Assembly: GCA_964593405.1 (NCBI GenBank)
Contig: CAZQIO010000001.1
Coordinates: 2,263-66,262, forward strand
Origin: an uncultured Candidatus Saccharibacteria bacterium
Lineage (GTDB): Bacteria; Patescibacteriota; Minisyncoccia; Minisyncoccales; GBS-2
Direction of reading: 5' to 3'
Length of the DNA: 64,000 bases
Notes under the pieces: generated by a model
The model's database searches: none
What the model saw: only the letters and a program-made list of their open reading frames with translations
What the model was told of the DNA's origin: nothing
Shown here: positions 1 to 64,000 of the stretch, piece by piece
How positions within the stretch are numbered: position 1 is the first letter of the stretch
How the letters are laid out: the number at the start of each line of letters is the position of its first letter
Made by a program: the position numbers and the translations under genes

Positions 1-20
1 TTATTTGATAGACTAAAAAT

Positions 21-812
21 ATGCTAGATAGAAAAAGGAAATATTTGCAGATTGCTTTTAATCGCAATTTAGAGGAAATAAAATCAATGATTTATTCTTT
101 GCCTTTGTCAGACCAAATCTTAATTGAGGTTGGATATCCTTTAATTAAAAGATACGGCGTTGAAGCAATCAGGAAAATAAGGCAATGGTGGACAGAGAAA
201 ATCTTCACTCATTTAATTGAGATTCCTTCAACTAAATCAAAATTGCTTACTCATTTTCTTATCAAATCACTTTCTAAAACATTGACGGAAGACCAAAGAG
301 AGCTAGCACAAAAAGAAACAGAAACTACCTTTGCCCCCTACATCGTTGCAGATTTAAAATGCATGGATAGAGCCTTTGCTGAAGTTGAAACTGCAAAATT
401 AGCTGGGGCTTCCGCAGTTACTTGTTTGGGGCTCGCTCCAACAGAGACAATCAATTTGTTTGTTGAAAAATGCGAAGAATTCGGGCTTGATTCAATTCTT
501 GATATGTTAAACGTTGATTATCCTTTTGAGGTTTTGCAAAAACTAAAAAGGCCACCAAAAATCATTATGCTTCATCGTGGAGTTGACGAAGGAGAAGAAA
601 ACAAAGAGAGAGAAATTCCTTATCATGAAATAGAGAGGATAAAAAGCGTTTACGATGACGTTTTAATTGCAGTTGCCGGAGGAGAAACGATTGAAGAAGT
701 TGTTCACGGAACTTTCAACGGTGCTGACATTGTGGTAGTTTGGCGACTGTTTAACGAGAATCAAGAAAACATTACAAAATTGGCCAACGAATTTCTAAAA
801 GAAATAAAATGA
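21..812 (+). CDS. 3-hexulose-6-phosphate synthase-like (OMP-decarboxylase/KGPDC fold) paralog 1, with ~45-aa internal insertion
   Basis: Motifs LQIAF, LIEVGYPLIK, VADLKCMD and VAGG match the HPS/KGPDC signature. It is a tandem paralog of the next gene. Confidence 0.5.
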   Translation: MLDRKRKYLQIAFNRNLEEIKSMIYSLPLSDQILIEVGYPLIKRYGVEAIRKIRQWWTEKIFTHLIEIPSTKSKLLTHFLIKSLSKTLTEDQRELAQKETETTFAPYIVADLKCMDRAFAEVETAKLAGASAVTCLGLAPTETINLFVEKCEEFGLDSILDMLNVDYPFEVLQKLKRPPKIIMLHRGVDEGEENKEREIPYHEIERIKSVYDDVLIAVAGGETIEEVVHGTFNGADIVVVWRLFNENQENITKLANEFLKEIK

Positions 813-1465
813 TTCTAACCAAAAAACAAAGATATCTTCAGATTGCTTTAAACAGCACCATTGAAGAGGCAAAGAAAATTATTGCCCAAATTCCTTTTTC
901 TGAAAGAATTTTGATTGAGGTTGGAACTCCAATGATAAAAATTTATGGCCAGAAGGCAATTTTAGAGATAAAAAACAACCTGCCCAACGGAACCTACATT
1001 GTTGCCGACACAAAATGTTCTGATTTAGCCTCAAGGGACGTAAAGATGGTGGCTGAGGCTGGGGCTCGAGCTTTAACCTGTCTTGGAGTAGCTCCAATAG
1101 AGACGATCGATAGATTTATCAGAGATTGTGAAGATTTTGGTTTAGATTCAATGATTGATATGATGAACGTAAAAGATCCGGTAAATGTTTTAAAAAAGCT
1201 AAAAAAACTTCCAAAGGTAGTGATAATTCATCGAGGAGTGGATGAAACTGAATTTTCAAAAGAAAAGCAAATTCCTTTTTATCAAATAAATCAGATCAAA
1301 AACAATTTTGATGTTTTGGTTTCAGTAGCAGGAGGGGACACTATTGAAGAAGTTCAAAGAGCAATACTTAACGGGGCCGATATCGTCGTAGTTTGGAAAG
1401 CTTTTTATCAAAGCACAAAAGAGACGGCAAAATTGGTCAATGAATTTTTAAAAGAAATCAAATAA
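809..1465 (+). CDS. 3-hexulose-6-phosphate synthase-like (KGPDC family) paralog 2
   Basis: LQIALN, LIEVGTPMIK, VADTKCSD and VAGGDT motifs. The 4-nt ATGA overlap with the upstream paralog suggests translational coupling. Confidence 0.55.
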   Translation: MILTKKQRYLQIALNSTIEEAKKIIAQIPFSERILIEVGTPMIKIYGQKAILEIKNNLPNGTYIVADTKCSDLASRDVKMVAEAGARALTCLGVAPIETIDRFIRDCEDFGLDSMIDMMNVKDPVNVLKKLKKLPKVVIIHRGVDETEFSKEKQIPFYQINQIKNNFDVLVSVAGGDTIEEVQRAILNGADIVVVWKAFYQSTKETAKLVNEFLKEIK

Positions 1466-2077
1466 AAGCTTTTATTATGGAAACTCTCAATACAAATTTT
1501 TATTCTCCTATAAATCTTTATTTTCCTTTAGTTTCTGTAGTTTTTTTGTTTTTGCTGGCTGTGTTTTTTTTGGCAACAACGAAAGGAGTTAGATAGTAAA
1601 GAAAAGGAAATTCAAAAAATTTTAGCAATAGACCCCAACAACAAAACAGCAACGGAAAAATTAGAAAAGATAAAAAGAAAAAGAAAACTTTACGCTCTTT
1701 TAGAACCTATTTTGATGATTTTTTTTGCAACAGCAATGAGCCTCTACTTTATTTTAAAAATCCTTCCTCCTATTTACCGATTACTCGGTTTTTAACTTTT
1801 CTACTTACCAAAAATAATTTTTTGCCCTCTTTTAAGCAAATCTTTTTTAATTCCTTCCAACGACAAACCTAACAACTTGTCCAGTTCTTGCAACATCTAA
1901 TGTCTTTCTAAAACTCTCAATGTTCAAAACTCTAAACCCTCACTCCACCTACTTGTCCCCACATTCCTGTTGAAATTTCTCCACTTTCCACAATACCTGC
2001 CACAACCACTCTCTTTCCCCGCATTTCGAACACATTTTCAACTAAAAAATAGCTGACTCTGCCATATTCAAAATTCT

Positions 2078-2860
2078 CTATTCTCTCTTTTTTCTCTCTT
2101 CTATTAAGGATTTTAGGCCCTCCAAAATTTCTACTGGTAAAGCAAAGATTACAGTTTTTGATGGATCGGGCTGAATTTTTTCTATCGTTTCTAAAGTCCT
2201 CAAAGACAAGCCACCAGAAACAGAACTCAAAATTTCAGCTGCCTTTTTCAGGTTTTCAGCTGCTTTTACTTCTCCCTCTGATTTAATAATTATTGCTCTT
2301 TTTTCCCTCTCTGATTCTGCCTGAGCAGCCATTGCCCTCTTCATTGCCGCTGGCAATTCAATATCTTGGATTTTAATTGCCGTAATATCAATTCCCCAGG
2401 CTGCAGTTTCAGTATCGACAATTTTCTTTATTTCCGAAGCTATCTTTTCCCTTTCTGCCAGCAGGGTATCTAGTTCTACCCCACCAATGACGTCTCTTAA
2501 GGTGGCTAAGGCATATTGAGAAATGGCATAAGAATAATTTTCAACCTCCAAGACAGCATTTTCTGCTTTTTCAACCTTAAAAAAGACAACCGCATTTACT
2601 CCCACAGGAACGTTATCTTTTGTTATTGCCTCTTGCCTTGGAACATCGATCGTTGTCACTCGCATGTCAACTTTTATCATTTGTTGGATTCCAGGAAAAA
2701 TCCAGCGAAGACCGGGATTGTAGGTTCCAGTATACTTTCCCAATGTCAAAACTACTCCTCTCTCATATTGGTTGATTATTTTAAAACCCGAAGCCAAGAA
2801 AAAAATTATCAAGATTATTGACCAGAAAAGTACCGAAAAAAATACCGATTCCAGCAACAT
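2078..2860 (-). CDS. SPFH/band-7 (stomatin/prohibitin-like) membrane protein
   Basis: N-terminal TM helix followed by an SPFH core (PGLRWIFPGI...VDMRV...NVPVGVNAVVFFKV) and a coiled-coil tail. Confidence 0.7.
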   Translation of the reverse strand: MLLESVFFSVLFWSIILIIFFLASGFKIINQYERGVVLTLGKYTGTYNPGLRWIFPGIQQMIKVDMRVTTIDVPRQEAITKDNVPVGVNAVVFFKVEKAENAVLEVENYSYAISQYALATLRDVIGGVELDTLLAEREKIASEIKKIVDTETAAWGIDITAIKIQDIELPAAMKRAMAAQAESEREKRAIIIKSEGEVKAAENLKKAAEILSSVSGGLSLRTLETIEKIQPDPSKTVIFALPVEILEGLKSLIEERKKRE

Positions 2861-2959
2861 AATTTCAAATTAATTATAAAAACATTTTTGTTATCGACCT
2901 TTTTACCGTTTATTTTTATAATAAAACAAAACAAAAAGAAAAGGAAGAAAAAAATCGAG

Positions 2960-3511
2960 ATGGAAAAATTAAATCAAGAAATTAGAAATTGCAAAAAATG
3001 TCCTTTGTGGAGATTGAGGAAAACTGCTGTTCCTGGAGAGGGGCCAATTGATGCAAAAATTTTTATTTGTGGTCAAGCTCCCGGGATTGAAGAAGACAAA
3101 ACAGGGAGGCCTTTTTGCGGAAGGGCAGGGAAATTTTTGGACCATTTGTTGAATTTGGCAAAAATAGAAAGGGAAAAAGTTTTTATAACTTCTCCTTTGA
3201 AATGCCTTCCCCAACCTCCCCCAAACAGAAAACCTAAAAAAGAAGAAATCGAAGCTTGCTTACCTTATTTGAAAAGACAAATTGAAATTGTGAATCCAAA
3301 ATGTTTTATTTTGCTTGGCGAAGTTGCTTTCTCAGTGTTTTTTCCGGATAAGAAATTGAAAGATTTTAGAGGAAAATTGATTGAAAAAGATGGAAAATTT
3401 TATTTTCCGACTTATCATCCTGCTGCTGGCCTGAGGTTTCCAATTTTCAAAAAGATTTTAGAGAAAGATTTCAAAAGATTAAAAAATCATCTCAAAGTTT
3501 TTACCATGTAG
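2960..3511 (+). CDS. uracil-DNA glycosylase, family 4
   Basis: CKKCPLW...GEGP...IFICGQAPG...GRPFCGRAG motifs. Start moved to the ATG at 2960; the track's 2888 start adds a poly-Lys N-extension. Confidence 0.7.
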   Translation: MEKLNQEIRNCKKCPLWRLRKTAVPGEGPIDAKIFICGQAPGIEEDKTGRPFCGRAGKFLDHLLNLAKIEREKVFITSPLKCLPQPPPNRKPKKEEIEACLPYLKRQIEIVNPKCFILLGEVAFSVFFPDKKLKDFRGKLIEKDGKFYFPTYHPAAGLRFPIFKKILEKDFKRLKNHLKVFTM

Positions 3512-5094
3512 GTTTCTTTTAATTTGTAGCCAATTTTTCTCCAATAATCCCTTACTCCCACTCCAGAAATTGAACAAATTTTTTCCACACCAAATTCTTT
3601 TTTTGCAATTTTTTCAGCTTTTTTAATTAATTTCTTTCCTAACCCTCTGTGCTGAGGAGCTAAAATTTTTTCTCCCAAAGGGACCATTTGGCCAAAAGTT
3701 TGAATTTCCCTAATAATTGCCGCATCTTTTAAAACCTTAAAAACTGGTAAAAATTCACTATTTGGAATTCTCAATCTCAGAAAACTAAAAAGTTTTGTTC
3801 TATTTTTGTTTTCAAAACTCAAAAATATTTCTTTTCCACCAGAGGCTTCGTAATCTTCTCTGAACAAATAAATTTTCTCTTTTGGGTTGTAATTCTCTCT
3901 CACTTCTCTGCATCGAATGCATTTACACTTTAGTTTTTTATTTTTTAATTCTCTTTGGACTATTTCTCTCAAATTTGAAATTTTGCAACCTGCCACGATT
4001 TTTGTTGCCGGAATGTCCCTTTGAATTCTGGCTACTCTGACCCAGTATGGAAGAATAGATTTGATTTGGACCAAAAGCTCAATTAATTCTTTATCTGAGT
4101 AAGGTTTGTATTTTTTCTTTTTCCAAAGTTCATAAATTAAGCCTCCTTTTGTTACAACTGTTGGGTAAATTTTTATCCAATCTGGTTTGAAATTTTCATC
4201 CGAAAACAAGATTTTAAAACAATCAAAATCTTTTTTTAGATCGGAACCTAACAAATTTGGCATTAAATGGTACAAAACTTTAAATCCATAGTCTTTTAAA
4301 AGTTTTGTCGCTTTTGCAATCGTATTTTGGTTCAAACCAGTTTTGTTTTTTTCTAAAACATCATCAAAAATTGTTTGAACCCCCAACTCAACCATCGTCA
4401 CTCCAAGTTCTCTCAAAAATTTGATTTCTTTTTCGTTTATAAAGTCTGGCCTTGTTTCAATCGAAATTCCGACAATTCTGTTTTTTGCTTTCTCATTTTT
4501 CCTTTGTTCTTTTTTTAACTCCTCGAACAAATGTACCACATTATTTTGCCATGGCAATATTTTGTGGTAGAATTTATTTTCGTTTGCTGCTCTGAAACAT
4601 TCTTTGACAAACCAAATTCTGTAATTTTTTGGGTAAGCACTAAAAGTTCCTCCAACAATTCTCAATTCAATTTTGTCAGTTGGGTGCCCTTCGATCTTTA
4701 GCATTTCGATTCTTTTTTTCATTTGAAAATAAGGGTCAAAATTCAATCTCTTTGCCCTTTCTACGGCAGGTTCCCCCGACAAATAACTTTTTGGCAATCC
4801 CTTCTCTGTCGGGCAAAAAATACATTTTCCAGGGCAAAAATAAGGTTTTGTCAAAACAGAGACGTTAACAATTCCAGAGAGAGATCTTACTTTTCTCGTT
4901 TTCAAAATTTTCTCTAAGATTTTCGATCTTTTTATCCTTTTTTCGCGAAGTAATATTTGGTAAGCTTTAAATAGTTCAAAATTGCTTGGCAAAGGAATTT
5001 TAAATTCTTTGGCTATTTTCCTCTTAAAATTTGCCAAATCCCTTTCATTTTTAATTTTCTCTTTGATCAATTTTTGAACTACTTTCTCTAACAT
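3487..5094 (-). CDS. elp3: Elp3-family radical SAM + GNAT tRNA wobble-uridine modification enzyme
   Basis: Radical SAM CPGKCIFCP motif, HLMPNLLGS, RIQRDIP, CKCIRCREV, and a C-terminal GNAT (QHRGLGKKLI...SGVGVRDYWRKIGY). Confidence 0.8.
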   Translation of the reverse strand: MLEKVVQKLIKEKIKNERDLANFKRKIAKEFKIPLPSNFELFKAYQILLREKRIKRSKILEKILKTRKVRSLSGIVNVSVLTKPYFCPGKCIFCPTEKGLPKSYLSGEPAVERAKRLNFDPYFQMKKRIEMLKIEGHPTDKIELRIVGGTFSAYPKNYRIWFVKECFRAANENKFYHKILPWQNNVVHLFEELKKEQRKNEKAKNRIVGISIETRPDFINEKEIKFLRELGVTMVELGVQTIFDDVLEKNKTGLNQNTIAKATKLLKDYGFKVLYHLMPNLLGSDLKKDFDCFKILFSDENFKPDWIKIYPTVVTKGGLIYELWKKKKYKPYSDKELIELLVQIKSILPYWVRVARIQRDIPATKIVAGCKISNLREIVQRELKNKKLKCKCIRCREVRENYNPKEKIYLFREDYEASGGKEIFLSFENKNRTKLFSFLRLRIPNSEFLPVFKVLKDAAIIREIQTFGQMVPLGEKILAPQHRGLGKKLIKKAEKIAKKEFGVEKICSISGVGVRDYWRKIGYKLKETYMVKTLR

Positions 5095-5788
5095 GGAAAA
5101 AAGTTTTGCTGAATATTTATTGCGAAAGACTCAATTAGATTATGACACAATTTCTGAAGAATTTTCAGCTACCAGAAGAGAAATTTGGGAGGAAATGAAA
5201 TTTTTGTTTGATTTTTTAAAAAAAGGAGATAGGGTTTTGGATTTGGGTTGCGGAAACGGAAGATGGTACCCCCTTTTTAAAGAAAAAGAAGTTGATTATT
5301 TTGGGGTTGATTTTTCTGAAAAGTTAGTGGCAATTGCCAAAAAAACTTTTCCCGAAGCCAAATTTTTAGTTGCCAACGCCCTTTCTCTGCCTTTTGAAAA
5401 CCATTTTTTTGATAAAATATATTCAATTGCGGTATTGCATCAAATTCCCTCTTTTGATTTTAGAATTCAGTTTTTAAAAGAGTGCAAAAGAGTTTTAAAA
5501 CCTGAAGGAATTTTAATTTTGACAGTTTGGAAAATTTATCGACCAAAAGAGATGCTGCTTTTGTTAAAGTATACAATTTTGAAGATTTTGGGAAAGTCAA
5601 AATTGGATTTCAAAGATATTTTTGAACCCTGGGGCAAAAAAATTCAAAGGTACTATCATTGCTTTTCAAAAAGGGAGTTGGAAAATTTAGTAAAAAAAGC
5701 TGGCTTTGAAATTTTAAAATCTGGTTTGGTAAAAAACAAAAAGGGAAACAGAAAAAATTTTTTTGTTGTTTGCAAAAAGCCCTCGTAG
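5093..5788 (+). CDS. class I SAM-dependent methyltransferase, Trm9/ALKBH8-MTase-like
   Basis: FSATRREIW followed by VLDLGCGNGRW (motif I) resembles the Trm9 N-terminus. The gene is divergent from elp3 and their start codons overlap (CATG). Confidence 0.55.
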   Translation: MEKSFAEYLLRKTQLDYDTISEEFSATRREIWEEMKFLFDFLKKGDRVLDLGCGNGRWYPLFKEKEVDYFGVDFSEKLVAIAKKTFPEAKFLVANALSLPFENHFFDKIYSIAVLHQIPSFDFRIQFLKECKRVLKPEGILILTVWKIYRPKEMLLLLKYTILKILGKSKLDFKDIFEPWGKKIQRYYHCFSKRELENLVKKAGFEILKSGLVKNKKGNRKNFFVVCKKPS

Positions 5789-5850
5789 TTTAATGGAAAA
5801 AACAGGGGCCTCCGGAGCCCCAGATGCTGGTTCGATTCCAGCCGAGGGCA
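5779..5850 (+). tRNA. tRNA-Arg(CCG)
   Basis: 7-bp acceptor GCCCTCG/CGAGGGC, D arm GTTT/AAAC, anticodon stem GGGGC/GCCCC with loop CTCCGGA, T arm GCTGG-TTCGATT-CCAGC, discriminator A. CCA is not encoded. Confidence 0.75.
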
Positions 5851-5851
5851 C

Positions 5852-5879
5852 TTGACACAAAAACTTTTTTTGATAAAAA
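5852..5879 (+). promoter_or_regulatory. sigma70-like promoter: -35 TTGACA, 16-nt spacer, extended -10 TGaTAAAAA
   Basis: Consensus -35 hexamer at 5852-5857 and a TGn-extended -10 at 5871-5879. The predicted TSS (~5886) coincides with the 5' end of the downstream structured RNA. Confidence 0.35.
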
Positions 5880-5886
5880 AGGGTTT

Positions 5887-6014
5887 GAGGGGGTGCGGCC
5901 CAAAGTGGCCTAGGGTAAAGCAATTCTAGCGAAGGAGGCAAACGAGCCTAGGCATTTCTGAAGCCCCAGAAATGGAATTCCAAGTTTGCCGAATTCGCTA
6001 GGTTGCTCCCCCTC
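5887..6014 (+). ncRNA. structured small RNA, candidate SRP RNA (4.5S-like)
   Basis: The 5' GAGGGGGTGCGGCC pairs with 3' GGTTGCTCCCCCTC in a long closing helix. Internal palindromic stems (GCCTAGG/CCTAGGC, CTAGCGAA/TTCGCTAG). A GAAGGAGGCA segment resembles the SRP domain-IV GGAAGGAAGCA motif. Followed by a T-run (ATTTTTT). Confidence 0.4.
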
Positions 6015-6038
6015 ATTTTTTATTGGTAAAATGAAATT

Positions 6039-6617
6039 ATGAGAAACAAAGAAAAATTTGAGATTGCAGTTTCTGGAGCAGCAAAGATTGAGCATTGTTG
6101 CAAAGAAATAGTTGAGCTTTGTGAAGAAGTAGGAAAAGAAATTGCAAAGCAAAATTGCAACTTAGTTACTGGAGCCACTACTGGAGTTCCTTATTTGGTG
6201 GCAAAGGCTTGCAAAAACGCTGGAGGTTTTGTCATTGGCTTTTCTCCAGCAGCAACCGAAGAAGCCCATGTTAAAGTTTACAAACTTCCAACAGATGTTT
6301 TTGATGTAATAGTTTATACTGGCGCAGATTACACAGGAAGGAATGTGATCATGACAAAATCGGCAGATGGAGTAATAATAATTTGCGGGAGAATGGGAAC
6401 TTTGCACGAATTTGCCACTGCTTTCGAACTCCAAAAGCCAATTGGAGTTTTGGAGGGAAGCGGGGGAACGGCAGATAAAATAAGAAAGATTGCAACCGGT
6501 CCTTACAGAGGGGTAAAAAAGATAATTTATGAAAGAGACCCAAAAAAATTGGTTAGAAAATTGATCGAGGCAATTAAAAAAGAAAAAGCAAAAAACAAAA
6601 AAGGTCGAAAAAAATAA
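6039..6617 (+). CDS. LOG/TIGR00725-like Rossmann-fold nucleotide-binding protein
   Basis: VSGAA...LVTGATTGV...VIIICGRMGTLHEF...PIGVL pattern of the SLOG/LOG family. Confidence 0.45.
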   Translation: MRNKEKFEIAVSGAAKIEHCCKEIVELCEEVGKEIAKQNCNLVTGATTGVPYLVAKACKNAGGFVIGFSPAATEEAHVKVYKLPTDVFDVIVYTGADYTGRNVIMTKSADGVIIICGRMGTLHEFATAFELQKPIGVLEGSGGTADKIRKIATGPYRGVKKIIYERDPKKLVRKLIEAIKKEKAKNKKGRKK

Positions 6618-6625
6618 AATAAAAA

Positions 6626-6886
6626 ATGGAAGAAATTACAGAGGGAAAATTAATCGGTAGAGTAACCCATTATTTTGGGAAAATTGGGGTTGCGGTCATT
6701 GAACTTCAAGACACATTAAGAGTTGGAGATAAAATAAGAATTGTTGGGGGAGAAACAGATTTTTCTCAAACAGTAGAATCGATGGAAATCGAACATCAAA
6801 AAGTAAATGAAGCAAAGGCTGGAGATTCGGTCGGACTTAAGGTTTTGCAAAAAGTTAGGGAAGGATACAAAGTTTACAAATTGTGA
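6626..6886 (+). CDS. small beta-barrel protein (EF-Tu domain-2-like fold?)
   Basis: 86-aa ORF with an alternating hydrophobic pattern (GRVTHYFGKIGVAVIEL...VGDKIRIVG). Function unknown. Confidence 0.3.
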   Translation: MEEITEGKLIGRVTHYFGKIGVAVIELQDTLRVGDKIRIVGGETDFSQTVESMEIEHQKVNEAKAGDSVGLKVLQKVREGYKVYKL

Positions 6887-7296
6887 CAAAAGAAGTTATC
6901 TTGAAACTTTTTTTATCTCTTTTTTTGGGAGCTTTAGTAGGTTTAGAGAGAGAACTTAAAAGAAAAGGTGCTGGCCTCCAAACCTACTCTTTAGTTTGTT
7001 TGGGTTCTTGTCTTTTTTCAGTAATTGCTTTTTCTTTGGCCAAACTCAAAATTATCGATCCTTCTGTGATTTTAATGGCAATTGCTGTTGGTATGGGTTT
7101 CATTGGTGGGGGTGCAATTTCTAGAGGAGAAAATCAAATCGTCGGTTTGACAACCGCTGCCGGTCTTTGGGCAGTTGCTGCAATAGGATTAGCAGTTGGA
7201 GCAGGATTTTATTTTTTGGCATTTTTGGCAACCATTTTTGTGCTGATAATTTTGGCTGGTTTTGGCAGGCTAGAAGAAAAAATCTTCAAAAAATAA
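6883..7296 (+). CDS. MgtC/SapB family membrane protein
   Basis: GLERELKRKGAGLQTYSLVCLGSCLF motif and four TM helices. Confidence 0.7.
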   Translation: MTKEVILKLFLSLFLGALVGLERELKRKGAGLQTYSLVCLGSCLFSVIAFSLAKLKIIDPSVILMAIAVGMGFIGGGAISRGENQIVGLTTAAGLWAVAAIGLAVGAGFYFLAFLATIFVLIILAGFGRLEEKIFKK

Positions 7297-7334
7297 TTCG
7301 CATATTCGTAAAAAATTCGTCATTCGTAGATTTT

Positions 7335-8582
7335 ATGGAATTTGTTGCGGATTTTCATTTGCACTCAAAGTATTCAAGAGCGACTTCTCAAAGGATGGAT
7401 TTGGAAAATTTGGATAAATGGGCAAAGATAAAAGGAATTTTGGTTTTGGGAACCGGCGATTTTACACACCCTTTTTGGTTTCAAGAATTGAAAAATAAAT
7501 TAGAACCAGCAGAGCCTGGGCTTTTTAAATTGAAAAATTCAAACTCCCAAACTCGCTTTTTGTTGACAACAGAAGTCTCTTGCGTTTTTCAAAGAAAAAA
7601 CCAAGTCAAAAAAGTTCACTTGATAATTTTTTCTCCCTCTTTCGAAATTTGTGAAAAAATAAACAATGCAATTTCAAAATACGGAGATTTATCAGCAGAT
7701 GGCAGGCCAACTTTGAATTTGGATGCGAAAGAATTGGTAAAGCTTGTCTTAACTATTTCTCAGGATTGTTTAATCGTTCCTGCCCATGCCTGGACTCCTT
7801 GGTTTTCGGTTTTTGGTTCCCGTTCTGGATTTAATTCATTAGAAGAATGTTTTGAAGATTGGACAGAATACATCTATTCAATAGAAACTGGCCTTTCTAG
7901 CAATCCTGAAATGAATTGGCGACTTTCAGCTTTAGATAAAGTCACTTTAATTTCTTGTTCTGATGCCCACTCTCCAGAACATATTGGTAGAGAAGCGAAC
8001 GCTTTCAATACTCAATTGGATTATTTTTCAATCGTTGATGCAATAAAGAAAAAAGACAAAGAAAAATTTTTGTATACGATAGAATTCTTTCCAGAGGAAG
8101 GGAAATACCATTATGACGGCCACAGAAATTGTGGCATCTCTTTGCATCCAAAAGAAACAAAAAAATACAATGGAATTTGCCCTGTTTGTGGAAAACCCTT
8201 AACGATCGGTGTTTTAAACAGAGTTGAACAATTGGCAGACAGACCAGAAGGATTTGTTCCAGAAAATGCCATTCCTTTCAAAAGTTTAGTTCCCCTAGAA
8301 GAAATCATTGCCGATGCAATTTCTCAAAATCCCGGAACTTCAGAAGTTAAAAAACACTACCAAAATTTGATTTTAAATTTTGGAAACGAGTTTAATGTTT
8401 TACTCAAGACAAAAAGAGAAGATTTAGAGAGAGCTTCTTTGCCAGAAATTGCTGAGGGAATCTTGAGAGTTAGAGAGGGAAAAATTTTCATTGAACCAGG
8501 TTTCGATGGAGTTTACGGAAAGATTAAAATTTTCTCAAACAAAGAGAAAACGAAAGCTTTGCAACAAGGCACATTGTTTTGA
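7335..8582 (+). CDS. Endonuclease Q-like (PHP-domain nuclease with C-terminal Zn ribbon)
   Basis: N-terminal PHP motif ADFHLHSKYSRATS and a C-terminal CGISLHP...CPVCGKPLTIGVLNRVEQLADR zinc finger. Start placed at the ATG MEFVADFHLHS; the track's 7167 start overlaps mgtC. Confidence 0.6.
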   Translation: MEFVADFHLHSKYSRATSQRMDLENLDKWAKIKGILVLGTGDFTHPFWFQELKNKLEPAEPGLFKLKNSNSQTRFLLTTEVSCVFQRKNQVKKVHLIIFSPSFEICEKINNAISKYGDLSADGRPTLNLDAKELVKLVLTISQDCLIVPAHAWTPWFSVFGSRSGFNSLEECFEDWTEYIYSIETGLSSNPEMNWRLSALDKVTLISCSDAHSPEHIGREANAFNTQLDYFSIVDAIKKKDKEKFLYTIEFFPEEGKYHYDGHRNCGISLHPKETKKYNGICPVCGKPLTIGVLNRVEQLADRPEGFVPENAIPFKSLVPLEEIIADAISQNPGTSEVKKHYQNLILNFGNEFNVLLKTKREDLERASLPEIAEGILRVREGKIFIEPGFDGVYGKIKIFSNKEKTKALQQGTLF

Positions 8583-8611
8583 GTTTATTTTTTAATTAAA
8601 ATTTTAAATTA

Positions 8612-9370
8612 ATGATTGATATTCATTGTCATCTCGAATTTATTGAAAACCCAATTGAGGTCATTGAGACGTCAAAAGGAAAAATGAAGGCAATTTTAAC
8701 TAGTGTTGCCGACCCAAAGAATGCCAGGGCTGTTTTTGATTTGGAGAAAAAATATCCAAATTTTCTTTTTGTCACTTTAGGTTTTCATCCAGAGTACCTT
8801 TTAAATTATCAAGATGATGAGATCGAAAAATACATTGAATTTATCAAAAATTCAAAAGAAAAAATCTGTGCCATTGGCGAAGTTGGGATGGATTTTTCAA
8901 AAGAATGTGAAGAAATTGACAAAATGAGAATGAGAAAAGTTTTTGTGAGGTTTATTAATTTAGCAAAAGAGTTGAATTTACCATTGGTAATTCATGCTAG
9001 GGATGCTTTCAAGGAAGTTTTGGAAATTCTAAAAGAGTTAAAAGCTCAAAGAGTTTGCCTTCATTGTTTTTCTGGATCTGAAGGGATTTTAAAAGAAGCT
9101 TTGAGAATGGGTTATTTTATTTCTTTTGCCACCAACGTTTGCTACACAAAAAAACATCCAAGATTGGCTGAAAAAACTCCAATAGAAAGAATGCTTTTGG
9201 AAACAGACTCTCCTTGGCTTGACCCTGAAAATCCAAAATCACTAACTAACAGACCCTGGAAGATTTTTTATTCAGCAAAAGTAATTTCAGAAATTAAAAA
9301 AATTCCTCCTGAAAAAGTTTTGGAAATTACGACTAAAAACGCGATTGAATTTTTCAATTTAAAATTTTAA
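8612..9370 (+). CDS. tatD: TatD-family metal-dependent hydrolase/DNase
   Basis: MIDIHCHLEF N-terminus, a VIHARDA-type motif, and C-terminal LLETDSPWL. Confidence 0.8.
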   Translation: MIDIHCHLEFIENPIEVIETSKGKMKAILTSVADPKNARAVFDLEKKYPNFLFVTLGFHPEYLLNYQDDEIEKYIEFIKNSKEKICAIGEVGMDFSKECEEIDKMRMRKVFVRFINLAKELNLPLVIHARDAFKEVLEILKELKAQRVCLHCFSGSEGILKEALRMGYFISFATNVCYTKKHPRLAEKTPIERMLLETDSPWLDPENPKSLTNRPWKIFYSAKVISEIKKIPPEKVLEITTKNAIEFFNLKF

Positions 9371-9379
9371 ATTAATTCT

Positions 9380-11854
9380 ATGAGCTACAGCCATTTAAAA
9401 ATTGAGAAAAAGTGGCAAAAAATCTGGAAAGAGAAAGAAATTTATAAAGCAAAAGATTTTTCAAAAAAGAAAAAATTTTACTGCCTTGATATGTTTCCCT
9501 ATCCTTCCGGAGCTGGCCTTCACGTTGGCCATTTAAGAGGATACATTGCAACGGATGTTATAGTCAGAATGAAAATGATGCAAGGTTTTAATTGTTTACA
9601 TCCAATGGGTTGGGATGCTTTTGGCCTTCCTGCTGAAAACTATGCCATAGCCCACAAAATCCATCCTGAAATTGCAGTAAGGCAAAATATTAAAAATTTC
9701 AAAAAGCAACTTGAAAAAGTGGGCTTTAGTTACGATTGGTCAAGAGAAATTAACACCACAGATCCAAATTACTACAAATGGACACAATGGATATTTTTGC
9801 AACTTTTCAAAAAAGGATTAGTTTATGAATCTTTTGAGCCGATAAACTGGTGTCCTTCTTGCAAAACAGGTTTGGCAAACGAAGATTTAGAACAAGGAAA
9901 ATGCGAAAGATGCGGGTCTAAAGTGGAGAAAAAATCACTAAGACAATGGATAATTAAAATCACAAAATATGCTGAGAGACTTTTGAGAGATCTTAAATAC
10001 TTAGAAAAAGGCTGGCCAGAGCACATAATAAAAATGCAAAAAGATTGGATTGGGAAATCAGAAGGGGTTGAGTTTGAAATGAAAATTTTTGCAGAAGGTG
10101 TGGATACTGGGAAAAGGTTGAAGATTTTTACCACTAGAATCGATACTGTCTTTGGAATGACCTATTGCGTTTTAGCTCCAGAAAATAAACTTTTAGATGA
10201 ATTAAAAGAAAAAATTAAAAATTGGAAAGAGGTTGAAAAATACAAAAGAGAAGTTGAAGCAAAATTGGCAGAAGAGAGAGAAAAGGAAAAAACTGGAATA
10301 AGGTTAGAAGGAATTTTGGCTGAAAATCCTTTCAACGAAGAAAAAATTCCAATTTTTGTTTCAGAGTACGTTTTGGCAGATTACGCCACTGGAGCGATAA
10401 TGGCTGTTCCAGCTCATGACAAAAGAGATTTTGACTTTGCAAAAAAGTTTGATTTGCCAATCAGAAAAGTAATTGAAGGGGGACAAAAAGAAGGAGAATG
10501 CTTTGAGGGAGAAGGAATTTTAGTAAATTCTGGCCAATTTTCAGGATTGAAATCTTCTGAGGCAAAAGAAAAAATGGCTCAATGGCTAAAAGAGAGAAAA
10601 ATTGGAAAAAAGGCTATCTATTACAAAATCAGAGATTGGGTTTTTGCTAGACAAAGATACTGGGGAGAACCTTTTCCTTTGGTTTTTTGTGAAGAGTGCA
10701 AAAGAAAAATTTTAGAAAAAAAATACAAAAAAGGAGAATTCAACAAAGGAGAACTATTAAATCCAGGATGGATTTGTGTAACAGAGGAGAATTTGCCAGT
10801 TTTACTTCCAAAAGTTAAATATTATGAACCCACAGGCACAGGAGAGTCTCCTTTGGCAAAAATTGAAAAGTGGGTAAAGACAAAGTGTCCAAAATGTGGC
10901 TCTCCTGCAAAAAGGGAAATAAACACAATGCCCCAGTGGGCGGGTTCTTGCTGGTATTATTTAAGATACATTGATCCAAAAAACCAAAAAGAATTTTGTT
11001 CTCCAAAAAAAGAAAGGTATTGGATGCCTGTTGACCTTTATGTTGGCGGTGCAGAACACGCAACAAGACATTTAATCTATGCCAGGTTTTGGCACAAATT
11101 TTTGTACGACATCAAAAAAGTTTCGACAAGAGAGCCATTTTTGAGATTGAGATCAGTAGGAATCATTTTGGGACCTGATGGAAGGAAAATGTCAAAAAGA
11201 TACGGAAACGTTATTAACCCTGATGATGTTTGTAAAAAATACGGAGCGGATTCTTTAAGAGTTTATGAAATGTTCATGGGTCCTTTTGATCAAATGATTG
11301 CTTGGCAAGAAAAAGGAATCGTTGGGGCAAGGAGGTTTTTGGAGAGAGTATGGAAACTAACTTTAAAGGTTAAAAATTTAAAATCAAAAAACAAAAAACT
11401 GATTAAAATTTTGCACCAAACGATAAAAAAGGTAACAGAAGATATTGAAAACTTCAAATTTAATACGGCAGTCTCTCAGTTAATGATTTTTGCAAACGAA
11501 ATGGAAAAAGAAGAAAAAATCGAAAAAGAAATTTTTGAAAATTTCATTAAGCTTTTGGCCCCATTTGCCCCGCACATTTCAGAAGAAATTTGGCAAAGAT
11601 TAGGAAAAAAGAAATCGATTTTTTTGAGTTCTTGGCCAAAGTACAATCCAAAATTGGCAAAAGAAGAAAAAATCACTTTGATCGTCCAAATTAATGGAAA
11701 AGTAAGAGACAAAATCGAGGTTGAGGCTTCAATTTCAGAAAAAGAGGCCAAAAATTTAGCTCTTTCTCGAGAAAAAGTAAAAAAGTGGATCGGAGGAAAA
11801 GAAATTAAAAAAGTTGTTTTTGTACCAAAAAAATTGATAAACTTTGTGATTTAA
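9380..11854 (+). CDS. leuS: leucyl-tRNA synthetase
   Basis: HVGHLRGY (HIGH), KMSKR (KMSKS), CP1 editing domain, Zn knuckles. Confidence 0.9.
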   Translation: MSYSHLKIEKKWQKIWKEKEIYKAKDFSKKKKFYCLDMFPYPSGAGLHVGHLRGYIATDVIVRMKMMQGFNCLHPMGWDAFGLPAENYAIAHKIHPEIAVRQNIKNFKKQLEKVGFSYDWSREINTTDPNYYKWTQWIFLQLFKKGLVYESFEPINWCPSCKTGLANEDLEQGKCERCGSKVEKKSLRQWIIKITKYAERLLRDLKYLEKGWPEHIIKMQKDWIGKSEGVEFEMKIFAEGVDTGKRLKIFTTRIDTVFGMTYCVLAPENKLLDELKEKIKNWKEVEKYKREVEAKLAEEREKEKTGIRLEGILAENPFNEEKIPIFVSEYVLADYATGAIMAVPAHDKRDFDFAKKFDLPIRKVIEGGQKEGECFEGEGILVNSGQFSGLKSSEAKEKMAQWLKERKIGKKAIYYKIRDWVFARQRYWGEPFPLVFCEECKRKILEKKYKKGEFNKGELLNPGWICVTEENLPVLLPKVKYYEPTGTGESPLAKIEKWVKTKCPKCGSPAKREINTMPQWAGSCWYYLRYIDPKNQKEFCSPKKERYWMPVDLYVGGAEHATRHLIYARFWHKFLYDIKKVSTREPFLRLRSVGIILGPDGRKMSKRYGNVINPDDVCKKYGADSLRVYEMFMGPFDQMIAWQEKGIVGARRFLERVWKLTLKVKNLKSKNKKLIKILHQTIKKVTEDIENFKFNTAVSQLMIFANEMEKEEKIEKEIFENFIKLLAPFAPHISEEIWQRLGKKKSIFLSSWPKYNPKLAKEEKITLIVQINGKVRDKIEVEASISEKEAKNLALSREKVKKWIGGKEIKKVVFVPKKLINFVI

Positions 11855-11856
11855 AA

Positions 11857-13671
11857 ATGTGTGGCATCGTTGGATACATTGGAGAAAAATCTGCTTTTCC
11901 AATTTTACTCACAGGTTTGAAAAGACTAGAATACCGAGGTTATGACTCTTTTGGTTTTGCAGTTTTGGGGAAAGATGTTTTTTTGTTTAAAAAGCCGGGA
12001 AAAATTTCAGATTTTGAACCAGAATTTTCTTATCCTGATGGGAAAGTAGGCATTGCTCACACAAGATGGGCAACCCACGGAGAGGTCACAGAAGCTAACG
12101 CCCACCCTCATTTTGATTGCAAAAAAGAAATTTTTTTGGTTCACAACGGAATAATTGAAAACTATAGAGAATTGAAAGAAAGATTGATCAAAGAAGGGCA
12201 CAAATTCTCAAGCGAAACCGACACTGAAGTTTTGTGCCATTTAATTGAAAAATATTTCAAAAAAAATTTGGAAGAGGCCGTTCAAAAAGCACTCTCTGAA
12301 GTTAGAGGAACTTATGGAATTGCAGTAATTTCGAAAAAAGATCCAGAAAAAATTGTTTGTGCCAGATTATCTTCTCCTCTTTTGATCGGAATTGGAAATG
12401 GAGAATACATTTTGGCTTCTGACCCAACTGCCATTTTGGCTTTCACAAAAAAAGTAGTTTCTCTGGATGATTTTGAAATTGGGGTAATAAAAAAAGATGG
12501 TTTTTCAATAATTAAGGGAAATAGCCTCCAAACAAAGAAAATATGGGAGATTGAATGGAGTTTGGAAGAGGCTCAAAAAGGAGGCTATCCCCATTTCATG
12601 CTCAAGGAAATAATGGAAGAACCTGAGGCAATAGAAAATGCAATCTTGGGAAGGTTGGTTGAAAAAGAGGGAACGGTAAAATTAGGGGGACTAGAGCAGG
12701 TTTCAGAGAAATTAAAAAAAATTGAGAGGATTTTTTTGATTGCCTGCGGAACTTCTTTCCATGCAGCAAAAATTGGAAAATTGATGCTTGAAGAGTATGC
12801 CCAAATACCGACAGAAGCAGAAATTGCCTCTGAGTTTCGCTACAGACAAGTTTCCATCAATGAAAAAGATTGCGCAATTTTCATTTCTCAATCCGGAGAG
12901 ACTGCCGACACCCTAGCCTGTCTGAGGGAAATGAAAAGAAAGGGAATTTTGTGCCTTGGGATTACAAACGTCGTTGGTTCTTCCCAGGCAAGAGAAACTG
13001 ATGCTGGAGTTTACACAAGATCGGGTCCTGAAATTTCGGTAGCTTCGACAAAAGCATTCTTGGGGCAACTTTCTGTTTTAGCGCTAATTACTGTTTTTTT
13101 GGGAAGACAAAGAAAAATGAGCTATGTTATGGGAAAGAGAATAGTTGAGGAATTAAAAAAACTTCCAGCTTTGGCAAAAAAAGTTTTAAATTTGGCTCCA
13201 GAAATTGAAAATTTGGCAAAAAAATACAAAAGTTTTAAAAACTTTTTTTTCGTTGGCAGAAAATACAATTTCCCAGTGGCTCTAGAAGGGGCTCTAAAGT
13301 TAAAAGAGATCTCTTATTTGCACGCAGAAGGAATAGCTGGAGGAGAACTAAAACACGGGCCTCTAGCCTTAATCGATGAAAATACTCCAACCATCGCTAT
13401 TTGCCCTTCAGATTCAGTCTACGAAAAAATGCTCTCTAACATTCAAGAAATTAAAGCAAGAAAAGGAAAGATAGTTGCCATTGCTACTGAAGGAAACGAA
13501 GAAATAAAAAAAATAGCTGACGATGTAGTGTTTATTCCAAAAACTTTAGAAATGCTCACTCCCTTTCTTTCTGTCATTCCTCTCCATCTTTTTGCCTATT
13601 ATGTGGCAGTACTTTTGGGGAAAAATCCAGACTATCCAAGGTCCCTTGCAAAAAGCGTTACTGTAGAATAA
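11857..13671 (+). CDS. glmS: glutamine--fructose-6-phosphate aminotransferase
   Basis: MCGIVGYIG N-terminal nucleophile Cys, two SIS domains, C-terminal ...KSVTVE. Confidence 0.9.
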   Translation: MCGIVGYIGEKSAFPILLTGLKRLEYRGYDSFGFAVLGKDVFLFKKPGKISDFEPEFSYPDGKVGIAHTRWATHGEVTEANAHPHFDCKKEIFLVHNGIIENYRELKERLIKEGHKFSSETDTEVLCHLIEKYFKKNLEEAVQKALSEVRGTYGIAVISKKDPEKIVCARLSSPLLIGIGNGEYILASDPTAILAFTKKVVSLDDFEIGVIKKDGFSIIKGNSLQTKKIWEIEWSLEEAQKGGYPHFMLKEIMEEPEAIENAILGRLVEKEGTVKLGGLEQVSEKLKKIERIFLIACGTSFHAAKIGKLMLEEYAQIPTEAEIASEFRYRQVSINEKDCAIFISQSGETADTLACLREMKRKGILCLGITNVVGSSQARETDAGVYTRSGPEISVASTKAFLGQLSVLALITVFLGRQRKMSYVMGKRIVEELKKLPALAKKVLNLAPEIENLAKKYKSFKNFFFVGRKYNFPVALEGALKLKEISYLHAEGIAGGELKHGPLALIDENTPTIAICPSDSVYEKMLSNIQEIKARKGKIVAIATEGNEEIKKIADDVVFIPKTLEMLTPFLSVIPLHLFAYYVAVLLGKNPDYPRSLAKSVTVE

Positions 13672-13681
13672 AATTTGAGAA

Positions 13682-15391
13682 ATGGAAAAGATTTTATCTC
13701 AAAAAATTGGAGAAAAAGTAATTTTTTTGGCAAACGAAGCACTCTGTCGAGGAGCCCTTGAAGCTGGGGTTGATTTTGTCTCTACTTATCCTGGCACTCC
13801 AGCTTCTGAAATTGGAAACACTTTTTGGAAAATTAAAGAGGAAGTCAAAAAAATAAATCCAAATTTTCATTTCGAATTTTCGACAAACGAAAAAGTTGCA
13901 ACAGAAGCTGCTGCCGGAGCTGCCCTTTGTGGCGCAAAATCTTTAGTTGCTTTTAAGCATTTTGGATTAAACGTTGCCTCAGACTTTATTTTGACTTTAA
14001 TGCACACTCCTTTGAAAGGGGCAATGGTAATTTTTGTCGCCGACGATCCTTCCTGTTGGAGTTCTGCTCAATCTGAACAAAACACAAGATACTTTGCTAA
14101 AATGGCCCACATTCCTGTTTTGGAACCTTCAACCCCCCAAGAATTCAAGGATTTTGCAAAAATTGCTTTTTTAATTTCTGAAAAATACAAAATCCCAGTA
14201 ATGATTAGGAGCACAACCAGAGCCTCCCATCAATCTGGAATTGTTAAACTGGGAAAATTAGAGGCAAAAACTTTAGAGCAAAAAGTAAAATTTGAAAAAG
14301 ACCCAAGTCAATTTTCGACAATGCCACCAAGAATTTTGGAAATGAAAAAAGAGTTGTTAGAGAAAGTAGAAAAAATTGGAAAAAGAGAGGGCCAAAAAAT
14401 TTGCAAAATTTACAGGGGTCAGACCCCTGCAAAATTTGGCATAATTACTTCGGGAGTTTCTTTTCTTTATGTTCAGGAAGCTCTCTCTAGACTCAATTTG
14501 AAATTGCCGATTTTAAAATTGGGAATGATTTACCCTTTGCCAAAAGAAAAAATTTCAAAATTTATCAAAAATTTAAAATCTGTTTTGATAGTCGAAGAAT
14601 TGGAACCTTATTTAGAAGAAGAAATTGAAATTTTGGCAAGAAAAGAAAATCCAAAATTAAAAATTTGTGGAAAAAAAGAAGGGCCGATTGAAGGAGGGAG
14701 AATTTGGAAAGAAAGAAAGGCAATTTTACCTCAAGTTGGAGAACTAAAACCAGAGTATGTAGAAATTGCAATTTCAAAAGTTATTGGAAAAAAACCTTCT
14801 TTTGATTATTCAAAACACCTCAAAAAATTCGAAAAAATTCAAGTTCCGCCAAGGCCTCCGATTTTGTGTCCGGGGTGCCCTTATTGGTGGGTGGTTAATG
14901 CGATTAAAAAATCTGTTGACAAAAAAAGCATAATTTTTGGTGGAGAAATTGGTTGCTACATGCTCTTTTCTCACGAGGCAATTTCCCTGCAAGATTATCT
15001 TTATTGCATGGGATCTTCTGCAGGTGTTGCTCATGGAATCTCAAAGGCGACAAACCAAAAAGTAATTTGCTTTATTGGAGATTCTTCTTTTTTCCACGCT
15101 TCGATTCCTGCTCTAATAAACACAGTTTTTAACAAATCAAATCCTTTGATTATCATTTTAGAAAACCAAACAACAGCAATGACCGGTCACCAGCCCCATC
15201 CGGGAAATGTTGGAATAAAAATCGAAGAAATAGTTTCTGCCTGCGGGGTTAAAAACTTGAAAGTAATAGATCAGGTCGAAAATCAAAAAGAATTTGAAGA
15301 GACAATAAAGGAATTTTTGCAAAAAAATGAAGTTTCAGTAATCATTGCCAGACACACTTGTAAACTTTTAGAAAAAAAGAAAAAACAATGA
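13682..15391 (+). CDS. iorA: indolepyruvate/2-oxoacid:ferredoxin oxidoreductase alpha subunit-like (TPP enzyme)
   Basis: FLANEALCRGALEAGVDFVSTYPGTPASEI N-terminus and a TPP-binding region (GDSSFFHAS...). Paired with the downstream beta-like subunit. Confidence 0.6.
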   Translation: MEKILSQKIGEKVIFLANEALCRGALEAGVDFVSTYPGTPASEIGNTFWKIKEEVKKINPNFHFEFSTNEKVATEAAAGAALCGAKSLVAFKHFGLNVASDFILTLMHTPLKGAMVIFVADDPSCWSSAQSEQNTRYFAKMAHIPVLEPSTPQEFKDFAKIAFLISEKYKIPVMIRSTTRASHQSGIVKLGKLEAKTLEQKVKFEKDPSQFSTMPPRILEMKKELLEKVEKIGKREGQKICKIYRGQTPAKFGIITSGVSFLYVQEALSRLNLKLPILKLGMIYPLPKEKISKFIKNLKSVLIVEELEPYLEEEIEILARKENPKLKICGKKEGPIEGGRIWKERKAILPQVGELKPEYVEIAISKVIGKKPSFDYSKHLKKFEKIQVPPRPPILCPGCPYWWVVNAIKKSVDKKSIIFGGEIGCYMLFSHEAISLQDYLYCMGSSAGVAHGISKATNQKVICFIGDSSFFHASIPALINTVFNKSNPLIIILENQTTAMTGHQPHPGNVGIKIEEIVSACGVKNLKVIDQVENQKEFEETIKEFLQKNEVSVIIARHTCKLLEKKKKQ

Positions 15392-15963
15392 AAAAAGAAA
15401 ATTTCAACATTGTCATTGTTGGTGTTGGAGGCCAGGGGCAACTGACTCTTTTGCAACTTTTGGCAGCGGCAGCTTTGGCCGAGAAAAAGAATGTCAAAAC
15501 CTCAGAATTGCATGGGTTATCCCAGAGAGGAGGATCTGTCGAGGTTCACATTAGATTTGGCAATGTTTTTTCACCTTTGGTTTCTCAAGGTCAGGCTGAT
15601 TTAATTTTGGCTTTAGAACTCCAAGAGGCATTGAGAGCGCTTTATTATTGCTCTTCAGAGACCAAAATTTTATTAAACGATTTAATTTTGCCAATTCCAG
15701 GGAAAGAACCTTTAAAAAGAGAAGAAATTTTAAATCAAATTAGAAAATTCACAAAAAATTTTGAAATTGTCAAAGCATCGGAAATTTGTAAAGAAAAATT
15801 GGGAAATGAAATTTTGGCTGGAGTTTTTTTACTCAGTTTTTCTATCCACAAAAAAATAATTCCGCTAAAACCCCAATCCCTTTTGATGGCCATCAAAAAA
15901 ATAATCTCCGAGAAATATTTGGAAACAAACCTTAAAGTTTTTGAACTATCAAAAGAATTTTAA
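15388..15963 (+). CDS. iorB: indolepyruvate oxidoreductase beta / PFOR gamma-like subunit
   Basis: IVIVGVGGQGQLTLLQLLAAAAL...SQRGGSV motif. Overlaps iorA by 4 nt. Confidence 0.6.
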   Translation: MKKENFNIVIVGVGGQGQLTLLQLLAAAALAEKKNVKTSELHGLSQRGGSVEVHIRFGNVFSPLVSQGQADLILALELQEALRALYYCSSETKILLNDLILPIPGKEPLKREEILNQIRKFTKNFEIVKASEICKEKLGNEILAGVFLLSFSIHKKIIPLKPQSLLMAIKKIISEKYLETNLKVFELSKEF

Positions 15964-17219
15964 ATTCTCTCAATTTTTGCCCCCAATTTTCTCAATTTTT
16001 GATCAAAATTTTCATAACCTCGGTCGATTTGCTCTACTCCTTCAACAATAGATTGTCCCTTTGCGCAAAGGGCTGCCAAAACCAGGGCCGCTCCCGACCT
16101 AATATCTGTCGAATTTAATTTTGTCCCAATCAACTTTTTCTTTCCAAAAATTAAAGCCCTGTGGGGATCGGTAATTTCAATGTCAGCACCCATTTTTCTT
16201 AATTCGTGCAAATGTTGAAACCTGTTTTCGTAAAGGGGCTCATGGATCAAAGATTTCCCTTCAGCTTGAGTGAGTAAAGTTGCGGTTTGAGGTTGCAAAT
16301 CGGTTGGAAAGCCAGGATAGGGCAGAACTTGAACCTTGGTTCCTCTCAAATTTTTCGATTTTTTAACCAAAATTTCATCTTTTTTAACTTTAAAGTTTAC
16401 CCCAATTTCCTCCATTTTTTTCAAAAAGGCAGTTAAATGTTCCGGATTAACTTTCTTTATTTTTCCTTCTCCTCCAGTGATGGCAAAAGCAATGAAAAAA
16501 GTAGCAGCCTCGTTGAGGTCTGGGCAGATTTTAAATTCAATCCCTTTTAATTTTTCCCTTCCCTCAATTTCTATTGTGTGAGTTCCAATTCCAGAAATTT
16601 TCACCCCCATTTTCTCTAAAAATTTCCCAAGATCTTGAACTTGAGGTTCAGCAGCTGCCAATTCAATTTTTGTTTTTCCTTTTGCTAAACTAGCTAACAT
16701 CATCGTATTTTCAGTCGCAGTTACCGAAAATTCTTTCAAAACAATTTTTTTGCCTTCAATCTTTTTTGGTGCCTCAAAAAAATAAAAGCCTCCTTTTTCA
16801 AAAATTTTTATTCCAAAATCCTCAAAAGCCTCCAAATGGGTAGTGATAGGCCTCAGACCAATTTTGTCACCCCCTGGATGAGGAACTTTTATTTTTTTAA
16901 ACCTTGTCAAAAGAGGTCCAATGAGTAAAACAGAGATTCTCATTTTTTCAAAAAGGTCAACCGGAATTTTCTCCGGATCAATATCCTTTGTTTCAATCTT
17001 TATTTTTTTCTTTCCAACCCATTCAATTTTTGCTCCGATCGATTTTAATATCTCAATTTGATTTAAAACATCACTGCAAAGGGGTAGATTATCAATCACT
17101 GATTCTTCCTCTGTCAAAAGACAAGCTGCCAAAATTGCTCCGGCTGAATTTTTATATCCAGAAATTTCAACCTCTCCAAAAAGAGGAGTTCCTCCTTTGA
17201 CTAAGAATTTTGCTGGCAT
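15960..17219 (-). CDS. murA: UDP-N-acetylglucosamine 1-carboxyvinyltransferase
   Basis: MPAKFLVKGGTPLFGEVEISGYKNSA, the catalytic Cys region, and a full-length EPT fold. Confidence 0.9.
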   Translation of the reverse strand: MPAKFLVKGGTPLFGEVEISGYKNSAGAILAACLLTEEESVIDNLPLCSDVLNQIEILKSIGAKIEWVGKKKIKIETKDIDPEKIPVDLFEKMRISVLLIGPLLTRFKKIKVPHPGGDKIGLRPITTHLEAFEDFGIKIFEKGGFYFFEAPKKIEGKKIVLKEFSVTATENTMMLASLAKGKTKIELAAAEPQVQDLGKFLEKMGVKISGIGTHTIEIEGREKLKGIEFKICPDLNEAATFFIAFAITGGEGKIKKVNPEHLTAFLKKMEEIGVNFKVKKDEILVKKSKNLRGTKVQVLPYPGFPTDLQPQTATLLTQAEGKSLIHEPLYENRFQHLHELRKMGADIEITDPHRALIFGKKKLIGTKLNSTDIRSGAALVLAALCAKGQSIVEGVEQIDRGYENFDQKLRKLGAKIERI

Positions 17220-17274
17220 ATTTCTTTTTAATTCAAATTTTAACTTTTTTCAAACTCTGATAAAATAAAAATGG

Positions 17275-17358
17275 GCCGAGGTGGCGGAATTGGGAGACGC
17301 GCAGGGCTTAGGACCCTGTGGGAGAAATCCCGTGTGGGTTCAAATCCCACCCTCGGCA
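17275..17358 (+). tRNA. tRNA-Leu(UAG)
   Basis: Acceptor GCCGAGG/CCTCGGC, anticodon stem CAGGG/CCCTG with loop CTTAGGA, a long variable arm, T arm GTGGG-TTCAAAT-CCCAC, discriminator A. Confidence 0.8.
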
Positions 17359-17379
17359 AAAAATTAGTGATTTAGCAAT

Positions 17380-18741
17380 ATGGAAATAAATCCTCTTATA
17401 TTTAGGGCATACGATGTTAGAGGAATTTATGGGGAGGATTTAACGGAGGATGTTTTCCAAAAAATTGGTTTTGTTTTGGGAAAGAAAAAAGAGAAATTTT
17501 TAGTCGGCCAAGACATTAGAAAATCTGGTAAAAGATTAGCAATGGCCTTAATTTCAGGTTTGAACTCTGCTGGCGCAAGGAAAGTTTTTTTCTGTGGCAA
17601 ATCCTCTTTTGGGCTTTGTTTTTTTTCAGGTTCAAGCTTGAAAGTTGACAAAACTCTTTATGTTAGCGCTTCTCATTTACCACCAGAATGGAATGGTTTA
17701 AAAATCAATTTTGGGAACGGACTGCCAATTTCTTCTAAAGAAATTGAAAAAATCAGGAATGAGGTTTTAAAAATCGAAAAGAAAAAAATTAATTTTAAAA
17801 AGCCAAAATTTGAAAAAGTAAACCTAAAAAAAGATTATATCAAAACTCTAATTGAAAAATTTCCTTTACTCAAAAATTGTGGTTTAAAAATTGTCTTAGA
17901 TTGTGGCAATGGTTCTACTTCTTTGGTCGCTCCTCAAATTTTTAAAAAATTTGGTTTCAATGTCGTAGAGCTTTTTTGCGATCCTGATCCCAATTTTCCC
18001 AACCGCCCATCAGAGCCGACTTTTGAGGCAACCGAAAAATTAAGAAAAATGGTTTTAAAAGAAAAAGCAGATTTTGGAGTGGCCTTTGATGGAGACGGAG
18101 ATAGAGGAGTGATAATCGATGATAAAGGGAGGTATTTAAGAGGGGAGCAAGTTGGAATTTTGTTGGCAAAAGAGATGTTAAAAGAAAAGCAAAGAAAAAA
18201 GATAGTTAAAACAGTCGCCTGTTCGATGGCCATTGAAGAAGAACTAAGGCCGTTGGGCGCAAAGATAATTGAGGTTCCAGTAGGCCACACTTTTGTAGTT
18301 TCTAGAGCAAATAAAGAAGGGGCCTTAATCGGAATTGAAGAATCAAGTCACATTGTCATGCCAGACTATTTTGTTTTTGATGATGCAATCTTAATCCCTT
18401 TGAAAGTTGCTGAGATTTTAATCAAAAGTAGAAAAAAACTTTCAAAACTTGTTGATGAAATTAAAAATTATCCTTTCAAAGAAATTACTTTTGAATGCCC
18501 AGATGAAAAAAAATTTAAAGTAGTCGAAAAATTGAGTTTCGATTTTAAAAGAAAATACAAAGAGGTTAATACTTTAGATGGAGTTAAAATTAGCCTTGAC
18601 TTTGGTTGGGTTTTAATTCGGGCCTCAAACACTTCTCCAAAAATTCGACTTTACGTTGAGGCAAAAAATGAAAAAAAATTTGAAAACTTGAGAGAAAAAT
18701 TTTCAAAAATTCTAAAACAATGTATCAAACAGTCATTTTAG
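17380..18741 (+). CDS. phosphoglucosamine/phosphomannomutase (alpha-D-phosphohexomutase, archaeal-type GlmM-like)
   Basis: FRAYDVRGIYGEDL N-terminus, active-site SASHLP, metal-binding DGDGDR loop. Confidence 0.75.
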   Translation: MEINPLIFRAYDVRGIYGEDLTEDVFQKIGFVLGKKKEKFLVGQDIRKSGKRLAMALISGLNSAGARKVFFCGKSSFGLCFFSGSSLKVDKTLYVSASHLPPEWNGLKINFGNGLPISSKEIEKIRNEVLKIEKKKINFKKPKFEKVNLKKDYIKTLIEKFPLLKNCGLKIVLDCGNGSTSLVAPQIFKKFGFNVVELFCDPDPNFPNRPSEPTFEATEKLRKMVLKEKADFGVAFDGDGDRGVIIDDKGRYLRGEQVGILLAKEMLKEKQRKKIVKTVACSMAIEEELRPLGAKIIEVPVGHTFVVSRANKEGALIGIEESSHIVMPDYFVFDDAILIPLKVAEILIKSRKKLSKLVDEIKNYPFKEITFECPDEKKFKVVEKLSFDFKRKYKEVNTLDGVKISLDFGWVLIRASNTSPKIRLYVEAKNEKKFENLREKFSKILKQCIKQSF

Positions 18742-19991
18742 GAGCTGGAGAGTCATCGAGATTTTGGCCACTAAACTACAAACACAAATCCCTTTTTTAT
18801 TTGATGGGAAAACCGATAATTTGGTGGTGCTTAAAAGGAATTGAAAAACAGGGTTTAAAAGAAATAATCATCGTTCAATCCCCAAAAAGAGATATTGAAG
18901 AGGAATTGAGAAAGTTCAAATTTCAAAATTTAAAAATCAAATTTGTCATTCAGCCAAAGCCAATAGGCACAGGAAATGCTCTTTGGCAGGCCAAAAACCT
19001 TTTGCGGGGCAATTTTTTTGTTTTAAACGCCGACGTTTTGTGCTCAGATTTAATTTTAAAGCCAATGCTAAAAATCATCAAAAAAGAAAAAAAGCCTACT
19101 TTAGCAGGGCAAAAAACAAAAACTCCTTGGCTCTTTGGAATGATGAAACTAAAAGGAGATAGAATTTTAAAAATTGTTGAAAAGCCAAAAAAAGGAAAAG
19201 AACCTTCAGATATTAAAGTTGTTGGGGTTTACTTTTTAGAGCCAAAATATTTTGAATTTTATCAAAAAGTGGAAAAACACCCTTTTGATTTTGAAGACGC
19301 TCTTTCTGAATACATGAAAAAGAGAGAAGTAAAATTGGCCTTGATTGAACAACCAGAAGAGAAAACACCAGCTTTTTTAAAATATCCATGGCACCTTTTC
19401 AATTTGAGAAATTATTTGTTTGATAATTTTTTGAAAGAAAAAATTGAAAATGGGGTTGAAATTTCAAAAAGAGTTATCATTGATGGAAAAGTTTACATTG
19501 GAAAAGGTACAAAAATTTTTGAAGGAGTAACAATTAAAGGGCCTTGTTTTATTGGAGAAAATTGCACTATTGGAAACAACTCATTAGTCAGAGAATACGT
19601 TAACTTAGAAAACACGGTTTTAATCGGAGCCTTCTGTGAAATAGCCAGGTCAATTTTTCAAGAAGGTTCAACAACCCATTCTGGCTATTTTGGAGATTCG
19701 ATAATCGGCAGAGAAACAAAAATTGGGGCAGGCACGATAACTTCTAATGTGAGGCTAGACAGGCAAGAAATAGTTTGCGAGGTCAAAGGAGAAAAAATTA
19801 AAACAGGTTTGAAATCTTTTGGAACGGCAGTCGGCCAAAAAACTTTAATTGGAACAAAGGTTAACATTATGCCAGGAAAATTTATTGGATCTGATTGCGT
19901 CATTGGACCAAACTCTATCATTTTTGAAAACGTAAAAGATAACACAAAATATTTCACTCAATTCCAAAATGTCAAAAAAGAAAAAAAATGA
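18720..19991 (+). CDS. bifunctional sugar-1-phosphate nucleotidylyltransferase / left-handed beta-helix acetyltransferase (GlmU-like)
   Basis: ILGAGESSRFWP NTP-transferase motif plus C-terminal hexapeptide repeats. Confidence 0.7.
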   Translation: MYQTVILGAGESSRFWPLNYKHKSLFYLMGKPIIWWCLKGIEKQGLKEIIIVQSPKRDIEEELRKFKFQNLKIKFVIQPKPIGTGNALWQAKNLLRGNFFVLNADVLCSDLILKPMLKIIKKEKKPTLAGQKTKTPWLFGMMKLKGDRILKIVEKPKKGKEPSDIKVVGVYFLEPKYFEFYQKVEKHPFDFEDALSEYMKKREVKLALIEQPEEKTPAFLKYPWHLFNLRNYLFDNFLKEKIENGVEISKRVIIDGKVYIGKGTKIFEGVTIKGPCFIGENCTIGNNSLVREYVNLENTVLIGAFCEIARSIFQEGSTTHSGYFGDSIIGRETKIGAGTITSNVRLDRQEIVCEVKGEKIKTGLKSFGTAVGQKTLIGTKVNIMPGKFIGSDCVIGPNSIIFENVKDNTKYFTQFQNVKKEKK

Positions 19992-20889
19992 ATTTTTTGT
20001 TATTGGAGTTGATGGAGGAGGAACAAAAACAGTAGGGGTTTTGGCAACAAATAAAGGAAAAATTCAAAGAAAAATTGAAATTTCTTCTACAAATCCAAAC
20101 AAAATTGGCTTTAAAAGATCAATTTTTAATTTGAAAAGACTACTAAAGAAACTTTCAAAAGGTAAATCAAAGAAAATTAAGTTGGCTTACTTGGGTTTGG
20201 CCGGAGGATTAGAAAGGGACGAGGGAAAAAGAAGAAAAATTGAAAAGGAACTTCAAAAATTTTTTCCCTTCAAAATTGTAGTTGAGGGAGATCAAATAAT
20301 AGCCTTCAGAGCGGCAACGAATGAAAAAAATGGTATTGTCGTTATTGCTGGAACAGGAGCGATTGCGATGGGTTGGAAGGGAGGAAAAAAAGCAATTTGT
20401 GGAGGCTGGGATTGGTTGATTGGAGATCAAGGCTCTGCCTTTTGGGTTGGAAAGAGAGTTTTGGAGGAGGTGGCAAAATCTATGGATAAAAGAGTAAAAA
20501 AATTGGCAATTGAAAAATATCTTTTTGAAAAATTTAAAATCAAAAAAGAAAGCGACCTTTACAAATTTTACGATCCAAATTTTGTTGAAAAGGTAGCTTC
20601 GATTGCAAAAATTGTCGATCGATTAGCAAAAAAAGGAGACAGTTTTTCAAAAAAAATTTTAACAAAAGCGGCTAAAGAATTGACAAAAATGACTTTACAA
20701 GTTATTAGAACATTAAAATTAAAAAACCAACAATTCCCTCTGGTTTTAGTCGGTGGCATGTTTAAATCAAAAATTTTAAGCGAAAAAATCACAAAAGAAA
20801 TTAAAAAAATTGCACCAAAAACAAAAATTTTTCTTTCTCAAAAACCACCTGTGTTTGGAGCAATAAAACTAGCCCTTGAAGCTTTATAA
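19969..20889 (+). CDS. BadF/BadG/BcrA/BcrD-type ATPase (N-acetylglucosamine kinase-like)
   Basis: FVIGVDGGGTKTVGVL phosphate-1 motif and VIAGTGAIAMGW phosphate-2 motif. Confidence 0.6.
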   Translation: MSKKKKNEFFVIGVDGGGTKTVGVLATNKGKIQRKIEISSTNPNKIGFKRSIFNLKRLLKKLSKGKSKKIKLAYLGLAGGLERDEGKRRKIEKELQKFFPFKIVVEGDQIIAFRAATNEKNGIVVIAGTGAIAMGWKGGKKAICGGWDWLIGDQGSAFWVGKRVLEEVAKSMDKRVKKLAIEKYLFEKFKIKKESDLYKFYDPNFVEKVASIAKIVDRLAKKGDSFSKKILTKAAKELTKMTLQVIRTLKLKNQQFPLVLVGGMFKSKILSEKITKEIKKIAPKTKIFLSQKPPVFGAIKLALEAL

Positions 20890-20948
20890 ACCAAAAATAG
20901 CCTATATTATCAAACTTATCTCTGCCATGATTTTCAGTTTGTGAGAAT

Positions 20949-22058
20949 TTAGGGCGATGACTTTATTAGTGCTCTCAATTTCTTCTTACATTCTGGGTCA
21001 GTTATGTATTCTGCAAGTTCTTGAAAAGAATAGGGAAAAATTTGTAATGCTTCCTTCAATTCTTCTTTTAATTTTGGATCCCTGAGCATTGCGGCTAATT
21101 TTTCTGTTATTTCTTCTCTTTCAAAAAAGAAAGAAAGTAATGAAGCAAGGGAAACAAAGTGATGAGGACTCAGAGATAACCTCCCTTTCACATTTTTTTT
21201 AAAGTCGATTTTGCCTTTGGTAGTTAACCTCAATTCTTTGTTTGAAGCATCTAAGAGCAGTTTGCGAAAAATGAGCAGGCGATCTTTTATCTTTTCATCC
21301 AAACTTTGGTGTAAAAAACACTCTGTTTGTTGGAGGAGGAATATATACCACCGTAAAAGAACGATTACTTCTTGTTTTGAAAAACTATCCCAATCAATAG
21401 AGAAAACCCTTATTGTGTTTTCAACTTCCTCCATGGGAAGGGGGAGGAAAAAAATTGGAATGTTTGAACATTCTTTTATTTCTATTCTCCGTCCTTTTTC
21501 AGAAACTTCCAAAGAAATGCCATATTTTAGTTTTGCTCCGCCTTTTGTATTTATCTCTGAAACCACTCTTGTTTTCTTTCTATAACTAATTCCCCCAACT
21601 TCTGAAACCTCATCTATAGCACAAACTATCTCTCCTTGCGGATTTAATATAATGTTGTCTACCTTATTGAAGAAATCATCATATTCTGAAGTTCTAACCA
21701 CAATCCAATCTTTACCTAAAAACTTGGCAAAAACAGCTACTTTTAACCTTTCTAACCACTCTCCCCATTCTTCCGATTTTTCTTTAATGCTTAAAAGTAT
21801 CCTTTCTGGATCTTTTCTATATGCCAACAATTGTTTTATTTCATTTCTCGGAAAGTTTATTTTACGCTTTACATTTTCGAGCCGTTTTCGGTCTTCGGGT
21901 GTTAGTTCAGGAACAAGTCGACACCCATTGTCTACTCGACACCCCCACCTCTGTAATTGTCCTGCATAATCGTTTAAGAACTGCATCAATCTTTCCCTCC
22001 CTTTTTCAACCGGTTCCTCTGAACCCTCAATTGTTACTGGAGAGATTTTCTCTGGCAT
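20949..22058 (-). CDS. hypothetical protein (369 aa)
   Basis: Long ORF with no motif I recognise. Confidence 0.4.
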   Translation of the reverse strand: MPEKISPVTIEGSEEPVEKGRERLMQFLNDYAGQLQRWGCRVDNGCRLVPELTPEDRKRLENVKRKINFPRNEIKQLLAYRKDPERILLSIKEKSEEWGEWLERLKVAVFAKFLGKDWIVVRTSEYDDFFNKVDNIILNPQGEIVCAIDEVSEVGGISYRKKTRVVSEINTKGGAKLKYGISLEVSEKGRRIEIKECSNIPIFFLPLPMEEVENTIRVFSIDWDSFSKQEVIVLLRWYIFLLQQTECFLHQSLDEKIKDRLLIFRKLLLDASNKELRLTTKGKIDFKKNVKGRLSLSPHHFVSLASLLSFFFEREEITEKLAAMLRDPKLKEELKEALQIFPYSFQELAEYITDPECKKKLRALIKSSP

Positions 22059-22093
22059 ATGAAAAAATTTAATTGGTGAAAAGAAAATTAAAT

Positions 22094-22183
22094 TGGTGCC
22101 CGGGGAGGGACTCGAACCCTCACGGGGTTTTACCCCCAGTAGATTTTGAGTCTACCGCGACTTCCAGATTCCGCCACCCGGGC
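22094..22183 (-). tRNA. tRNA-Leu(CAA), CCA encoded
   Basis: Reverse complement gives acceptor GCCCGGG/CCCGGGC, anticodon stem GTAGA/TCTAC with loop CTCAAAA, a long variable arm, T arm GAGGG-TTCGAGT-CCCTC, ACCA tail. Confidence 0.8.
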
Positions 22184-22353
22184 TCAATTTTCATTTTCTT
22201 AATTTTTTTCTAAATTGTCAATTGAAGACTTGACAACAATCTTTTTTGGATTAAAATAAACAAGGGAAAACCATGAGGAAGATAATGAAAATTTACACGA
22301 GAACCTACAAAAACTGTTTGGCGGCATTTTGTATTTTTATTAATTTTCTCTAG

Positions 22354-22414
22354 CAGGGGGTAAGAGAGGGAGCAAGAAATTATTTAAAACTTCTCTAACC
22401 CCCTGCAAAGGGGG
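22354..22414 (+). promoter_or_regulatory. structured 5' leader of greA with mutually exclusive helices involving the Shine-Dalgarno
   Basis: CAGGGGGT (22354-61) can pair with ACCCCCTG (22398-405). Alternatively CCCCCT-GCAA-AGGGGG (22399-414) forms a GNRA-capped hairpin that buries the AGGGGG SD 14 nt upstream of the ATG. Confidence 0.3.
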
Positions 22415-22427
22415 CCTTCAAAATTAT

Positions 22428-22901
22428 ATGAGAAAAAAATTCTACCTGACAAAAGAAGGATTAGAAAAATTAAAAAGAGAGTACCAAAACTTGAAAGCTT
22501 TAAAATTGAAGCAATTGAAAGGAAATTTGCCCCAGATTTTTCATTCTGAAGATATTAATCCTGAATATTTAGCTTTTAAAGAAGACATGAATTTTTTAGA
22601 AACTAGACTTGCCGAATTAGAATTTATTTTGAAAAATTTTCAGTTGATCAAACCTCCTCCAAAAGAACTCCAAAACCACGTTGCCTTGGGGGCAACCGTC
22701 ACTTTAGAAGATGAAAGCGGGGCAATCAATGAATTCACTATAGTGGGCACGTTAGAGGCAAATCCAATGGAAGGAAAAATTTCAAACGAATCTCCAGTAG
22801 GAAAAGCCCTTTTGGGGAAAAAAGTTGGAGACATTGTTGAAATACTTTCCCCAATTAGGGTGGTGTATAAGATAAAAAAAATTAAATATCATTTATCTTG
22901 A
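22428..22901 (+). CDS. greA: transcription elongation factor GreA
   Basis: N-terminal coiled coil (LTKEGLEKLKREYQNLK) and a C-terminal FKBP-like domain (PVGKALLGKKVGDIVEI). Confidence 0.8.
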   Translation: MRKKFYLTKEGLEKLKREYQNLKALKLKQLKGNLPQIFHSEDINPEYLAFKEDMNFLETRLAELEFILKNFQLIKPPPKELQNHVALGATVTLEDESGAINEFTIVGTLEANPMEGKISNESPVGKALLGKKVGDIVEILSPIRVVYKIKKIKYHLS

Positions 22902-22904
22902 GAA

Positions 22905-24173
22905 ATGAAAAAAATTCTCAATTTCCTCATTAGAGTTAACAAGTTGAAAGAAATACCAAGAACTGGGTGGGTGTTGAGAGGAGTCAAAAATCCTGAAACG
23001 ATCGCCGAACACACCTTCCGTTTAGCAGTAATGGTTTGGCTATTTGGAGAAGAAAAGAAATTGGAAGTTCAAAAAATGATCAAAGAAGCTTTATTTCATG
23101 ACATTTGCGAAGTTTATGCAGGGGATATTCCCCCATTTTTTTATTATTTACAAGTTCTAAAAAGTAAACAAAAAAAAGAAGAAATTTTTGCCAAATGGGT
23201 TAGACTTTCCCAAAAAGAAAAAATAAAGAGGTCAAAAATGAAATTAAAAAAAGAAAAGCAAGCACTTCTGAAAGTAATAAAGGGATTGAAAAATGAGTGG
23301 AAAAAGGAAATTCTTTCTTGTTTTGTTGATTATGTAGAAGGACTTTCAAAAGAGGGAAGATTTTTTAGGCAAGTAGACAAAATAGAAACATTCCTTCAGG
23401 CAATAGAGTATTTTGGTCCCCACGCAAAACTTCTTAATGCTTGGTGGGAAGAGATTGAAGAGATAGTTGAGGATCCTTTACTTTTGGAATTTATCAAAGT
23501 TGTAGAGAAAAAATTCTACGGAAAATCGAAAAATGCTCAGAGGAATAGAAAAGTAGAAAATTTTTTAGATTTCTTTTTAAAGATCGGAAAAATAAAAAGA
23601 ATACCGAGGTTGTATTGGATTTTAAGGAAAATCAAAAATCCAGAAACGGTTGCCGGCCACATTTTTACTGTTGCAATAATGGCTTGGGTTTTTGGGAAAG
23701 AAAAACCGCACTTGAGTATGGAAAAACTTTTAAAAATGGCTCTTTGCCACGAAATCACAGCAATAGAAACTGGGGATACAACCCCCTACGATAGAATTTT
23801 AAAGACAAAAGATAAAGAAAAAGAAAAAATCCTAGCAAAAATGATCAGGCTTTCAGAAAAAGAGAAAAAAAAGAATTTTTGGGCAGATTATAAAAAAGAA
23901 AAGAAAACTCTTGAAAAAATAACAAAAAACTTAGATAACGAAACCAAAAAAGAAATAATCAACCTTTGGGAAGATTACAGAAAAAAAGAAAGTTCAGAAG
24001 GGATTTTTCTTTCTCAATTGAACACTGTCGCAGTTTTGTTCCAGGGAGTTTTGTACAAAAAGAAAATTAAAAATTTTTCCACCTCTCCCCTTTGGGAATG
24101 GGCCTTTGAAAGCGTCTCTGATCCATTGATTTTAAAATTTCTCGATGCCTTAAAAGAGTATGAAAAAAATTAA
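22905..24173 (+). CDS. tandem double HD-domain phosphohydrolase (YfbR-like 5'-deoxynucleotidase duplicated within one ORF)
   Basis: Two internal repeats: IPRTGWVLRGVKNPETIAEHTFRLAVMVWLF...HDICE and IPRLYWILRKIKNPETVAGHIFTVAIMAWVF...HEIT. Confidence 0.7.
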   Translation: MKKILNFLIRVNKLKEIPRTGWVLRGVKNPETIAEHTFRLAVMVWLFGEEKKLEVQKMIKEALFHDICEVYAGDIPPFFYYLQVLKSKQKKEEIFAKWVRLSQKEKIKRSKMKLKKEKQALLKVIKGLKNEWKKEILSCFVDYVEGLSKEGRFFRQVDKIETFLQAIEYFGPHAKLLNAWWEEIEEIVEDPLLLEFIKVVEKKFYGKSKNAQRNRKVENFLDFFLKIGKIKRIPRLYWILRKIKNPETVAGHIFTVAIMAWVFGKEKPHLSMEKLLKMALCHEITAIETGDTTPYDRILKTKDKEKEKILAKMIRLSEKEKKKNFWADYKKEKKTLEKITKNLDNETKKEIINLWEDYRKKESSEGIFLSQLNTVAVLFQGVLYKKKIKNFSTSPLWEWAFESVSDPLILKFLDALKEYEKN

Positions 24174-24903
24174 AGTTGGATGTTGCGGATTTCCTGAAAA
24201 CAAAAAAGAGTACTTTAAAAAATTTTCTTTAGTTGAGTTGCAATCTACTTTTTACGAAATTCCGGCAAAAATGGAAACTGTGAAAAAATGGAGAGAGGAG
24301 GCTCCAAAAGATTTTGAGTTTTCTCTGAAAGCATTTCAAGTAATAACTCACGATGCTTCAAGTCCTACTTACAAAAAATTGAAAAGAAAATTTGGTAATC
24401 AAAAAAATTATGGATTTTTTAAAAACACAAAAGAAGTATTTTTGGCTTGGGAGATGACAAAGAATGTGGCAAAAGAATTAAAAGCAAAAGTTATTGTTTT
24501 TCAATGCCCTTCTTCCTTTAAGCCAGAAAAAGAGAACATAAAAAATTTTGAAAACTTTTTCAAAAAAATAAAAGAGAAAAATTTTATTTTTGCTTGGGAA
24601 CCAAGAGGAGAATGGTCAGAAGATTTGATTAAAAATCTGTGCAAAAAATTGAATTTGGTCCATTGTGTTGACCCTTTCAAACAAAAACCAGTTTTTGGAA
24701 AAATAAATTACTTTAGGTTGCACGGAAAACCAGGATACAATTTAAAGTACAATTATACTATTGAAGATTTCAAAGAACTTTTGAAGTTTTGTGACAAAAA
24801 AGAAAACTACGTTTTGTTTAACAATTTAAATATGGGAAAAGATGCCCAAAGTTTTCAAAAGCTCCTCAAAAATGTTCCACATTATATTGCCATGGCAAAA
24901 TAA
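24160..24903 (+). CDS. DUF72 (YecE-like) family protein, paralog 1
   Basis: VGCCGFP...ELQSTFYEIP matches the DUF72 signature. Tandem with the next gene. Confidence 0.6.
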   Translation: MKKIKVGCCGFPENKKEYFKKFSLVELQSTFYEIPAKMETVKKWREEAPKDFEFSLKAFQVITHDASSPTYKKLKRKFGNQKNYGFFKNTKEVFLAWEMTKNVAKELKAKVIVFQCPSSFKPEKENIKNFENFFKKIKEKNFIFAWEPRGEWSEDLIKNLCKKLNLVHCVDPFKQKPVFGKINYFRLHGKPGYNLKYNYTIEDFKELLKFCDKKENYVLFNNLNMGKDAQSFQKLLKNVPHYIAMAK

Positions 24904-24915
24904 TGTGGCACAATT

Positions 24916-25668
24916 ATGAGTGAAGTTTTTATTGGGACATCGGGGTATATTTATCCCCATTGGGAAGGAGTTTTTTATCCTCTAGGCTGGCCCAAAGCAA
25001 AAAAATTGGAATACTATTGCCAGCATTTTGATACAGTTGAACTAAACAATACTTTTTATAGGCTTCCTGGTAAAAAAACTTTTGAAAGTTGGTACAAAAG
25101 AACTTCCAAGAATTTTATTTTCGCAGTCAAGGTTTCAAGATTCATCACTCATATTAAAAAATTGAAAGATTGCCGAGAATCTTGGGAGATATTTTTAAAG
25201 CGGGCTTTAATTTTAAAAGAAAAACTAGGCCCTCTCTTGTTTCAGTTGCCACCTTCTTGGAAAAAGGATGCAAAAAGGTTGGAAGAATTTTTAAAACTAA
25301 TAACTAAAAACCTAGAACCTAAAACCTCAAACTTAAAGTTTGCTTTTGAATTCAGGAATGAAACTTGGTGTTGCCAAGAAATTTATGATTTGTTGAAAAA
25401 ATACAATTGCGCTTGGGTTGTTGTCGATTCTCCCCATTGGCCAAAGGTTTTCCAGGTTACTGCAGATTTTGTTTATGTTAGAATGCACGGTTCAAAAATT
25501 TTGTTTGGTTCAAAGTATACAAAAAAGGAATTAGAGAATTTGGCAGAAAAAATTAAAGAATGGCAAAAACAAAGATTAGATGTTTTTGTCTATTTTAACA
25601 ACGACGCCCATGGCTTTGCAGTTCAAAATGCAAAAGAATTATTAAGATTGACAAAGAATTTTAAATAA
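24916..25668 (+). CDS. DUF72 (YecE-like) family protein, paralog 2
   Basis: IGTSGYIYPHWEGVFYP...YYCQHFDTVELNNTFYRLP canonical DUF72 N-terminus. Confidence 0.7.
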   Translation: MSEVFIGTSGYIYPHWEGVFYPLGWPKAKKLEYYCQHFDTVELNNTFYRLPGKKTFESWYKRTSKNFIFAVKVSRFITHIKKLKDCRESWEIFLKRALILKEKLGPLLFQLPPSWKKDAKRLEEFLKLITKNLEPKTSNLKFAFEFRNETWCCQEIYDLLKKYNCAWVVVDSPHWPKVFQVTADFVYVRMHGSKILFGSKYTKKELENLAEKIKEWQKQRLDVFVYFNNDAHGFAVQNAKELLRLTKNFK

Positions 25669-25707
25669 ACTAAAAAAAGAAAAGGTCGAAAAATCAATTT
25701 TAAACCA

Positions 25708-26397
25708 ATGAGAAAAGTTTTATTGTCAATTTTAATTGGAGTTTTGATTTTGGCAATTTCAAATCCAATCGCTGCCAAGTCCAAAGGAAAAAAAATTAAT
25801 GAGCCAGTAGATAAGATAACTTTCATTCACTACAAAGGAGGAAAAGTAAGAGTGGAAGGTAAAGGAGCAAAAGCTCAAACCTGTTATAAGTTGTTGGGGG
25901 TAAAATGGAGAAATCTGCCGATAGATTATGTGATTCAAACTGGAATTCCAGAAAGTGCCATTTCCTTGGCGACTGCTGAATGGGATAGGTGGACCTCTGC
26001 TAATTTATTTGGAAATTTTGCTACAGATTCTTTAGCCGATTTTGATGAAGATTCACCAGATGGAAAAAACGAGTACAGCATTGGCAATTATCCAGAAGAG
26101 GGTGTAATAGCAGTGACAAACATTTGGTACACTATTCGTTCAAAACAAATTGTTGAATACGACGTGCTGTTTGACACTGATTATTTATGGGGAGATGCGA
26201 CAATCAACCCTGAAGTAATGGATTGGCAAAACATTGCCACTCACGAAACAGGACATGGTTTGGGTCTTGGCGATGTTTATCAAACTCTTTGCTCTGAGGT
26301 GACAATGTATGGATATTCTGATTATGGAGAGACAAAGAAAAGAACTCTTGAAACACCAGATATTTTAGGACTTCAAAAACTCTACGGCGGACTATAA
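25708..26397 (+). CDS. secreted metzincin-like Zn metalloprotease (HExxHxxGxxD, snapalysin/matrixin-like)
   Basis: Signal peptide, HETGHGLGLGD zinc-binding motif, and a downstream Met-turn-like MYGY. Confidence 0.6.
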   Translation: MRKVLLSILIGVLILAISNPIAAKSKGKKINEPVDKITFIHYKGGKVRVEGKGAKAQTCYKLLGVKWRNLPIDYVIQTGIPESAISLATAEWDRWTSANLFGNFATDSLADFDEDSPDGKNEYSIGNYPEEGVIAVTNIWYTIRSKQIVEYDVLFDTDYLWGDATINPEVMDWQNIATHETGHGLGLGDVYQTLCSEVTMYGYSDYGETKKRTLETPDILGLQKLYGGL

Positions 26398-26489
26398 AAT
26401 AGGGTTTATTTGATTTTTTGTTTGCCACCTAGTTTCTCTTTGCGATTTTTTCTTTTTCATTATCTGACCAATGATCATTTTTTAAAATT

Positions 26490-27047
26490 ATGAAAAAAGA
26501 GAATTTTAAATTGCTTGAGAAAAAAGGTGCGGTTTTAGTCATTGTCGATGTTCAGGAAAAATTGCTGCCAAAAATCAAAGAAAAGGGCAAGATTTTAAAA
26601 AACATTTTAAAACTGGTTAAATTTGCAAAAATCATTAACCTTCCGATTGTTTTGACTGAACAATACCCAAAGGGCCTGGGGAAGACAGTCAATGAAATTA
26701 GAAAAATTTTACCAAATATAGAGCCAATTCAAAAAACAACCTTTAGTTGTTTTGGCAGCAAAAATTTCAAAGAAAAATTAAAAAAGCTTAAGGTCTCAAG
26801 TTTAATCATTGTTGGAATAGAAACTCACATTTGTGTTCTTCAAACAGCACTCGAAGCAATCGGTCGTTTTAAAGTTTTTGTTGTAGCCGATGCCACTTCT
26901 TCCCGTTCGAAAAAAGACTGGCAAATTGCTATTGAAAGAATGAGAGAGGAGGGAGTGACAATTTCTTCAACAGAAATGCTAATTTTTGAATTGTTAAAAG
27001 ATACAAAAGAAAAAGAATTCAAAAAAGTTTTGGAATTGTTGAAATAA
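26490..27047 (+). CDS. isochorismatase-family cysteine hydrolase
   Basis: VLVIVDVQ (Asp), Lys, and a VGIETHICV (Cys) triad arrangement. Confidence 0.7.
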   Translation: MKKENFKLLEKKGAVLVIVDVQEKLLPKIKEKGKILKNILKLVKFAKIINLPIVLTEQYPKGLGKTVNEIRKILPNIEPIQKTTFSCFGSKNFKEKLKKLKVSSLIIVGIETHICVLQTALEAIGRFKVFVVADATSSRSKKDWQIAIERMREEGVTISSTEMLIFELLKDTKEKEFKKVLELLK

Positions 27048-27060
27048 AAAGAACGTCTTA

Positions 27061-27130
27061 TTATAATTCACTAATGAGATTTACTGTTTCAACAAAAGGA
27101 TTTTGCGATGTAATAGATATTACCTTTTAA
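27061..27130 (+). repeat. remnant copy A of the yjbQ promoter-proximal 5' end (TATAAT box, ATG, 18 codons then stop)
   Basis: TTATAATtcacTAATGAGATTTACTGTTTCAACAAAAGGATTTTGCGATGTAATAGATATTAC is ~90% identical to 41041-41090 and shares the upstream TATAAT-N4-TAATG with copy B. Confidence 0.6.
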
Positions 27131-27184
27131 AATAAATTAAGTCTAAAGTTTTATACATCCAGTGCGTAAAAACAACCAAAATAA

Positions 27185-28276
27185 ATGTACCATCTTTTCA
27201 GGAAATTGATAGACATAAATTTATTATATTTAAGCAAATATTCTCGCTTTTTTTTAAATTTTATTCAACCAAGGCCGATTGAGGCCAGCTTTAAGGTAAC
27301 TGAGAGGTGCAACAGCCGGTGCATTACCTGTAATGTCTGGAAAAATGTTCCCAAGAATGAATTGACTACTCAAGAAATAGAAAATGTTTTTTATCAGTTA
27401 AGAGAGATAGGAATAAAATATATCGGTTTCACTGGTGGAGAATGTTTGTTAAGGGATGACATTGGTGAATTGATTAAAAAAGCCAAAAAAATATTAAGAG
27501 CAAAAGTTTATATAATCACAAATGGTATATTGTTAGAAGAAAAAGCAAAGATTCTTTTGGAACAGGGAGTAGATTATATCAGCGTTTCCCTTGATGGCAT
27601 AGGAAAAACTGATGAAAAAATAAGAGGAGTCCCCGGTCATTACGAGAAGGTCATAAGAGGAATTAAACGATTAAGAAAATTGAGTTCGGGGAAATCGCCT
27701 CCCATTAATATAGGCACCACCCTTGTCAAACTTAACCTTCACGAAATTCCAAAATTGATTGAGGTTTGTAAAAAATTAAATGTAACTTGGTCGTATAATT
27801 TATTAGATACAAGCCTTTATTTCTTTAAAGGTATTGATACTTCCCAACTATTGGTCAACGATGAGAATTTAGTGGATAAAACGATCGATTATTTATACGA
27901 AATAAAAAAGAAGGACCCCGAAATAATTAACATGAATTTTAAGAGTTTGGAATTTGCCAGAGAGTATCTTAAAAATAAAAAGCCCAATTTCCATTGCACT
28001 ATGGGGTATCTGAGAGTTTTGATAGATTCAAGTTTAAATGTCTATTCAGGTTGTTGGGCTCTTCCTCCGATGGGAAACTTAAGAAAAGAAAATTTAAAAG
28101 ATATTATTAGATCGCCAAAATATAAACAAAGGACAAAACAAATGTTTGATTTAAACTGCCCAAGATGTACTTGCGGTTATGCATTCTCTCTGGCGATTAA
28201 CTTTTTACCTTCAAGTTTGATTGAAGCAATCAAAAATTTTAAGGGGTATAAAACATATCTAAAAATGATAGTGTAG
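27185..28276 (+). CDS. radical SAM protein with C-terminal SPASM/twitch-like Cys cluster
   Basis: CNSRCITCN (CxxxCxxC), GGEC, and a C-terminal ...CTMGY...GCW...CPRCTCGY. Confidence 0.7.
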   Translation: MYHLFRKLIDINLLYLSKYSRFFLNFIQPRPIEASFKVTERCNSRCITCNVWKNVPKNELTTQEIENVFYQLREIGIKYIGFTGGECLLRDDIGELIKKAKKILRAKVYIITNGILLEEKAKILLEQGVDYISVSLDGIGKTDEKIRGVPGHYEKVIRGIKRLRKLSSGKSPPINIGTTLVKLNLHEIPKLIEVCKKLNVTWSYNLLDTSLYFFKGIDTSQLLVNDENLVDKTIDYLYEIKKKDPEIINMNFKSLEFAREYLKNKKPNFHCTMGYLRVLIDSSLNVYSGCWALPPMGNLRKENLKDIIRSPKYKQRTKQMFDLNCPRCTCGYAFSLAINFLPSSLIEAIKNFKGYKTYLKMIV

Positions 28277-28323
28277 TATTGCAAAGCGGATAATCGGTTA
28301 GACCAAGAAACTTAAAAGGGAAT

Positions 28324-28872
28324 ATGATTTTCACTCAACTAGATCTTAAATTACTATTGTTACTTCAGAATTTTCATAACAAGTTTTTGGATTATTTGAG
28401 TTTAGGAATTAGCTGGATTACCGAGGGAGGTTTTATTTGGTTTTTTATTTGTGGGTTAATTTTTCTTTTTGAGAAAAAAGAGAAAAAAAGGAAAATTTTT
28501 TTAATTTTATCAGTGCTTTTGCTGAGTGATTGGCTGGTTAATATTCCTTTCAAGATGATTCTTTTTTGTCGAGAAAGGCCATATAAGGTTATTCCAGGAA
28601 TTAGAGTGATTGGCAAAATCTGGGAAAATTGTTCTTTTCCCTCCGGTCATTTGGCCGTTTCAACGGCCGCTGTTTTGATTATTGGTTATTTGTTCCATTT
28701 AAGAAAAGGCTGGTTTATTTTTTCTTCAATTAGCTTTCTCTTTCTTTTGTCTTTTGCCAGGATGTATGTTGGCATGCATTATCTGAGCGATATTTTAGGA
28801 GGAATAGTTATTGGAGTTATTTCCGCGCTTATCATTATCTATTTTGATAAGCAGATTAACTGGAAATTCTGA
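28324..28872 (+). CDS. PAP2-family membrane phosphatase
   Basis: CRERPY, PSGH, and ARMYVGMHYLSDILGG (R-x5-H-x3-D) motifs. Multiple TM helices. Confidence 0.7.
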   Translation: MIFTQLDLKLLLLLQNFHNKFLDYLSLGISWITEGGFIWFFICGLIFLFEKKEKKRKIFLILSVLLLSDWLVNIPFKMILFCRERPYKVIPGIRVIGKIWENCSFPSGHLAVSTAAVLIIGYLFHLRKGWFIFSSISFLFLLSFARMYVGMHYLSDILGGIVIGVISALIIIYFDKQINWKF

Positions 28873-28912
28873 AGTTAAGATAAAACTTCGACAATTTCTT
28901 TTTTGCCGAGTT
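28873..28912 (+). terminator. possible intrinsic terminator after the PAP2 gene
   Basis: GAAGTT-aagataaa-AACTTC hairpin followed by a T-rich run (TTTCTTTTTTG). Confidence 0.25.
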
Positions 28913-28924
28913 TTTATTTTCATT

Positions 28925-28970
28925 TTATAATGGATTAATGCGCTTTACCGTTTCAACAAAAGGATTCGTT
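28925..28970 (+). repeat. remnant copy B of the yjbQ promoter-proximal 5' end
   Basis: TATAATggatTAATGCGCTTTACCGTTTCAACAAAAGGATT matches the first ~30 nt of yjbQ (41041-41070), then diverges. Confidence 0.55.
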
Positions 28971-29154
28971 GTGAAAACACCAGAATACTCGTTAAAATAA
29001 GACTTCCTCCAAGGAGCGAAATGACCAAGAAAAAGCTGGCAGTTAAGGCTTAATTTTTAATGGGATGTCATCCATATTTTTTGGCATCATGGACAATATC
29101 CCAGCAAATGGCTTAAATTTGAGCTGGAAGTAATGATATAACTGGGTTTTAAGT

Positions 29155-30103
29155 TTGGAAATCACTTCAATCGCAGAACAGTTATTATTCACCGGCGTCA
29201 GGATAGAAAGTATAGTGGTCGAAAATAAACGAAAAATCGGGACAGGTTTTATTCTTGATTACAGAATGGAGGGCAAAAGCTATCCGTTCATCATAACAGC
29301 AAAGCATATTATTAGCGGAGCCGAAGAAGGAGTATTAACTTTTATTAAAGGCAAAAGAAACATACCGCTTCTTGGAGAGGGTTATCAGTTAAAAATTAAG
29401 GATTTTGAGAAAATTTAGTTTAAGCATCCAAGTGAAAACATTGATGTAGCAGTATCACCTTTTGTTCCTATTCTTAACCATATTGCAAATCAAGAAATCC
29501 AAGTATTTTTTAAATCAATACCTAGCGATTTGATTCCCAAAAATGCACAACTAAAGGAATTTGACGCGATAGAGGATATTCTCTTTATTAGGTTATCCCA
29601 TCGGACTATGGGATGAGAAAAATCTTCTTCTTATTGTAAGAAGAGGTATTACCGCAACTCTAGTATTTGTAAACTTTAATGGTGAAAGGCAATTTTTAAT
29701 CGACGCTTCTATCTTTCCGGGTTCTAGTGGAAGCCCTGTTTTTATTTATGACAGAGGAATTTATTGGAACAAAAAGTCAGAAGCTACGGTTGGTGGTCAC
29801 AGAATCTTCCTTTTAGGAATTCTTTCAGCTGTTTTTCGGATGCCCGATAGAGGAGAATTGATCTTTCCAAGCGAACGAATACACACCCTTACAGAGCATG
29901 GCGAAGCAGTGTTTTTTACGAATGAAAAAGTGAGGATTAAAGTAAATCAACTAGCAGACTTAGGAATAGTTTTTAAATCAGAGATAATAATTGAAACTAT
30001 AAACAAGTTTCTGAAAGGAAACGTAATGCATGCCTATGGCGCTCCACAATATTTCGCATACATAATCGATAAACACTTACATAATAGCCTCCTAATCCTC
30101 TGA
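29155..30103 (+). pseudogene. trypsin-like (S1/Trypsin_2) serine protease, disrupted by an in-frame TAG (29416-18) and a frameshift near 29590
   Basis: Catalytic triad segments lie in three frames or pieces: ITAKHII (His), NIDVAVS (Asp), and IDASIFPGSSGSPVF (Ser, GxSGxP). Confidence 0.6.
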
Positions 30104-30273
30104 ATACAAATCATGGAACCATGAATAATATCTCACCGAGTGAATTAAGTTTGAACTGGAAGTAAAAGTGTGATGTTATAGCAGCATCTTTTAGCATAGA
30201 AAGAGATGATTAAATAGCTAACTAAAAAATTATTCTTCTTTAACTGTCTCCTTAACATAAGCGATTTTGGGTT

Positions 30274-30471
30274 TTATTGTTTCTTTTCTTTCTTCTTTAC
30301 AAGCCAGTAGACTATTCCAGCGATTATCCAGCATATTATCGTGCTTATTGGCGTGGAGGAACAGTGAGCGTAGTGGCCTAGCAGGCAGGATCTACTTGCG
30401 GGGGCGGGGATTAATGTTGAAACCCCTAAAACAATAAATATTACTATTAGAACCCAGTGATACCCCTTCAA
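30274..30471 (-). CDS. small two-TM membrane protein (hypothetical)
   Basis: 65-aa ORF with two hydrophobic helices and a Lys-rich tail. Confidence 0.25.
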   Translation of the reverse strand: MKGYHWVLIVIFIVLGVSTLIPAPASRSCLLGHYAHCSSTPISTIICWIIAGIVYWLVKKKEKKQ

Positions 30472-30866
30472 TAAATTTTCCTCCTATATATCGGATGTTA
30501 TTATTTTAACTCAAGATGTTTATAAAATTTTGGATGATAACAAGGATTAAATCTGCATTTCTCACACCTTTTAATGGAGTTGGTATAATGCCGCGGAATG
30601 CTCAAAGGTTATTGATAAGATTCTAGAGATGTTGATGGATGAAACGCTACCCTCAAAGAGAAAATAGAGAGATGGAATAATCTTTCAGAGAAGTTTGCCG
30701 AGTGCATAGGTGGGCGTTTAAAGGAGTTAGTAAAGGAAATGAAGATAACTGAATTAGAGGTGCAGAAGCTAGCTCAGGAAATTTTAGAAGAAGCAACCAT
30801 ATACGCTAAACATCATCGTGAAAATTAATAGTTTATCAATTTTAAGAATAAAAGCCTGAATAAAAT

Positions 30867-31795
30867 TCAATTTAAAACTTTAAGCCCAGCCTTATCATAG
30901 ATTTCCTTCAGTTTCTCTGGGCTGAAATCCGTATAATGTCTTGCAAGTACGCTTCTTGGAACCCTTCCGCAGAAGGCATCAACATATCTGTCCGGGACGC
31001 CTAGTTTTCCCATTTCGCAGGCAAACCATTCCCTCAATATTTGAGGCGTAATGCTTAAACCAGTTTTCATTCTGGCATCGAGGAATATCCTGTGCTTTTC
31101 GTTCGTCTTCATCGGGAAGAGTTTATCGCTCTTTTTTAGCCTAATCTTTAGTCATTCCTTTAAAGGTTTTTCAGCCTCTTCGTTGTAGAAGGTTATGTAG
31201 CTTCTTTTTGTTCTGGAATTATGTCGGGGAAATATCGTTCTCTTTTCAAAATCGATGTCGCTTAGCTTCAACTTTAGGGCTTCGCTTCTCCTTAATCCAG
31301 AGGAAGCTAATAAAAGAAAGATCGCCTTTTCTCTTAAATCCTTCAAGGCTTGGTAAAATCTTTGAAGCTCTTCTTTTGAAGGGACCTTTTTAATCGTTGG
31401 GCTTGGATTTGGGAATTTGAAGCTTGGACCAAGTCTGGCCTTCCTAAGAAATCTCTGAAAAACCTCTACAAAGCCTTCAACATGTTGGCATAGCTATACG
31501 GATTTCCATCCCTCAAAGTTAAAAGGAAACTCCTAATATCTCCAACGCTCGGGAAGTCAATGCCATTTTTCTCTATCCAAGCCAAAAACTTCCGCACATT
31601 GTAGATGTGTTGCCCCACCGTCTGTTTCGAAAGCTGAAGGTTAACCAAGCAAAATTCTGCGAATTTCCTCAGCACTTCCTGGAAATCAGATATTCTCTCA
31701 AAGTTATTCTCCTCATTCTCCATTCTCCCTTCAAATTGTCCCAATTTGAATTCTAAGCCATCTTTGAGCCTGTCACGCTGAGGACCCGGGTTCAA
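30867..31795 (-). pseudogene. tyrosine recombinase/integrase (XerC/D-phage integrase family), one frameshift (~31470-31495) and one in-frame TGA (31152-54)
   Basis: N-terminal SAM-like domain (ISDFQEVLRKFAEFCLVNLQLSKQTVGQHIYNVRKFLAW). Catalytic box I LLLASSGLRRSEALKLKLSDID. Box II ITPQILREWFA...RSVLARHYTD with the Tyr. Pieces 2 and 3 are in the same frame across the TGA. Confidence 0.75.
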
Positions 31796-31813
31796 ATCCC
31801 GGCGGCCACACCA
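31786..31813 (+). other. orphan tRNA 3' fragment (T arm + acceptor 3' strand + CCA): candidate att core
   Basis: CCGGG-TTCAAAT-CCCGG, then CGGCCAC, then A-CCA. No complementary 5' acceptor strand (GTGGCCG) lies upstream. Abuts the integrase N-terminus. Confidence 0.55.
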
Positions 31814-32061
31814 TTCATCACTGTTTTTTTGTCTCCTTTTTTCCGTAAAGAGGTCTTAATTGTTTTATTGCCATTTTCAAAGCATTTTCACAAGTCCTTG
31901 AAATATTCAAGCCCAATTCCCTTGCCTCTTTAACAACATCCTCGTCGATATAGATGGTTACACTTATTTGCTTACCCAATTTTATTTGCCTCCATTTGGA
32001 ATTATGTGGAAATCAAATTTAAGGATTTCGCATGCAAAGCCATGCGCCCTGAGGATGGAGA

Positions 32062-32859
32062 ATGGCGATGGCGAGAATAGTGAGAATAAAGTTGTATAAG
32101 AATTCTCTAGGAAATTTTTATGAAGAGGAGAAAGAGATGTCAGAGGCTGTTGCGCCGAGAAGGTTTGTCATTCCGAGGCTTTTGGCTTGGGTTATGGTTT
32201 TTGCTGGAATAGGCATATTCGTTATCGGTATTCCATTTCTTATGTATAGCCTTTTCATGTTTAGTTTTGTTAGGCGCTTCGACCCTACCGGCATTATCCT
32301 GATGATCGTTGGTGCAATCGTCTTTTACGTTGGATACAAAAATACGGGCTTTATACTGACTAAGGAAGAGATAGTAGATAGGTGGAGCGTTTTAGTTGAG
32401 AACGGCAAGGGAAAGGCAAACGAGATCTTCGATGATACCGAAGGCTTCATTAGGAAAAGCCAAGCTCCAAGGATTGCTGTCGAAAGGAGGGAAATTGTCC
32501 CTACGATAACAAAGGACATCCTGGGCGTGAGGAGAAGGTTTTTGGTCGTTACTAAACTTGAGAATCCAAAGCTTTTGAATTACAAGACCTTCATTTGCGC
32601 TAGGGATTATGGAAACAACCTCGATGTTTCGTGGTATTTAACGTATAAAATGGGCTTTTTCGAAGCTTTATTGAACCTATTATTTCTCAGAGGAAGATTT
32701 GTTCCAAAACTTGACTTGTTCGACGAGCAGGATTTAAGAGCTTATATGACAAACGTCCATCACTGCCTTTTAAAAGCCGTTGAATCTTTAATGAAGAGCT
32801 TGGGGCAAGACTTTTCTAAGGTTGACAGAAAATCTATAGGTTTCTTGGGCGTTAGTTGA
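32062..32859 (+). CDS. membrane protein (two N-terminal TM helices + ~180-aa soluble domain), hypothetical
   Basis: Hydrophobic segments LLAWVMVFAGIGIFVIGIPFLMYSLFMF and GIILMIVGAIVFYVGY. 4-nt overlap with the downstream ATPase. Confidence 0.4.
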   Translation: MAMARIVRIKLYKNSLGNFYEEEKEMSEAVAPRRFVIPRLLAWVMVFAGIGIFVIGIPFLMYSLFMFSFVRRFDPTGIILMIVGAIVFYVGYKNTGFILTKEEIVDRWSVLVENGKGKANEIFDDTEGFIRKSQAPRIAVERREIVPTITKDILGVRRRFLVVTKLENPKLLNYKTFICARDYGNNLDVSWYLTYKMGFFEALLNLLFLRGRFVPKLDLFDEQDLRAYMTNVHHCLLKAVESLMKSLGQDFSKVDRKSIGFLGVS

Positions 32860-34142
32860 TGGGAATTCTTGATAGGCTGCTTAGGCGGAAAAAGAAGGAA
32901 AAAGAGGAGGTTGAAGTAGAGGAGAAAGTCGAAGAAGCTCCAGTCGAAGTTGACGAGGGAAATGTTGTAAACATTGGCTGGTATTGGTCTGAGCAAAAGC
33001 AAGAGTGGCAGATGGCAAAGATTAAAGAGGAGGATAGGAAAGTTCACTTTTACGTTGTCGGTGCCTCTAGAACTGGAAAGTCAAAGTTCCTTGAGTTTTT
33101 GATTAGACAAGACATTGAAAAGGGAAATGGCTTCGGAGTAATCGACCCTCACAGGGATTTGATTGATGATATTAAGGCTTATCTAACATTAGCCCTGCCG
33201 AAAGAGGAGTTGGAAGAGAGAGTTGTAGTAATAGACCCAACAGATGAGAGGTATACCGTCGCCTTCAACCCTCTTGAGAAGATCAAGAAAATGTTATCTG
33301 CCGAGATAGCAGCCGAGCTCGTCGAAGCCTTCAAGAAGATTTGGGATTATGGGAGCGCCATCGAAACTTACGGTTGGGGTGCTAGGATGGAGGATTTGCT
33401 TAGGAACTCGCAAATAGCCCTAATAGAGGCTGGACTCACGCTATGCGACCTACCACGTTTTCTAATAGAGGATGACTTTAGGGAGAACGTCTTGGAGAGG
33501 GTTGAGCATCCAATAGCAAAGAGGTATTTCCAGAGGTTTAATGCCTTAGCCCCAAAAACGAGAGAGGAATGGATGGAATCTACACTGAACAAAGTCAATG
33601 CTTTTTTATCAGATGATAGGATCAGGGAGATATTCTCATTCCAAAAATCTTCTTTCAATTTCAGGGAGATAATGGATAATAAGAAGATTTTGTTAATTAA
33701 GCTTGATAAGGGAAGGCTGAAAGAAAATGCCGACTTGCTGGGTGCGCTATTGATGACGAAGATCAGGATGGCTGCGTTCTCGAGGTCAAACGTTCTAAAA
33801 GAGAAAAGAGTCCCATTCTACCTTTACATTGACGAGTTTCAAAACTTTGCAACCAAAACATTCATTGAAACTCTGAGCGAGGCTAGAAAATATGGCTTAT
33901 CACTTATAATGGCCCATCAGAATCTTTCTCAGTTGCCGAAGGAATTGCAAGATTCAATTTTAACTAACTGCGGAATCCAATGTTACTTCAAGGTCTGTAG
34001 AAGAGATGCTGAAATATTAGCTAAAGAAGCTTTTGAGACGAGTGGTGTTGAGGTAAAAGCAGTAAAACTTTCGAGGGAGTACTCTGATTACGATTGGTTC
34101 ACATATTCAGAGGATTGGGAAAAGTACATTCAAGAGCTATAG
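32856..34142 (+). CDS. FtsK/HerA/TraG(VirD4)-superfamily P-loop ATPase (DUF87-like), no TM segment
   Basis: Walker A VVGASRTGKS. Walker B LYIDEFQNF. C-terminal RKYGLSLIMAHQNLSQLP signature shared by T4 coupling proteins and HerA. Confidence 0.6.
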   Translation: MMGILDRLLRRKKKEKEEVEVEEKVEEAPVEVDEGNVVNIGWYWSEQKQEWQMAKIKEEDRKVHFYVVGASRTGKSKFLEFLIRQDIEKGNGFGVIDPHRDLIDDIKAYLTLALPKEELEERVVVIDPTDERYTVAFNPLEKIKKMLSAEIAAELVEAFKKIWDYGSAIETYGWGARMEDLLRNSQIALIEAGLTLCDLPRFLIEDDFRENVLERVEHPIAKRYFQRFNALAPKTREEWMESTLNKVNAFLSDDRIREIFSFQKSSFNFREIMDNKKILLIKLDKGRLKENADLLGALLMTKIRMAAFSRSNVLKEKRVPFYLYIDEFQNFATKTFIETLSEARKYGLSLIMAHQNLSQLPKELQDSILTNCGIQCYFKVCRRDAEILAKEAFETSGVEVKAVKLSREYSDYDWFTYSEDWEKYIQEL

Positions 34143-34194
34143 CAGTTGCCAAACAGATGTTTTTGGGCAAAACACAAAATTGAAGGTGGTGTAA

Positions 34195-35103
34195 TTCCAC
34201 TGTACACTGTGGGAAATTAGGCAAGCTTATGAGGAGTTCGGTGTAGAGAAAGAGGTTCAGGATAAAATTCTGAGTGAAGTTGTCTTCAGTAAAAGGTATC
34301 TTTTAGAGAGAAAGCCCAAGGAAGTTGAAAAGAAGGTTAAGGAAAAGTCTAGTGAGGAAGAGAAGCTCACAGCCTTAGAGGAAATTATTGCAACATTAAC
34401 ACCTTTTGAGAAGGCGATTCTATGGGCTATAGGTGTTGGAAACTACAATTCAGCAGACATATACGAAGAGGCGAATAAGAAACTCAAAGAATGGGGTTGC
34501 TCAACCAGAAAATACTCAGAGTTTAAGAAGAAGTTTTATGAGTTTGCCAAACTACCTAAAGAGGGAGGTAAAGGATTAATAGAGTTTAGAAAGCTTGGCA
34601 GGAGCTTTTGCTATTGGCTAAGTAAGTGGGGAGAAATTGCATTTGCTGAAAAGTTTGGAATACCTTCTGATAGGGCGATAAACGAGCTTGGAGGTGGAAG
34701 AAAGCCATCAAAAACCGTAGCCTTGGAAGTCATAAAGGAGTGGCTTGAACCAAATGGATACAAGGTTAAGGCTGAGGAGGAAATAAAAACCGATTTGACC
34801 GAGAGAGGCAGAGGCTACACTGATTGGGTTGCCGAGAAAAATGGTGAAGTTTTGAGGATTGAGATTGAGCATAGAAGCCAAAAAGAGCAAGTGGAGAGGA
34901 ATATAAGGAAGAACTTAGAGTACTCAGATACACTCTACATCATAGCGAGCGATGAAACGGCGAAAAGAAAAGTTATTCAAGTTGCTTTGAGAACATTATT
35001 TAGGCTGAGGAAAGAAAAACCCGATGAAAAATGTGTGGTGAAGGTAGCTGACATTGAAGAACTGAAAAGGAATAGTTGGAATAAGTGGTTCGAGATAAAA
35101 TGA
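34195..35103 (+). CDS. winged-helix + PD-(D/E)xK nuclease-like protein; open frame of ~300 codons with no ATG/GTG/TTG before 34723
   Basis: Frame opens after the TAA at 34192-94. C-terminal GYTDWVAEKNGEVLRIEIEHRS resembles a PD-(D/E)xK core. The track only reports the TTG at 34723. Start lost, or non-canonical. Confidence 0.4.
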   Translation, partial: FHCTLWEIRQAYEEFGVEKEVQDKILSEVVFSKRYLLERKPKEVEKKVKEKSSEEEKLTALEEIIATLTPFEKAILWAIGVGNYNSADIYEEANKKLKEWGCSTRKYSEFKKKFYEFAKLPKEGGKGLIEFRKLGRSFCYWLSKWGEIAFAEKFGIPSDRAINELGGGRKPSKTVALEVIKEWLEPNGYKVKAEEEIKTDLTERGRGYTDWVAEKNGEVLRIEIEHRSQKEQVERNIRKNLEYSDTLYIIASDETAKRKVIQVALRTLFRLRKEKPDEKCVVKVADIEELKRNSWNKWFEIK

Positions 35104-35152
35104 AGGAAAACCTTATATGAGGAAAATCCACCTTTTCTATAAGTGAGAAAAA

Positions 35153-35518
35153 TTGGAGCGTTCAACTAGGAAATATAAGGCAACAAAGTTACCCGTTGAA
35201 GTATTTGATGAAGCCGAGTTAGTGAAAGCTAAGCTAATTATGAATAGGGAGGCTTTAAAGAAGCTTCCTTCAGAGGGTGCGAACCCAGCTAAATGTCCCC
35301 TTGGCGGTAATGATTTGAGGGTTGCCGAAGTTAAAGTGGCGGTAAAAATGGTCTCGTGTCAACGTTGCGGTTACAAACAACCGTCCCTAGACGTATCCAG
35401 CATTGGAAACGATCCTGCGGCAATCGCTGGAGCGTTAGGTCTGGGAGTTCTAGCGGGTCTCGGTATAGCTGCATTGCTATATTTAATATTTAGCGGTGAA
35501 AAGAATGAGCGAAGTTAG
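35153..35518 (+). CDS. small Zn-ribbon protein with C-terminal TM anchor (hypothetical)
   Basis: CPLGG...CQRCGY (two CxxC-like pairs), then AAIAGALGLGVLAGLGIAALLYLIF. The 35153 start is TTG; the first ATG is at 35240. Confidence 0.35.
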   Translation: MERSTRKYKATKLPVEVFDEAELVKAKLIMNREALKKLPSEGANPAKCPLGGNDLRVAEVKVAVKMVSCQRCGYKQPSLDVSSIGNDPAAIAGALGLGVLAGLGIAALLYLIFSGEKNERS

Positions 35519-35895
35519 GATAAAAGTCCAGGCAGATTTGAATATCATTAAAGAATTACTGATAAGAGAGGGTTTTACGATCCGGGCATTTTGCAGACTT
35601 GGAAAGAAGGCCAGGTATTTGGATTAGCTAAGCCGTTAAATTATCTAATCGAAGTTCACGTTAGGGGTTTTGCGGATAATACTTTAGATGCCGAAATAGA
35701 GTTATCACGTGAATATCTAGAACATCCCTACGACGGGAAACCTTACTACGGTTTTCTAATCGAGAACTCTAACTAAGTGGAAACCCATGCTTTTTGTACT
35801 ATGTATCATTTGTGGAATATGTGGATTTTTTGCAGTTTTAGAAAGATTCGGCTCGAAGGATAATTCATTGACAAAATTAGAAGAGGAATGATACA

Positions 35896-37179
35896 ATGGA
35901 TAGAATGTTTGTGAGATTTTTATCAGAAATAAAGGAACCAAAAGCTTCAGAACTTGGAGGAAAAGGCTATTCATTAGCTGTTTTAATGAATAACGGATTT
36001 AACGTCCCGAAAGGCTTTGTCATAGTTTTAGATGCGTTCTTTGAGCATCTTAAAAAGAACGAATTGATGGAGAAAGTTAGAGAACTAGTAGCTAAAATCA
36101 ACGAGGGGAATTTTCAAAAAAAAAGCAGAGAAATTAAAGAGTTAATATTGAGCGGAGCAATACCTGAGGAAATTGCCTTAGAGGTAAAAAATGTCTTAAA
36201 TAAATTAAATGTTCAGTATGTTTCTGTTAGGTCATCTGCTGTTAGCGAGGATAGCTTAAAAGCTTCATCTGCGGGAATGCATGATACATTCTTGAATGTA
36301 AAATCAGAACCAAAACAGGTTTTAGAAAATGTGAAGAAGTGCTGGGCATCTTTATTCAATGAAAGAGCGATAATATACAGAATTAAGAAAAAGCTGCCTC
36401 ATTTAGAGGGAATGGCGGTTGTAGTTCAAGAAATGATACCAGCTGAGGTTTCTGGGGTCGCCTTTACTGCCCACCCAACGAACAAAAAGTTTTTACTTAT
36501 TGAGGCTTGCTATGGAATTGGTGATATGGTCGTGGGTGGTAAGGTGGAGCCAGATGATTATGTGGTGAATAGAGAAACTTTAGAAATAATAGAAAGAAAG
36601 ATTGGCAGGAAGGATAGAATGAGCGTTATTGAAAATGGAAAAATTAAAGTTATTGATGTCGAAAAGAAACTTGCTGAAAAACAGGTTTTATCTGATAATG
36701 AGATAAAAGAAATCGCTGAAACTTGCCTAAAAGTCGAAAAAACATTTAAATATCCTCAAGATATTGAGTGGTGTATCTCCAAAGATTTTATATGGATTCT
36801 ACAATCACGAACAATAACCGCGACATCATTGCTTATTGGAGAAAAAACAAAAATAAAACCGATTTTGAGCGGATTAGGAGCAAGCCCCGGTATAGTTAAA
36901 GGGAAAGTAAAAATTATTTTAAGTCCGAGGGAAGTTAATAAAATGAATGATGGTGAAATATTGGTTACTGTAATGACTAATCCACTATATGTTACTGCAA
37001 TACAAAAAGCCAAAGGAATAGTTACAGACGTTGGTGGCATACTTTCTCATGCAGCTATTGTAGCAAGGGAGCTTGGAATTCCTTGTGTAGTTGGAACTGA
37101 AAAAGCGACAAAAATACTGAAAGATAATATGGAGGTTATTGTAAATGGTACAGAGGGTAAAGTTTATGCACCAGACTGA
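35896..37179 (+). CDS. PEP-utilizing-enzyme family phosphotransferase (PPDK-N ATP-grasp + phosphohistidine 'mobile' domain, no PEP/pyruvate TIM barrel)
   Basis: ELGGKGYSLAVLMNNGFNVPKGFVI (PpsA N-terminus) and C-terminal GGILSHAAIVARELGIPCVVG with the swivel His. Confidence 0.7.
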   Translation: MDRMFVRFLSEIKEPKASELGGKGYSLAVLMNNGFNVPKGFVIVLDAFFEHLKKNELMEKVRELVAKINEGNFQKKSREIKELILSGAIPEEIALEVKNVLNKLNVQYVSVRSSAVSEDSLKASSAGMHDTFLNVKSEPKQVLENVKKCWASLFNERAIIYRIKKKLPHLEGMAVVVQEMIPAEVSGVAFTAHPTNKKFLLIEACYGIGDMVVGGKVEPDDYVVNRETLEIIERKIGRKDRMSVIENGKIKVIDVEKKLAEKQVLSDNEIKEIAETCLKVEKTFKYPQDIEWCISKDFIWILQSRTITATSLLIGEKTKIKPILSGLGASPGIVKGKVKIILSPREVNKMNDGEILVTVMTNPLYVTAIQKAKGIVTDVGGILSHAAIVARELGIPCVVGTEKATKILKDNMEVIVNGTEGKVYAPD

Positions 37180-38260
37180 TGATTTAATAACTGAATTATT
37201 CAGAGTTACAGGAGAGGCAATCTACGATACAGATATGCAACACGGGGATGGTAGGGATTATTGGCCCTTTCATCCAGTATTTTTAGATTCTCTTGTTGCT
37301 CCAATAGTGTTTAAAGAAATTTTAAGGATTATTGAAACATTAGAAAACAAAGGCTACACCCTAACAGACATTGCAGAAACAGTATACAGTCCAACTAAAA
37401 TAGCTAATTACCAATATTTGTGGCCAGAAAAAACAATCAAATCTTTAACCTATGACGAAAAATACAAGCTCGCAAAATATTTCGTTGAGTTACTAACGAT
37501 TTTGAGAAATGGTGAACCTTTTTGTGAGAAAGGAAGAAACTTGGTATGGACCAGAAAGAACTTAATCCAAAATATAGAAAAATATAAGAAAGATTTTGTA
37601 AGTGCTAAACAAAACCCTGAAATGGCTCAACTTTTGTCGAAGCTAGAAGGAATTCTAGTTTCTTATGCGGAAGCGCTGTACTATTACATGATTGACTTAT
37701 CACGTATGATGCATGGTCCTTATTCACTTGAAAATGGATCTACTGTTTTTGTAAAGGAATATCTTCACTTAAAGGCTGGAGAACTTTGGGATGTGGTTTC
37801 AGATTTCCCTTTTGACCATTTTAAAGAGATCGGAATTTATCAAGGCATACAAATAACTACTTTCTTTATGGGACATACACACTCAAATCCACCTTTCCCA
37901 AAAGCAATAGATAAATTCGTTATAATCGTAGATGATAAAGTAATAAAAAATATGGACGAGCTGAGAAATTTATATGAAAAGGTAAAAGAAGTAACAGAAA
38001 GAGCAGCTCGATGTATAGCAGAAAAGTCTGGCGATGAAGCTTTTCTTCTTAAGAAGGGAATTGATATGTTTTTCTATCCATTAAAACCTCTCTACAAGGA
38101 AATAGGAGAGAACTGGAAAGATATACTTCCACAAGCATATAAGTTTGCATATAATGTGAAAGATAAAATAAAAGTTCCTGGACCCTGGGGTGATTGGAAT
38201 AAAGAGAAAGCAGTAAGTCACCTTCTAAAACTAATGGATTTTCGGAGGAAAGCAAGATGA
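37166..38260 (+). CDS. hypothetical protein, translationally coupled to the phosphotransferase (ATGcaccagacTGA overlap)
   Basis: 365-aa ORF starting MHQTDDL. No motif recognised. Confidence 0.4.
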   Translation: MHQTDDLITELFRVTGEAIYDTDMQHGDGRDYWPFHPVFLDSLVAPIVFKEILRIIETLENKGYTLTDIAETVYSPTKIANYQYLWPEKTIKSLTYDEKYKLAKYFVELLTILRNGEPFCEKGRNLVWTRKNLIQNIEKYKKDFVSAKQNPEMAQLLSKLEGILVSYAEALYYYMIDLSRMMHGPYSLENGSTVFVKEYLHLKAGELWDVVSDFPFDHFKEIGIYQGIQITTFFMGHTHSNPPFPKAIDKFVIIVDDKVIKNMDELRNLYEKVKEVTERAARCIAEKSGDEAFLLKKGIDMFFYPLKPLYKEIGENWKDILPQAYKFAYNVKDKIKVPGPWGDWNKEKAVSHLLKLMDFRRKAR

Positions 38261-38484
38261 TAACAGAGTTCTGCAGTTACAAGCAAACTCTAATAAATAT
38301 GATGAAGATTATCCGTAAACCTATAGAATCTTTTGCTATTGATACAAACACCACTTACCTTTACTTTGAAAAAACGCTTTACCTCCAATAGGTCCAACCA
38401 ATTCTAGAGAAAACTATATGATGCCTTTTCTTATTTTAGTAACCAACCCCCTGTTCTCATGTCTTAAAGCATGGTGGATGTACG

Positions 38485-39183
38485 ATGTGCGGGTATTCAA
38501 ACCTAGCTACCTTTAAAGATAATATTACCGGAGATGTGGTATACGAACAGTTTAGAAGGGGGTTTGAGATTATCAAAAAGATTCCTCACCATGAAATGGT
38601 TGCTATTGGAACCGCTGGCTCATTTTTAGACCCACATGAAGTTCCATACGAAATCCAAGCAAAAATAATAAAAGAACTTAACTCTTCAGGTGATATATAC
38701 TACATAAACATTGAAATAAGAGCAGAATATGTGACTAAAGAATCTCTTGAAAATTTGGTAGAAGTAGTCGATGATCCACATAAGTTAGCTATTGGAATCG
38801 GTTTAGAAAGTTCAAATGAGCTTATAAGAGAGTTATGTGTCAATAAATGTCTACCTATCGCCTCTTTCATCCGAGCTAAAAGATTGCCTGAAGAATTGCG
38901 AAAAAATGTACTTATTGCGACTCCAAGATTGCCTAAGCCCTTAGAACTTAAAGTAAGTGACGGTGCTCAGACGGCAATAGAATTATTAAATGAATATAAA
39001 GGCACACTAGACTATAATTATATCGATGCTATAGATGCCCTTTCAAGCTCTGATAAGAGAAAATGGTATGAGAATTTGGAAAGAGAAATGAACAACTCTG
39101 ATTCAATAGAAAAACCAATATCTACGAACTTTAGCCGTTGGCTGGAGGCGTGGAAAAATGAGCATGGAAGAATATTTCAATAA
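38485..39183 (+). CDS. hypothetical protein; in-frame upstream extension carries a C-x8-C-x2-C cluster
   Basis: MCGYSNLATF... Upstream in frame, PTPCSHVLKHGGCT runs back to a TAA at 38440. Possibly a truncated metallo or radical-SAM-like enzyme. Confidence 0.3.
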   Translation: MCGYSNLATFKDNITGDVVYEQFRRGFEIIKKIPHHEMVAIGTAGSFLDPHEVPYEIQAKIIKELNSSGDIYYINIEIRAEYVTKESLENLVEVVDDPHKLAIGIGLESSNELIRELCVNKCLPIASFIRAKRLPEELRKNVLIATPRLPKPLELKVSDGAQTAIELLNEYKGTLDYNYIDAIDALSSSDKRKWYENLEREMNNSDSIEKPISTNFSRWLEAWKNEHGRIFQ

Positions 39184-40286
39184 AAATAAAGAAAAACTTA
39201 AAGAGGTTTACGAGCTATTCCGGAATACAGATTACGGCAGGGAATTAAATCTACCCCCAGAATTTAATGATTACAACACTTTTAAAACTTTACCCCTCAT
39301 AGATCCACGAAAAGTAGATTTTAAGCGACTATTTGTTCCAGGCGATAATTTGTGGTCTTTTATATCTAGTGGAGTGTCGGGACATAGGAAGATGGTAATG
39401 AGCGATATAGGAACTATTACTAAGTATCCAGAAGAAATGGATGAAATCTTAAGAACTAATACATCTGTATTTCTCCACAGTAAGAGGAGAAAAGGTGAAA
39501 GGAGATGTACTCTTCATAATAGAATATCCCCTGATGGCAGAATGGATTTGTTATCAATTAGAAAAGGCTATAGAAGCAGGAAAAATATTTCCCGGGAATA
39601 TTAGGAAAAAGAAAGTATATTTCGAATTAAGTGGAGAACCTGTTACTGAGGAACAAGTCTGTAACATTGTAAAAAGATTAGAGAAAATATTTCAAACAGA
39701 AGTAGAATATTCTATTACATACGGCTCTACTGAGATTGGGCTTATAGGAACGTATATTCCAACAATTCATGGTTCCAAAATTAAATATGAAGTAATTCCA
39801 TCGCTTTTTGTAGAAATAGTCGATGGGGAAATAATCATTACTCCTTATAGGAAACAAGGGACAATATTATTTAGATACAAAACCGGAGACAAGGGCAAAC
39901 TATTTTTTGAAAATGGTAAACCATTCTTGAATGTAATTGGGAAATCTGAAAGTGAGGGGATTATGTATGTTGCAGGTGTTCAAGTATGCATCCCAGAGCT
40001 AGTGGCAGAAATAGAAAAAATAGCAAATTTTCCAATCGGAATAAAGGTCATCAAAAAGAAGGATCGGCCGAAAGGAGTATGCGAACTTGATATTAAAATT
40101 CATATACCTCGGCGTGATGCTTTAAGTAATAGTTTAAAAAATGCCATAACAGAAAAAACTAAACAGTTCATTACAGATTCTGCTGTTTTGTCGGTGGAAA
40201 ATCATTTAGGAATAGTGAAAATAAATATTCATTATTCTTCTGAACCTATAAAAAAAAGGTTCATTATTGAAAACTTAAAGGCATAA
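39158..40286 (+). pseudogene. PaaK/F390-synthetase-like adenylate-forming enzyme, frameshifted near 39495-39604
   Basis: ANL motifs SSGVSGHRKMV (A3, P-loop-like) in the first piece and YGSTEIG (A5) in the second. Confidence 0.5.
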
Positions 40287-40449
40287 ATCAAGATAATGGA
40301 TGCATAATTCCTTATCAATGAACTCATTGCAAAACTCTTAGCGAACGTTTAAACTGTTAGCTTAAGCAATGAGGTTTCGCAATTGGCTCAATAATAAAAA
40401 CTTAGAATACAGAAGCTATTCTAGAAGAACGAAAAATATTAAACCATTG

Positions 40450-40535
40450 CTTTGTGGCTTAATTATGTACCTTCATCAACTTTCACATCAAATCCTATCA
40501 TCAACCTATGTGGGGTTGAGAGTTAAGCCACAAAG
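40450..40535. repeat. 13-bp perfect inverted repeat CTTTGTGGCTTAA ... TTAAGCCACAAAG with 60-nt spacer
   Basis: Arms at 40450-40462 and 40523-40535, inside the 750-bp noncoding right end of the island. The track ORF at 40369..40572 that spans it is probably spurious. Confidence 0.45.
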
Positions 40536-41040
40536 CTTAATATTCCACTTTTCCAAATATTGCCTCTCTTAACTTTCCAATTTAATACCCTCAAATATTG
40601 ATGCGTCAATGTTAAGCTATCATATACTTTCTTGCCTCTGAGGGTATGGAGCGATTTCTAGTGAAGCTTGGGTTTTATTTTAATACCCCTATCTTATTAT
40701 TCGGTAAACTGGTATAGCTAAAATCTCATCACTTTCAAGCCTTTCAACGTCTATTGCCTTGAAAGCATAGAGCTTCTTTCCAACTTCAAAGAATAGTAGA
40801 TCCCAATAATAGCCTTTCCTAATCCATATTACTGGTCTCTGGCTCAAAATGGCATTTTTCATTTTTAAAATTGCTCTACAATCAGCGTATTTCGTTCTAT
40901 ATTTTGAGTCCTCTTGCTACTATACACTACTCTTACAGTGAAGTATCTTCCCTAAAGCATACTATCTGAAGGAAAGAAATAGTTGGCTTTAATCGCTGAA
41001 GGCTTTTTATTTTTGGGAAAATAAATTATACTGAAATAAT

Positions 41041-41451
41041 ATGCGCTTTACTGTTTCAACAAAAGGTTTTTGCGACATAATTGATATTACTTCAAGGGTT
41101 CAAGAGGCGGTCAAAAAAGCAGGGGTTAAAGATGGTTTTTGTATTGTCTCTTGCCCAGGATCTACGATTGGAATTACAACGATTGAGAATGAACCAGAAC
41201 TTTTGAAAGATTTCAAAGAACTTTTGGAAAAATTGATCCCCTCTGACAAAGAGTACCGCCATGACAAAGTTTGGGGAGAAACCAACGGGTTTTCTCATTT
41301 AAGGTCTGCTTTGATTAAACCTTTTTTAACAGTGCCCATCGAAAATGGAAAATTAATTTTGGGCACCTGGCAGAATATTGTTTTTATTGATTTTGATTCA
41401 AGGCCAAGGGAAAGAGAAATTTTGGTTAAAGTTTTTGGACAAAGGTCGTAA
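41041..41451 (+). CDS. yjbQ: YjbQ/UPF0047-family protein (integration-target gene; intact copy)
   Basis: MRFTVSTKGFCDIIDITSRV...GTWQNIVFIDFD family signature. Confidence 0.7.
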   Translation: MRFTVSTKGFCDIIDITSRVQEAVKKAGVKDGFCIVSCPGSTIGITTIENEPELLKDFKELLEKLIPSDKEYRHDKVWGETNGFSHLRSALIKPFLTVPIENGKLILGTWQNIVFIDFDSRPREREILVKVFGQRS

Positions 41452-41452
41452 A

Positions 41453-42376
41453 ATGAATCAAAAAATAAAAATGTCAGAAAAAATTTGGAAAATTTTTGGC
41501 ATTTTTGGAATAGTTTGTTTGGTTGGAATTTTTCTTGGAGGAATTTTGATATCTTTGGGAGGAATAAAAAGAAAGACAATGACCCCAGCTTATTTTGAAA
41601 AAGTTGAAACACCAATGGGAATTGGCGGTGGGCTAGAAAAAATCAATTTACCCTCTCCTGAAACACCACCTCCTTCTAATCTTGAGAAAGAAATTCCTTC
41701 AAGAATGATCATTAAAACTGGCTGGTTAAATTTAGTGGTTAAAGATATTGGAGAAGCGATAAAGAAAATTTCGAAATTTGTTGAAGAAAATGGCGGTTGG
41801 GTTGTTTCGAGCAATGTTTATGAAACAGAGAAAATTCCTTCTGGAAGTATTACTGTCAGGGTGCCTGCAGAAAAGTTTGACCAGGCTAAAGATTATTTTA
41901 AAAGTTTAGCAGTGAGAGTGAGCAGCGAAAGCACTCAATCTCAAGACATCACCGAAGAATACGTCGATTTACAATCTAATTTGAGAAATTTGGAGGCAGC
42001 GGAAGAGCAACTTTTGGAAATAATGAAGAGGGCAGGAAAAATTAACGAGGTTTTAGATGTTTACCGAGAATTGACCAACATTCGCCAGCAGATAGAAAAG
42101 ATAAAAGGGAGAATGCAGTATTTGGAGCAATCTGCCAAAATGTCATTAATCACTGTTAATTTGGCCCTTTCTGAAGAGTTGCTGCCTATTCCACCAGGCG
42201 AAAAATGGAGGCCAAAGTATGTATTTTTGCAAACCTGGAAAAGCGTTTTGAATTTCTGGAAAGGCTTTTCTTACTTTTTGATCAAATTGGTAGTTTGGTC
42301 TCAAGTTTGGATTCCGACTTTGATTTTGGTAGCAGTTTTCATCAGAATCTGGAGGAAAAAGAAAAGAAAAGTTTAA
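41453..42376 (+). CDS. membrane-anchored coiled-coil protein (DUF4349-like)
   Basis: N-terminal TM, central coiled coil (LQSNLRNLEAAEEQLLEIMKRAG), C-terminal TM. Start at the ATG MNQKIKM. Confidence 0.4.
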   Translation: MNQKIKMSEKIWKIFGIFGIVCLVGIFLGGILISLGGIKRKTMTPAYFEKVETPMGIGGGLEKINLPSPETPPPSNLEKEIPSRMIIKTGWLNLVVKDIGEAIKKISKFVEENGGWVVSSNVYETEKIPSGSITVRVPAEKFDQAKDYFKSLAVRVSSESTQSQDITEEYVDLQSNLRNLEAAEEQLLEIMKRAGKINEVLDVYRELTNIRQQIEKIKGRMQYLEQSAKMSLITVNLALSEELLPIPPGEKWRPKYVFLQTWKSVLNFWKGFSYFLIKLVVWSQVWIPTLILVAVFIRIWRKKKRKV

Positions 42377-43026
42377 TGAGAATTTTCAAACCCTTTAGCA
42401 TCAATCCAGTAATTAAGTATCTGATTTTGGCAGATTTGATTTTTTGGTCTGGTTGGGGACTTTTGGCCCCGATCTTTTCTGTTTTTTTAGTTGAGAAAAT
42501 AGAGGGTGGAAATTTGGCCTTAGCAGGATTGGCCAGCGGAATTTATTGGGTTTTAAAGTCAATTTTGCGCTTGCCAATTGGTCTTTTTTTAGATTCAAGA
42601 AAAGGAGAGGAAGATGATTTTTGGTTTTTGTTTTTTGGCCTAATTTTTTCTTCTTTGGTCCCCTTTGGTTATTTGATGGCAAAGAACTTTTTTCACGTTT
42701 TTCTTTTGCAGATTTTGGAGGCTGTTGGCATGGCAATGGCCCTTTCTGGTTGGACAGTAATTTTTACCAGACATATTGACCAGGGAAAAGAAGCTACCGA
42801 ATGGGCTTTGGATGCAACCTCGGTTGGAATTGGAATTGGTCTTTGTGGAATTTTGGGTGGAATGATAGCCCAGGTTTTCGGTTACAAAGTTGTCTTTTTC
42901 CTCTTTGGAGTTTGTGGCATTTTTTCTGCCCTTTTGCTCTTGAGAATTTTGAAAATAATTTCTCCAAGATCAGCTAAAAAAGGACTGGTTTTCTCTTTGA
43001 GGGAAATTTTCTTTCAGGAAAAATGA
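42376..43026 (+). CDS. polytopic membrane protein (MFS-like half)
   Basis: About six predicted TM helices. Start at the ATG MRIFKPF. Confidence 0.35.
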   Translation: MRIFKPFSINPVIKYLILADLIFWSGWGLLAPIFSVFLVEKIEGGNLALAGLASGIYWVLKSILRLPIGLFLDSRKGEEDDFWFLFFGLIFSSLVPFGYLMAKNFFHVFLLQILEAVGMAMALSGWTVIFTRHIDQGKEATEWALDATSVGIGIGLCGILGGMIAQVFGYKVVFFLFGVCGIFSALLLLRILKIISPRSAKKGLVFSLREIFFQEK

Positions 43027-44741
43027 AAAACCAAGAGATTGCCAAAATTTTTTATGAAATTGCCTATTTTTTGGAAATGGAAGGGGTTAAATTCAAACCA
43101 TTTGCCTATGAAAAGGCTGCAATTACCCTGGAAGGATTAGAAAAAGACATTGAGGAAATTTACAAAAAAGGAGGGTTTGAGGCTTTAAAGAAAATTCCAG
43201 GTATTGGAGAAAGCATTGCCAAAAAAATAGAAGAATATTTAAAAACAGGAAAAATCCAATATTACGAAGATTACAAAAAAAAGTATCCGATAAATTTGGA
43301 AGAATTGATGGGAATTGAAGGAATTGGGCCAAAGAGAATTAAGGTTTTGTATGAGAAATTGGGAATTAAAAATTTAAAAGAACTGGAAGAGGCGGCAAAA
43401 TCTCACAAAATTGCCCCTCTTTTTGGTTTTGGAGAAAAAACAGAAAAAAACATTTTGGAGGCGATTGAGTTTGCAAAGAGGGCCAAGGGAAGGTTTTTGT
43501 TGGGGGATATTTTGCCAAGGGTAAGAGAAGTTTTTGAGAAATTGAAAAGTTTAAAAGAAGTAGAAAGAATCGATGTTGTAGGCTCAATAAGAAGAATGAA
43601 AGAGACAATTGGTGATGTTGATTTTTTAGTCATTTCAAAAAATCCAAAGCCGATTATGGATTTTTTTGTTTCTTTGCCAGGAGTGATTAAGGTTTGGGGG
43701 AAAGGGACGACAAAATCTTCAGTGAGAATGAAAGAGGGTTTTGATATGGACATTAGAGTTTTACCAAAAAGTTCCTATGGGGCAGCATTGCAGTATTTCA
43801 CTGGATCTAAAGAACACAACATTGCTTTGAGGAAAATTGCCATAGAAAAAGGCCTGAAACTTTCTGAATATGGACTTTTTAAGGGTCAAAAAATGATTGC
43901 TGGAGAGTCAGAGGAAGAAATTTATGAAAAATTGGGAATGGATTGGATTGCCCCAGAATTGAGAGAAAACAGAGGAGAAATAGAGGCAGCTTTGAAAGGG
44001 AAATTACCAAAAATAATTGACTACAAAGATATAAAAGGAGATTTACATTGCCATTCAAAATGGGATGGCGGAGCAAACACAATTGAAGAGATTGCAAAAC
44101 AAGCAATCAAAATGGGTTATGAATATGTTGGAATTGCAGATCATACAAAGTTTTTGAAGATTGAACATGGCTTAGATGAAAAGAAGTTGAGAGAGAGAAA
44201 CAAAGAAATTGATGCTTTAAACAAAAAATTTGCCGGAAAAATCAAAATTTTAAAAGGTTGCGAAGCAAACATTTTGCCAGATGGCTCAATCGACATTTCA
44301 GACGATTGTTTGAAAGAGCAAGATTTTGTCATTGCCGGAGTCCATTCAAGGTTTAAAATGTCAAAAGAAGAGATGACAGAGAGAATAATTCGGGCAATGA
44401 AAAATCCGAATGTAGATATAATTTCCCATCCAACAGGAAGGCTAATTCAAAAAAGGGATGAATACGAAATTGACTTTGATAAAATTTTGAGGGTTGCAAA
44501 AGAAACTGGAACGATTTTAGAAATCAATTCCTATCCTGAAAGGTTGGATTTGAACGACGTTAACATCAAAAGAGCAAAAGAAGCTGGAGTGAAAATGATC
44601 ATTAACACCGACGCCCATCATATAGACCAAATGAGATTCATTGAATACGGAATTGGCCAAGCAAGGCGAGGGTGGGCTGAAAAAGAAGACATTGTCAATT
44701 GCTGGCCACTAGAGAAAATGTTAAAATTTTTGAAAAAGTAA
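43023..44741 (+). CDS. polX: DNA polymerase X family with C-terminal PHP phosphoesterase domain
   Basis: Pol-beta-like helix-hairpin-helix and nucleotidyltransferase region ([17 protein letters not shown]) plus PHP motifs ([11 protein letters not shown]...IADHT...NTDAHH). Confidence 0.8.
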
Positions 44742-44756
44742 AAACATTGCTTAGCC

Positions 44757-45329
44757 ATGGAAAAAGAACCAAGTTTGTTGACTAACAGGAGAAAAGAATC
44801 AGAGGAAAAAGAAAAACTTATACAACTAGGAAGAAAATTCGTAGAGGACGAATGGAGGCGAGAATACGAAAGGTGGGTGGAGAAAAGGCGGGGGAGAGAA
44901 AAAGAGGAGGGAAGAGAACCAGGCACTCATTTTTTTCAGGTCTCTGGAGAAGGTGAGGCAAGTGCAGAGTTTGAGTTAAAAGATTTAGACTCTGTTAATC
45001 CAAAAATATTTGAACTTATCGGAATGTGGCTAGAGCTGGTGAGCGGAATAGCTTCTATATTTAAAGAAAAAGGAAATGTAGATGAATTATTTTTTGGAAA
45101 AGAACCTCTATGGAGCCAATTAAAAAACTTACCAGAAGATACAAAAAAACAAATTATCCAAAGATGGAAAGATAGTTCTTCGGAATTTACCAAAATCCAA
45201 AAGGAGATAGACGCCATATACAAGCAAAAAATTTCAAAGGCTGAAAAACTTATTATCGAATTTTTCAAAAATGAAATGACCGCATTCTCATTAAGCCTTA
45301 CAATATTAGAACAGCTTCTCTTTCTCTAA
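44757..45329 (+). CDS. hypothetical protein (Glu/Arg/Lys-rich)
   Basis: ORF only. Confidence 0.3.
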   Translation: MEKEPSLLTNRRKESEEKEKLIQLGRKFVEDEWRREYERWVEKRRGREKEEGREPGTHFFQVSGEGEASAEFELKDLDSVNPKIFELIGMWLELVSGIASIFKEKGNVDELFFGKEPLWSQLKNLPEDTKKQIIQRWKDSSSEFTKIQKEIDAIYKQKISKAEKLIIEFFKNEMTAFSLSLTILEQLLFL

Positions 45330-45355
45330 AATCTCAAAAAACCAAAGATTTTAGG

Positions 45356-45811
45356 TTGACAATAAATCTCAACATGCCAACAGAAAGATCAGCAGGAGCA
45401 ATAATTTTTAGGAAAGAAAAGGGTAAAATTTTTTATTTGCTTTTACACTATCCTGGAGCCTCCCATCGGGCAAATTCTGATTATTGGGACTTTCCAAAAG
45501 GACATTTAGAAAAGGGGGAGACTCTGGAAGATGCGGCAAAAAGAGAAATTGAAGAAGAGACTGGGTTGAAAAAAATCAAGTTTGTCGACGGTTTCAAAGA
45601 GACAATCAAGTATTTTTTTAAATGGCAAGGGAAAAACGTTTTAAAGTTTGTCACATTTTTCTTGGCAGAAACAAAGGAAAAGAAAGTTACAATTTCTTTT
45701 GAGCACATTGGCTATCAATGGTTACCTTTTGAAGAGGCAATGAAAAAATTAACTTTTCAAAATTCAAGAGAGATTTTAAAAAAAGCAAACGAATTTTTAA
45801 AAAAAAATTAA
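45356..45811 (+). CDS. NUDIX hydrolase
   Basis: Nudix box GHLEKGETLEDAAKREIEEETGL. Confidence 0.8.
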   Translation: MTINLNMPTERSAGAIIFRKEKGKIFYLLLHYPGASHRANSDYWDFPKGHLEKGETLEDAAKREIEEETGLKKIKFVDGFKETIKYFFKWQGKNVLKFVTFFLAETKEKKVTISFEHIGYQWLPFEEAMKKLTFQNSREILKKANEFLKKN

Positions 45812-46155
45812 CTCTTAACTTTTTCGACAATTTTCTCAAAAATTTCAGGTTTTTCTCTGGCCAATTGAGCCAAAATTTTTCTGTCAAGTTCAATATTTTT
45901 TTCTTTTAAGGCATGGATGAATTTGCTATAAGATAGCCCATATTGTTTTAAAGCAGCAGAAATTTGAATTTGCCAAAGTCTTCTCATTACTCTTTTTTTC
46001 TCTTTTCTTCCTCTGTAGGCATGTTTTAAAGCGTGAATTAGGGCATCCTTTGCCAATCTGTATTTTGACTTTCTTTTCCATCTAAAACCCTTAACTTTTT
46101 TCAAAAGTCTTTCTCTTTTTTTGTGTCTTGTTTTTCCTTTTTTAACCCTGACCAT
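45808..46155 (-). CDS. rplT: 50S ribosomal protein L20
   Basis: MVRVKKGKTRHKKRERLLK...GRKEKKR. Confidence 0.9.
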   Translation of the reverse strand: MVRVKKGKTRHKKRERLLKKVKGFRWKRKSKYRLAKDALIHALKHAYRGRKEKKRVMRRLWQIQISAALKQYGLSYSKFIHALKEKNIELDRKILAQLAREKPEIFEKIVEKVKS

Positions 46156-46160
46156 AAAAT

Positions 46161-46349
46161 TTAAGGTCTGCTCAAAAACCTCTTTATTACCTTTGCCTCA
46201 GCCTTTGATACTGGAACCCATTTTCTAGTTTCTCTAATTTTTTTTCCAGATTTTTTTGCCCGATAATGGTCTTGTCCGCAAACCCTTCTTAAAATTTTTC
46301 CAGTCTTTGTAATTTTGAACCTTTTTAAAATCGACTTTCTCGTTTTCAT
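46161..46349 (-). CDS. rpmI: 50S ribosomal protein L35
   Basis: MKTRKSILKRFKITKTGKILRR. Confidence 0.85.
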   Translation of the reverse strand: MKTRKSILKRFKITKTGKILRRVCGQDHYRAKKSGKKIRETRKWVPVSKAEAKVIKRFLSRP

Positions 46350-46849
46350 TTTTTTGCCACGATCATTATAAAGCCTCCCGGCGTCTTTTTTAAATCTTGT
46401 TCGATTTTAATTTCAACCTTTTTTTGGAGAATTTCGATAAATTTTTTGAATTTTTCTTTGGCAAAATCTGCCAAAACCTTTTCTCTTCCGTGCAAAATCA
46501 TTTGAATTTTTAATTTGTCTCCAGCTTTCAAAAACTTTTCTGCTTGGTTTGCTCTGGTTTCCATGTCATGGTCTGAAATGTTAAAACTCAACCTTATTTC
46601 TTTTACTTCGCTCTTTTTTTCTTTTTTCTCTTTCTTTTTTTCTTGGTATAAAAATTTTCCGTAATCTGCAATTTTGCAAACAGGAGGGTCTGCCTTTTCG
46701 CTAATTAAAATCAAATCCAAATTTTTTTCTTTTGCTATCTTTAAAGCCCCCTCTAAAGAAAAAACGCCCAATTGCTTTCCTTGCTCATCAATTACTCTTA
46801 CCTTTTCAGCCCTTATTTGATTGTTGATTAAATATCTTTTCAATTTCAA
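46346..46849 (-). CDS. infC: translation initiation factor IF-3 (non-AUG start, TTG at 46849)
   Basis: INNQIRAEKVRVIDEQGKQLGV...LDLILIS... The reported start codon is TTG, consistent with IF3 autoregulation via a non-AUG start. Confidence 0.85.
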   Translation of the reverse strand: MKLKRYLINNQIRAEKVRVIDEQGKQLGVFSLEGALKIAKEKNLDLILISEKADPPVCKIADYGKFLYQEKKKEKKEKKSEVKEIRLSFNISDHDMETRANQAEKFLKAGDKLKIQMILHGREKVLADFAKEKFKKFIEILQKKVEIKIEQDLKKTPGGFIMIVAKK

Positions 46850-46889
46850 CTAACCACTAAAAAATAATTACTAAAAATCACTAATTTTG

Positions 46890-47187
46890 TGGAGATGGCG
46901 GGATTCGAACCCGCGTCTGGGGGTTGACCTGGGTCTCCCTCTACGGCTATAGTCGATTTTTTAGTCTATCTGGAATACTAGTAAATCGACAAACCTAGTA
47001 TTCCACTCAAAGAAATAAAGAACAACCCCCTCAACTATGACACCTGTTCCCTAACCGAGGGGATTTAGGGACAGGCGCTTGTCTACCCGATAATTAAGCG
47101 TAGACAAGAGCAGGAGTTTGTGTGGCAGGATTTTTGGCCGCCAGAAACCCAGGTTCCTTTCCCCCATCGATTCCAAAAACCATCCCC
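46890..47187 (-). ncRNA. ssrA: tmRNA (ssrA), ~298 nt
   Basis: 5' GGGGAUGGUUUUUGGAAUCGAUGGGGG... The 3' end is ...GCGGG-UUCGAAU-CCCGC-CAUCUCC-A. The acceptor pairs with a G3:U wobble (alanine identity). Candidate tag ORF ...GCU CUU GUC UAC GCU UAA. Adjacent to smpB. Confidence 0.65.
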
Positions 47188-47226
47188 TTTTTACAAACTT
47201 TATTTGGTCTTTCACCGCAACAGCGA

Positions 47227-47685
47227 TTATCTTTTCAAAAAATATTCTTTCAAGGTTCTCTGAATTTCTTTTTCTATTTCCTTCTTTTTTTTCTCTTCTT
47301 TTTTTGAGACCTTCTTTTTTCTTTTGCCAACACCAAATTCCAACTTTATTTTACCACCTTTTACATAAAGACGCAAGGGAACAAGGGTTACACCTTTTTG
47401 TTTTGATTTTCCAGCTAAATATTTAATTTCAGATTTTTTCAACAAAAGCTTCCTTTCTCTTTGAACATCATAATTGCCCCCGATGTTTTTTGGCTGCCAG
47501 GGAATGATCGTTGCCCCTACCCAAAAAGCCTCCCCACCTTTAATGACAACATAAGTTCCCAGAAGGCTTGTTCCTTGCGATTTTAAGGTTTTTACCTCTT
47601 GACCAAAAAGTGAAATACCAGCTTCGAACTTTTCCAAAATTTCATAATCAAAATAAGCCTTTTTGTTTTCACTCAAAATTTTCAT
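47227..47685 (-). CDS. smpB: SsrA-binding protein SmpB
   Basis: KKAYFDYEILEKFEAGISLFGQEVKTLK ... Lys-rich C-tail. Confidence 0.9.
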   Translation of the reverse strand: MKILSENKKAYFDYEILEKFEAGISLFGQEVKTLKSQGTSLLGTYVVIKGGEAFWVGATIIPWQPKNIGGNYDVQRERKLLLKKSEIKYLAGKSKQKGVTLVPLRLYVKGGKIKLEFGVGKRKKKVSKKEEKKKKEIEKEIQRTLKEYFLKR

Positions 47686-47726
47686 TCTTTCATTGTAAAA
47701 AAAAGTTTGATAATTTTGAAATATGT

Positions 47727-49331
47727 ATGGTCAGAGAAAAAATTAAAAATTTAATTGCCAAAAGCTTGAAAAATCTTCAAAAAAGAGCCATTTTGCCACC
47801 ATTTGAATTTTCAAAAACCCAAATCGAAATTGAAAAGCCAAAATTTGCTTTTCAGGGTGATTATTCCACAACGTTAGCCTTTGTCTTGGCCAAAAAACTT
47901 GAAAAAAAACCAGAAGAAATTGGCCAATTTTTGAAATCTGAAATAGAAAAAGAAAAAGTTTTTGAAAAGGTAGAAGTAGTCAAACCTGGTTTTGTTAATT
48001 TTTTTCTTTCAAGAGAATATCTTCAAGAAAAATTAAAAGAAATCCTCAAAGAAGGCGAAAAATTTGGCCGGGCAAAGAAAAGAAAAGGAAAAAAAGTTCA
48101 GGTTGAATTCATTTCTGCCAACCCAACTAGTCAATTGCACATTGGAAACGGAAGAGGAGCTTTTTTTGGCGATGTTTTGGCAAACGTTCTTGAAATGGCA
48201 GGTTTTGATGTGGAAAGAGAATATTTTATTAACGATGCCAAAACGAACACTCAAATTAGACTTTTGGGACAGACTGCCTTAGGCAAGGGGACTGCCTATT
48301 TGAATGAATATCTCAAAGAAAAAATTAAAAAGCTTCAATCAAAATTGAAAAAAATCTCAGATGAAAGAGAAGCTGGCTATTTGCTTGCTCAAGAAATCCA
48401 AAAGGATAACAAAAAATTTATCGAAACAAAATTAAAGATCAAATTCGATAATTGGGTTTCAGAAGAGAAACTTTACAAAATAGGAAAGGTAAAGAAAGTT
48501 TACGAAATTTTAAAAAAAGAAGGATTGGTTTACAAAAAAGAAGGGGCAGAGTGGTTGAAAATTTCGGCCTTTGGAGCTCCAAAAGATGAAGTTATAATCA
48601 GGAGGGACGGTAACCCAACCTATTTTCTTTCAGACATTGCCTACCATAAAGACAAGTTTGAGCGAGGTTATCACAAAATTATCAATATTTGGGGGGCAGA
48701 CCATCAGGGCCATGTACCAAAAATTAAGGCAATAGCTAAAATTTTTGGCTTTCGGGGAGAATTGGAAATTTTGATTTCTCAACTGGTAAGATTAAAAGGT
48801 GGTCAAAAAATGTCAAAGAGAAAAGGAGAAATTGTTACCCTTGAAGAATTGATCGACGAAGTCGGTTTGGATGTAGCAAGATTCTTTTATTTAACAAAAT
48901 CTTTAGATTCTCAAATGGAGTTTGATTTAGAATTGGCTAAAGAACAATCAGAAAAGAATCCGGTTTACTACATCCAATACGCTCACACTAGAATTTGTGG
49001 AATCTTGAGAAAATGCAAAAAAATCGAACTGAAAAAATCTGACCTGAGAAATCTCAAATTTTTGAACCATCCCAGCGAAATAAACCTTATTAAGCAATTA
49101 ATCAGACTTCCAGAAATTGTCGAAGACACGGCCAAAGATTATCAAATTCAGAGAATTCCTCAATATGCCCTAGATTTAGCAAGTTCTTTTCATCATTTTT
49201 ACAAAGAATGCCGCGTATTAGAAGAAAAAGAAAACTTAAAAAAAGCACGACTCTTTTTGTGTTTGGCTACAAAAACAGTTTTAAAAAACGTTTTAAACTT
49301 AATGGGAATTTCAGCCCCAAAGAAAATGTAA
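47727..49331 (+). CDS. argS: arginyl-tRNA synthetase
   Basis: Add-1 N-domain, HIGH variant ANPTSQLHIGNGRGA, KMSK variant QKMSKRKG, and a DALR anticodon-binding C-terminus. Start at the ATG MVREKIKNL; the track's 47568 start overlaps smpB. Confidence 0.85.
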   Translation: MVREKIKNLIAKSLKNLQKRAILPPFEFSKTQIEIEKPKFAFQGDYSTTLAFVLAKKLEKKPEEIGQFLKSEIEKEKVFEKVEVVKPGFVNFFLSREYLQEKLKEILKEGEKFGRAKKRKGKKVQVEFISANPTSQLHIGNGRGAFFGDVLANVLEMAGFDVEREYFINDAKTNTQIRLLGQTALGKGTAYLNEYLKEKIKKLQSKLKKISDEREAGYLLAQEIQKDNKKFIETKLKIKFDNWVSEEKLYKIGKVKKVYEILKKEGLVYKKEGAEWLKISAFGAPKDEVIIRRDGNPTYFLSDIAYHKDKFERGYHKIINIWGADHQGHVPKIKAIAKIFGFRGELEILISQLVRLKGGQKMSKRKGEIVTLEELIDEVGLDVARFFYLTKSLDSQMEFDLELAKEQSEKNPVYYIQYAHTRICGILRKCKKIELKKSDLRNLKFLNHPSEINLIKQLIRLPEIVEDTAKDYQIQRIPQYALDLASSFHHFYKECRVLEEKENLKKARLFLCLATKTVLKNVLNLMGISAPKKM

Positions 49332-49373
49332 AAATTTCTTGCAATTTTTTCCAGAGTTGCTATTCTAAAAAGT

Positions 49374-52300
49374 ATGGAACCAAATTTTCCACAAATAGAA
49401 AAACAAATACTTAATTTTTGGAAGAAAAATTCAATTTTTGAAAAAAGTCTCAAAGGAAAGAAAAAAAACTTTATCTTTTACGAAGGGCCACCAACAGTTA
49501 ATGCTCCTCCCGGTCTCCATCATGTCTTGTCTCGAGTTTACAAAGATATAATCTGTCGCTACAAGACAATGCAGGGCTTTAAAGTGGAAAGAAAGGCAGG
49601 CTGGGATACTCACGGCCTTCCGGTTGAGCTTCAGATAGAAAAAAAGTTGGGAATCAAAATAAAAAAGGAGATTGAAAAAATTGGAATAAAAAAATTCAAC
49701 GCCGAATGCAAAAAATCAGTTTTTGCCTATAAAAAAGATTGGGAAAATATGACAGAAAGGATTGGATTTTGGTTGGACCTCAAAAACCCTTATGTTACTT
49801 TCTATCCAGAATACATTGAGTCTTTGTGGTTTATTTTGAAAAAAATCTGGGAAAAAAAGCTTTTGTATCAGGATTTTAAAGTCACAGCCTTTTGTCCAAG
49901 ATGCGGCACCAGTTTATCAACTCATGAAGTTGCTTTAGGTTACAAAAAAGTCAAAGAACCAGCAATATATGTGAAGTTCAAAGTTTTAGACTCAGAATTC
50001 GAAAATACCTTTTTGTTAATTTGGACAACCACCCCCTGGACTTTACCAGGGAACGTGGCCGTAGCGGTCAATCCCCAATTCACTTATGTACTTTTTGAAC
50101 ACCACCCAACGAAAGAAAATCTGATCGTAGCAAAAGAAAGGCTTGAAAAGTTAGGAGAAAAGGGAGAGGTAAAAAAAGAATTTAAGGGCAAAGATTTGGT
50201 TGGTCTCAAATATCAAGCACCGTTTAATTTTTATCAGCCAGATCCCGACAAAGATAGAATGTTTGAGGTAATAGCTGGAGATTTTGTGAGCCTCGAAGAA
50301 GGAACGGGTTTAGTCCACATAGCTCCAGCTTTTGGTGAGGAAGATTTAGATTTGATTAAGAAAGAAAATTCAAAAAACAAAGGAAAAAAATTCCCAATCT
50401 TAATTAACGTTGACCAAGAAGGAAAATTCAAACCCGAAGTTCAAAAATGGGCAGGCCTTTTTGTTAAAGATGCCGATTCTGGCATCATTCAAGATTTGAA
50501 AGAAAGAGGTCTTTTGCTCAAAGAAGAACTTTATGAACACGATTACCCCTTTTGTTGGAGGTGTTCTACTCCTCTTTTGTACTACGCAAAAAAAAGTTGG
50601 TTTATTGGAGTAACAAAAGTTAAAAGAAATTTAATTGCCAATAACAAAAAGATCAATTGGGTGCCAGAGTTTATTGGAAAGGGAAGGTTTGGTGAATGGT
50701 TGAGGGAAGTAAAAGACTGGAATCTTTCTAGAGAAAGATATTGGGGAACACCATTGCCAGTTTGGAAGTGCCTAAAGTGCGGCAATGAAATTGTTATAGG
50801 CTCTAGGGCAGATTTGTTAGAGCAAAAATTCTCCACCAATAAATATTTGATTTTAAGACATGGCGAATCAAAAATGAACGTTAAAAAAATTTTAATTTCT
50901 ACTTTACCAGAAAAAGTGGCCTGCCCCCTCACTGAAAGAGGAAAAGCGCAAATTTTCCAAGCAGCAAAAAAGTTGAAAAAAGAAAAAATTGACCTAATTT
51001 TCTCTTCTGACCTTTTGAGAGCGAGGCAAACTGCAGAAATTGTTGCTAAAATTACTGGAGCAAAAATAATTTTCGACAAAAGATTAAGAGACATTCAGGG
51101 AGGAATTTTTGAAGGAGAAAGAATCGAAAAATTTCTTGCCTTTTGGAAAAGTTATGAAGAAAAATATACAAAAAGACCCCAAAAAGGAGAAAATTATCAA
51201 GACGTCAAAAAGCGAATGATTAAGGTAATTGAAGATTTAGAAAGAAAATATCAAGGAAAGACAATTCTCATTGTTTCCCATCAAAGACCTTTGGCAATGC
51301 TTGAAGGAGCAATGAAAGGATTTTTGATAGATGAGTTCGAAAAATTCATAGAGCCAAACTTAATCAAAACTGGCGAAATAAGAGAAATTGAATATAAAAA
51401 ATTCCCTTACAACGAAAAAGGAGAATTAGATTTTCATCGACCTTACGTTGACGAAATAAAGTTTTTCTGTCCAAAATGCCAAGGAAAAATGGAAAGAGTT
51501 GCAGAAGTTGTAGATTGCTGGTTTGATTCTGGAGCTATGCCTTTTGCCCAGTATCATTGGCCATTTGAAGGAAAATTCAAGCCTTCTTTTAAAAACCAAA
51601 AACTCAAACCGCCAAAACTGTTTCCAGCAGATTATATTTCAGAAGCTGTCGATCAAACCAGAGGGTGGTTTTACACTCTTTTGGCAGTTTCAACACTTTT
51701 GGGTTTCGGCCCTCCTTACAAAAATGTTGTTTCCCTCGGTCACGTTTTGGATGAGAAAGGAGAGAAAATGTCAAAATCGAAAGGTAATGTTGTCGATCCA
51801 TTTTACATTGTAGAAAAGTATGGAGCCGATGCCATCCGTTGGTACTTTTTCACTGTTAATCAACCTTGGGACGCCAAGCTTTTCTCTGAAAAAGATGTCC
51901 TTTCTGTTTTAAGAAGGTTTATTTTAACTCTTTGGAATTCTCATTTGTTCTTGAAAACCTACGTTCCAAAAACAAAAATAAAGAAAACAGAAAAATCAAA
52001 AAACGTTTTAGATAGATGGATTGTTTCTAGGTTAAATAGATTAATTTTGGAAACAACTCAACTTTTGGAAAAATATCAAATAACAAAAGCTGCTACCTTA
52101 ATCGAAAATTTTGTCGTCAATGACCTTTCTTTATGGTACATTAGAAGATCTCGAAAAAGATTTCAAAATCCAAAAACCAAAAAAGAATTTACGGAAGCTG
52201 CCGAAACCCTCTCTTTTGTTTTGTTGACCTTGGCTAAAATTTTAGCTCCCTTTATTCCCTTTTTAGCTGAGAAAATTTTCAAAGATTTAACTAACAAAAC

Positions 52301-52853
52301 AAAAGCTTCCGTTCATTTGGAAAAATGGCCAAGACCAAATTTAAAAGCAATCGATAGGAAATTAGAAGAAAAAATGGAAAAAGTAAGAGAAATAATCAGC
52401 CAGGCTTTAGCTGAAAGGGCAAAGACAAAGATTAAAGTAAGACAACCACTCAATCGATTGACTATTCCAGATAAAACAATCTATAAAGAAAAGAGCCTTT
52501 TAGAATTAATTAAAGAAGAAGTGAATGTTAAAGAAGTTATCGTTGGAGAGAAATTGGAATTGGACCTTTCAATTACCCCAGAATTAAAAGAAGAAGGATT
52601 GGCGAGAGAATTGATAAGACAGGTGCAGCAAATGAGAAAAGAAATGGGCCTTTTCCCAAAAAATAAAACAAAAATTTACTTTTTTGCTCAAGAAAATTTA
52701 GAAAGAATTGTTGAAAAGTACAAAAAGGAAATATTACTCCAAACAAAGAGTAAAGAGATTCTTTGGCAATTGCCTCCAAAAAACTCTTTCCAAAAAGAGG
52801 TAAAGGTCAATGACTCTTTAATAAAAATTGGATTGGTGAAATATGGTGTTTAA
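49374..52853 (+). CDS. ileS: isoleucyl-tRNA synthetase with an inserted histidine-phosphatase (PGM-like) domain at ~50829-51431
   Basis: HH (HIGH variant PPGLHH), CP1 editing domain, KMSKSKGN, and Zn knuckles CLKCG/CPKCQG. Between the two CxxC pairs sits ~200 aa with LILRHGES (RHG catalytic His), an RARQT-like motif and SHQRPL (second His). Confidence 0.9.
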   Translation: MEPNFPQIEKQILNFWKKNSIFEKSLKGKKKNFIFYEGPPTVNAPPGLHHVLSRVYKDIICRYKTMQGFKVERKAGWDTHGLPVELQIEKKLGIKIKKEIEKIGIKKFNAECKKSVFAYKKDWENMTERIGFWLDLKNPYVTFYPEYIESLWFILKKIWEKKLLYQDFKVTAFCPRCGTSLSTHEVALGYKKVKEPAIYVKFKVLDSEFENTFLLIWTTTPWTLPGNVAVAVNPQFTYVLFEHHPTKENLIVAKERLEKLGEKGEVKKEFKGKDLVGLKYQAPFNFYQPDPDKDRMFEVIAGDFVSLEEGTGLVHIAPAFGEEDLDLIKKENSKNKGKKFPILINVDQEGKFKPEVQKWAGLFVKDADSGIIQDLKERGLLLKEELYEHDYPFCWRCSTPLLYYAKKSWFIGVTKVKRNLIANNKKINWVPEFIGKGRFGEWLREVKDWNLSRERYWGTPLPVWKCLKCGNEIVIGSRADLLEQKFSTNKYLILRHGESKMNVKKILISTLPEKVACPLTERGKAQIFQAAKKLKKEKIDLIFSSDLLRARQTAEIVAKITGAKIIFDKRLRDIQGGIFEGERIEKFLAFWKSYEEKYTKRPQKGENYQDVKKRMIKVIEDLERKYQGKTILIVSHQRPLAMLEGAMKGFLIDEFEKFIEPNLIKTGEIREIEYKKFPYNEKGELDFHRPYVDEIKFFCPKCQGKMERVAEVVDCWFDSGAMPFAQYHWPFEGKFKPSFKNQKLKPPKLFPADYISEAVDQTRGWFYTLLAVSTLLGFGPPYKNVVSLGHVLDEKGEKMSKSKGNVVDPFYIVEKYGADAIRWYFFTVNQPWDAKLFSEKDVLSVLRRFILTLWNSHLFLKTYVPKTKIKKTEKSKNVLDRWIVSRLNRLILETTQLLEKYQITKAATLIENFVVNDLSLWYIRRSRKRFQNPKTKKEFTEAAETLSFVLLTLAKILAPFIPFLAEKIFKDLTNKTKASVHLEKWPRPNLKAIDRKLEEKMEKVREIISQALAERAKTKIKVRQPLNRLTIPDKTIYKEKSLLELIKEEVNVKEVIVGEKLELDLSITPELKEEGLARELIRQVQQMRKEMGLFPKNKTKIYFFAQENLERIVEKYKKEILLQTKSKEILWQLPPKNSFQKEVKVNDSLIKIGLVKYGV

Positions 52854-53154
52854 ACAATTAAAAGAGTTGATAATCTCACCATATGAAGGATATGAAATCA
52901 CAGAACATCTTTTAGAGGAAGATAGGAAAAAATTGGCAGATGGTTTGGGAAAATTTTTGAAATCGCTGAAAAATTTCTTTGGAGAACCAGACCAAATGGA
53001 AGTGACCAAAGATGATATACAAAAACTTATCGAATATTTTAGAGGTTATCCTAGCCAAAGAGATAATTTTATTAAAGGATTGCGCCTTTCAACAGAATTA
53101 CATCCAGCAAGATTGGAAAGAATTTTGCAAAGATTGCTTGAGAAAATTTCTTGA
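52843..53154 (+). CDS. hypothetical protein (103 aa)
   Basis: ORF overlapping the ileS end by 11 nt. Confidence 0.3.
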   Translation: MVFKQLKELIISPYEGYEITEHLLEEDRKKLADGLGKFLKSLKNFFGEPDQMEVTKDDIQKLIEYFRGYPSQRDNFIKGLRLSTELHPARLERILQRLLEKIS

Positions 53155-53167
53155 ATTTTCCCAAAAT

Positions 53168-53917
53168 ATGTTTGTGAGGGAAAGGACTGTTGGGTTGATT
53201 TTTCAAAAGAAGGAATTTAGGGAAGCAGATCAAATAATTTCTGTTTTTTCCCAAGACTTTGGAAGGATAGAAGTTCTTTGCAAAGGGATTAGGAAAATTG
53301 CCTCAAAATTAAAGTATGGAATAGAAATTTTTTATCTTAGCGAAATCGAAACTGTTAAAGGATATTATTCGAGAATTCTTACAGATGTTCAAGTGGTCGA
53401 AAAATTTTCTCAAATCAGAAAAAATTTGGCCAGATTGTCGATTGCTTATCAAATTTCCGAAGTTTTGGATGGTTTGATCAAAGAGTCAGAAAGAGAAGAG
53501 AAAATTTGGAATTTGCTTTTGAACACTTTTTCTATTTTGAACAATCAAAATCTCAACTTAACAATTTGCCATTTAAGTTTTTACTATTTTTTTTGGAATT
53601 TGGTTAACGTTTTGGGGTTTGGGCCAAGGCTAAAAAATTGTGTTTTTTGTCAAAAAAGAATTTTAAACCATTTAATTTATTTTTCGGCAGAGGATGGCGG
53701 AGTGGTTTGTAAAGAATGTTTTTTAACACAAAAAAAAGGAGAAAGGGTTTCTCAAAGGTTGATTAAGTTTTTAAGAGCCTTTCTTGAGTTTGAGTTTGAT
53801 CTGATTAAAAAAGTGAAAGTAAAAAAAAGCGATTTTGCGGAAATGAAAACGATTACCAAAAGATATTTTCAAAACCTAATCGAAAAACACTATGCGAGTT
53901 CGAATTCGAATTTTTAA
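53168..53917 (+). CDS. recO: DNA repair protein RecO
   Basis: N-terminal OB fold (GLIFQKKEFREADQIISVFSQDFGRIEVLCKGIRK) and a C-terminal Zn finger CVFCQ...CKEC. Start at the ATG MFVRER. Confidence 0.7.
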   Translation: MFVRERTVGLIFQKKEFREADQIISVFSQDFGRIEVLCKGIRKIASKLKYGIEIFYLSEIETVKGYYSRILTDVQVVEKFSQIRKNLARLSIAYQISEVLDGLIKESEREEKIWNLLLNTFSILNNQNLNLTICHLSFYYFFWNLVNVLGFGPRLKNCVFCQKRILNHLIYFSAEDGGVVCKECFLTQKKGERVSQRLIKFLRAFLEFEFDLIKKVKVKKSDFAEMKTITKRYFQNLIEKHYASSNSNF

Positions 53918-55568
53918 TCTTTTGATTTTAATTTTTCTTTTTCTTTCTGGCCTTTCTTTTTTTATCTGGCAAAGGAACGTTTATTCTAAAGAAAGCTTAA
54001 AATTGGAAATTTTAGGGCCTAGCGAGGCTGTTTTTGGTGAAGAAGTGGAATATATTGTAAAATACAAAAATAACGGTCATTTTAGACTGGAGGAACCAGA
54101 ATTGATTTTTGATCCTCCAGAAAATTCTTTAAAAGATGGAGAAATTGCCAAAAGAGAAATTTTAACCTCAGAAAAATTGGGTTTTGCCATTTATCCTGGT
54201 GAAGAAAATTCCTTTTCGTTTAGAGTGAAACTTTATGGCAAAGAGGGAGAAGTCAAAATAGCCAAAGCCACTTTAAATTATCGGCCAAAAAATTTAAAAG
54301 CCAAATACACTTCAAAAACTACTTTAACTACTAAAATCAAATCTGTTCCAATTACTTTTGAGTTCGATTTACCATCAAAAGTTGAGCCTGGGAAAAAATT
54401 CACCTTTAATCTCAATTATTTTTCTAACGTTGAACAACTTTTAGAAAATTTAAGAATTCAAATTGAGTATCCAAAAGAGTTTGAATTTATAGATTCAAAA
54501 CCAAAAGCGATTGAACAGTCAGAGTGGGAAGTGCCAGTTTTAAATAAATTTGAAGGAGGGAGAATTGAAATTTCAGGAAGAATTTTTGGAGAGGAAGGAA
54601 CTGCTAAAGTTTTCAAGGGAAAATTGGGAATTTTAATAGGAGAAAACTTAATAATTTTGAAAACAGCCGAAAAGGGAGTGGAAATTGTTAAGCCATCAAT
54701 TTTTATCAGACAAGAAATTAATGGCAACCCTCAGTATGTAGCCGCACCCGGAGAATGGCTCCATTATACAATCTTTTTCAAAAATATAGGAGATGAAGAG
54801 ATGACAAATTTAATTTTGATTTCAAAATTAGAAGGAGAGGCTTTTGATTTTCAAACGATCAAAACAGAGTTGGGAGAAGCAAGGGCAGGCGACAATTCAG
54901 TTGTTTTTGATTGGAGGAAAGTTCCCAAGTTACAATATTTAGCACCAACGGAAGAGGGATCGGTTGAGTTTTGGATAAGATTAAAGGATGAGATAGGGAA
55001 CGTTAAAAACCCGGTTTTAAAAAATAAAGTATTCATCGGTCAGGCAAAAGAAGAATTTATTACTAAAATTTCATCAAAAGTTGAACTTTTCCAATTTGGT
55101 TATTATTATGATGAAATATTCGGAAATTCAGGACCTCTTCCTCCAAAAGTTGGGGAGAGTACGACCTATACAATCGTGTGGGAGATAAAAAATTATTATT
55201 CAGATTTGAACGATGTTAAAGTTAAGGCCAAATTGCCATCTTTTGTCAGTCTAACCGGAAAGGTTTTTCCTCAAGAAATGGCCTCAAAGTTTTCCTTCGA
55301 TCCAGAATCTAGGGAAATAGTCTGGGCAATCGGAAATCTAGAACGGGGAAAAGGAGTTTTGAGCCCCCCTCTTACTCTTGCCTTCCAAGTGATTTTTTCA
55401 CCTACTCCAGAACAAGTGGGAACTAGTCCAGAAATAATTAACGAAGCCAAACTCATTAGTGAAGATAGCTGGACAGGAAGGATTTTGGAAGCTAGCGCAA
55501 AAGCAATAACCACTAAATTAACAGATGACCCCATGATGCGGCCAGAATTTGGTGTTGTTGTTAAATAA
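53892..55568 (+). CDS. exported/membrane-anchored large beta-repeat protein (DUF11/CARDB-like)
   Basis: N-terminal TM or signal (LLILIFLFLSGLSFFIW), then repeated beta-rich segments. Confidence 0.4.
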   Translation: MRVRIRIFNLLILIFLFLSGLSFFIWQRNVYSKESLKLEILGPSEAVFGEEVEYIVKYKNNGHFRLEEPELIFDPPENSLKDGEIAKREILTSEKLGFAIYPGEENSFSFRVKLYGKEGEVKIAKATLNYRPKNLKAKYTSKTTLTTKIKSVPITFEFDLPSKVEPGKKFTFNLNYFSNVEQLLENLRIQIEYPKEFEFIDSKPKAIEQSEWEVPVLNKFEGGRIEISGRIFGEEGTAKVFKGKLGILIGENLIILKTAEKGVEIVKPSIFIRQEINGNPQYVAAPGEWLHYTIFFKNIGDEEMTNLILISKLEGEAFDFQTIKTELGEARAGDNSVVFDWRKVPKLQYLAPTEEGSVEFWIRLKDEIGNVKNPVLKNKVFIGQAKEEFITKISSKVELFQFGYYYDEIFGNSGPLPPKVGESTTYTIVWEIKNYYSDLNDVKVKAKLPSFVSLTGKVFPQEMASKFSFDPESREIVWAIGNLERGKGVLSPPLTLAFQVIFSPTPEQVGTSPEIINEAKLISEDSWTGRILEASAKAITTKLTDDPMMRPEFGVVVK

Positions 55569-55578
55569 AATTAAAAAC

Positions 55579-56997
55579 ATGAACAATTTAATGGAAAAAA
55601 TTATATCTTTAGCAAAAAGAAGGGGATTTGTTTTCCCATCTTCTGAGATTTATGGGGGAATTTCAGGATTTTATGATTTTGGACCTCTTGGGGTTGAAAT
55701 GAAAAATAACATAAAAAAACTTTGGTGGAAAAAAATAGTCAGAGAGAGAGATGATGTTGTGGGAATTGATTCATCGATAATTCAAAACCCAAAAGTTTGG
55801 CAGGCTTCTGGTCATGTGGAAAGGTTTTTTGACCTTTTGACAGAGTGTAAAAATTGTCACAAAAGGTTTAGGGCTGACCATTTGATTGAGGAAATGAGAA
55901 ATTCTGGAAAATTGGGTGAAATTGAAAAAGAAAAAGAAATAAAAGATATTTCAAAATTGATTGAAAAAATAAAATGCCCAGAATGCGGAGGAGAATTGGT
56001 TCCTCCAAGACAATTTAATTTGATGCTCAAAACTTTTGTCGGGCCGGTTGAAGAGGAAAGTTCAATTTCTTTTTTGCGACCAGAGACAGCTCAAGGCATT
56101 TTTATTAATTTCAAAAACATAATGGAAACTCAAAGAAAAAAAATTCCCTTTGGTATAGCCCAAATCGGAAAAGCCTTTAGAAACGAAATCACTCCTAGAA
56201 ATTTTCTCTACAGAGTTAGGGAATTTGAGCAAATGGAGTTGGAATTTTTTGTCAAACCAGGGGAAGATGAAAAATGGTTTGAATATTGGGTAAAAGAGAG
56301 GTTCAATTGGTACATTAATGTTTTAGGAATTAAAAAGGAGAATTTAAGAATCAGAGAACACAAAAAAGAGGAATTAGCCCATTATGCAAAAGCCTGCGTT
56401 GATATCGAATACAAATTTCCCTTTGGTTGGGGAGAAATTGAAGGAATTGCAAACAGGACAGATTACGATTTAAAGAAGCACCAGGAATTTTCAGGACAGA
56501 ACCTTTCTGTTTTCGATGAAAAAGAAAATAAAAAATATTTGCCCTATGTGATTGAGCCTTCTTGCGGAGTAGAAAGAATATTTTTCGCTTTGTTGTGCGA
56601 TGCTTTCGAAGAAATTCCTGGAGGAAGGACAAAAACAACAAAGCCAACAAAGGAGGTTGAAATTTTACTCAAACTTGATAAAAAAGTTGCCCCAGTTAAG
56701 GTTGGAATTTTACCTTTAATCAGAACAAAAAAAGAATTGGTTCAAAAAGCTAGGGAAATTTATGAAAAGCTCAAACCCCATTTCAATTGCGTTTTTGACG
56801 AGGTTGGCTCTATCGGAAGAAGATATAGAAGATTAGATGAGATTGGATGCCCCTTTGCAATTACTGTTGACTTTGAGAGTTTAGAAAAAGAAGATGTAAC
56901 AATTAGAGAAAGAGACAGCATGGAACAAGAAAGGGTGAAAATAAAAGATTTGTTAAAAGTATTAAAAGAAAAACTTGAATTAGAAGATGATGTTTAA
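55579..56997 (+). CDS. glyQS: glycyl-tRNA synthetase (alpha2, archaeal/eukaryotic type)
   Basis: Class II motifs FRNEITPRNFLYRVREFEQMELEFF (motif 2) and SCGVERIF (motif 3), plus an anticodon-binding C-terminus. Confidence 0.85.
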   Translation: MNNLMEKIISLAKRRGFVFPSSEIYGGISGFYDFGPLGVEMKNNIKKLWWKKIVRERDDVVGIDSSIIQNPKVWQASGHVERFFDLLTECKNCHKRFRADHLIEEMRNSGKLGEIEKEKEIKDISKLIEKIKCPECGGELVPPRQFNLMLKTFVGPVEEESSISFLRPETAQGIFINFKNIMETQRKKIPFGIAQIGKAFRNEITPRNFLYRVREFEQMELEFFVKPGEDEKWFEYWVKERFNWYINVLGIKKENLRIREHKKEELAHYAKACVDIEYKFPFGWGEIEGIANRTDYDLKKHQEFSGQNLSVFDEKENKKYLPYVIEPSCGVERIFFALLCDAFEEIPGGRTKTTKPTKEVEILLKLDKKVAPVKVGILPLIRTKKELVQKAREIYEKLKPHFNCVFDEVGSIGRRYRRLDEIGCPFAITVDFESLEKEDVTIRERDSMEQERVKIKDLLKVLKEKLELEDDV

Positions 56998-58255
56998 AAA
57001 AGTTGTACTAAAAAATGGGTTAAGAATTCTTACTGTTCCTCAAAAAACAACGAGGGCGGTTACTGTTTTGGTTTTGGTTGGTAGCGGTTCCAAATATGAA
57101 GAAAAAGAAAAAAGCGGAATTTCTCACTTTTTAGAACACATGTTTTTCAAAGGAACAAAAAAAAGACCAAGCTCTCTGGCCATTGCCGAAACTCTAGACA
57201 AAGTTGGGGGCATTTACAATGGCTTTACCTCAAAAGATTATACTGGCTATTTTGCAAAAGTAGCAAAAGAACATTTTGAACTGGCCTTAGATTGGGTGGC
57301 AGACATTTTTTTAAATTCTATTTTGCCAGAAAAAGAGATTGAAAAAGAAAGAGGAGTGATCATTGAAGAAATTAACATGAGAAAAGATCATCCAATAGAA
57401 CACGTTCAAACACTTTGGCATCAACTACTGTACGGAGATCAACCTGCCGGATGGGACATTGCCGGAAGCGTCGAAACTGTTTCAAAAATTACTCGGCAAG
57501 ATCTAATTAAATTTAGAGAAAAACATTACATTGCCAAAAATACAATAGTTTGTTTGGCTGGGAATTTTGATCAAAAAACTGGAATTGAAAAAGTGAAAAA
57601 ATATTTTTCAAAAATTAAAGAAGGCAAATTGCCACAAAAACCAAAAGTTATTGAAAAACAAAACTCGCCAGCTTTTTTAATTGAGGAAAGAAAAACTGAT
57701 CAAACCCATCTTTGTCTGGGAGTGAGAACTTTTAATTTGTTTCATCCCTCAAGGTACGCCCAAGAAATTTTAGCTTTGGTTTTGGGGGGAATGATGAGTT
57801 CAAGGCTTTTTGAAACAATAAGGACAAAATTAGGCATTGCTTATTATGTAGACACCGAAGTCTATTTGGACCCAGACAGTGGTTATTTAGTGACAAGAGC
57901 AGGTTTGGATAATGAAAAAGTTTTAACAGGCATTTTAGCGATTTTAAAAGAGTACAAAAAAATAAAAAAAGAAGGAATTTCAAAAGGAGAATTGAAAAAG
58001 GCGAAAGATTGCCTAAAGGGCAAAATGACTCTCCTTTTGGAATCTTCAGACGCTCTTGCTTCTTTCTATGCCAGCCAGGAGGTTTTGGAAAAGAAAATTT
58101 TATCTCCAGAACAAATTTTTGAAAAAATTGAAAAAGTTTCTCAAAAAGACATTTTGAAATTGGCCAGAGAAATTTTCAGACCAGAAAGATTAAACCTGGC
58201 AATGATTGGTCAATTTGATTCGAAAAAAACTTTAAAGAAAATTTTAAAGATATGA
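56987..58255 (+). CDS. M16-family (pitrilysin-like) zinc peptidase
   Basis: Inverted zincin HFLEHMFFKGT (HxxEH) motif. Start overlaps the glyQS stop (ATGATGTTTAA). Confidence 0.75.
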   Translation: MMFKKVVLKNGLRILTVPQKTTRAVTVLVLVGSGSKYEEKEKSGISHFLEHMFFKGTKKRPSSLAIAETLDKVGGIYNGFTSKDYTGYFAKVAKEHFELALDWVADIFLNSILPEKEIEKERGVIIEEINMRKDHPIEHVQTLWHQLLYGDQPAGWDIAGSVETVSKITRQDLIKFREKHYIAKNTIVCLAGNFDQKTGIEKVKKYFSKIKEGKLPQKPKVIEKQNSPAFLIEERKTDQTHLCLGVRTFNLFHPSRYAQEILALVLGGMMSSRLFETIRTKLGIAYYVDTEVYLDPDSGYLVTRAGLDNEKVLTGILAILKEYKKIKKEGISKGELKKAKDCLKGKMTLLLESSDALASFYASQEVLEKKILSPEQIFEKIEKVSQKDILKLAREIFRPERLNLAMIGQFDSKKTLKKILKI

Positions 58256-59259
58256 AAGAGAAAAATTTTTTAGATCTTTCATGGAGTTCAATTTTCAAAA
58301 TAGTTGTTACCCTTTTTTTCATTTTTGTCGTTTATAAAATTCAAGAAATTTTAATGCTTGTTATCTTTTCTTTGATCATTTTTCTTTTGTTTGAACCAGC
58401 CATCAATTTTCTAGAAGAAAAAAAGATAAAGAGAGCAATTTCTGTCCCCTTACTTTATTTTTCTTTCTTTTTGATTTTGGGGACATTGACGTTTTTCTTT
58501 TCAGCCCCGATTGTTGGAGAGTTTGATAAATTTGCCAAACGGATCCCAGAACATTTTGAGAAAATTTCCCCTTTTTTTCAAAGACTGGGTATTGAAGCCT
58601 TTGAAAGTTTTGAAAGCTTTACCAAATCTTTCCAAGAATGGTTAATTAGGGCCTCAAGCAGTATTTTCTCTGCCATTTCGGCAATTTTTGGGGGAATATT
58701 TTCCACATTGACCATTTTTTCTTTTTCTTTCTTTTTGTCCCTCGAAGGAAAAGAAATCGAAAAATTAGTGGCCCTTTTTTTGCCCAAAGAAAAACAAGAA
58801 AAAGTTTTAAAGATTTTAAAAAGTTGTCAAGAAAAAGTATCCTTTTGGTTTGCCATTAGGCTTTTGGGTTGTTTTTTTGTCGGGCTTTTCACTTTTTTCA
58901 CTTTGAAGGTTTTAAACATTGAGTATTCCTTTTCTCTTAGTGTTCTGAGTGGAGTTTTAAATTTAATACCGATTCTAGGGCCGATTTTCGCCGCTGCTTT
59001 CGTTGCCATTTTTGTCAGTATAAATTCTTTTTCGAAGGCCATTTTCTTTTTAGTTGCTTTTGTTTTGATTCAACAAATTGAGGGAAATTTTTTAACTCCT
59101 CTCTTTACCAACAAATTGATTAAAATGTCTCCCTTTTTAGTTTTATTTTCCATTTTGGTAGGAGCTAAACTTTTTGGTTTTTGGGGATCGATTTTGGCCA
59201 TTCCCTTGGGTGCAATTTTTTTGGAGTTTTTGAAAGAGTTTTTTGGTAAAGAAAGTTAA
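58252..59259 (+). CDS. AI-2E family transporter (PerM/UPF0118)
   Basis: 8-TM topology with the conserved C-terminal ...GAIFLEFLK region. Confidence 0.55.
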   Translation: MKEKNFLDLSWSSIFKIVVTLFFIFVVYKIQEILMLVIFSLIIFLLFEPAINFLEEKKIKRAISVPLLYFSFFLILGTLTFFFSAPIVGEFDKFAKRIPEHFEKISPFFQRLGIEAFESFESFTKSFQEWLIRASSSIFSAISAIFGGIFSTLTIFSFSFFLSLEGKEIEKLVALFLPKEKQEKVLKILKSCQEKVSFWFAIRLLGCFFVGLFTFFTLKVLNIEYSFSLSVLSGVLNLIPILGPIFAAAFVAIFVSINSFSKAIFFLVAFVLIQQIEGNFLTPLFTNKLIKMSPFLVLFSILVGAKLFGFWGSILAIPLGAIFLEFLKEFFGKES

Positions 59260-59963
59260 TGGGAATTTTGTATGTAGTCGCTACACCAATTGGTAATTTA
59301 AAAGACATCACCCTCAGAGCCCTGGAAGTTTTGAGGTCAGTCGATTTGATATTGACTGAAGACACAAGAGTAGCCAAAAAACTTTTAGATCATTATGGAA
59401 TAAAAAAACCTCTTTTAAGTTATCATCAACACTCAAAATTAGAAAGAATTAACGAAATTGTTCAACTTTTGCGATCTGGGAAAAATTTAGCTTTAATTTC
59501 TGATGCGGGAACTCCCGGTATTTCCGATCCCGGGGGGAAACTAATAGAAAAACTAAAGGAAAATCTAAAAGAAATTAAAATTGTACCCATTCCTGGACCC
59601 TCTGCTATTGTTGCCGCAGCTTCCGTTTCTGGTTTTCCAATGGACAGGTTTTTATTTTTAGGTTTTTGCCCAAAAAAGAAAAAAAGAAAAAAATTTTTCA
59701 ATGAGGTTTTGAGTTCAAAATATCCAGTTATCTTTTACGAATCTCCCCACCGTCTCATTAAAACTTTAACAGAGCTTTCTTCAATGGCCAAAATTCTTAA
59801 TTTGCGAGTAAAAATTGTAATAGCAAAGGAATTAACAAAAAAGTTTGAAACAATTTTCAGGGGAGAAATTGAAAAGGTGATTGAGCAGCTTCAAAAAGAA
59901 AAAATAAAAGGGGAATTTGTTTTAATAGTTAAGACCGAATCAAATTTGCTTAAAAAACATTGA
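59259..59963 (+). CDS. rsmI: 16S rRNA (cytidine1402-2'-O)-methyltransferase
   Basis: GILYVVATPIGNLKDITLRALEVL...ILTEDTR...ISDAGTPGISDPG tetrapyrrole-methylase-like fold. Confidence 0.8.
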   Translation: MGILYVVATPIGNLKDITLRALEVLRSVDLILTEDTRVAKKLLDHYGIKKPLLSYHQHSKLERINEIVQLLRSGKNLALISDAGTPGISDPGGKLIEKLKENLKEIKIVPIPGPSAIVAAASVSGFPMDRFLFLGFCPKKKKRKKFFNEVLSSKYPVIFYESPHRLIKTLTELSSMAKILNLRVKIVIAKELTKKFETIFRGEIEKVIEQLQKEKIKGEFVLIVKTESNLLKKH

Positions 59964-60617
59964 TTGGTTAAGATAAGTAGTATGGGTTTTCAAAATCTAG
60001 AAAATTTTTCTTTTTCTTTTTTGTTGGCAAACTTTGTTTTGCTTTTTGGAATTTTAGTGGCAAAAATTTTTGAGAGAATATCTTTGAGATTTTTAGAGAA
60101 AATTAAATTAGACCAAATACTAAAGAGAATAGGCTGGAAAGAGGCCACAGAGAGTATTGGGGCAGAAATTTCGCTTCAAAATTTTATCTCCCAATTGGTT
60201 AAGTGGTTTTTTATTTTTTTATTTTTGATGGCCTTTTTTGAGATTTTGCAACTAGAAAAAGTTAGCGAATTTTTCGAGACGATCGTTCGTTACTATCCGA
60301 ACATTTTCATTTCAGTAGTTATTTTTTTGACAGTAGTTTATTTGGTTGATTTTTCAAGAAAAATTTTTGTTGCCTCTTTTGACAAAGAAAAAATTGTTTA
60401 CTCTCCTTTGGTTGGGAAGGGTCTTTCTTTCTTCATTTGGATTTTGACAATTTTGGCAATTTTGTACCAGTTGAAGATCGTTCCAGAGTTAATTTTGGTA
60501 ACATTTGTTGGACTAGTTGGAATGATTTCTTTGGCCGTTGGAATTTCTTTTGGCCTGGGCGGAAAAGATTTTGCCTCAAAATTTTTAAGAGAATTACAAG
60601 AAAAACTCAAAAAATAA
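59964..60617 (+). CDS. membrane protein with conserved TM-helix repeats (MscS-associated type), hypothetical
   Basis: About five TM helices. No enzymatic motif. Confidence 0.35.
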   Translation: MVKISSMGFQNLENFSFSFLLANFVLLFGILVAKIFERISLRFLEKIKLDQILKRIGWKEATESIGAEISLQNFISQLVKWFFIFLFLMAFFEILQLEKVSEFFETIVRYYPNIFISVVIFLTVVYLVDFSRKIFVASFDKEKIVYSPLVGKGLSFFIWILTILAILYQLKIVPELILVTFVGLVGMISLAVGISFGLGGKDFASKFLRELQEKLKK

Positions 60618-60619
60618 AC

Positions 60620-62407
60620 ATGGAGTACTTACATAAAGAGGATTTCAAAAGAATGATTTTACTTTCTTTTGAAACTATAGAAAGAGAAAAAGAGACGATA
60701 AACAGAATTAATGTTTTCCCAGTTCCTGACCAAGATACTGGAACAAATTTGGCTGCCACTTTAAGAGGAATGAAAGAAGCTGTAGAAAAGGCAGAATTTC
60801 AGACTTTAGAAAAACTTTCCAGGGCAGCCCTTGAAGGAGCTTTAACAAATGCTCAGGGTAATGCGGGAGTAATTTTTACTGGTTTTTTAGCTGGTTTTTT
60901 GTCTAAGTTTGATAAAAACCCAATTGATGCAAAAAAGTTAGCAGAAGCCTTTGAAGAAGGAAGAAAAAGTGCTCAAAATTCAATTTTAAAACCAAAAGAA
61001 GGGACAATTTTAGATGTAATAGAAGCTACAGCAAAAACTTTTCAAAAAGAGGCAGAAAGAGAGAAAAATATTGTAAAAATTTTTGAAAAAGCGATCGAAG
61101 CAGCAAAAGAAGCTCTTTTGCAAACTAGGGAAAAGCTTGAAATTTTAAAAAGAGCAAACGTTGTCGATGCTGGAGGGCTTGGGTTTTTAATGATTTTGGA
61201 AAGTTATTTGGAGGCACTGCGACCAACAAAAAAAATGGAAAAGGAAAAAGAAAGTTCGGTTCATGAGGTGAAAAAATTTATTCAAGTTTTAAAGAATAGA
61301 TACGAAATAGTTTCTTTGATTTTAAACCCAAAAATTGAGCAAGAAAGGATAAAAGAAAAATTAAAAAAATTTGGCAATTGCATAGACATTGTTTTAGTGG
61401 GTGAAAAAATGAAAATTCACATTCATACAGATTGGCCAGAAGAAGTTAGGGAAGTTTTAAAAACAATTGGAAAGATTGAAGATTTGAGGATCGAAGATAT
61501 GACAAAAGAAGTTAGTGGTGAACCATCTCTTAAAAAAGTTTCGATCGGAATTGTTACAGAGGATGTAGCCTGCCTTTTGCCAAAAATTTTAGAAAGATAT
61601 AATATTGAGTTGGCGCAAACAAAATTTGATTGGCCAGAATTGGAAAAGATTCCTGGAGAGAATATTTATCAAAAAATAAAAAAAGCCTATGAGATTGGAA
61701 TTGAAACAAGACCAAAAACTTCTCAGGCCACCCCAAAATCTTATCTCGATGCTTTTAAAAAGCAACTTCAAAGGTTTGACAAAGTTTTGTGTGTTACTGT
61801 GAGTTCAAAAATTTCTGGTTGCTACAATTCAGCCTGCCAAGCAAAAGAGATGCTGTTAGAGAGTGAAAAAGAAAGAGTTTTTATTTTAGACTCTTTGAAT
61901 GCGGCAGCAGGTCAAGCCCTCTTGATTTTAAGAGCGATTGAATTAATTCAAGAGCAAAGGGAAATGCCAGAAATTTTAGACGCCCTTAAAAGGTTAATTC
62001 CTCAAACCCACACCTACATTATTTTCGCAGACCCAAAAGGACCAGAATTTATTGGGAGAATCACTAAAAGTCAGGCAAACTGGATTAGAAGAATGAAAAA
62101 ATTGGGAATTCATCCCTTGATGGAATTTAAAAAAGGAGTGCTTAAAAAAGGGGGGATGATTTTTGCCAAAGACGAGCCAGAGGCAATTTTCAAAAAAATT
62201 TTAAAAGAAAGTAAAAAAGAGAGAAAATTAGGGAAAAAAATCAGAATTGTCATCAATCACGCCGATAATCTTGAGGGCGCAAAAAAATTAAAGGAAATGT
62301 TAAAGAAAATTGGGGCCGAAGTTTCTTTCATTTCAGAGGGATCACCGATAATTTGTGCGGTAACTGGTCCTGGAACTTTAATTGCCGGCTGGCAAGCGAT
62401 TGAATAA
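60620..62407 (+). CDS. DAK2 (DhaL-like) domain + DegV-like domain fusion protein (YloV-like)
   Basis: PVPDQDTGTNLAATLRG (DAK2 DxDTGTN) N-domain. C-terminal SIGIVTEDVACLLP...CVTVSSKISGCYNSA DegV-like domain. Start at the ATG MEYLHKEDF. Confidence 0.6.
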   Translation: MEYLHKEDFKRMILLSFETIEREKETINRINVFPVPDQDTGTNLAATLRGMKEAVEKAEFQTLEKLSRAALEGALTNAQGNAGVIFTGFLAGFLSKFDKNPIDAKKLAEAFEEGRKSAQNSILKPKEGTILDVIEATAKTFQKEAEREKNIVKIFEKAIEAAKEALLQTREKLEILKRANVVDAGGLGFLMILESYLEALRPTKKMEKEKESSVHEVKKFIQVLKNRYEIVSLILNPKIEQERIKEKLKKFGNCIDIVLVGEKMKIHIHTDWPEEVREVLKTIGKIEDLRIEDMTKEVSGEPSLKKVSIGIVTEDVACLLPKILERYNIELAQTKFDWPELEKIPGENIYQKIKKAYEIGIETRPKTSQATPKSYLDAFKKQLQRFDKVLCVTVSSKISGCYNSACQAKEMLLESEKERVFILDSLNAAAGQALLILRAIELIQEQREMPEILDALKRLIPQTHTYIIFADPKGPEFIGRITKSQANWIRRMKKLGIHPLMEFKKGVLKKGGMIFAKDEPEAIFKKILKESKKERKLGKKIRIVINHADNLEGAKKLKEMLKKIGAEVSFISEGSPIICAVTGPGTLIAGWQAIE

Positions 62408-62408
62408 G

Positions 62409-63275
62409 ATGAAAACAAAACAAAAAATCGGAATAGTGGCTGATGAAGGAGGGGATTTACCAAAAGAATTGATTGAAAAGCATCGAATCTCGATCGTTCC
62501 TTTTAAAGTTGATTTGGGCCAAATGGAAAATTTACCAGGAAGCATTTTTCAAAAAATCAGGGAGGCAGAAAAAAGAGGTTTGAAAAGTTTTGTTAAAACT
62601 TCCCAGCCATCGCCCGGAGATTTTTTAAATGCCTTTAGAGAAAAACTAAAGGAATTTGAAGAAATAATTTGCATTACTGTTACCTCAAAGCATTCAGGGA
62701 CTTTCAATTCTGCTTTGCAGGTTAAAAATTTTTTGGCAGAAAGAGAAAGAATTCATGTTGTAGATTCAATGAGCGTTTCTGGGGGAGAGGGTTTGATCAT
62801 TTTAAAAGCGATAGAATTAATTTCGCAAGGTTTGAAAACAAGAGAGATTTTGGATAAATTGAAAGATTGCATTTTAAAGACAAACCTCATTTTTTTACTC
62901 AAAGACCCAAAATGGTTAGAAAATTCAGGGAGAATTCCAAAGGTTTTGGGTGCTTTTTTGAGAAAAATGCAAAATTTAGGTTTCCATCCAATCTTGGGTG
63001 TAAAAAGAGGAAGGGTGGTGCCTGTTGGAGTTAAAAAAGGAATAGAAGATATGGCCAGCGCCCTTTTTGATGAACTAAAAAAGAAAATTTCAGAGAGAGA
63101 AAAAATTAGCGTTGCCATAACTCACGCCGACAATGAATTTGAGGCAAAAAAATTGGAAAATTTAGTAAAAGGTCTAAAAAATTGTGAAATTAAGTTTTTA
63201 AACATCATCGGAGAAATAGTCGGTGGGCTTTCTGGTCCTGGAGCAGTTGCTCTAGCTTGGCAAACATGCACGTAG
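62409..63275 (+). CDS. DegV-family fatty-acid-binding protein
   Basis: KIGIVADEGGDLP...ICITVTSKHSGTFNSA...KGRVVPVG signature. Start at the ATG MKTKQKIG. Confidence 0.7.
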   Translation: MKTKQKIGIVADEGGDLPKELIEKHRISIVPFKVDLGQMENLPGSIFQKIREAEKRGLKSFVKTSQPSPGDFLNAFREKLKEFEEIICITVTSKHSGTFNSALQVKNFLAERERIHVVDSMSVSGGEGLIILKAIELISQGLKTREILDKLKDCILKTNLIFLLKDPKWLENSGRIPKVLGAFLRKMQNLGFHPILGVKRGRVVPVGVKKGIEDMASALFDELKKKISEREKISVAITHADNEFEAKKLENLVKGLKNCEIKFLNIIGEIVGGLSGPGAVALAWQTCT

Positions 63276-63952
63276 CTTTAATTCCAGACGGAAATAGAAG
63301 ATGGGCAAAAAGAAAAAATTTACCCCCTTGGCAAGGACATATTGAGGGAGCGAAAACTTTAGAAAAAATTTTAGAGAAAGCCTGGGAAATGAAAATTCCT
63401 TATTTTACTTTTTGGGGATCTTCCCTAGATAATTTAACAAAAAGACCAAAAAAAGAAGTTTCGGTTTTATTTTCGCTCTATCAACGATATTTTTCAAAGC
63501 TTTTGAAAGAAAAAAGAATTTTCAAAGAGAAAGTCAAAGTTTCTGTTTTGGGAAGGTGGAAAGAGATTTTGCCAAAGAAAGTAAAAGAAATAATTTTTAA
63601 GCTTGTACAAAAAACAAAAAATCATGATCAATACTTTTTAACTTTTTTGATCGGTTACAATGGCACTGACGAAATGCTGGAGGCAATGAAAAAAATCGCA
63701 AAAAAAGGAATTAAAAAAATTGATGAAAAAATTTTGTTGGAAAATTTGTGGACAGGTTTTTTGCCTCCGGTTGATTTGGTAATTAGAACAGGATGTGAAA
63801 GAGACCCCCACAATTCTGCTGGTTTTATGATGTGGCAGACAGCCTATTCTCAGTTTTATTTCACAAAAACTTTATTTCCAGATTTTTCGCCAGAGGAATT
63901 TGAAAGGGCAATTAAAGATTTTGAAAAAAGAGAAAGAAGGTTTGGGGCTTGA
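63257..63952 (+). CDS. uppS: isoprenyl transferase (undecaprenyl-diphosphate synthase-like)
   Basis: HVALIPDGNRRWAKR, FWGSSLDN, and a C-terminal RERRFG. Confidence 0.85.
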   Translation: MANMHVALIPDGNRRWAKRKNLPPWQGHIEGAKTLEKILEKAWEMKIPYFTFWGSSLDNLTKRPKKEVSVLFSLYQRYFSKLLKEKRIFKEKVKVSVLGRWKEILPKKVKEIIFKLVQKTKNHDQYFLTFLIGYNGTDEMLEAMKKIAKKGIKKIDEKILLENLWTGFLPPVDLVIRTGCERDPHNSAGFMMWQTAYSQFYFTKTLFPDFSPEEFERAIKDFEKRERRFGA

Positions 63953-64000
63953 AAGTAAAAGCATGAAAAAAATTAGTTTGATAGCCGGAGAAACTGCTTC

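Follow-up and report, generated by a model that had tools for sequence, protein, structure and literature searches.

In a 64,000-nucleotide stretch of a Candidatus Saccharibacteria contig (hereinafter referred to as the window), a membrane protein, an ATPase and a nuclease-like sequence are encoded side by side, which raises the question of whether they serve defence or DNA transfer. A preliminary description read the locus as a four-gene operon and a candidate novel defence module. According to our analysis, it is probably what is left (~5 kb) of a truncated and pseudogenised integrative mobile element, in whose intact relatives a pair of genes would constitute a DNA-mobilization module. The following features were assigned to the pair and its downstream genes:

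32062–32859, + strand: gene 1, protein with two transmembrane helices (2-TM), apparently intact, likely start ATG 32137 (homolog starts, TM prediction)
32859–35103, + strand: pseudogene of a coupling ATPase with linker, winged helix and PD-(D/E)xK-like domain (homolog alignments, Pfam)
33060–33083, + strand: degenerate Walker A motif GASRTGKS (alignment with homologs)
34140–34142, + strand: in-frame nonsense codon TAG at a Gln/Glu position of homologs (homolog alignments)
34211–34213 (~34212), + strand: frameshift from the ATPase frame to the "gene 3" frame (tblastn frame change)
34402–34620, + strand: winged helix-turn-helix domain (structure prediction)
34702–35097, + strand: PD-(D/E)xK-like (Hjc-like) domain, alpha-beta-beta-beta-alpha-beta (Foldseek, invariant motif residues)
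35153–35518, + strand: gene 4, small Zn-ribbon protein with a C-terminal TM helix (homolog alignment, position in the related element L051)
35505–35776, + strand: fifth small gene, frameshifted near 35570 (comparison with relatives)

The four frames of the proposed operon (32062–32859, 32856–34142, 34195–35103 and 35153–35518) were indeed found tightly packed on the + strand, but they do not represent four genes. Alignments with homologs indicate that 32859–35103 is one gene of ~740 aa for a VirD4/TraG/TrwB-type coupling ATPase, broken by the TAG and the frameshift. Residues 1–442 of the intact homolog P0004 matched 32859–34211 in tblastn, straight across the TAG, and residues 443–739 matched 34213–35100 in the next frame. 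More than 7,000 database proteins matched the fused sequence, the best of them being ~740 aa long with 77–81% identity and 95–100% coverage, and intact homologs spanned it end to end, so the division into genes 2 and 3 was not retained. The lack of an upstream start had been noted for the 34195–35103 frame; its first start codon is TTG 34723. The 4-nt overlap proposed for genes 1 and 2, based on a TTG start, is more likely a TGATG overlap with ATG 32859, because homologs begin with MG(I/F)L. The start at 32062 falls within a GAGAAT repeat array, and homologs of gene 1 start at the position of ATG 32137.

The motifs VVGASRTGKS, DEFQNF, RKYGLSLIMAHQNLSQLP and GYTDWVAEKNGEVLRIEIEH were all present as quoted before, and the assignment of the ATPase to the FtsK/HerA/VirD4 world was confirmed. 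It passed the Pfam gathering scores of T4SS-DNA_transf, TrwB_AAD_bind and TraG-D_C, with FtsK_SpoIIIE below cutoff (E 0.094). Among NCBIfam families it was most similar to VirD4-like and TraD families, every equivalog score being far below cutoff, and its sequence matches in the PDB (DotL, TrwB) were weak. A strong match was obtained to phrog_5156, whose function is unknown (E 8e-47). In the Walker A motif, homologs read GASGTGKS, and the window copy has an Arg codon (33069–33071) for a Gly kept in all 11 aligned homologs. At 15 columns where all other aligned sequences agree, the window copy has a private change; in the same alignment, the five closest relatives have 1–5 such changes and more distant sequences 5–22.

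A winged-helix/PD-(D/E)xK-like protein had been suggested for the "gene 3" frame, and the predicted fold supports a winged helix and an Hjc-like PD-(D/E)xK fold, here at the C-terminus of the ATPase. Foldseek searches of the PDB with the nuclease-like domain retrieved Hjc, Bax1, Can2, RecU and R2 endonuclease with modest E values (0.01–0.1) and probabilities up to 0.99. The motif consists of D (34822–34824) and E-x-E (34861–34869), and its residues are invariant in the family. Throughout the family Glu replaces the canonical Lys (D...E-x-E), a variant known from BamHI. Nuclease activity is therefore putative, and the domain may only bind DNA. No Pfam match linked the C-terminal domain to Replic_Relax, and hhalign gave a probability of 0.2% for their homology; the analogy with relaxases therefore rests on architecture and fold class.

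Gene 1 encodes two predicted TM helices and, on the cytoplasmic side, a conserved alpha/beta domain with GFLG(I/V)S at its end. Of the 46 genome loci, which included archaea, Bacteroidota, Kryptoniota, Armatimonadota and Patescibacteria, 27 contained a homolog of gene 1, and each of the 27 has it directly before the ATPase gene, with stop and start codons overlapping or nearly so. The 2-TM gene is thus the constant upstream partner of the ATPase in archaea and bacteria. These data are consistent with the split coupling protein suggested earlier. The ATPase itself has no TM segment. When compared with the N-terminal regions of longer relatives, gene 1 resembled none of those tested.

None of the 46 genome loci contained a homolog of gene 4, so the conserved unit is a two-gene core with lineage-specific accessories and not a four-gene operon. 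Only 41 cluster representatives of gene 4 were found; in L051 the gene lies at the same place, after the ATPase. The C4 Zn ribbon described for gene 4 is incomplete in the window: where 14 of 14 homologs have the second Cys of CPxC, this copy has Gly (CPLG), so one of the four Cys residues is gone. The gene ends with TAG where its homologs end. The fifth gene is intact in relatives (83 aa in L051, 147 aa in L053), and both genes are accessories of one sub-lineage.

Upstream of the pair, the remains of an integration unit were identified:

30850–35800, no strand: GC-rich island, approximate extent (GC 0.40, range 0.39–0.42, vs. ~0.33 in the flanks)
30867–31795, − strand: tyrosine integrase pseudogene of "suicidal" SSV type in three pieces (Pfam, alignment to L017)
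31692–31727, − strand: GAGAAT repeat array, left arm, in the 5' region of the integrase (pattern search, 0 expected by chance)
31782–31813, + strand: tRNA 3'-end-like att core (T-arm, acceptor strand, CCA) within the integrase frame (26-nt match)
31818–31979, − strand: small ribbon-helix-helix (RHH, CcdA-like) ORF, the Int(N) part of the integrase unit (Pfam CcdA, fusion in L017)
32058–32087, + strand: GAGAAT repeat array, right arm, upstream of the likely gene 1 start (pattern search)

The integrase pieces (31466–31795, 31152–31346 and 30867–31112) matched Phage_int_SAM_1, Phage_integrase and the archaeal phage integrase model Phage_integr_3, the last with 26.9 bits against a cutoff of 27. 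Compared with the intact 343-aa integrase of L017, the reading frame shifts once near 31460 and meets an in-frame stop near 31150. The att core contains a unique 26-nt match, GGGTTCAAATCCCGGCGGCCACACCA (31788–31813; chance expectation 0). In archaeal loci, the tRNA genes abutting the RHH gene have 3' ends that align with this match, which codes for ...CGRRDLNP... in the integrase frame, as it does in L017. The RHH ORF scored above the Pfam CcdA cutoff (38.3 bits); in L017 it is joined to the integrase, and in L003/L004, L007 and L029 it abuts a complete tRNA gene. The right GAGAAT arm is preceded by TTTAAGGATTT, a TATA-like box, and a short hairpin. The array is kept in L002–L004, L017 and L053; L007, L029 and L054 have a looser version of it. 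Likeness to related elements stops at ~35798. A second assembly starts inside gene 1 (window ~32694), so that the left junction of the island was seen in one assembly only; the two assemblies are identical over 32896–40179.

The unsplit integrase corresponds to the attP configuration, no full tRNA flanks the island, and none matching the att core was found in the window. Therefore, either the element arrived by a route other than its own site-specific recombination, or it is the leftover of a tandem array after deletions. The contig itself is bacterial, with a tmRNA (89.5 bits, E 2e-33) and a bacterial-type LeuRS whose nearest named relatives are from Patescibacteria (~60% identity), and nearly all full-length relatives with a named host are archaeal. 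The island is thus an archaeal-type mobile element remnant in a bacterial genome.

An inactive copy had already been suspected from the missing start codon, and the decay goes further than was supposed. Judged from its sequence, the window copy is dead and mobilization cannot work here, because nearly all genes of the island are damaged: Walker A has Arg for Gly, the ATPase gene is interrupted by the TAG and a shift of frame, the integrase gene by a frameshift plus an in-frame stop, gene 4 is short of one zinc ligand and the fifth gene is frameshifted. That this copy is nonetheless functional, with read-through of the TAG or its recoding as Gln and with a frameshift that is programmed or a sequencing error, is scarcely credible. 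The TAG does lie on a Gln/Glu position, and frameshifts are frequent assembly errors, but TAG terminates gene 4 exactly where homologs end, the essential Walker A Gly is replaced by Arg, the copy has 15 private changes at otherwise invariant columns, three other island genes are damaged, and the two assemblies are identical over the stretch given above.

In the intact relatives, the "suicidal" SSV-type integrase targets tRNA genes of archaea that are thermophilic or take part in methane cycling. The family core is the 2-TM protein together with a translationally coupled hexameric DNA-translocating ATPase of VirD4/TraG/TrwB type, and the archaeal form of this ATPase ends in a winged helix and a PD-(D/E)xK-like domain of its own. 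A Replic_Relax gene (PF13814) adjoins the ATPase gene in 14 of 41 loci (E 1e-27 to 1e-43); PF13814 is the MOBC relaxase family, belonging to the PD-(D/E)xK superfamily and fused to an HTH (PMC5357655; PMC3424549; PMC12857230). Serine integrases adjoin the module in L033 and L037, in agreement with the compact layout of VirD4, MOBC relaxase and integrase known from mobilizable elements (PMC5357655). In the Bacillus plasmid pBM69, a replication-relaxation gene and genes for conjugal transfer lie downstream of the related ATPase gene.

Since MOBC relaxase genes and integrases lie beside the pair in bacterial relatives, DNA mobilization and not defence is the best reading. In an intact element, the 2-TM protein would anchor the soluble ATPase at the membrane, a task that falls to the N-terminal TM domain in classical coupling proteins, and the winged helix would recognise a site on the element. 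The nuclease-like domain may process the DNA, which would be the role of the separate MOBC-type relaxase beside bacterial relatives, and the ATPase would pump DNA towards a hypothetical transfer channel supplied by another element or the host.

The alternative that the intact pair is a self-sufficient exporter, needing no type IV channel, is rather unlikely. The winged helix would recognise the element, the fused nuclease would cut, and the membrane-held hexamer would push out double-stranded DNA, to be taken up by the recipient through competence or cell contact. This logic resembles that of Streptomyces TraB or of Thermus TdtA ("transjugation"). Donation of DNA by a single ATPase is described for Thermus (PMC5365140). 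An exporter, more than a module dependent on a channel, would fit the finding that VirB4 and other mating-channel genes were absent from the window and from within 8 kb of the 14 archaeal loci surveyed, the small size of the elements (integrase, pair and variable cargo only), and the two archaeal type IV pilin genes adjoining the module in three Methanoperedens-type loci. However, the ATPase scores with VirD4/TraG/TrwB models and stays below the FtsK_SpoIIIE cutoff, and the MOBC relaxase of bacterial and plasmid relatives, together with the transfer genes of pBM69, points to a channel-dependent coupling role.

We consider it quite unlikely that the pair is an anti-virus or anti-plasmid defence system made up of a HerA/mad8-like ATPase, a nuclease effector and a membrane partner. 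PADLOC, proposed for checking the defence claim, matched only the ATPase (mad8, E 7e-17, and weak partial HerA matches), i.e., one of the eight MADS genes, and nothing for genes 1, 3 and 4. The fusion of the nuclease-like domain to the ATPase would suit an effector, and relatives have defence-like neighbours, namely AbiEii and two proteins (clusters 11 and 12) resembling DNA methyltransferases by eye. Against this, the pair occupies a backbone position beside att and integrase while downstream genes vary, whereas defence genes are usually cargo, and the coupling-protein models were passed above gathering scores. The preliminary description would have taken co-occurrence with relaxase genes as a sign of transfer; the family's neighbours are integrases, tRNA att sites and recurrently MOBC relaxase genes, and therefore speak for transfer. 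It had also named homology of all four genes to a known conjugative backbone as evidence against defence: this much is clear for the ATPase and for the link to relaxases, but genes 1 and 4 match no known backbone protein. A provirus with the ATPase as genome-packaging motor is very improbable. The phrog_5156 match, the occurrence of SSV-type integrases in viruses, the hypermodification genes of L051 (Nmad3, radical SAM and HMUDK_hel), typical of viruses, and distant relatives in Bacillus phages would agree with it, but those phage relatives are just 21–27% identical, a search of 2.9 million IMG/VR contigs yielded no relative, and the neighbour census contained no capsid, portal or other virion gene.

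Among known systems, Hjc and other small PD-(D/E)xK nucleases share with the C-terminal domain the fold and the acidic spacing (E in helix 1, D, and E 13 residues on), a likeness at fold level only (E 0.01–0.1, 12–22% identity). They differ in having Lys in E-x-K and in not being the tail of a large ATPase. The integration unit resembles that of suicidal SSV-type elements (SSV1, pTN3 and pT26-2), although the pT26-2 and pTN3 families presumably have other cargo and another ATPase module. Shared features are the tRNA 3' end as att inside the integrase, the Phage_integr_3-type C-terminus and, in integrated archaeal relatives, the N-terminal fragment abutting the tRNA (PMC8371274). In contrast, the window integrase is unsplit, pseudogenised and located in a bacterial contig, and its N-terminal part is RHH (CcdA-like).

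A homologous ATPase core (31% identity, E 1e-24) was found in a 1370-aa protein of the 103-kb plasmid of Thermococcus nautili 33-3, which is presumably the conjugative plasmid pT33-3. Its VirD4-like protein has other flanking regions, and the gene upstream is unrelated to gene 1. Mutations of the VirB4- and VirD4-like genes of pT33-3, which also codes for a VirB4-like ATPase, abolished conjugation, and no relaxase is known from archaeal conjugative plasmids (PMC12857230).

With type IV coupling proteins (VirD4/TraG/TrwB/TraD; PF02534, PF10412 and PF12696), the window-type ATPase shares the P-loop domain with an inserted all-alpha domain and, in its relatives, the link to relaxase genes and integrases. 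Unlike them, it has no TM segment of its own and is always preceded by the gene for a separate, unrelated 2-TM protein, bears the fused winged helix and nuclease-like tail, lacks nearby mating-channel genes in archaea, and remains far below the NCBIfam equivalog cutoffs. CloDF13-type MOBC modules and streptococcal class 8 mobilizable elements encode their own VirD4-type protein and an HTH plus PD-(D/E)xK DNA-processing protein (PMC7431656; PMC5357655; PMC12857230). In the archaeal type, this HTH and PD-(D/E)xK unit is fused to the ATPase, is not detectably Replic_Relax and has D...E-x-E instead of D...E-x-K, whereas the bacterial relatives have exactly the gene set of those elements, i.e., coupling protein, MOBC relaxase and integrase.

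The island at ~31–36 kb differed from both flanks in base composition (GC 0.39–0.42 vs. ~0.33), and the four open frames of the preliminary description were present in it, all on the plus strand and closely packed:

32062–32859, plus strand, protein with two transmembrane (TM) helices (gene 1)
32856–34142, plus strand, ATPase (gene 2)
34195–35103, plus strand, nuclease-like protein (gene 3)
35153–35518, plus strand, Zn-ribbon/TM protein (gene 4)

Alignment with homologs indicated that genes 2 and 3, previously treated as separate, belong to one gene that a nonsense codon and a frameshift have disrupted. Read-through beyond the gene 2 stop gave QLPNRCFWAKHKIEGGVIPLYTV, after which the next frame began as the start of gene 3. 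The assignment was based on three observations. With the conceptual join of both genes (the fusion, ~740 aa) as query, more than 7,000 protein matches were obtained, the best of which were ~740 aa long and showed 77–81% identity over 95–100% of the fusion; the TAG codon at 34140–34142 sat on a Gln/Glu column of the homolog alignment; and tblastn with an intact ATPase homolog (P0004) gave a single frame change, between 34211 and 34213. A single broken gene also explains the missing start codon of gene 3, a point that had puzzled the preliminary description; the first start codon in the frame 34195–35103 was TTG at 34723. Recoding of TAG was ruled out because gene 4 terminates at TAG.

The N-terminal 450 residues of the ATPase matched the Pfam family T4SS-DNA_transf (45.7 bits, cutoff 20.1). 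Matches to TraG-D_C (38 bits, cutoff 22) and TrwB_AAD_bind (36.9 bits, cutoff 20.5) were also found, the latter covering residues 60–379 and suggesting an all-alpha domain inserted in the nucleotide-binding domain. DUF87 and FtsK_SpoIIIE were both under their Pfam cutoffs. NCBIfam similarities were best for VirD4-like and TraD families but stayed far under the equivalog cutoffs throughout, and the only PDB sequence matches, to DotL and TrwB, were weak. Plasmids of Streptomyces, Bacillus, Sulfolobus, and haloarchaea encoded relatives with 25–35% identity, as did the 103-kb plasmid of Thermococcus nautili 33-3. The N-terminus of the ATPase was a charged, non-hydrophobic stretch. The family consensus (GASGTGKS ... 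YIDEFQNF) corresponded to an FtsK/HerA-class P-loop with Walker A and Walker B motifs. Walker A of the window copy reads GASRTGKS, with Arg where 11 of 11 aligned homologs have Gly. In addition, the window copy carried 15 private substitutions at columns invariant in all other aligned sequences, compared with 1–5 in the five closest relatives and 5–22 in more distant sequences of that alignment. The window copy of the ATPase is predicted to be dead.

Gene 1 had 202 detectable homologs, all unnamed, and belonged to no Pfam or NCBIfam family. The homologs begin at the position of ATG 32137, and the previously assigned ATG at 32062 lies inside a GAGAAT repeat array. Of the 46 loci of species-representative genomes that were fetched with the ATPase, 27 contained a gene 1 homologue, in archaea, Bacteroidota, Kryptoniota, Armatimonadota, and Patescibacteria; in all 27 it was directly upstream of the ATPase gene, usually with overlapping stop and start codons. 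The structural model of its product (pLDDT 88) predicted two TM helices, a conserved alpha/beta domain, and an invariant GFLG(I/V)S tail at the end, and a structure search returned no informative relative. The suggestion that gene 1 and the ATPase form a split coupling protein would fit this strict pairing, but gene 1 was not similar to the N-terminal regions of longer relatives. An origin of gene 1 as an N-terminal domain split off from longer coupling proteins was rejected, as hhalign gave nothing against the N-terminal 345 aa of the protein from the Bacillus methanolicus plasmid pBM69 or against the gene preceding the ATPase gene on the Thermococcus 33-3 plasmid.

An AlphaFold model of the C-terminal tail of the fusion (28 sequences; mean pLDDT 79) predicted a winged helix followed by an alpha-beta-beta-beta-alpha-beta domain. 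Foldseek against the PDB retrieved archaeal Hjc resolvases (four species), Bax1, Can2, RecU/PrfA, the R2 endonuclease domain, and AF1548, with E values of 0.01–0.1 and probabilities up to 0.99; the best match was AF2093 (E 1e-3), aligned over the whole model. Acidic residues of the tail showed the Hjc spacing, with E670 thirteen residues after D657 (fused-sequence numbering); the D and the first E were invariant. The Lys position of (D/E)-x-K was occupied by an invariant Glu (E672), which was followed by invariant R, K, and Q. Since a D...E-x-E site is active in BamHI, nuclease activity of the tail is possible. The earlier assignment of gene 3 as a winged-helix and PD-(D/E)xK-like protein therefore holds at the fold level, although the region is a domain of the ATPase rather than a separate protein.

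The C-terminal region had no match in Pfam, including Replic_Relax (PF13814). Homology to Replic_Relax was also rejected by hhalign against 14 Replic_Relax proteins encoded beside related ATPases, which gave a probability of 0.2% (not significant). The D and E-x-(D/E) motifs of the tail and Replic_Relax happen to align, which is no evidence of homology. The ATPase tail was found to be exchanged between lineages, with tail-swap observations at the following related loci:

L012–L014, C-termini of the ATPases
L024, 9959–11947
L030, 7168–8406

ATPases from Bacteroidota, Kryptoniota, and Armatimonadota carried another small PD-(D/E)xK-like motif (RVDVLL...ACEIS), one Patescibacteria ATPase had an AlbA_2/Schlafen domain as its tail, and the Replic_Relax protein of a Nealsonbacteria locus carried an Hjc-like motif (IDVFA...LEVDH) fused to its N-terminus.

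Gene 4 represented a small family with 41 cluster representatives, and no homolog was present at the 46 genome loci. In one related metagenome contig (L051), a gene 4 homolog followed the ATPase gene and was itself followed by an intact 83-aa gene, which corresponds to 35505–35776 in the window, where it is frameshifted. Where 14 of 14 homologs have CPxC, gene 4 of the window reads CPLG and has thus lost one zinc ligand, so that the C4 Zn-ribbon ascribed to the window copy lacks one Cys. Beyond these genes, L051 (1183–5082) encoded Nmad3, a radical SAM enzyme, and a 5-hmdU DNA kinase helical domain, which are typical of viral DNA base hypermodification.

Left of gene 1, remains of a tyrosine integrase gene were identified by Pfam and pattern matching, together with repeat arrays (pattern search, chance expectation 0):

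30867–31979, minus strand, in order from gene 1: ribbon-helix-helix (RHH; CcdA-like) ORF, 32-nt tRNA 3'-end-like sequence (att core), tyrosine integrase in three pieces
31692–31727, minus strand, and 32058–32087, plus strand: GAGAAT arrays in inverted orientation, flanking the att core and the RHH gene

The intact counterpart was found beside the module in L017, a locus from a MAG labelled 'bacterium AUK142'. There the integrase is a single ORF with the same order of RHH part, ...CGRRDLNP... from the tRNA-like sequence, and catalytic domain. Relative to L017, the window integrase contained one frameshift and one in-frame stop, and the att core (31782–31813) likewise reads ...CGRRDLNP... in the integrase frame. 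The RHH ORF (31818–31979, minus strand) passed the Pfam CcdA model (38.3 bits). A CcdA/CcdB toxin-antitoxin pair was rejected, as no toxin ORF adjoined the RHH ORF among the window ORFs and the same RHH is the integrase N-terminus in L017. Judged by eye, L017 4101–4310 and 4636–5673 seem to encode a histone-fold protein and an XseA-like protein, and the domain label of this MAG may merit a check.

The C-terminal integrase piece, a pseudogene fragment, scored 26.9 bits against Phage_integr_3 (PF16795; cutoff 27, E 5e-6). As in suicidal SSV-type integrase elements, the att site lies within the integrase gene; this integrase type has been reported from archaea only, and its families carry Phage_integr_3 (PMC8371274). 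In the archaeal loci L003/L004, L007, and L029, the RHH ORF adjoins a complete tRNA gene, and this junction is the product expected of suicidal SSV-type integration. Integrated SSV-type elements have Int(N) and Int(C) at opposite ends beside a tRNA gene, whereas the RHH [Int(N)], att, and catalytic parts are contiguous in the window, in which no full tRNA was found. The unsplit integrase and the lack of a full tRNA mean that the ~5-kb piece is no regular integrated element, but possibly a tandem-array junction with both outer parts later lost, or a fragment captured otherwise. A duplication of att around the island was rejected, with no second tRNA-like copy and no convincing direct repeats between the island ends. 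A small circular plasmid, considered from the ~5-kb size of many homolog contigs, was rejected as well, since genes of L001, L052, L053, and L054 run off both ends and the downstream genes differ.

The right GAGAAT array was preceded by a TATA-like box (TTTAAGGATTT) and a CGCATG...CATGCG hairpin, and this arrangement was conserved in related elements (L002–L004, L017, and L053). The arrays may serve as arm-type binding sites for the integrase/RHH or as repeats of a transfer origin; as nicking sites, the arrays and hairpin are candidates only. Similarity to related elements ended at ~35798, directly before a PEP-synthase-like host gene. On the left of the integrase, 28900–30860 contained only short ORF fragments without similarity to related elements, one of which, by eye, resembles a trypsin-like protease fragment, and a 52-nt direct repeat (29082–29133 and 30114–30165, 77% identical); this stretch may be further decayed DNA. 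The locus is a pseudogenised mobile-element fragment, with no working operon and no new defence system; the preliminary description was right in part, in its observations as in its interpretation.

The origin of the host contig was assessed from two features:

9380–11854, bacterial-type LeuRS, nearest named relatives in Patescibacteria (~60% identity)
46887–47187, minus strand, full-length tmRNA (Rfam 89.5 bits, E 2e-33; ARAGORN silent)

From the full-length tmRNA and the bacterial-type LeuRS, the contig is judged to be bacterial, and it is probably Patescibacteria-like, in contrast to the archaeal type of the island. The contig also encoded an isoleucyl-tRNA synthetase of 1159 aa (49374–52853, plus strand) with an inserted histidine-phosphatase/phosphoglycerate-mutase-like domain at residues ~486–655. 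Methanodesulfokora, Methanoperedens, Bathyarchaeia, and an unclassified archaeal MAG yielded full-length ATPase relatives that share the fused tail. Close relatives truncated by contig or alignment ends came from Nitrososphaeria and Sulfolobales MAGs and one unclassified bacterial MAG, and a protein of 635 aa with 79% identity, labelled candidate division WOR-3 bacterium, was also listed in the protein search. The korarchaeal Methanodesulfokora copy, which adjoins an archaeal ribosomal protein operon, shared ~79% protein and 75–76% DNA identity with the window copy. Recent transfer from archaea to a bacterium, followed by decay, is the simplest reading. A second, independent metagenome assembly (ENA contig NODE_149, ERZ1669417) was 100% identical over 32896–40179 and began at ~32694, inside gene 1; that assembler thus broke within the island, and the left junction is supported by a single assembly.

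As for the function of the intact family, a Replic_Relax gene (E 1e-27 to 1e-43) was located beside the pair of 2-TM and ATPase genes in 14 of the 41 loci analysed, mostly from Patescibacteria but also from an Acetothermia bacterium, a planctomycete, Pseudonocardia, and one MAG labelled Thermoproteales. The Replic_Relax family corresponds to the MOBC relaxases; its members have a PD-(D/E)xK domain, usually fused to an HTH (PMC5357655, PMC3424549, PMC12857230). The window and its archaeal relatives had only the fused HTH and nuclease-like domain, with no separate relaxase gene. Large serine recombinases flanked the module in L033 and L037, and on pBM69 a replication-relaxation gene and genes for conjugal transfer come after the related ATPase gene. 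A set of coupling ATPase, membrane partner, and HTH/nuclease DNA-processing unit, fused or adjacent, thus recurred, and because of it we read the intact pair as a putative DNA-mobilization module. Loci of the Methanoperedens type had one or two archaeal type IV pilin genes just upstream of the pair (L006 6723–8734, L008 3172–5137, L009 4943–5449), accompanied by a tyrosine integrase in L006 and L008.

A role of the pair in defence, proposed earlier as a candidate novel module, has little support. PADLOC matched the ATPase to mad8 (E 7e-17), a one-gene mad8/HerA similarity, but genes 1, 3, and 4 had no PADLOC match; MADS is an operon of eight genes, mad1 to mad8 (bioRxiv 10.1101/2023.03.30.534895), of which a mad8-like ATPase alone occurs here. 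Moreover, the pair holds a backbone position in the elements, and a MOBC relaxase recurs as its neighbour. A viral origin was rejected, since IMG/VR yielded no relatives; a packaging role is likewise little supported, for this reason and because the 25 most frequent of 69 Pfam families in the archaeal neighbour survey included no virion genes. That survey (75 neighbour proteins, 14 archaeal loci) contained no VirB4 or mating channel among the same 25 families, nor were mating-channel genes found in the island. The mobilization reading has its weak points in the lack of channel genes near the archaeal copies, the tail without Replic_Relax homology, and the non-canonical catalytic motif, and an intact pair acting as a channel-independent exporter is a live alternative. 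Mobilization could be extended to a fuller scheme, which we regard as rather unlikely: the intact family would be a compact archaeal DNA-transfer module whose ATPase carries its own origin-recognition and cutting domain, a candidate for the relaxase function never found on archaeal conjugative elements, and the window copy would record the recent transfer of a suicidal-integrase element into a Patescibacteria-like bacterium.

The significance is low for the dead copy and higher for the intact archaeal family and for the cross-domain location. A conjugation-type coupling ATPase with its membrane anchor as a separate, strictly conserved, and otherwise uncharacterised protein is of interest, and the archaeal fusion of the ATPase to a winged helix and a nuclease-like domain presents a MOBC-like architecture in elements with no type IV channel genes found nearby. 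Intact pairs, e.g., those of Methanodesulfokora and Methanoperedens, provide a directly testable candidate. Further, the archaea-type integrase, unsplit and decayed in a bacterial contig, is evidence of mobile-DNA flow from archaea to bacteria. A limited search of the literature on archaeal integrated elements, coupling proteins, Replic_Relax, and MADS yielded no account of the pair or the fusion, which is no proof of novelty.

The family, annotated only generically, appears to be a mobilization module of the coupling-protein kind, in which the membrane subunit is detached and a relaxase-like tail is fused to the ATPase. The P-loop with an inserted all-alpha domain is common to this ATPase family and the VirD4/TraG/TrwB coupling proteins; in contrast, the latter carry an N-terminal TM domain in the same protein, whereas here two TM helices come from a separate upstream gene. 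The fused tail has the architecture of MOBC relaxases, an N-terminal (winged) HTH followed by PD-(D/E)xK, without a sequence match. The bacterial relatives, with a coupling ATPase, a MOBC relaxase, and an integrase, show the same layout as the streptococcal class 8 mobilizable elements, which encode a VirD4 coupling protein, a MOBC relaxase, and an integrase (PMC5357655), and as the mobilizable plasmid CloDF13, which encodes a coupling protein of its own (PMC7431656).

Follow-up and report, generated by a model that had tools for sequence, protein, structure and literature searches.

PEP synthase (PpsA) and pyruvate phosphate dikinase begin with an N-terminal ATP-grasp domain that is followed directly by a phospho-histidine swivel domain, and their third module is a PEP/pyruvate TIM barrel (PF02896). 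Rifampicin phosphotransferase (RPH), PigC/RedH and flavonoid phosphate synthetase also pair ATP-grasp with swivel and act on small-molecule acceptors, in the order grasp, substrate domain (the RIF-binding domain in RPH) and C-terminal swivel. Split enzymes of this superfamily do function: in the two-component dikinases HpeHI, CreHI and phenylphosphate synthase PpsAB, an ATP-grasp domain and a swivel histidine phosphorylate a substrate other than pyruvate, and phosphorylation is a transient activation that is followed by further enzymes and a phosphatase (PMC12167813). The pair A and B considered here is likened to them as a split dikinase from one and the same superfamily. However, the division differs: in HpeHI, CreHI and PpsAB the grasp is separated from a RIF-binding-like domain plus swivel, whereas here grasp plus swivel are separated from B (or swivel, B and grasp follow one another), and the RIF-binding-like domain is unrelated to B.

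Four genes, A to D, are real and lie where the sequence-only reading had placed them in the window, that is, the whole 64,000-nt stretch of DNA analysed (Table 1). The same gene order, A-B-C-D, was found again in many independent contigs, which excludes a chance arrangement and supports a single conserved operon carried, as had been proposed, as cargo of a 12-kb element. With a probability of roughly 0.7, we read the region as what decay has left of a conserved, mobile enzyme cassette with six genes (A-B-C-D-E-F), of which the intact core is a two-subunit dikinase of the PEP synthase type.

Table 1. Positions of the cassette genes and element features in the window
Feature	Position	Strand	Description
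Left direct repeat (attL-like)	28938..28966	+	Duplicated first 29 nt of yjbQ/UPF0047 gene
Broken tyrosine integrase	30867..31795	-	Three ORFs: 81, 64, 109 aa
3' fragment like tRNA or tmRNA	31777..31813	+	T-arm, acceptor stem, CCA
Backbone 265-aa membrane protein	32062..32859	+	Conserved in L005, 41-54% identity
Backbone VirD4/TraG-like coupling ATPase	32856..34142	+	T4SS-DNA_transf 6e-12, TraG-D_C 2e-9, TrwB_AAD_bind 2.5e-9
Backbone 126-aa protein	34723..35103	+	L005 similarity
Gene A	35896..37179	+	ATP-grasp (PPDK_N) + phospho-His swivel, intact, 427 aa
Gene B	37145..38260	+	371-aa member of new family, intact; putative acceptor-substrate module of dikinase
Gene C pseudogene	38257..39183	+	RaSEA-like (TIGR01210-related) radical-SAM enzyme
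Gene D pseudogene	39158..40286	+	Distant PaaK-like (ANL) adenylating enzyme
Right direct repeat (attR-like)	41041..41069	+	5' end of intact yjbQ/UPF0047 gene

Gene A had been described as a PpsA-type ATP-grasp and swivel protein without TIM barrel, and Pfam searches agree: PPDK_N matched residues 19-311 (5e-89) and PEP-utilizers residues 351-421 (5e-26), with no match to PEP-utilizers_C. The protein contains GGILSHAAIVARELGIPCVVG, as noted earlier, aligns unbroken to positions 4-462 of the 798-position PpsA model and has genuine PEP synthases as its best family matches (PRK06464, 406 bits; PDB 8a8e, 1.5e-84), albeit with a score below the PpsA cut-off (598). Its catalytic His lies within GGILSHAAIVARE (motif context after PMC12167813). 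The regulatory Thr that precedes this His in PpsA is Leu in A and Leu or Ile in B-linked proteins, being substituted in 28 of 32 B-linked swivel domains.

The conserved start of gene B is ATG 37145 (371 aa), which gives an overlap of 35 nt with A; gene callers also place it at ATG 37166 (364 aa). The coupling of A to a 365-aa protein suggested from the sequence alone therefore holds for the gene and for the overlap, but not for its ATG/TGA type, as the ATGA start/stop overlap joins B and C (38257-38260), and B now appears as a candidate acceptor module rather than a mere unknown. B matched nothing in Pfam, NCBIfam, PADLOC or PDB, and its model had no Foldseek match in PDB or BFVD; judged by sequence and predicted fold, it is a new protein family, with 52 close homologue clusters, 344 superfamily clusters and 45 invariant columns over 40 sequences. 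The AF2 model (pLDDT 92.8, pTM 0.91) predicts helices alone in the N-terminal part, a sheet of six strands and a bundle of helices at the C terminus, not a (beta/alpha)8 TIM barrel. This bears on the reading of A as the N-terminal remainder of a once full-length, now disrupted ppsA, to which its PEP synthase matches would lend themselves and to which we assign a negligible probability. No remnant of a TIM barrel turned up on looking downstream, where the conserved B directly follows A; no PEP-utilizers_C signal was found even at E<=5 in 40 B-family members, and dozens of loci repeat the A+B arrangement, which also exists fused into one chain. With the replaced regulatory Thr also speaking against it, the fragment reading was rejected.

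Among 35 non-redundant B loci from DPANN archaea and CPR bacteria, almost every one has a swivel-domain gene that adjoins or overlaps B, and the ATP-grasp either precedes the swivel in a single fused protein or has its own gene directly after B; in a few loci (L001/L007, L003/L008 and L045), swivel and B occur with no ATP-grasp gene found within 8-10 kb. Natural fusions comprise PPDK_N-swivel-B (770-771 aa, sharing the three-module order of PpsA and pyruvate phosphate dikinase, with B in place of the TIM barrel), swivel-B and B-HAD phosphatase. Some loci hold two swivel+B pairs yet one grasp gene, which fits B as a specificity module, and across the compared loci identity is higher in the swivel part (65-83%) than in the grasp part (38-60%), which docking of the swivel on B would predict.

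Taken together, A and B resemble a dikinase whose acceptor domain is new. ATP would be bound by the ATP-grasp domain of A, the phosphoryl group would pass to the swivel His in GGILSH, and the swivel domain would bring it to B, which would replace the pyruvate/PEP TIM barrel and bind a different acceptor. Phosphotransfer by A, and on something other than pyruvate, is supported by sequence comparison; both this activity and the acceptor-site role of B are what we infer, and B could instead be a regulator or a phospho-acceptor protein. Since the pyruvate-binding domain is replaced by a 370-residue protein, the substrate is probably new.

An RPH-like architecture, and with it a possible resistance determinant, had been suggested for this locus. 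A kinase inactivating xenobiotics or antibiotics would suit the location of A+B on a mobile element, and RPH-type enzymes share a superfamily with A, which scores against their models (NF041857, 316 bits). This score is, however, far under the cut-off (999), and A matches RPH, PigC/RedH and flavonoid phosphate synthetase in two separated stretches only, with scores well under the cut-offs of all of them. Its domain order is PpsA-like, with the swivel directly after the grasp and the acceptor module in a separate protein; the substrate domains of those enzymes have no similarity to B, and neither sequence searches nor Foldseek linked B to the RIF-binding domain (5HV1 and 5FBS in the searched PDB). 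B is moreover conserved at 41-82% across phyla and also chromosomal in CPR and DPANN genomes, including tiny symbiont genomes, which argues for an endogenous substrate. PADLOC and NCBIfam gave no resistance matches, and A+B are linked to radical-SAM and adenylating enzymes that a resistance kinase does not need. We therefore regard resistance as very unlikely.

In intact cassettes, the dikinase may act alongside C (RaSEA/Elp3-like radical-SAM), D (PaaK-like adenylating), E and F. The upstream extension of C, PCSHVLKHGGCTMCG, does carry the C-x8-C-x2-C reported before, but rather than marking a generic Cys-motif protein this motif holds the iron-sulfur cluster in the product of a RaSEA-like radical-SAM gene with its original start at 38257. 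Two frameshifts (-1 near 38370, +1 near 38451) and an in-frame 80-aa deletion near 38878 have disabled the gene, and the surviving ORF from 38485 is without two of the three cluster cysteines; an intact 390-aa orthologue is present in the sister element L005. Among RaSEA (TIGR01210), Elp3 and MnmL/YtqA (TIGR01212, 2.6e-8), C and its intact orthologues, which share the cysteine motif, match TIGR01210 best. The intact orthologues score 166 bits, below the cut-off of 212, so that C is, by profile, a paralogue of RaSEA and Elp3-like enzymes. D shows the PaaK/coenzyme F390 synthetase (ANL) motifs (T/S)SGxSGxxK, YGSxEIG and YKTGD, including the SSGVSGHRKMV and YGSTEIG pointed out earlier, and weak profile matches to phenylacetate-CoA ligase (PDB 9s3l, 1e-4) and a DVU_1553 family ligase (2e-6); D is only remotely related to these enzymes, and Pfam AMP-binding gave no match. 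The gene is frameshifted, as had been recognised: an out-of-frame deletion of ~31 codons breaks it into 39158-39604 and 39495-40286 and takes out an invariant block of its own, SYYETHDxNHKRMYPQGIFxEY. Identical C and D lesions occur in L004, a second assembly of this sequence, although both assemblies may come from the same reads. Of the small-molecule pathway proposed from the sequence, the conserved operon and non-pyruvate phosphotransfer stand, but not a working pathway in the window: with C and D reduced to pseudogenes and E and F missing, at most the A+B phosphorylation step may still be operable.

L005 retains the same backbone genes and A-B-C-D-E-F intact. E is a 400-aa protein with repeated (D/N)GGFPP motifs, which we take to resemble prenyltransferase or terpene-cyclase repeats. 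The C-terminal domain of F, a large protein, is a conflict-type PRTase (PRTase-CE) in L005, L017 and L037 (Pfam 2e-32; PADLOC retron III-A PRTase models 1e-26; weakly NCBIfam DS32 anti-phage PRTase), the domain of retron type III-A effectors, or, in an unrelated protein in other cassettes, an APH/TCAD9-like kinase. The window lacks PRTase-CE, and the reverse transcriptase and ncRNA context of such retrons is absent around the cassettes.

This alternating slot is one point in favour of a more specific, tentative reading of biological role, compatible with the dikinase cassette: a conflict (defence/counter-defence) or nucleic-acid/nucleotide modification system, in which dikinase, radical-SAM and adenylating enzymes would assemble or alter a nucleobase-, nucleotide- or tRNA-linked molecule and the sixth gene would be an effector that can be exchanged. 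C is related only to tRNA-base-modifying radical-SAM enzymes, but the ArcS or TGT partner is absent beside it. PRTase-like proteins are proven retron effectors (PMC12746101). Against the reading, no PADLOC model matched A, B, C, D or E. The carrier is an integrative element with a VirD4-like ATPase, and accessory conflict genes typically show such repeated decay as that in the window, L009 and L001; against this, CPR genomes (L045, L046) also have the swivel-B-grasp core amid housekeeping genes, by itself or together with D. In L037 the cassette abuts an HD-CE/NB-ARC STAND protein, and HEPN, AbiEii and transposase genes lie near others, yet such 'defence' neighbours are common everywhere in these genomes. 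No nucleic-acid-binding domain was found beyond a weak MerR/HTH-like signal in 3 of 40 B sequences.

It is unlikely that the cassette instead produces or modifies a small molecule or peptide for secretion (natural product or RiPP), with phosphorylation as transient activation. The motifs of E would suit such a role, and tailoring pathways commonly bring together a radical-SAM enzyme, an adenylating enzyme and a kinase. In L017 the cassette is preceded by two ABC exporter genes, but this is the only cassette locus with ABC genes nearby. The B-HAD phosphatase fusion points to a scheme in which a phosphate is added and later removed, as in the Hpe pathway (PMC12167813). However, the 35 loci share no conserved small ORF or other conserved neighbour, RiPP, NRPS and PKS families were not found, and the family of C is not of the SPASM or RiPP type.

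The dikinase cassette is carried on an integrated element of 12.1 kb, and the host, a CPR bacterium of the Parcubacteria type, belongs to Patescibacteria. The island (~28967-41040, ~12 kb) lies between two copies of the 5' end of yjbQ, 29-nt repeats that are identical at 27 of 29 nt and spaced 12103 nt apart; the intact yjbQ/UPF0047 gene occupies 41041-41451 (Pfam UPF0047, 1e-37). Each integrase piece has one Pfam match (Phage_integr_3, 5e-6; Phage_integrase, 1e-8; Phage_int_SAM_1, 2e-4). The tRNA/tmRNA-like fragment is the element's own att-type region: it gave a partial Rfam tmRNA match (20 bits, E 9e-5) and aligns to the 3' half of the intact tRNA-Glu preceding L005, with ~75% identity in the downstream DNA. 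Among the backbone genes, the membrane protein matched no Pfam family, the coupling ATPase is 77% identical to the L005 copy, and the 126-aa protein is 75% identical to the C-terminal part of a 177/228-aa ORF directly upstream of gene A in L005. The closest relatives of the element are on contigs assigned to DPANN archaea, several of them short and assigned via MAG binning; the window B is 74% identical to that of a 117-kb Micrarchaeota contig and only 47-56% to B in bacterial chromosomal contexts.

PEP-utilizing dikinases are a textbook case of domain-swivel catalysis, and to our knowledge the acceptor modules described for them are few (the pyruvate TIM barrel, a RIF-binding-type domain and glucan-binding modules). 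The core of the cassette in the window, genes A and B, is a new variant of these enzymes with a novel, putative acceptor protein. Genes A to D are four overlapping genes on the same strand (ORF listing and direct translation of the window). Pfam assigned residues 19-311 of A to the ATP-grasp domain PPDK_N (PF01326, 5.1e-89) and residues 351-421 to the PEP-utilizers swivel (PF00391, 5e-26), with no further Pfam domain, and the PEP/pyruvate TIM barrel (PF02896) was not found in A with Pfam or NCBIfam profiles. These matches uphold the sequence-only reading of A as a PpsA-type grasp and swivel lacking the barrel. The catalytic-His motif GGxxxHAAI was read directly in A as GGILSHAAIVARE, and the swivel His is kept in 32/32 B-linked swivel domains. 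PpsA carries a regulatory Thr two residues ahead of this His, in the motif GGxT[S/C]H (PMC12167813); the window swivel reads GGILSH and lacks the Thr, and the position is occupied by Leu or Ile in 28 of the 32 B-linked domains.

Against the 798-position PpsA model, A aligned without a break over positions 4-462, falling short of the equivalog cut-offs (406 vs 598 bits for PRK06464; 396 vs 740 bits for TIGR01418). A shares with PEP synthase and PPDK the directly consecutive ATP-grasp and swivel domains, but A and B together lack the TIM barrel, and A lacks the regulatory Thr and scores below the cut-offs. Models of rifampicin phosphotransferase (RPH) and PigC matched A only as two separated stretches, far under their cut-offs, and PDB sequence matches likewise agreed with a PpsA-like rather than RPH/PigC-like protein. 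In RPH, PigC and HpeHI the substrate (RIF-binding-like) domain lies between grasp and swivel, or N-terminal to the swivel, whereas in A the swivel directly follows the grasp. The possibility that A is a fragment of a disrupted ppsA was rejected, as the DNA downstream of A holds B, which has neither a TIM-barrel match nor a TIM-barrel fold.

Gene B starts inside A, with a 35-nt overlap; the ATG/TGA overlap previously thought to couple the two genes is instead an ATGA shared by the B stop and the original C start (38257-38260). B had no match in Pfam, NCBIfam, PADLOC or PDB sequences, and sequence and profile searches of the PDB both returned zero matches. Among 40 B members, a PF02896 match was missing even at E<=5, and Pfam at this threshold gave no consistent family (a weak MerR/HTH_19-like signal appeared in three members). 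Close homologues form 52 clusters (41-100% identity), the named ones being from Micrarchaeota, Aenigmatarchaeota and unclassified archaea, and a profile search at E<=1e-3 extended the superfamily to 344 clusters (clustered at 50% identity). The AlphaFold2 model of B, built from 40 sequences (pLDDT 92.8, pTM 0.91), comprises helices (11-180), a six-strand sheet (187-262) and further helices (270-370), and the fold as modelled is not a (beta/alpha)8 barrel. Foldseek returned no match to this model in the PDB and BFVD (best E 0.35). Conserved across 135 superfamily members is a core of W40-P41, P83, N132, (E188)-H190-G191-P192-Y193, W215, Y232 and W324. A family of about 344 clusters with a confident, unmatched fold and no annotation would bring new chemistry to the dikinase superfamily; its members are concentrated among CPR bacteria and DPANN archaea, the least understood organisms.

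Coordinates of cassette, island and neighbouring features (window, the stretch under study; L-numbers, loci on other contigs carrying B homologues; L005, the intact sister element).
Feature	Sequence	Position	Strand	Size	Remarks
Gene A	window	35896-37179		427 aa	PPDK_N + PEP-utilizers
Gene B	window	37145-38260		371 aa	start chosen by the MVQ/MAQ N-terminus conserved among homologues
tRNA/tmRNA-like 3' fragment	window	31777-31813	+	37 nt	T-arm, acceptor and CCA; abuts start of broken integrase
Slot-6 PRTase-CE protein	L005	9371-11425		~690 aa	
Slot-6 PRTase-CE protein	L017	12293-14401		~690 aa	
Slot-6 PRTase-CE protein	L037	7432-9480		~690 aa	
Slot-6 TCAD9/APH-like kinase protein	L011	7796-9697		~650 aa	
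Slot-6 TCAD9/APH-like kinase protein	L012	9156-11141		~650 aa	
Slot-6 TCAD9/APH-like kinase protein	L015	6545-8500		~650 aa	
HD-CE + NB-ARC/STAND + TPR protein	L037	10068-13652	-	1194 aa	adjoins intact cassette
Tandem swivel+B modules	L019	105-2907			one ATP-grasp gene
Tandem swivel+B modules	L031/L049				one ATP-grasp gene
Tandem swivel+B modules	L033	8523-11050			one ATP-grasp gene
Tandem swivel+B modules	L041	27-2906			one ATP-grasp gene
Pyruvoyl-dependent arginine decarboxylase	L012	11199-11699			directly 3' of cassette
Pyruvoyl-dependent arginine decarboxylase	L015	8883-9401			directly 3' of cassette
Pyruvoyl-dependent arginine decarboxylase	L017	14507-15004			directly 3' of cassette
VirD4/TraG-like ATPase	window	32856-34142		428 aa	
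VirD4/TraG-like ATPase	L005	1246-2938			two ORFs
VirD4/TraG-like ATPase	L047	16212-17224			part of >778-aa protein with DUF8128

The sequence-only reading had likened A to rifampicin phosphotransferases and allowed that the cluster could be a resistance determinant. B bears no likeness to RPH structures in the PDB by sequence or by Foldseek; that A and B act as a resistance kinase is less well supported than a nucleotide-linked or conflict role, and we consider it very improbable.

We retrieved 50 loci with B homologues and placed the reference proteins on them by tblastn. In nearly every locus a swivel gene (~110 aa) adjoins or overlaps B, while the ATP-grasp domain is either fused ahead of the swivel, as in the window, or encoded by a separate gene just after B. 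Fusion proteins of the PPDK_N-swivel-B type (770-771 aa) and swivel-B type (434-505 aa) occur, and one B-HAD phosphatase fusion is known among the homologues. The swivel part is much more conserved than the grasp part (65-83% vs 38-60%). From the adjacency of B to the swivel, the fusions, the swivel conservation, the retained His and the non-barrel model, we infer that B provides the acceptor-substrate module in a dikinase of PpsA architecture. ATP would phosphorylate the swivel His, and the phosphoryl group would pass from His~P to an acceptor at B; this is the best-supported account of function, and the analogy is to PpsA/PPDK and to the two-component dikinases HpeHI, CreHI and PpsAB. The latter have been characterised experimentally (PMC12167813), but they are split at a different place than A and B and their substrate domain is unrelated to B. 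Several loci hold two swivel+B pairs with a single grasp gene (B' is 25-28% identical to B), which suggests that one kinase head charges two acceptor modules.

Gene order around this core varied (A-B-C-D-E-F; C-D-A-B-E-F; swivel-C-B-grasp; A-C-B; and swivel-B-D-grasp, the last in a CPR chromosomal context beside tmRNA, SmpB and RecO in L046), implying that the dikinase is the anchor, with C and D recurring alongside it. When the ORFs of 35 non-redundant loci were clustered all against all, C was recovered in 12 loci, D in 9, E in 6, F in 4 and the kinase-type protein in 3. Pyruvoyl-dependent arginine decarboxylase (PvlArgDC), ABC-transporter ORFs and one unannotated cluster occurred in three loci each; the decarboxylase could be there through host synteny common to these loci or through a functional tie such as the supply of agmatine. 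The clustering detected no other conserved neighbour, no ArcS/TGT partner of C and no precursor peptide of at least 70 aa, the lower limit applied. No ligand-naming riboswitch was found when the island and nine related loci were scanned with Rfam, which returned only the tRNA/tmRNA-like att fragment and a tRNA. The pairing of a phosphotransfer protein with an adenylating enzyme had led the sequence-only reading to propose small-molecule modification, possibly metabolite or peptide tailoring; its observations held and its interpretation was right only in part. A role in natural-product or RiPP tailoring is unlikely, and less well supported than one in nucleotide modification or conflict.

The intact genes C to F were read from L005, a 25-kb JGI contig with the same backbone (VirD4-like ATPase 77% identical, a 126-aa protein 75%) and a cassette encoding A (404 aa), C (390 aa), D (413 aa), E (403 aa) and F (684 aa), in which B is 81% identical to the window protein. 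Intact C matches Radical_SAM in Pfam and scores 166.2 bits on the RaSEA model TIGR01210, below the 212 cut-off, with TIGR01212 (MnmL/YtqA) as the next match; these scores place C, as a paralogue, among the tRNA-modifying Elp3/RaSEA-like enzymes. C has the C-x8-C-x2-C motif in common with RaSEA but differs in scoring under the equivalog cut-off and in lacking an ArcS/TGT partner; its orthologues keep the three-Cys motif and the radical-SAM domain intact. Translation of the window recovered all the motifs reported earlier for C and D (C-x8-C-x2-C, SSGVSGHRKMV and YGSTEIG), and the motifs A3 (T/S-S-G-x-[S/T]-G-x-x-K), A5 (Y-G-x-x-E) and A7 (T-G-D) of PaaK-like ANL adenylate-forming enzymes, for which D is a candidate, were recognisable in the D alignment, in intact D and in the window ORFs. 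Pfam AMP-binding was matched by neither the window D ORFs nor intact L005 D, for which weak matches only were found (DVU_1553-family AMP-dependent ligase, DVU1553_fam_AMP, 2e-6; profile against phenylacetate-CoA ligase PDB 9s3l, 1e-4). E belongs to no family, and its profile had no credible match in the PDB. The C-terminus of L005 F is PRTase-CE (Pfam, 2e-32); F also matches the retron III-A PRTase models of PADLOC (1e-26) and has a weak match to an anti-phage PRTase in NCBIfam. In L011, L012 and L015, E is followed instead by a protein of 633-661 aa that is unrelated to F and ends in a TCAD9/APH-like kinase domain; BLASTP detected no common N-terminal domain between the two types of slot-6 protein, and E (24-41% identity) co-varies with the slot-6 type. 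Literature searches on the cassette gene combination or PRTase-CE found nothing.

The role we favour for the cassette, at a probability of roughly one in four, is nucleotide- or nucleic-acid-linked, or in conflict. The relatives of C are tRNA-base-modifying enzymes, the sixth gene alternates between conflict-type domains, a mobile element carries the cassette, and its neighbours include HEPN and Abi genes and a STAND-type protein (the immune-receptor-like HD-CE + NB-ARC/STAND + TPR protein of L037). Against this role, the core is also found among housekeeping genes of CPR genomes, and no defence model was matched by A to E: PADLOC gave no match for the four window proteins, and in the intact L005 cassette only F was convincing, with none for B to E and two weak, sub-threshold matches for A (PDC-S06, 0.0016; LeoA, 0.0032). 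Linked as it is to a paralogue of RaSEA, to an adenylating enzyme and to conflict-type proteins that can be swapped, B provides a concrete, testable gene set. The cassette, conserved yet unannotated, is a moderately to highly promising lead in enzymology and in the biology of CPR and DPANN organisms.

In the window only A and B are still intact, and this copy of the cassette is largely non-functional. The lesions in C and D were read from alignment to the L005 orthologues. From its original start at 38257, the C frame is lost at a T-run near 38370, meets TAG, TGA, TAG and TAA stops and is restored at a C-run near 38451. A further 80 residues, from the radical-SAM barrel (L005 positions 208-287), are missing through an in-frame deletion near 38878. 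The surviving C ORF, from 38485, begins between the second and third cluster cysteines; the C-x8-C-x2-C motif PCSHVLKHGGCTMCG is present but severed from any start codon by frameshifts and stops, and window C scores 102.6 bits on TIGR01210 over model positions 27-185 only, vs the 212 cut-off. In D an out-of-frame deletion of ~31 codons has removed the SYYETHDxNHKRMYPQGIFxEY block, which is invariant in the family, and tblastn with the reference proteins found no trace of E and F in the window. The C and D lesions are identical in a second assembly (L004). Decayed copies also occur on other contigs: in L009 (8749-10825, binned as Methanophagales) A is frameshifted, B truncated and C and F reduced to small fragments, and in L001/L007 (9697-11101, Micrarchaeota) swivel+B stands with no grasp gene nearby. 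Together with the window, these copies indicate that the cassette is an accessory module that has been lost repeatedly.

The host is a CPR bacterium, given that the window arginyl-tRNA synthetase is nearest to Nealsonbacteria, Parcubacteria and Patescibacteria proteins and that the flanks carry bL20, IF3 and SmpB. A 29-nt direct repeat of the yjbQ 5' end (28938-28966 and 41041-41069, 27/29 identical) bounds a 12.1-kb insert, the left part of which has a G+C of 0.40 vs ~0.34 outside. The insert contains a tyrosine integrase broken up into three ORFs, the tRNA/tmRNA-like 3' fragment, a membrane protein, a VirD4/TraG-like ATPase, two small proteins and A to D. The integrase C-terminal fragment (30867-31112, - strand) scores 26.9 bits against the Pfam 'Archaeal phage integrase' PF16795 (cut-off 27). 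Window B is 74% identical to B of a 117-kb Micrarchaeota contig and 71% to that of an Aenigmatarchaeota contig, but just 47-56% to B in bacterial chromosomal contexts. These identities and the integrase score at the archaeal-model threshold suggest that the element has passed between DPANN archaea and CPR bacteria, with the reservation that the organism labels of short contigs come from binning. The window records an element common to archaeal and CPR contigs (70-80% protein identity), caught mid-decay. Tentatively, B-domain dikinases may constitute a new enzyme class with an unseen acceptor fold and a new substrate, forming with C, D and a swappable PRTase or kinase effector a mobile conflict or nucleotide-modification system exchanged between DPANN and CPR on an archaeal-type integrative element.

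The tRNA/tmRNA-like fragment beside the broken integrase was compared with L005 181-545. It aligns to the 3' half of tRNA-Glu(CTC), which is intact there and precedes the L005 element, and the next 250 nt are ~75% identical to L005. The element seems to have a tRNA-type att region, yet the island borders are the yjbQ 5'-end repeat; the island may be composite or may have been inserted secondarily. The varied forms of the VirD4/TraG-like ATPase are listed in the table, and the element backbone genes look eroded too. To the left of the island lie a SPASM-type radical-SAM gene and a PAP2 phosphatase (27185-28872), and to its right a family-X DNA polymerase with a PHP domain (43023-44741); as far as seen, these belong to the ordinary gene content of the host and have no relation to the cassette.

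What the first reader, a model, noticed from the sequence alone, without database searches (positions are those of the whole stretch)
50829..51431. Isoleucyl-tRNA synthetase carries an inserted histidine-phosphatase (phosphoglycerate-mutase-like) domain
The ileS ORF (49374-52853, 1159 aa) is continuous and in frame. Between the first zinc knuckle (PVWKCLKCG) and the second (FFCPKCQG) most IleRS have only a few dozen residues. Here there are ~200 extra residues. They begin YLILRHGESKMN, which is the RHG catalytic-His motif of histidine-phosphatase branch 1. They also contain RARQT-like and SHQRPL motifs, the conserved Arg and second His. It is not an intein: there is no Cys/Ser/Thr at the N-junction and no HN-(C/S/T) at the C-junction. 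I do not know of a phosphatase or mutase module embedded in an aaRS catalytic core. It could be a moonlighting activity, for example on a phosphorylated tRNA or nucleotide intermediate, or a regulatory graft.
Basis: partly seen in the sequence, partly recalled or inferred. Interest (0 to 1): 0.8.

Follow-up and report, generated by a model that had tools for sequence, protein, structure and literature searches.

The report
Phosphatase domain embedded in isoleucyl-tRNA synthetase
A whole group of tiny symbiotic bacteria (Patescibacteria/CPR) carries an apparently active phosphatase enzyme spliced into the middle of an essential protein-synthesis enzyme (IleRS), and their relatives keep the same phosphatase as a separate gene right next to it, which points to an undescribed partnership between the two.

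Summary
The 1159-aa ileS ORF (49374-52853) is intact and carries a complete branch-1 histidine-phosphatase domain (Pfam His_Phos_1, E=2e-38; domain proper aa 488-672). About 203 residues replace an 11-residue loop between the two halves of the second Cys4 zinc knuckle. It is not an intein or a mis-assembly: an independent assembly differs by one residue, and all 120 best database homologs have the same architecture. The catalytic set R495/H496/R549/(D/E)573/H636 is conserved in 120/120. The domain models confidently, and its nearest folds are small phosphatases (PhoE, PspA, GpgP, CobC), not mutases.

New here: in related Patescibacteria whose IleRS lacks the insert, a free-standing homolog (37-52% identical to this insert among cluster representatives; up to 77% to other inserts) lies immediately upstream of ileS, often overlapping it (argS-phos-ileS). 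Fused genomes read argS-ileS(+insert), as in this window. In an unbiased sample, 3 of 4 insert-less ileS genes had it. Some IleRS carry 2-4 copies at up to three sites, each complete copy keeping the catalytic residues.

So this is most likely an active phosphomonoesterase partnered with IleRS; its substrate is unknown. I found no description of it in the searchable literature. I rate it a new variant of a known kind, interest about 0.65.

The parts
49374..52853 (+). ileS: type-2 isoleucyl-tRNA synthetase, 1159 aa, with embedded phosphatase domain
   Evidence: Continuous ORF. TIGR00392 917.5 bits vs cutoff 621.4. Best PDB matches are T. thermophilus IleRS 1ILE and P. megaterium IleRS2 8C8U-W. 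Pfam tRNA-synt_1 / His_Phos_1 / Anticodon_1 / DUF5915.
49512..49523 (+). Class I signature motif in its non-canonical form G47-L48-H49-H50 (GXHH instead of HXGH)
   Evidence: Aligns to H-V-G-H of 1ILE. G47 and H49 invariant, H50 >=90% in the family. Motif described in PMC10485003.
50769..50780 (+). First half of the second Cys4 zinc knuckle (C466-L-K-C469)
   Evidence: Corresponds to 1ILE C461/C464. Both Cys invariant in 59 sequences. Translation checked.
50817..51425 (+). Inserted segment (aa 482-684, 203 residues) replacing the 11-residue loop 477-487 of T. thermophilus IleRS
   Evidence: The phmmer alignment to 1ILE breaks at query 481/685, i.e. 1ILE 476/488.
50835..51389 (+). Histidine phosphatase (branch 1) domain proper, aa 488-672
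   Evidence: Pfam PF00300 E=2e-38. Borders set by free-standing homologs that match insert positions 3-187 and end at ...GELRKL. AF2 pLDDT 88 and pTM 0.85 alone, 90-96 in the full-length model. Foldseek TM 0.72-0.78 to PhoE, PspA, GpgP and CobC.
50856..50864 (+). R495-H496-G497: phosphate-binding Arg and nucleophilic His
   Evidence: Aligned to R9-H10 of PhoE. R and H 120/120, G 119/120 in homologs.
51018..51020 (+). R549: second phosphate-pocket arginine (SSDLLR motif)
   Evidence: Aligned to PhoE R59. 120/120.
51090..51092 (+). D573: general acid/base position (Glu in PhoE; E 70 / D 50 in the family)
   Evidence: RLRD aligned to RLRE of PhoE. Column is only E or D in 120 sequences.
51279..51281 (+). 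H636: second catalytic histidine (VSHQRP)
   Evidence: Aligned to PhoE H151. 120/120.
51468..51479 (+). Second half of the zinc knuckle (C699-P-K-C702)
   Evidence: Corresponds to 1ILE C502/C504. Invariant.
51765..51779 (+). KMSKS loop (K798-S802) of the synthetase
   Evidence: Invariant in the family alignment. Translation checked.
47727..49331 (+). argS (ArgRS, 534 aa), 42 nt upstream of ileS. In split-gene relatives the free-standing phosphatase gene sits in this gap.
   Evidence: ORF. Homologous gene called with Arg_tRNA_synt_N / tRNA-synt_1d / DALR_1 in L088. Synteny argS-phos-ileS versus argS-ileS+insert.

Best explanation
The window's ileS encodes a type-2 IleRS. A complete, catalytically competent branch-1 histidine phosphatase is inserted into the surface loop of the second zinc knuckle, in the connective-peptide region of the catalytic domain. 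The phosphatase is a small PhoE/PspA-type phosphomonoesterase, not a mutase.

The module is the same protein that related Patescibacteria encode as a separate ~190-aa gene immediately upstream of ileS, apparently translationally coupled to it. Phosphatase and IleRS therefore form a conserved functional pair that has been welded into one polypeptide in many lineages.

A plausible route, which is my inference, is duplication of the [phos + 5' ileS] segment, then an in-frame deletion, then loss of the upstream copy. This leaves argS-ileS(+insert), as seen here.

The mechanism of the module would be the canonical one. H496 attacks a phosphomonoester to form a phospho-histidine intermediate. R495, R549 and H636 hold the phosphate, and D573 acts as the general acid/base.

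Shown: the domain's identity, its site, its conserved catalytic residues, its autonomous fold, its lineage-wide distribution, and the complementary fused and adjacent-gene states.

Inferred: that the phosphatase is active and that its activity is tied to IleRS function.

Unknown: the substrate. The retained cap region and the nearest folds favour a small phosphomonoester (a nucleotide or metabolite) over a macromolecule.
For: Identity and site.

Catalytic set: R495, H496, R549 and H636 are 120/120 and position 573 is only E or D. Nearly every copy in the multi-copy IleRS variants keeps R-H...R...E...H.

Selection: mean pairwise identity of the insert is 0.52, against 0.73-0.75 for the Rossmann core and 0.51 for the C-terminal domain. 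It is therefore constrained like a peripheral functional domain.

Fold: pLDDT 88, pTM 0.85. Best PDB neighbours are PspA 4IJ5/6, HFP 9MMH, GpgP 4PZ9/6S2Q, PhoE 1H2E/1EBB and CobC 6E4B.

Distribution: 120/120 best homologs carry PF00300. Among GTDB species representatives, 44 fused loci come from Nealsonbacteria, Paceibacter, Yanofskybacteria, Tagabacteria, Colwellbacteria, Wolfebacteria and Minisyncoccales.

Exclusive host: among the best 150 of 1.84 billion cluster representatives, every multidomain hit is an IleRS.

Gene-pair state: free-standing homologs sit directly upstream of an insert-less ileS, with gaps from -10 to about +40 nt in most loci.

Complementarity: of 59 loci with a fused ileS, none has a separate phosphatase gene.

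Unbiased sample: starting from insert-less IleRS proteins, 3 of 4 have the phosphatase upstream. One of these (L092) lacks argS but keeps a 4-nt phos-ileS overlap.

Repeated association: some IleRS have a second copy at a different site (the Rossmann/anticodon-domain junction), a copy after aa ~415, or tandem copies. The L044 free-standing domain is 77% identical to the L065 insert while their IleRS cores are 51% identical.
Against: No activity or substrate has been measured, and conserved residues do not prove catalysis.

Operon adjacency in compact genomes can be functionally meaningless. E. coli ileS also has an unrelated small-molecule enzyme (ribF) directly upstream.

One of the four sampled insert-less ileS genes has neither an insert nor an adjacent phosphatase (L091), so the partnership is not obligatory, at least in cis.

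The full-length model is poor in the synthetase core (pTM 0.52; aa 365-461 and 711-805 have pLDDT <50). I could not determine whether the phosphatase active site faces the aminoacylation site, the KMSKS loop or the tRNA.

The NJ trees are star-like with no support values, so the direction and number of fusion/fission events are unresolved.
Confidence: 0.65

Rival explanations
1. Hitchhiking housekeeping enzyme. The phosphatase is an ordinary metabolic phosphomonoesterase (for example a phosphoserine, sugar-phosphate, flavin-precursor or nucleotide phosphatase) that happened to share an operon with ileS. It was captured into a permissive surface loop by a neutral duplication/deletion event. It works independently of IleRS, and the fusion only guarantees co-expression in a streamlined genome.
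For: The nearest folds and sequences are all small-molecule phosphatases with a cap subdomain. No NCBIfam equivalog is reached, so it is a generic member. E. coli keeps ribF directly upstream of ileS without a known functional link. One insert-less ileS lacks the neighbour. The insertion site is a peripheral loop that is only 11 residues long in T. thermophilus.
Against: The pair is retained across lineages whose IleRS cores are only ~45-50% identical, and even where argS linkage is lost. Neutral fusion of adjacent genes should give an N-terminal fusion, not a mid-domain insertion. Insertions recur at two or three different sites and in 2-4 copies within IleRS, and nearly all copies are catalytically intact. 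No host protein other than IleRS appears among the best 150 representatives.
Confidence: 0.27
2. Built-in repair or antidote module acting on a macromolecule. The tethered phosphatase would remove an inhibitory phosphate from IleRS itself (as HipA/HipT-type kinases place on class I synthetases), or from the 3' end of tRNAIle (as toxSAS enzymes or nucleases leave). This would restore aminoacylation.
For: Precedents exist. HipA phosphorylates GltX and HipT phosphorylates TrpS (PMC8262856, PMC6581861). toxSAS toxins pyrophosphorylate the tRNA CCA end (10.1101/2021.04.30.441581, PMC11559606). From general knowledge, branch-1 members such as SixA, PGAM5 and Sts-1 act on phosphoproteins. The association with one synthetase is exclusive. 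A more distant tandem phosphatase gene sits upstream of tyrS in one lineage.
Against: The domain keeps a full cap region like small-molecule phosphatases and scores below the SixA cutoff (37 vs 74.5 bits). A pyrophosphorylated 3' end is not a simple monoester. No kinase or toxSAS gene was seen next to the locus in any context examined. The geometry relative to the KMSKS loop and A76 could not be modelled.
Confidence: 0.12
3. Catalytically silent structural or regulatory graft. The domain would serve as a phosphate or ligand sensor, a dimerisation module or a docking surface, not as an enzyme.
For: An editing-domain-less IleRS paralog (P0215; second gene of L013) has lost the nucleophilic His (RAG), so a non-catalytic version can persist. 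Histidine phosphatases are commonly dimers (general knowledge), which could explain two-copy variants.
Against: All five catalytic positions are conserved in 120/120 single-copy IleRS and in nearly all extra copies. A pure scaffold would not maintain them over this divergence.
Confidence: 0.05
4. Artefact or selfish element: a chimeric assembly join, an intein or another mobile insertion.
For: None beyond the unusual length of the ORF.
Against: An independent assembly has one substitution and the same synteny. Hundreds of homologs from JGI, ENA, NCBI and Logan share the same junctions. Composition is uniform. There is no Hint/intein Pfam hit and no room for one, and the junction residues are not intein-like (sequence).
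Confidence: 0.01

Closest known systems
Type 2 isoleucyl-tRNA synthetase (IleRS2), e.g. Thermus thermophilus 1ILE and Priestia megaterium IleRS2 8C8U
   Same: Full-length homology outside the insert (815 and 807 bits). It has the CP1 editing domain, two Cys4 zinc knuckles, KMSKS, the anticodon-binding domain and the type-2 C-terminal domain (DUF5915). It has the GXHH signature variant known from many IleRS2.
   Different: About 190 extra residues forming an autonomous enzyme domain in the loop of the second zinc knuckle. Neither a 2023 structural/evolutionary study nor a 2026 survey of 96,219 IleRS sequences mentions such an insert.
PhoE (YhfR) broad-specificity phosphatase of Geobacillus stearothermophilus (1EBB, 1H2E) and other small branch-1 phosphatases (PspA 4IJ5, GpgP Rv2419c 4PZ9, CobC 6E4B, HFP 9MMH)
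   Same: Same fold (TM 0.72-0.78), same length class (~190-210 aa) and the same catalytic pentad. 28-29% identity to PhoE over the whole domain.
   Different: Those are free-standing enzymes with known small-molecule substrates. This one is embedded in, or genetically paired with, an aaRS. It reaches no equivalog cutoff, so its substrate cannot be transferred by homology.
Cofactor-dependent phosphoglycerate mutase (dPGM; TIGR01258, NF038349)
   Same: Same superfamily and RHG chemistry. The archaeal short dPGM model is the best NCBIfam hit (106.9 bits).
   Different: Below both cutoffs (106.9 vs 225; 32.3 vs 81.7). Classical dPGM structures rank below the phosphatases and align with higher rmsd.
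Other IleRS variants with an added enzymatic domain: NCBIfam NF040702 'isoleucine--tRNA ligase, N-acetyltransferase domain-containing'
   Same: Shows that IleRS proteins carrying an extra enzyme domain are already recognised by NCBI curators.
   Different: That is a different domain (GNAT) and a different family. This protein scores 305.7 against a cutoff of 1999. I did not determine where the GNAT domain sits.
Rosetta-stone (fusion versus adjacent-gene) pairs in general; trans-acting partners of aaRS such as free-standing editing factors (general knowledge)
   Same: The same module occurs fused in some genomes and as a neighbouring gene in others. This is the classical signature of functional partnership.
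   Different: The partner is a phosphoryl-transfer enzyme with no known role in aminoacylation or editing. The fusion is an internal domain insertion rather than an end-to-end fusion.

Membership tests
Histidine phosphatase superfamily, branch 1 (Pfam PF00300) | Profile match above the curated gathering score | tested here: met
   132.4 bits (insert alone) and 127.9 bits (whole protein) against a cutoff of 21.7; profile positions 2-171 of 194.
Histidine phosphatase superfamily, branch 1 (Pfam PF00300) | RHG motif with the nucleophilic His, two further phosphate-pocket residues (Arg, His) and an acidic proton donor | tested here: met
   R495-H496-G497, R549, H636 and D573 aligned to R9/H10/R59/H151/E83 of PhoE. 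Conserved in 120/120 homologs, with position 573 always E or D.
Histidine phosphatase superfamily, branch 1 (Pfam PF00300) | Alpha/beta PGM-like fold | tested here: met
   AF2 model pLDDT 88, pTM 0.85. Foldseek probability 1.00 and TM 0.72-0.78 to PhoE, PspA, GpgP and CobC. This is a predicted fold, not a solved one.
Histidine phosphatase superfamily, branch 1 (Pfam PF00300) | Phosphomonoesterase (or mutase) activity through a phospho-histidine intermediate | not testable with these tools
   Requires an enzyme assay with an H496A control.
Cofactor-dependent phosphoglycerate mutase (TIGR01258 pgm_1; NF038349 dPGM_arch) | Score at or above the curated cutoff of the family model | tested here: not met
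   32.3 vs 81.7 bits, and 106.9 vs 225 bits.
Specific small phosphatases (CobC TIGR03162, PspA NF045917, SixA TIGR00249, GpmB NF002901) | Score at or above the curated cutoff | tested here: not met
   84.9 vs 162.9; 76.8 vs 350; 37 vs 74.5; 81 vs 261.
Isoleucyl-tRNA synthetase (TIGR00392 ileS equivalog) | Score above the equivalog cutoff | tested here: met
   917.5 vs 621.4 bits, with the match in two stretches around the insert.
Isoleucyl-tRNA synthetase (TIGR00392 ileS equivalog) | Class I signature motifs (HIGH-type and KMSKS) and the CP1 editing domain | tested here: met
   KMSKS at aa 798-802 is invariant. The HIGH position carries the documented IleRS2 variant GLHH. The CP1 region aligns continuously with 1ILE.
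Type 2 IleRS (IleRS2) | Closest relatives are IleRS2 enzymes; type-2 C-terminal domains rather than the IleRS1 zinc-binding domain | tested here: met
   Best PDB hits are 1ILE and 8C8U-W (IleRS2) at ~800 bits, against ~320 bits for IleRS1 (1FFY, 8C9E). The C-terminus matches DUF5915.
Acquired mupirocin-resistance IleRS (MupA NF000257, MupB NF000258) | Score at or above the exception-model cutoff | tested here: not met
   796 and 822 bits against a cutoff of 1900.
Intein | Hint domain, with a Cys/Ser/Thr at the N-junction and His-Asn followed by Cys/Ser/Thr at the C-junction | tested here: not met
   No Hint or intein family at E<=0.01. The insert is fully accounted for by the 185-aa phosphatase fold. 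The junctions read ...EQKFS|TNKY... and ...IREI|EYKKFPYNEKGELDFHRP.

The most novel reading that the evidence does not exclude
The IleRS-tethered (or operon-partnered) histidine phosphatase would be a previously unknown accessory activity of an aminoacyl-tRNA synthetase. It would act on a phosphorylated species generated at the synthetase, for example by removing an inhibitory phosphate from the enzyme's own active-site loop or from the 3' end of tRNAIle. This would give Patescibacteria a built-in defence or quality-control step for isoleucine charging. The repeated, multi-site, multi-copy recruitment of the same catalytically intact domain into IleRS would be the evolutionary footprint of that function.
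Probability: 0.15. Interest if true: 0.9.

Novelty: new variant of a known kind. Interest (0 to 1): 0.65.

Why it matters
Aminoacyl-tRNA synthetases are among the best-studied enzymes, and their accessory domains (editing, tRNA-binding, signalling) have repeatedly revealed new biology. This case has three unusual features:
- A phosphoryl-transfer enzyme is embedded in the catalytic domain of an essential synthetase.
- It is conserved across a large part of the Patescibacteria.
- It is interchangeable with a translationally coupled neighbouring gene.

If the coupling is functional, it would define a new class of aaRS partner activity and could illuminate how ultra-small symbiotic bacteria protect or regulate translation. 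If it is only a hitchhiker, it remains a clean natural example of internal domain insertion from an adjacent gene.

There is also a practical annotation point. Pipelines name these proteins only 'isoleucyl-tRNA synthetase' or 'class I tRNA ligase family protein', so metabolic reconstructions of CPR genomes may overlook, or mis-assign as PGM, the phosphatase hidden inside.

The question is directly testable. The split version occurs in *Ca.* Microsyncoccus archaeolyticus, which is studied in Patescibacteria enrichment cultures (PMC10936435).

Tried and rejected
1. Scanning GTDB genomes with an 18-sequence alignment of inserts failed because no stretch was conserved enough. I used the single protein instead.

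2. NJ trees of the phosphatase domain and of the IleRS core were meant to decide fusion versus fission and the number of events. They are star-like and carry no support values. I use only the robust pairwise contrast of 77% (domain) versus 51% (core) for L044/L065.

3. The full-length AlphaFold model was meant to show where the phosphatase active site points. The synthetase core is poorly modelled (pTM 0.52) and no coordinates are returned, so no geometric conclusion was drawn.

4. I considered that other host proteins (ValRS, LeuRS, ArgRS) might carry the same insert. Every multidomain protein among the best 150 representatives turned out to be an IleRS or an IleRS fragment.

5. Free-standing tandem-double phosphatases: P0235 is not linked to ileS. 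P0222 is upstream of tyrS. Both are more distant (32-38% identical), so I do not count them as part of the system.

6. Literature searches for IleRS or aaRS combined with histidine phosphatase, phosphoglycerate mutase, CPR/Patescibacteria or fusion found nothing relevant.

7. Intein, mis-assembly and recent horizontal acquisition were rejected.

8. I noted a possible flavin link (structural neighbour 9MMH is a riboflavin-pathway phosphatase; ribF lies upstream of ileS in E. coli) but did not adopt it. 9MMH is a weaker sequence match (41 bits) than PhoE (69 bits).
Full report
**1. The observation**

The ORF 49374-52853 (+) is continuous and encodes 1159 aa. It is an isoleucyl-tRNA synthetase. 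The NCBIfam ileS equivalog scores 917.5 bits against a cutoff of 621.4, and the match is split at residue ~484. Pfam reports tRNA-synt_1 in two pieces, Anticodon_1 and DUF5915, plus His_Phos_1 at residues 492-660 with E=5e-37.

Alignment to T. thermophilus IleRS (1ILE) covers query 2-481 (1ILE 7-476) and query 685-1018 (1ILE 488-819). So 203 residues replace an 11-residue loop. The loop lies between the two halves of the second Cys4 zinc knuckle: C466/C469 and C699/C702 here, C461/C464 and C502/C504 in 1ILE. All four cysteines are invariant in the family. In current IleRS nomenclature this is the connective-peptide (CP2/CP3) part of the catalytic domain (PMC11685878).

Composition is continuous across the junctions. 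All feature coordinates were checked by translation.

**2. Not an artefact, not an intein**

A protein from an independent Logan assembly (DRR163687, 11.6-kb contig) differs by one residue (Q603P). It lies in the same gene order: smpB, argS, ileS+insert, a 103-aa ORF, recO. All 120 best hits in the 5.8-billion-protein database are 1096-1220 aa and carry PF00300 together with the IleRS domains. They come from JGI, ENA, NCBI and Logan.

No intein family is hit. The phosphatase fold fills the insert apart from short linkers, and the junction residues are not intein-like.

**3. What the insert is**

It aligns end to end with the solved broad-specificity phosphatase PhoE (1EBB/1H2E, E=4e-18). R495-H496, R549, D573 and H636 fall on PhoE's catalytic R9-H10, R59, E83 and H151. 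In 120 homologs these positions are invariant, except that position 573 is E in 70 and D in 50.

Mean pairwise identity of the insert is 0.52. The Rossmann core is 0.73-0.75 and the C-terminal domain is 0.51. The insert is therefore constrained like a peripheral functional domain.

In the full-length AlphaFold model the insert has pLDDT 90-96. Modelled alone it gives pLDDT 88 and pTM 0.85. Its best structural neighbours are small phosphatases: PspA, the riboflavin-pathway HFP, GpgP, PhoE and CobC, with TM 0.72-0.78. The longer dPGMs rank lower. No NCBIfam equivalog cutoff is reached, including dPGM, CobC, PspA and SixA. So it is a bona fide branch-1 histidine phosphatase of unassigned specificity, and more phosphatase-like than mutase-like.

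**4. Distribution and the key new finding**

I searched 1.84 billion cluster representatives exhaustively with the insert alone. This gave 17,682 hits at E<=1e-3 and 54 at E<=1e-30. Among the best 150, every multidomain protein is an IleRS or an IleRS fragment, and nearly all have the domain at the same site. The rest are free-standing proteins of ~180-215 aa, 37-52% identical to the insert, that match insert positions 3-187. This defines the domain proper as aa 488-672.

A scan of GTDB species representatives returned 55 loci, 54 of which encode close relatives and are labelled Patescibacteria/Parcubacteria-type, unclassified 'bacterium', or (one) Acutalibacteraceae. Named taxa include Nealsonbacteria, Paceibacter normanii, Yanofskybacteria, Tagabacteria, Colwellbacteria, Wolfebacteria and Minisyncoccales. 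Forty-four carry the fused gene.

In the ten loci with a free-standing phosphatase, the gene lies directly upstream of an insert-less ileS on the same strand, with gaps of -10 to +4 nt in seven of them. In two more the gap is ~1-1.7 kb, and in one the contig ends. Metagenome loci and stored gene calls show the same arrangement and add argS. Split genomes have argS-phos-ileS. Fused genomes, including this window with its 42-nt argS-ileS gap, have argS-ileS(+insert).

Over all loci held, none of 59 fused loci has a separate phosphatase gene.

Those split loci were found through the phosphatase, so I also started from insert-less IleRS proteins and looked upstream of four of them:
- L089, L090 (*Ca.* Microsyncoccus archaeolyticus) and L092 have the phosphatase gene.
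- L092 lacks argS but keeps a 4-nt phos-ileS overlap.
- L091 has neither an insert nor a neighbouring phosphatase.

The association is therefore with ileS rather than argS. It is predominant but not universal.

**5. Variants**

Some IleRS carry more than one copy:
- P0217 has the Pfam order tRNA-synt_1 / His_Phos_1 / tRNA-synt_1 / His_Phos_1 / Anticodon_1. Its second copy sits at the junction before the anticodon-binding domain.
- P0232 has two tandem copies.
- P0144 is a complete 1161-aa ORF seen in two assemblies. It has the N-terminal half of IleRS, four phosphatase domains (the last partial), and no KMSKS or anticodon part.

Every complete copy in these multi-copy IleRS variants keeps R-H, R, E and H. 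The exception is an editing-domain-less IleRS paralog (P0215; second gene of L013), whose motif reads RAG. It scores only 320.8 bits on the ileS model.

The free-standing L044 domain is 77% identical to the L065 insert although their IleRS cores are 51% identical, while the average domain identity is lower than the core identity (0.42 vs 0.49). This indicates module exchange or repeated transitions between the split and fused states. The NJ trees are too poorly resolved to say more.

**6. How it most likely works**

Shown:
- A complete histidine-phosphatase domain with an intact active site sits on a surface loop of IleRS.
- Related genomes encode the same protein as an apparently translationally coupled upstream gene.
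- The two states are complementary.

Inferred:
- The domain is an active phosphomonoesterase using the canonical phospho-His496 mechanism.
- Its activity is functionally tied to IleRS. The arguments are the Rosetta-stone logic, the persistence of the pair over deep divergence, the recurrence of insertions at several sites, and the exclusivity of the host.

A simple origin, which is my inference, would be duplication of the segment [phos + 5' part of ileS]. This leaves an intact ileS downstream and so gives a viable intermediate. An in-frame deletion and loss of the upstream copy would follow.

The substrate is unknown. The retained cap region and the nearest folds favour a small phosphomonoester. 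Macromolecular targets (phospho-IleRS, or a phosphorylated tRNA 3' end) have precedents in HipA/HipT and toxSAS biology but no direct support here.

The main rival is a housekeeping phosphatase that merely shares an operon with ileS and was captured neutrally. The E. coli ribF-ileS arrangement shows that such neighbours exist.

**7. Comparison with what is known, and novelty**

The host is an ordinary IleRS2 with the documented GXHH signature variant (PMC10485003). The guest is an ordinary small histidine phosphatase. The combination is what is unusual: an internal insertion, lineage-wide, with a split-gene counterpart.

I did not find the combination in the searchable literature. A 2023 IleRS2 study and a 2026 survey that annotated domain architectures of 96,219 IleRS sequences never mention a phosphatase. 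Six other searches were negative.

The sequences are public but annotated only as IleRS or 'class I tRNA ligase family protein'. NCBI does curate another IleRS with an added enzyme domain (GNAT, NF040702), so the general kind is known.

Verdict: a real feature and a new variant of a known kind, with interest about 0.65. Interest would be higher if the coupling to aminoacylation is demonstrated.

Noticed in passing
window 49512-49523: The class I 'HIGH' signature of this IleRS reads G-L-H-H (family consensus GIHH). [quoted passage not shown] The whole phosphatase-bearing family appears to have it.
   Followed up: partly
L081 (P0217), P0180, P0232, P0224; L086/L087 (P0144): IleRS variants with 2-4 histidine-phosphatase domains. 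Copies occur in tandem at the zinc-knuckle site, at the Rossmann/anticodon-domain junction, and after aa ~415. P0144 is a complete 1161-aa ORF seen in two assemblies with only the N-terminal half of IleRS plus four phosphatase domains (the last partial), so it cannot be a working synthetase. Nearly all copies keep the catalytic residues.
   Followed up: partly
L013 7209-10253 (and P0215): A second ileS paralog lies in tandem with the first. It lacks the CP1 editing domain and scores below the ileS cutoff (320.8 vs 621.4). P0215, which has the same editing-less architecture, has lost the nucleophilic His of its phosphatase insert (RAG); in the L013 gene the dPGM-type match begins only at profile position 24, but its RHG motif was not examined. 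It may be a degenerate or neofunctionalised copy.
   Followed up: partly
L044 4487-5134 versus L065 insert: The free-standing phosphatase of L044 is 77% identical to the insert of L065 although the two IleRS cores are only 51% identical. This suggests lateral exchange of the module, or recent conversion between the split and fused states.
   Followed up: partly
L091 (P0473): An insert-less Patescibacteria ileS sits directly after argS with no phosphatase gene between them. At least one lineage has neither form at this locus; the gene may be elsewhere or lost.
   Followed up: no
L084/L085 2081-4890: A more distant tandem-double histidine phosphatase gene and a 109-aa phosphatase fragment gene lie directly upstream of an archaeal-type tyrS (NF006330, 392 bits). 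This is a second phosphatase/class I synthetase adjacency, seen in one lineage only.
   Followed up: partly
window 46887-47187 (-), 47227-47685 (-), 52843-53154 (+), 53012-53917 (+): Conserved neighbourhood: tmRNA (89.5 bits), then an ORF at the position where smpB is called in the near-identical locus L088, divergent from argS-ileS. Downstream, a 103-aa ORF without any Pfam family overlaps the ileS stop by 11 nt and is followed by recO. A small unannotated ORF of 80-125 aa occupies the same place in L077, L088, L089, L090 and L092.
   Followed up: no
L093 (E. coli K-12 21407-25207) and PDB 9MMH: E. coli ileS has ribF (riboflavin kinase/FMN adenylyltransferase) 42 nt upstream. One of the closest structural neighbours of the insert is a histidine-family phosphatase of riboflavin biosynthesis. 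This is possibly a coincidence, and a flavin-phosphate link was not tested.
   Followed up: no
L018 (JBAIWZ010000138.1): A contig carrying a Patescibacteria-type fused ileS is filed under an Acutalibacteraceae (Firmicutes) MAG, which is probably a binning error. Many 'Candidatus Saccharibacteria' labels on binchicken MAGs also look generic rather than specific.
   Followed up: no
window 50582-51094 (-): A 170-aa antisense ORF lies inside the insert-coding region. It has no supporting evidence and is probably a chance ORF, since the sense strand is under clear protein-level constraint.
   Followed up: no
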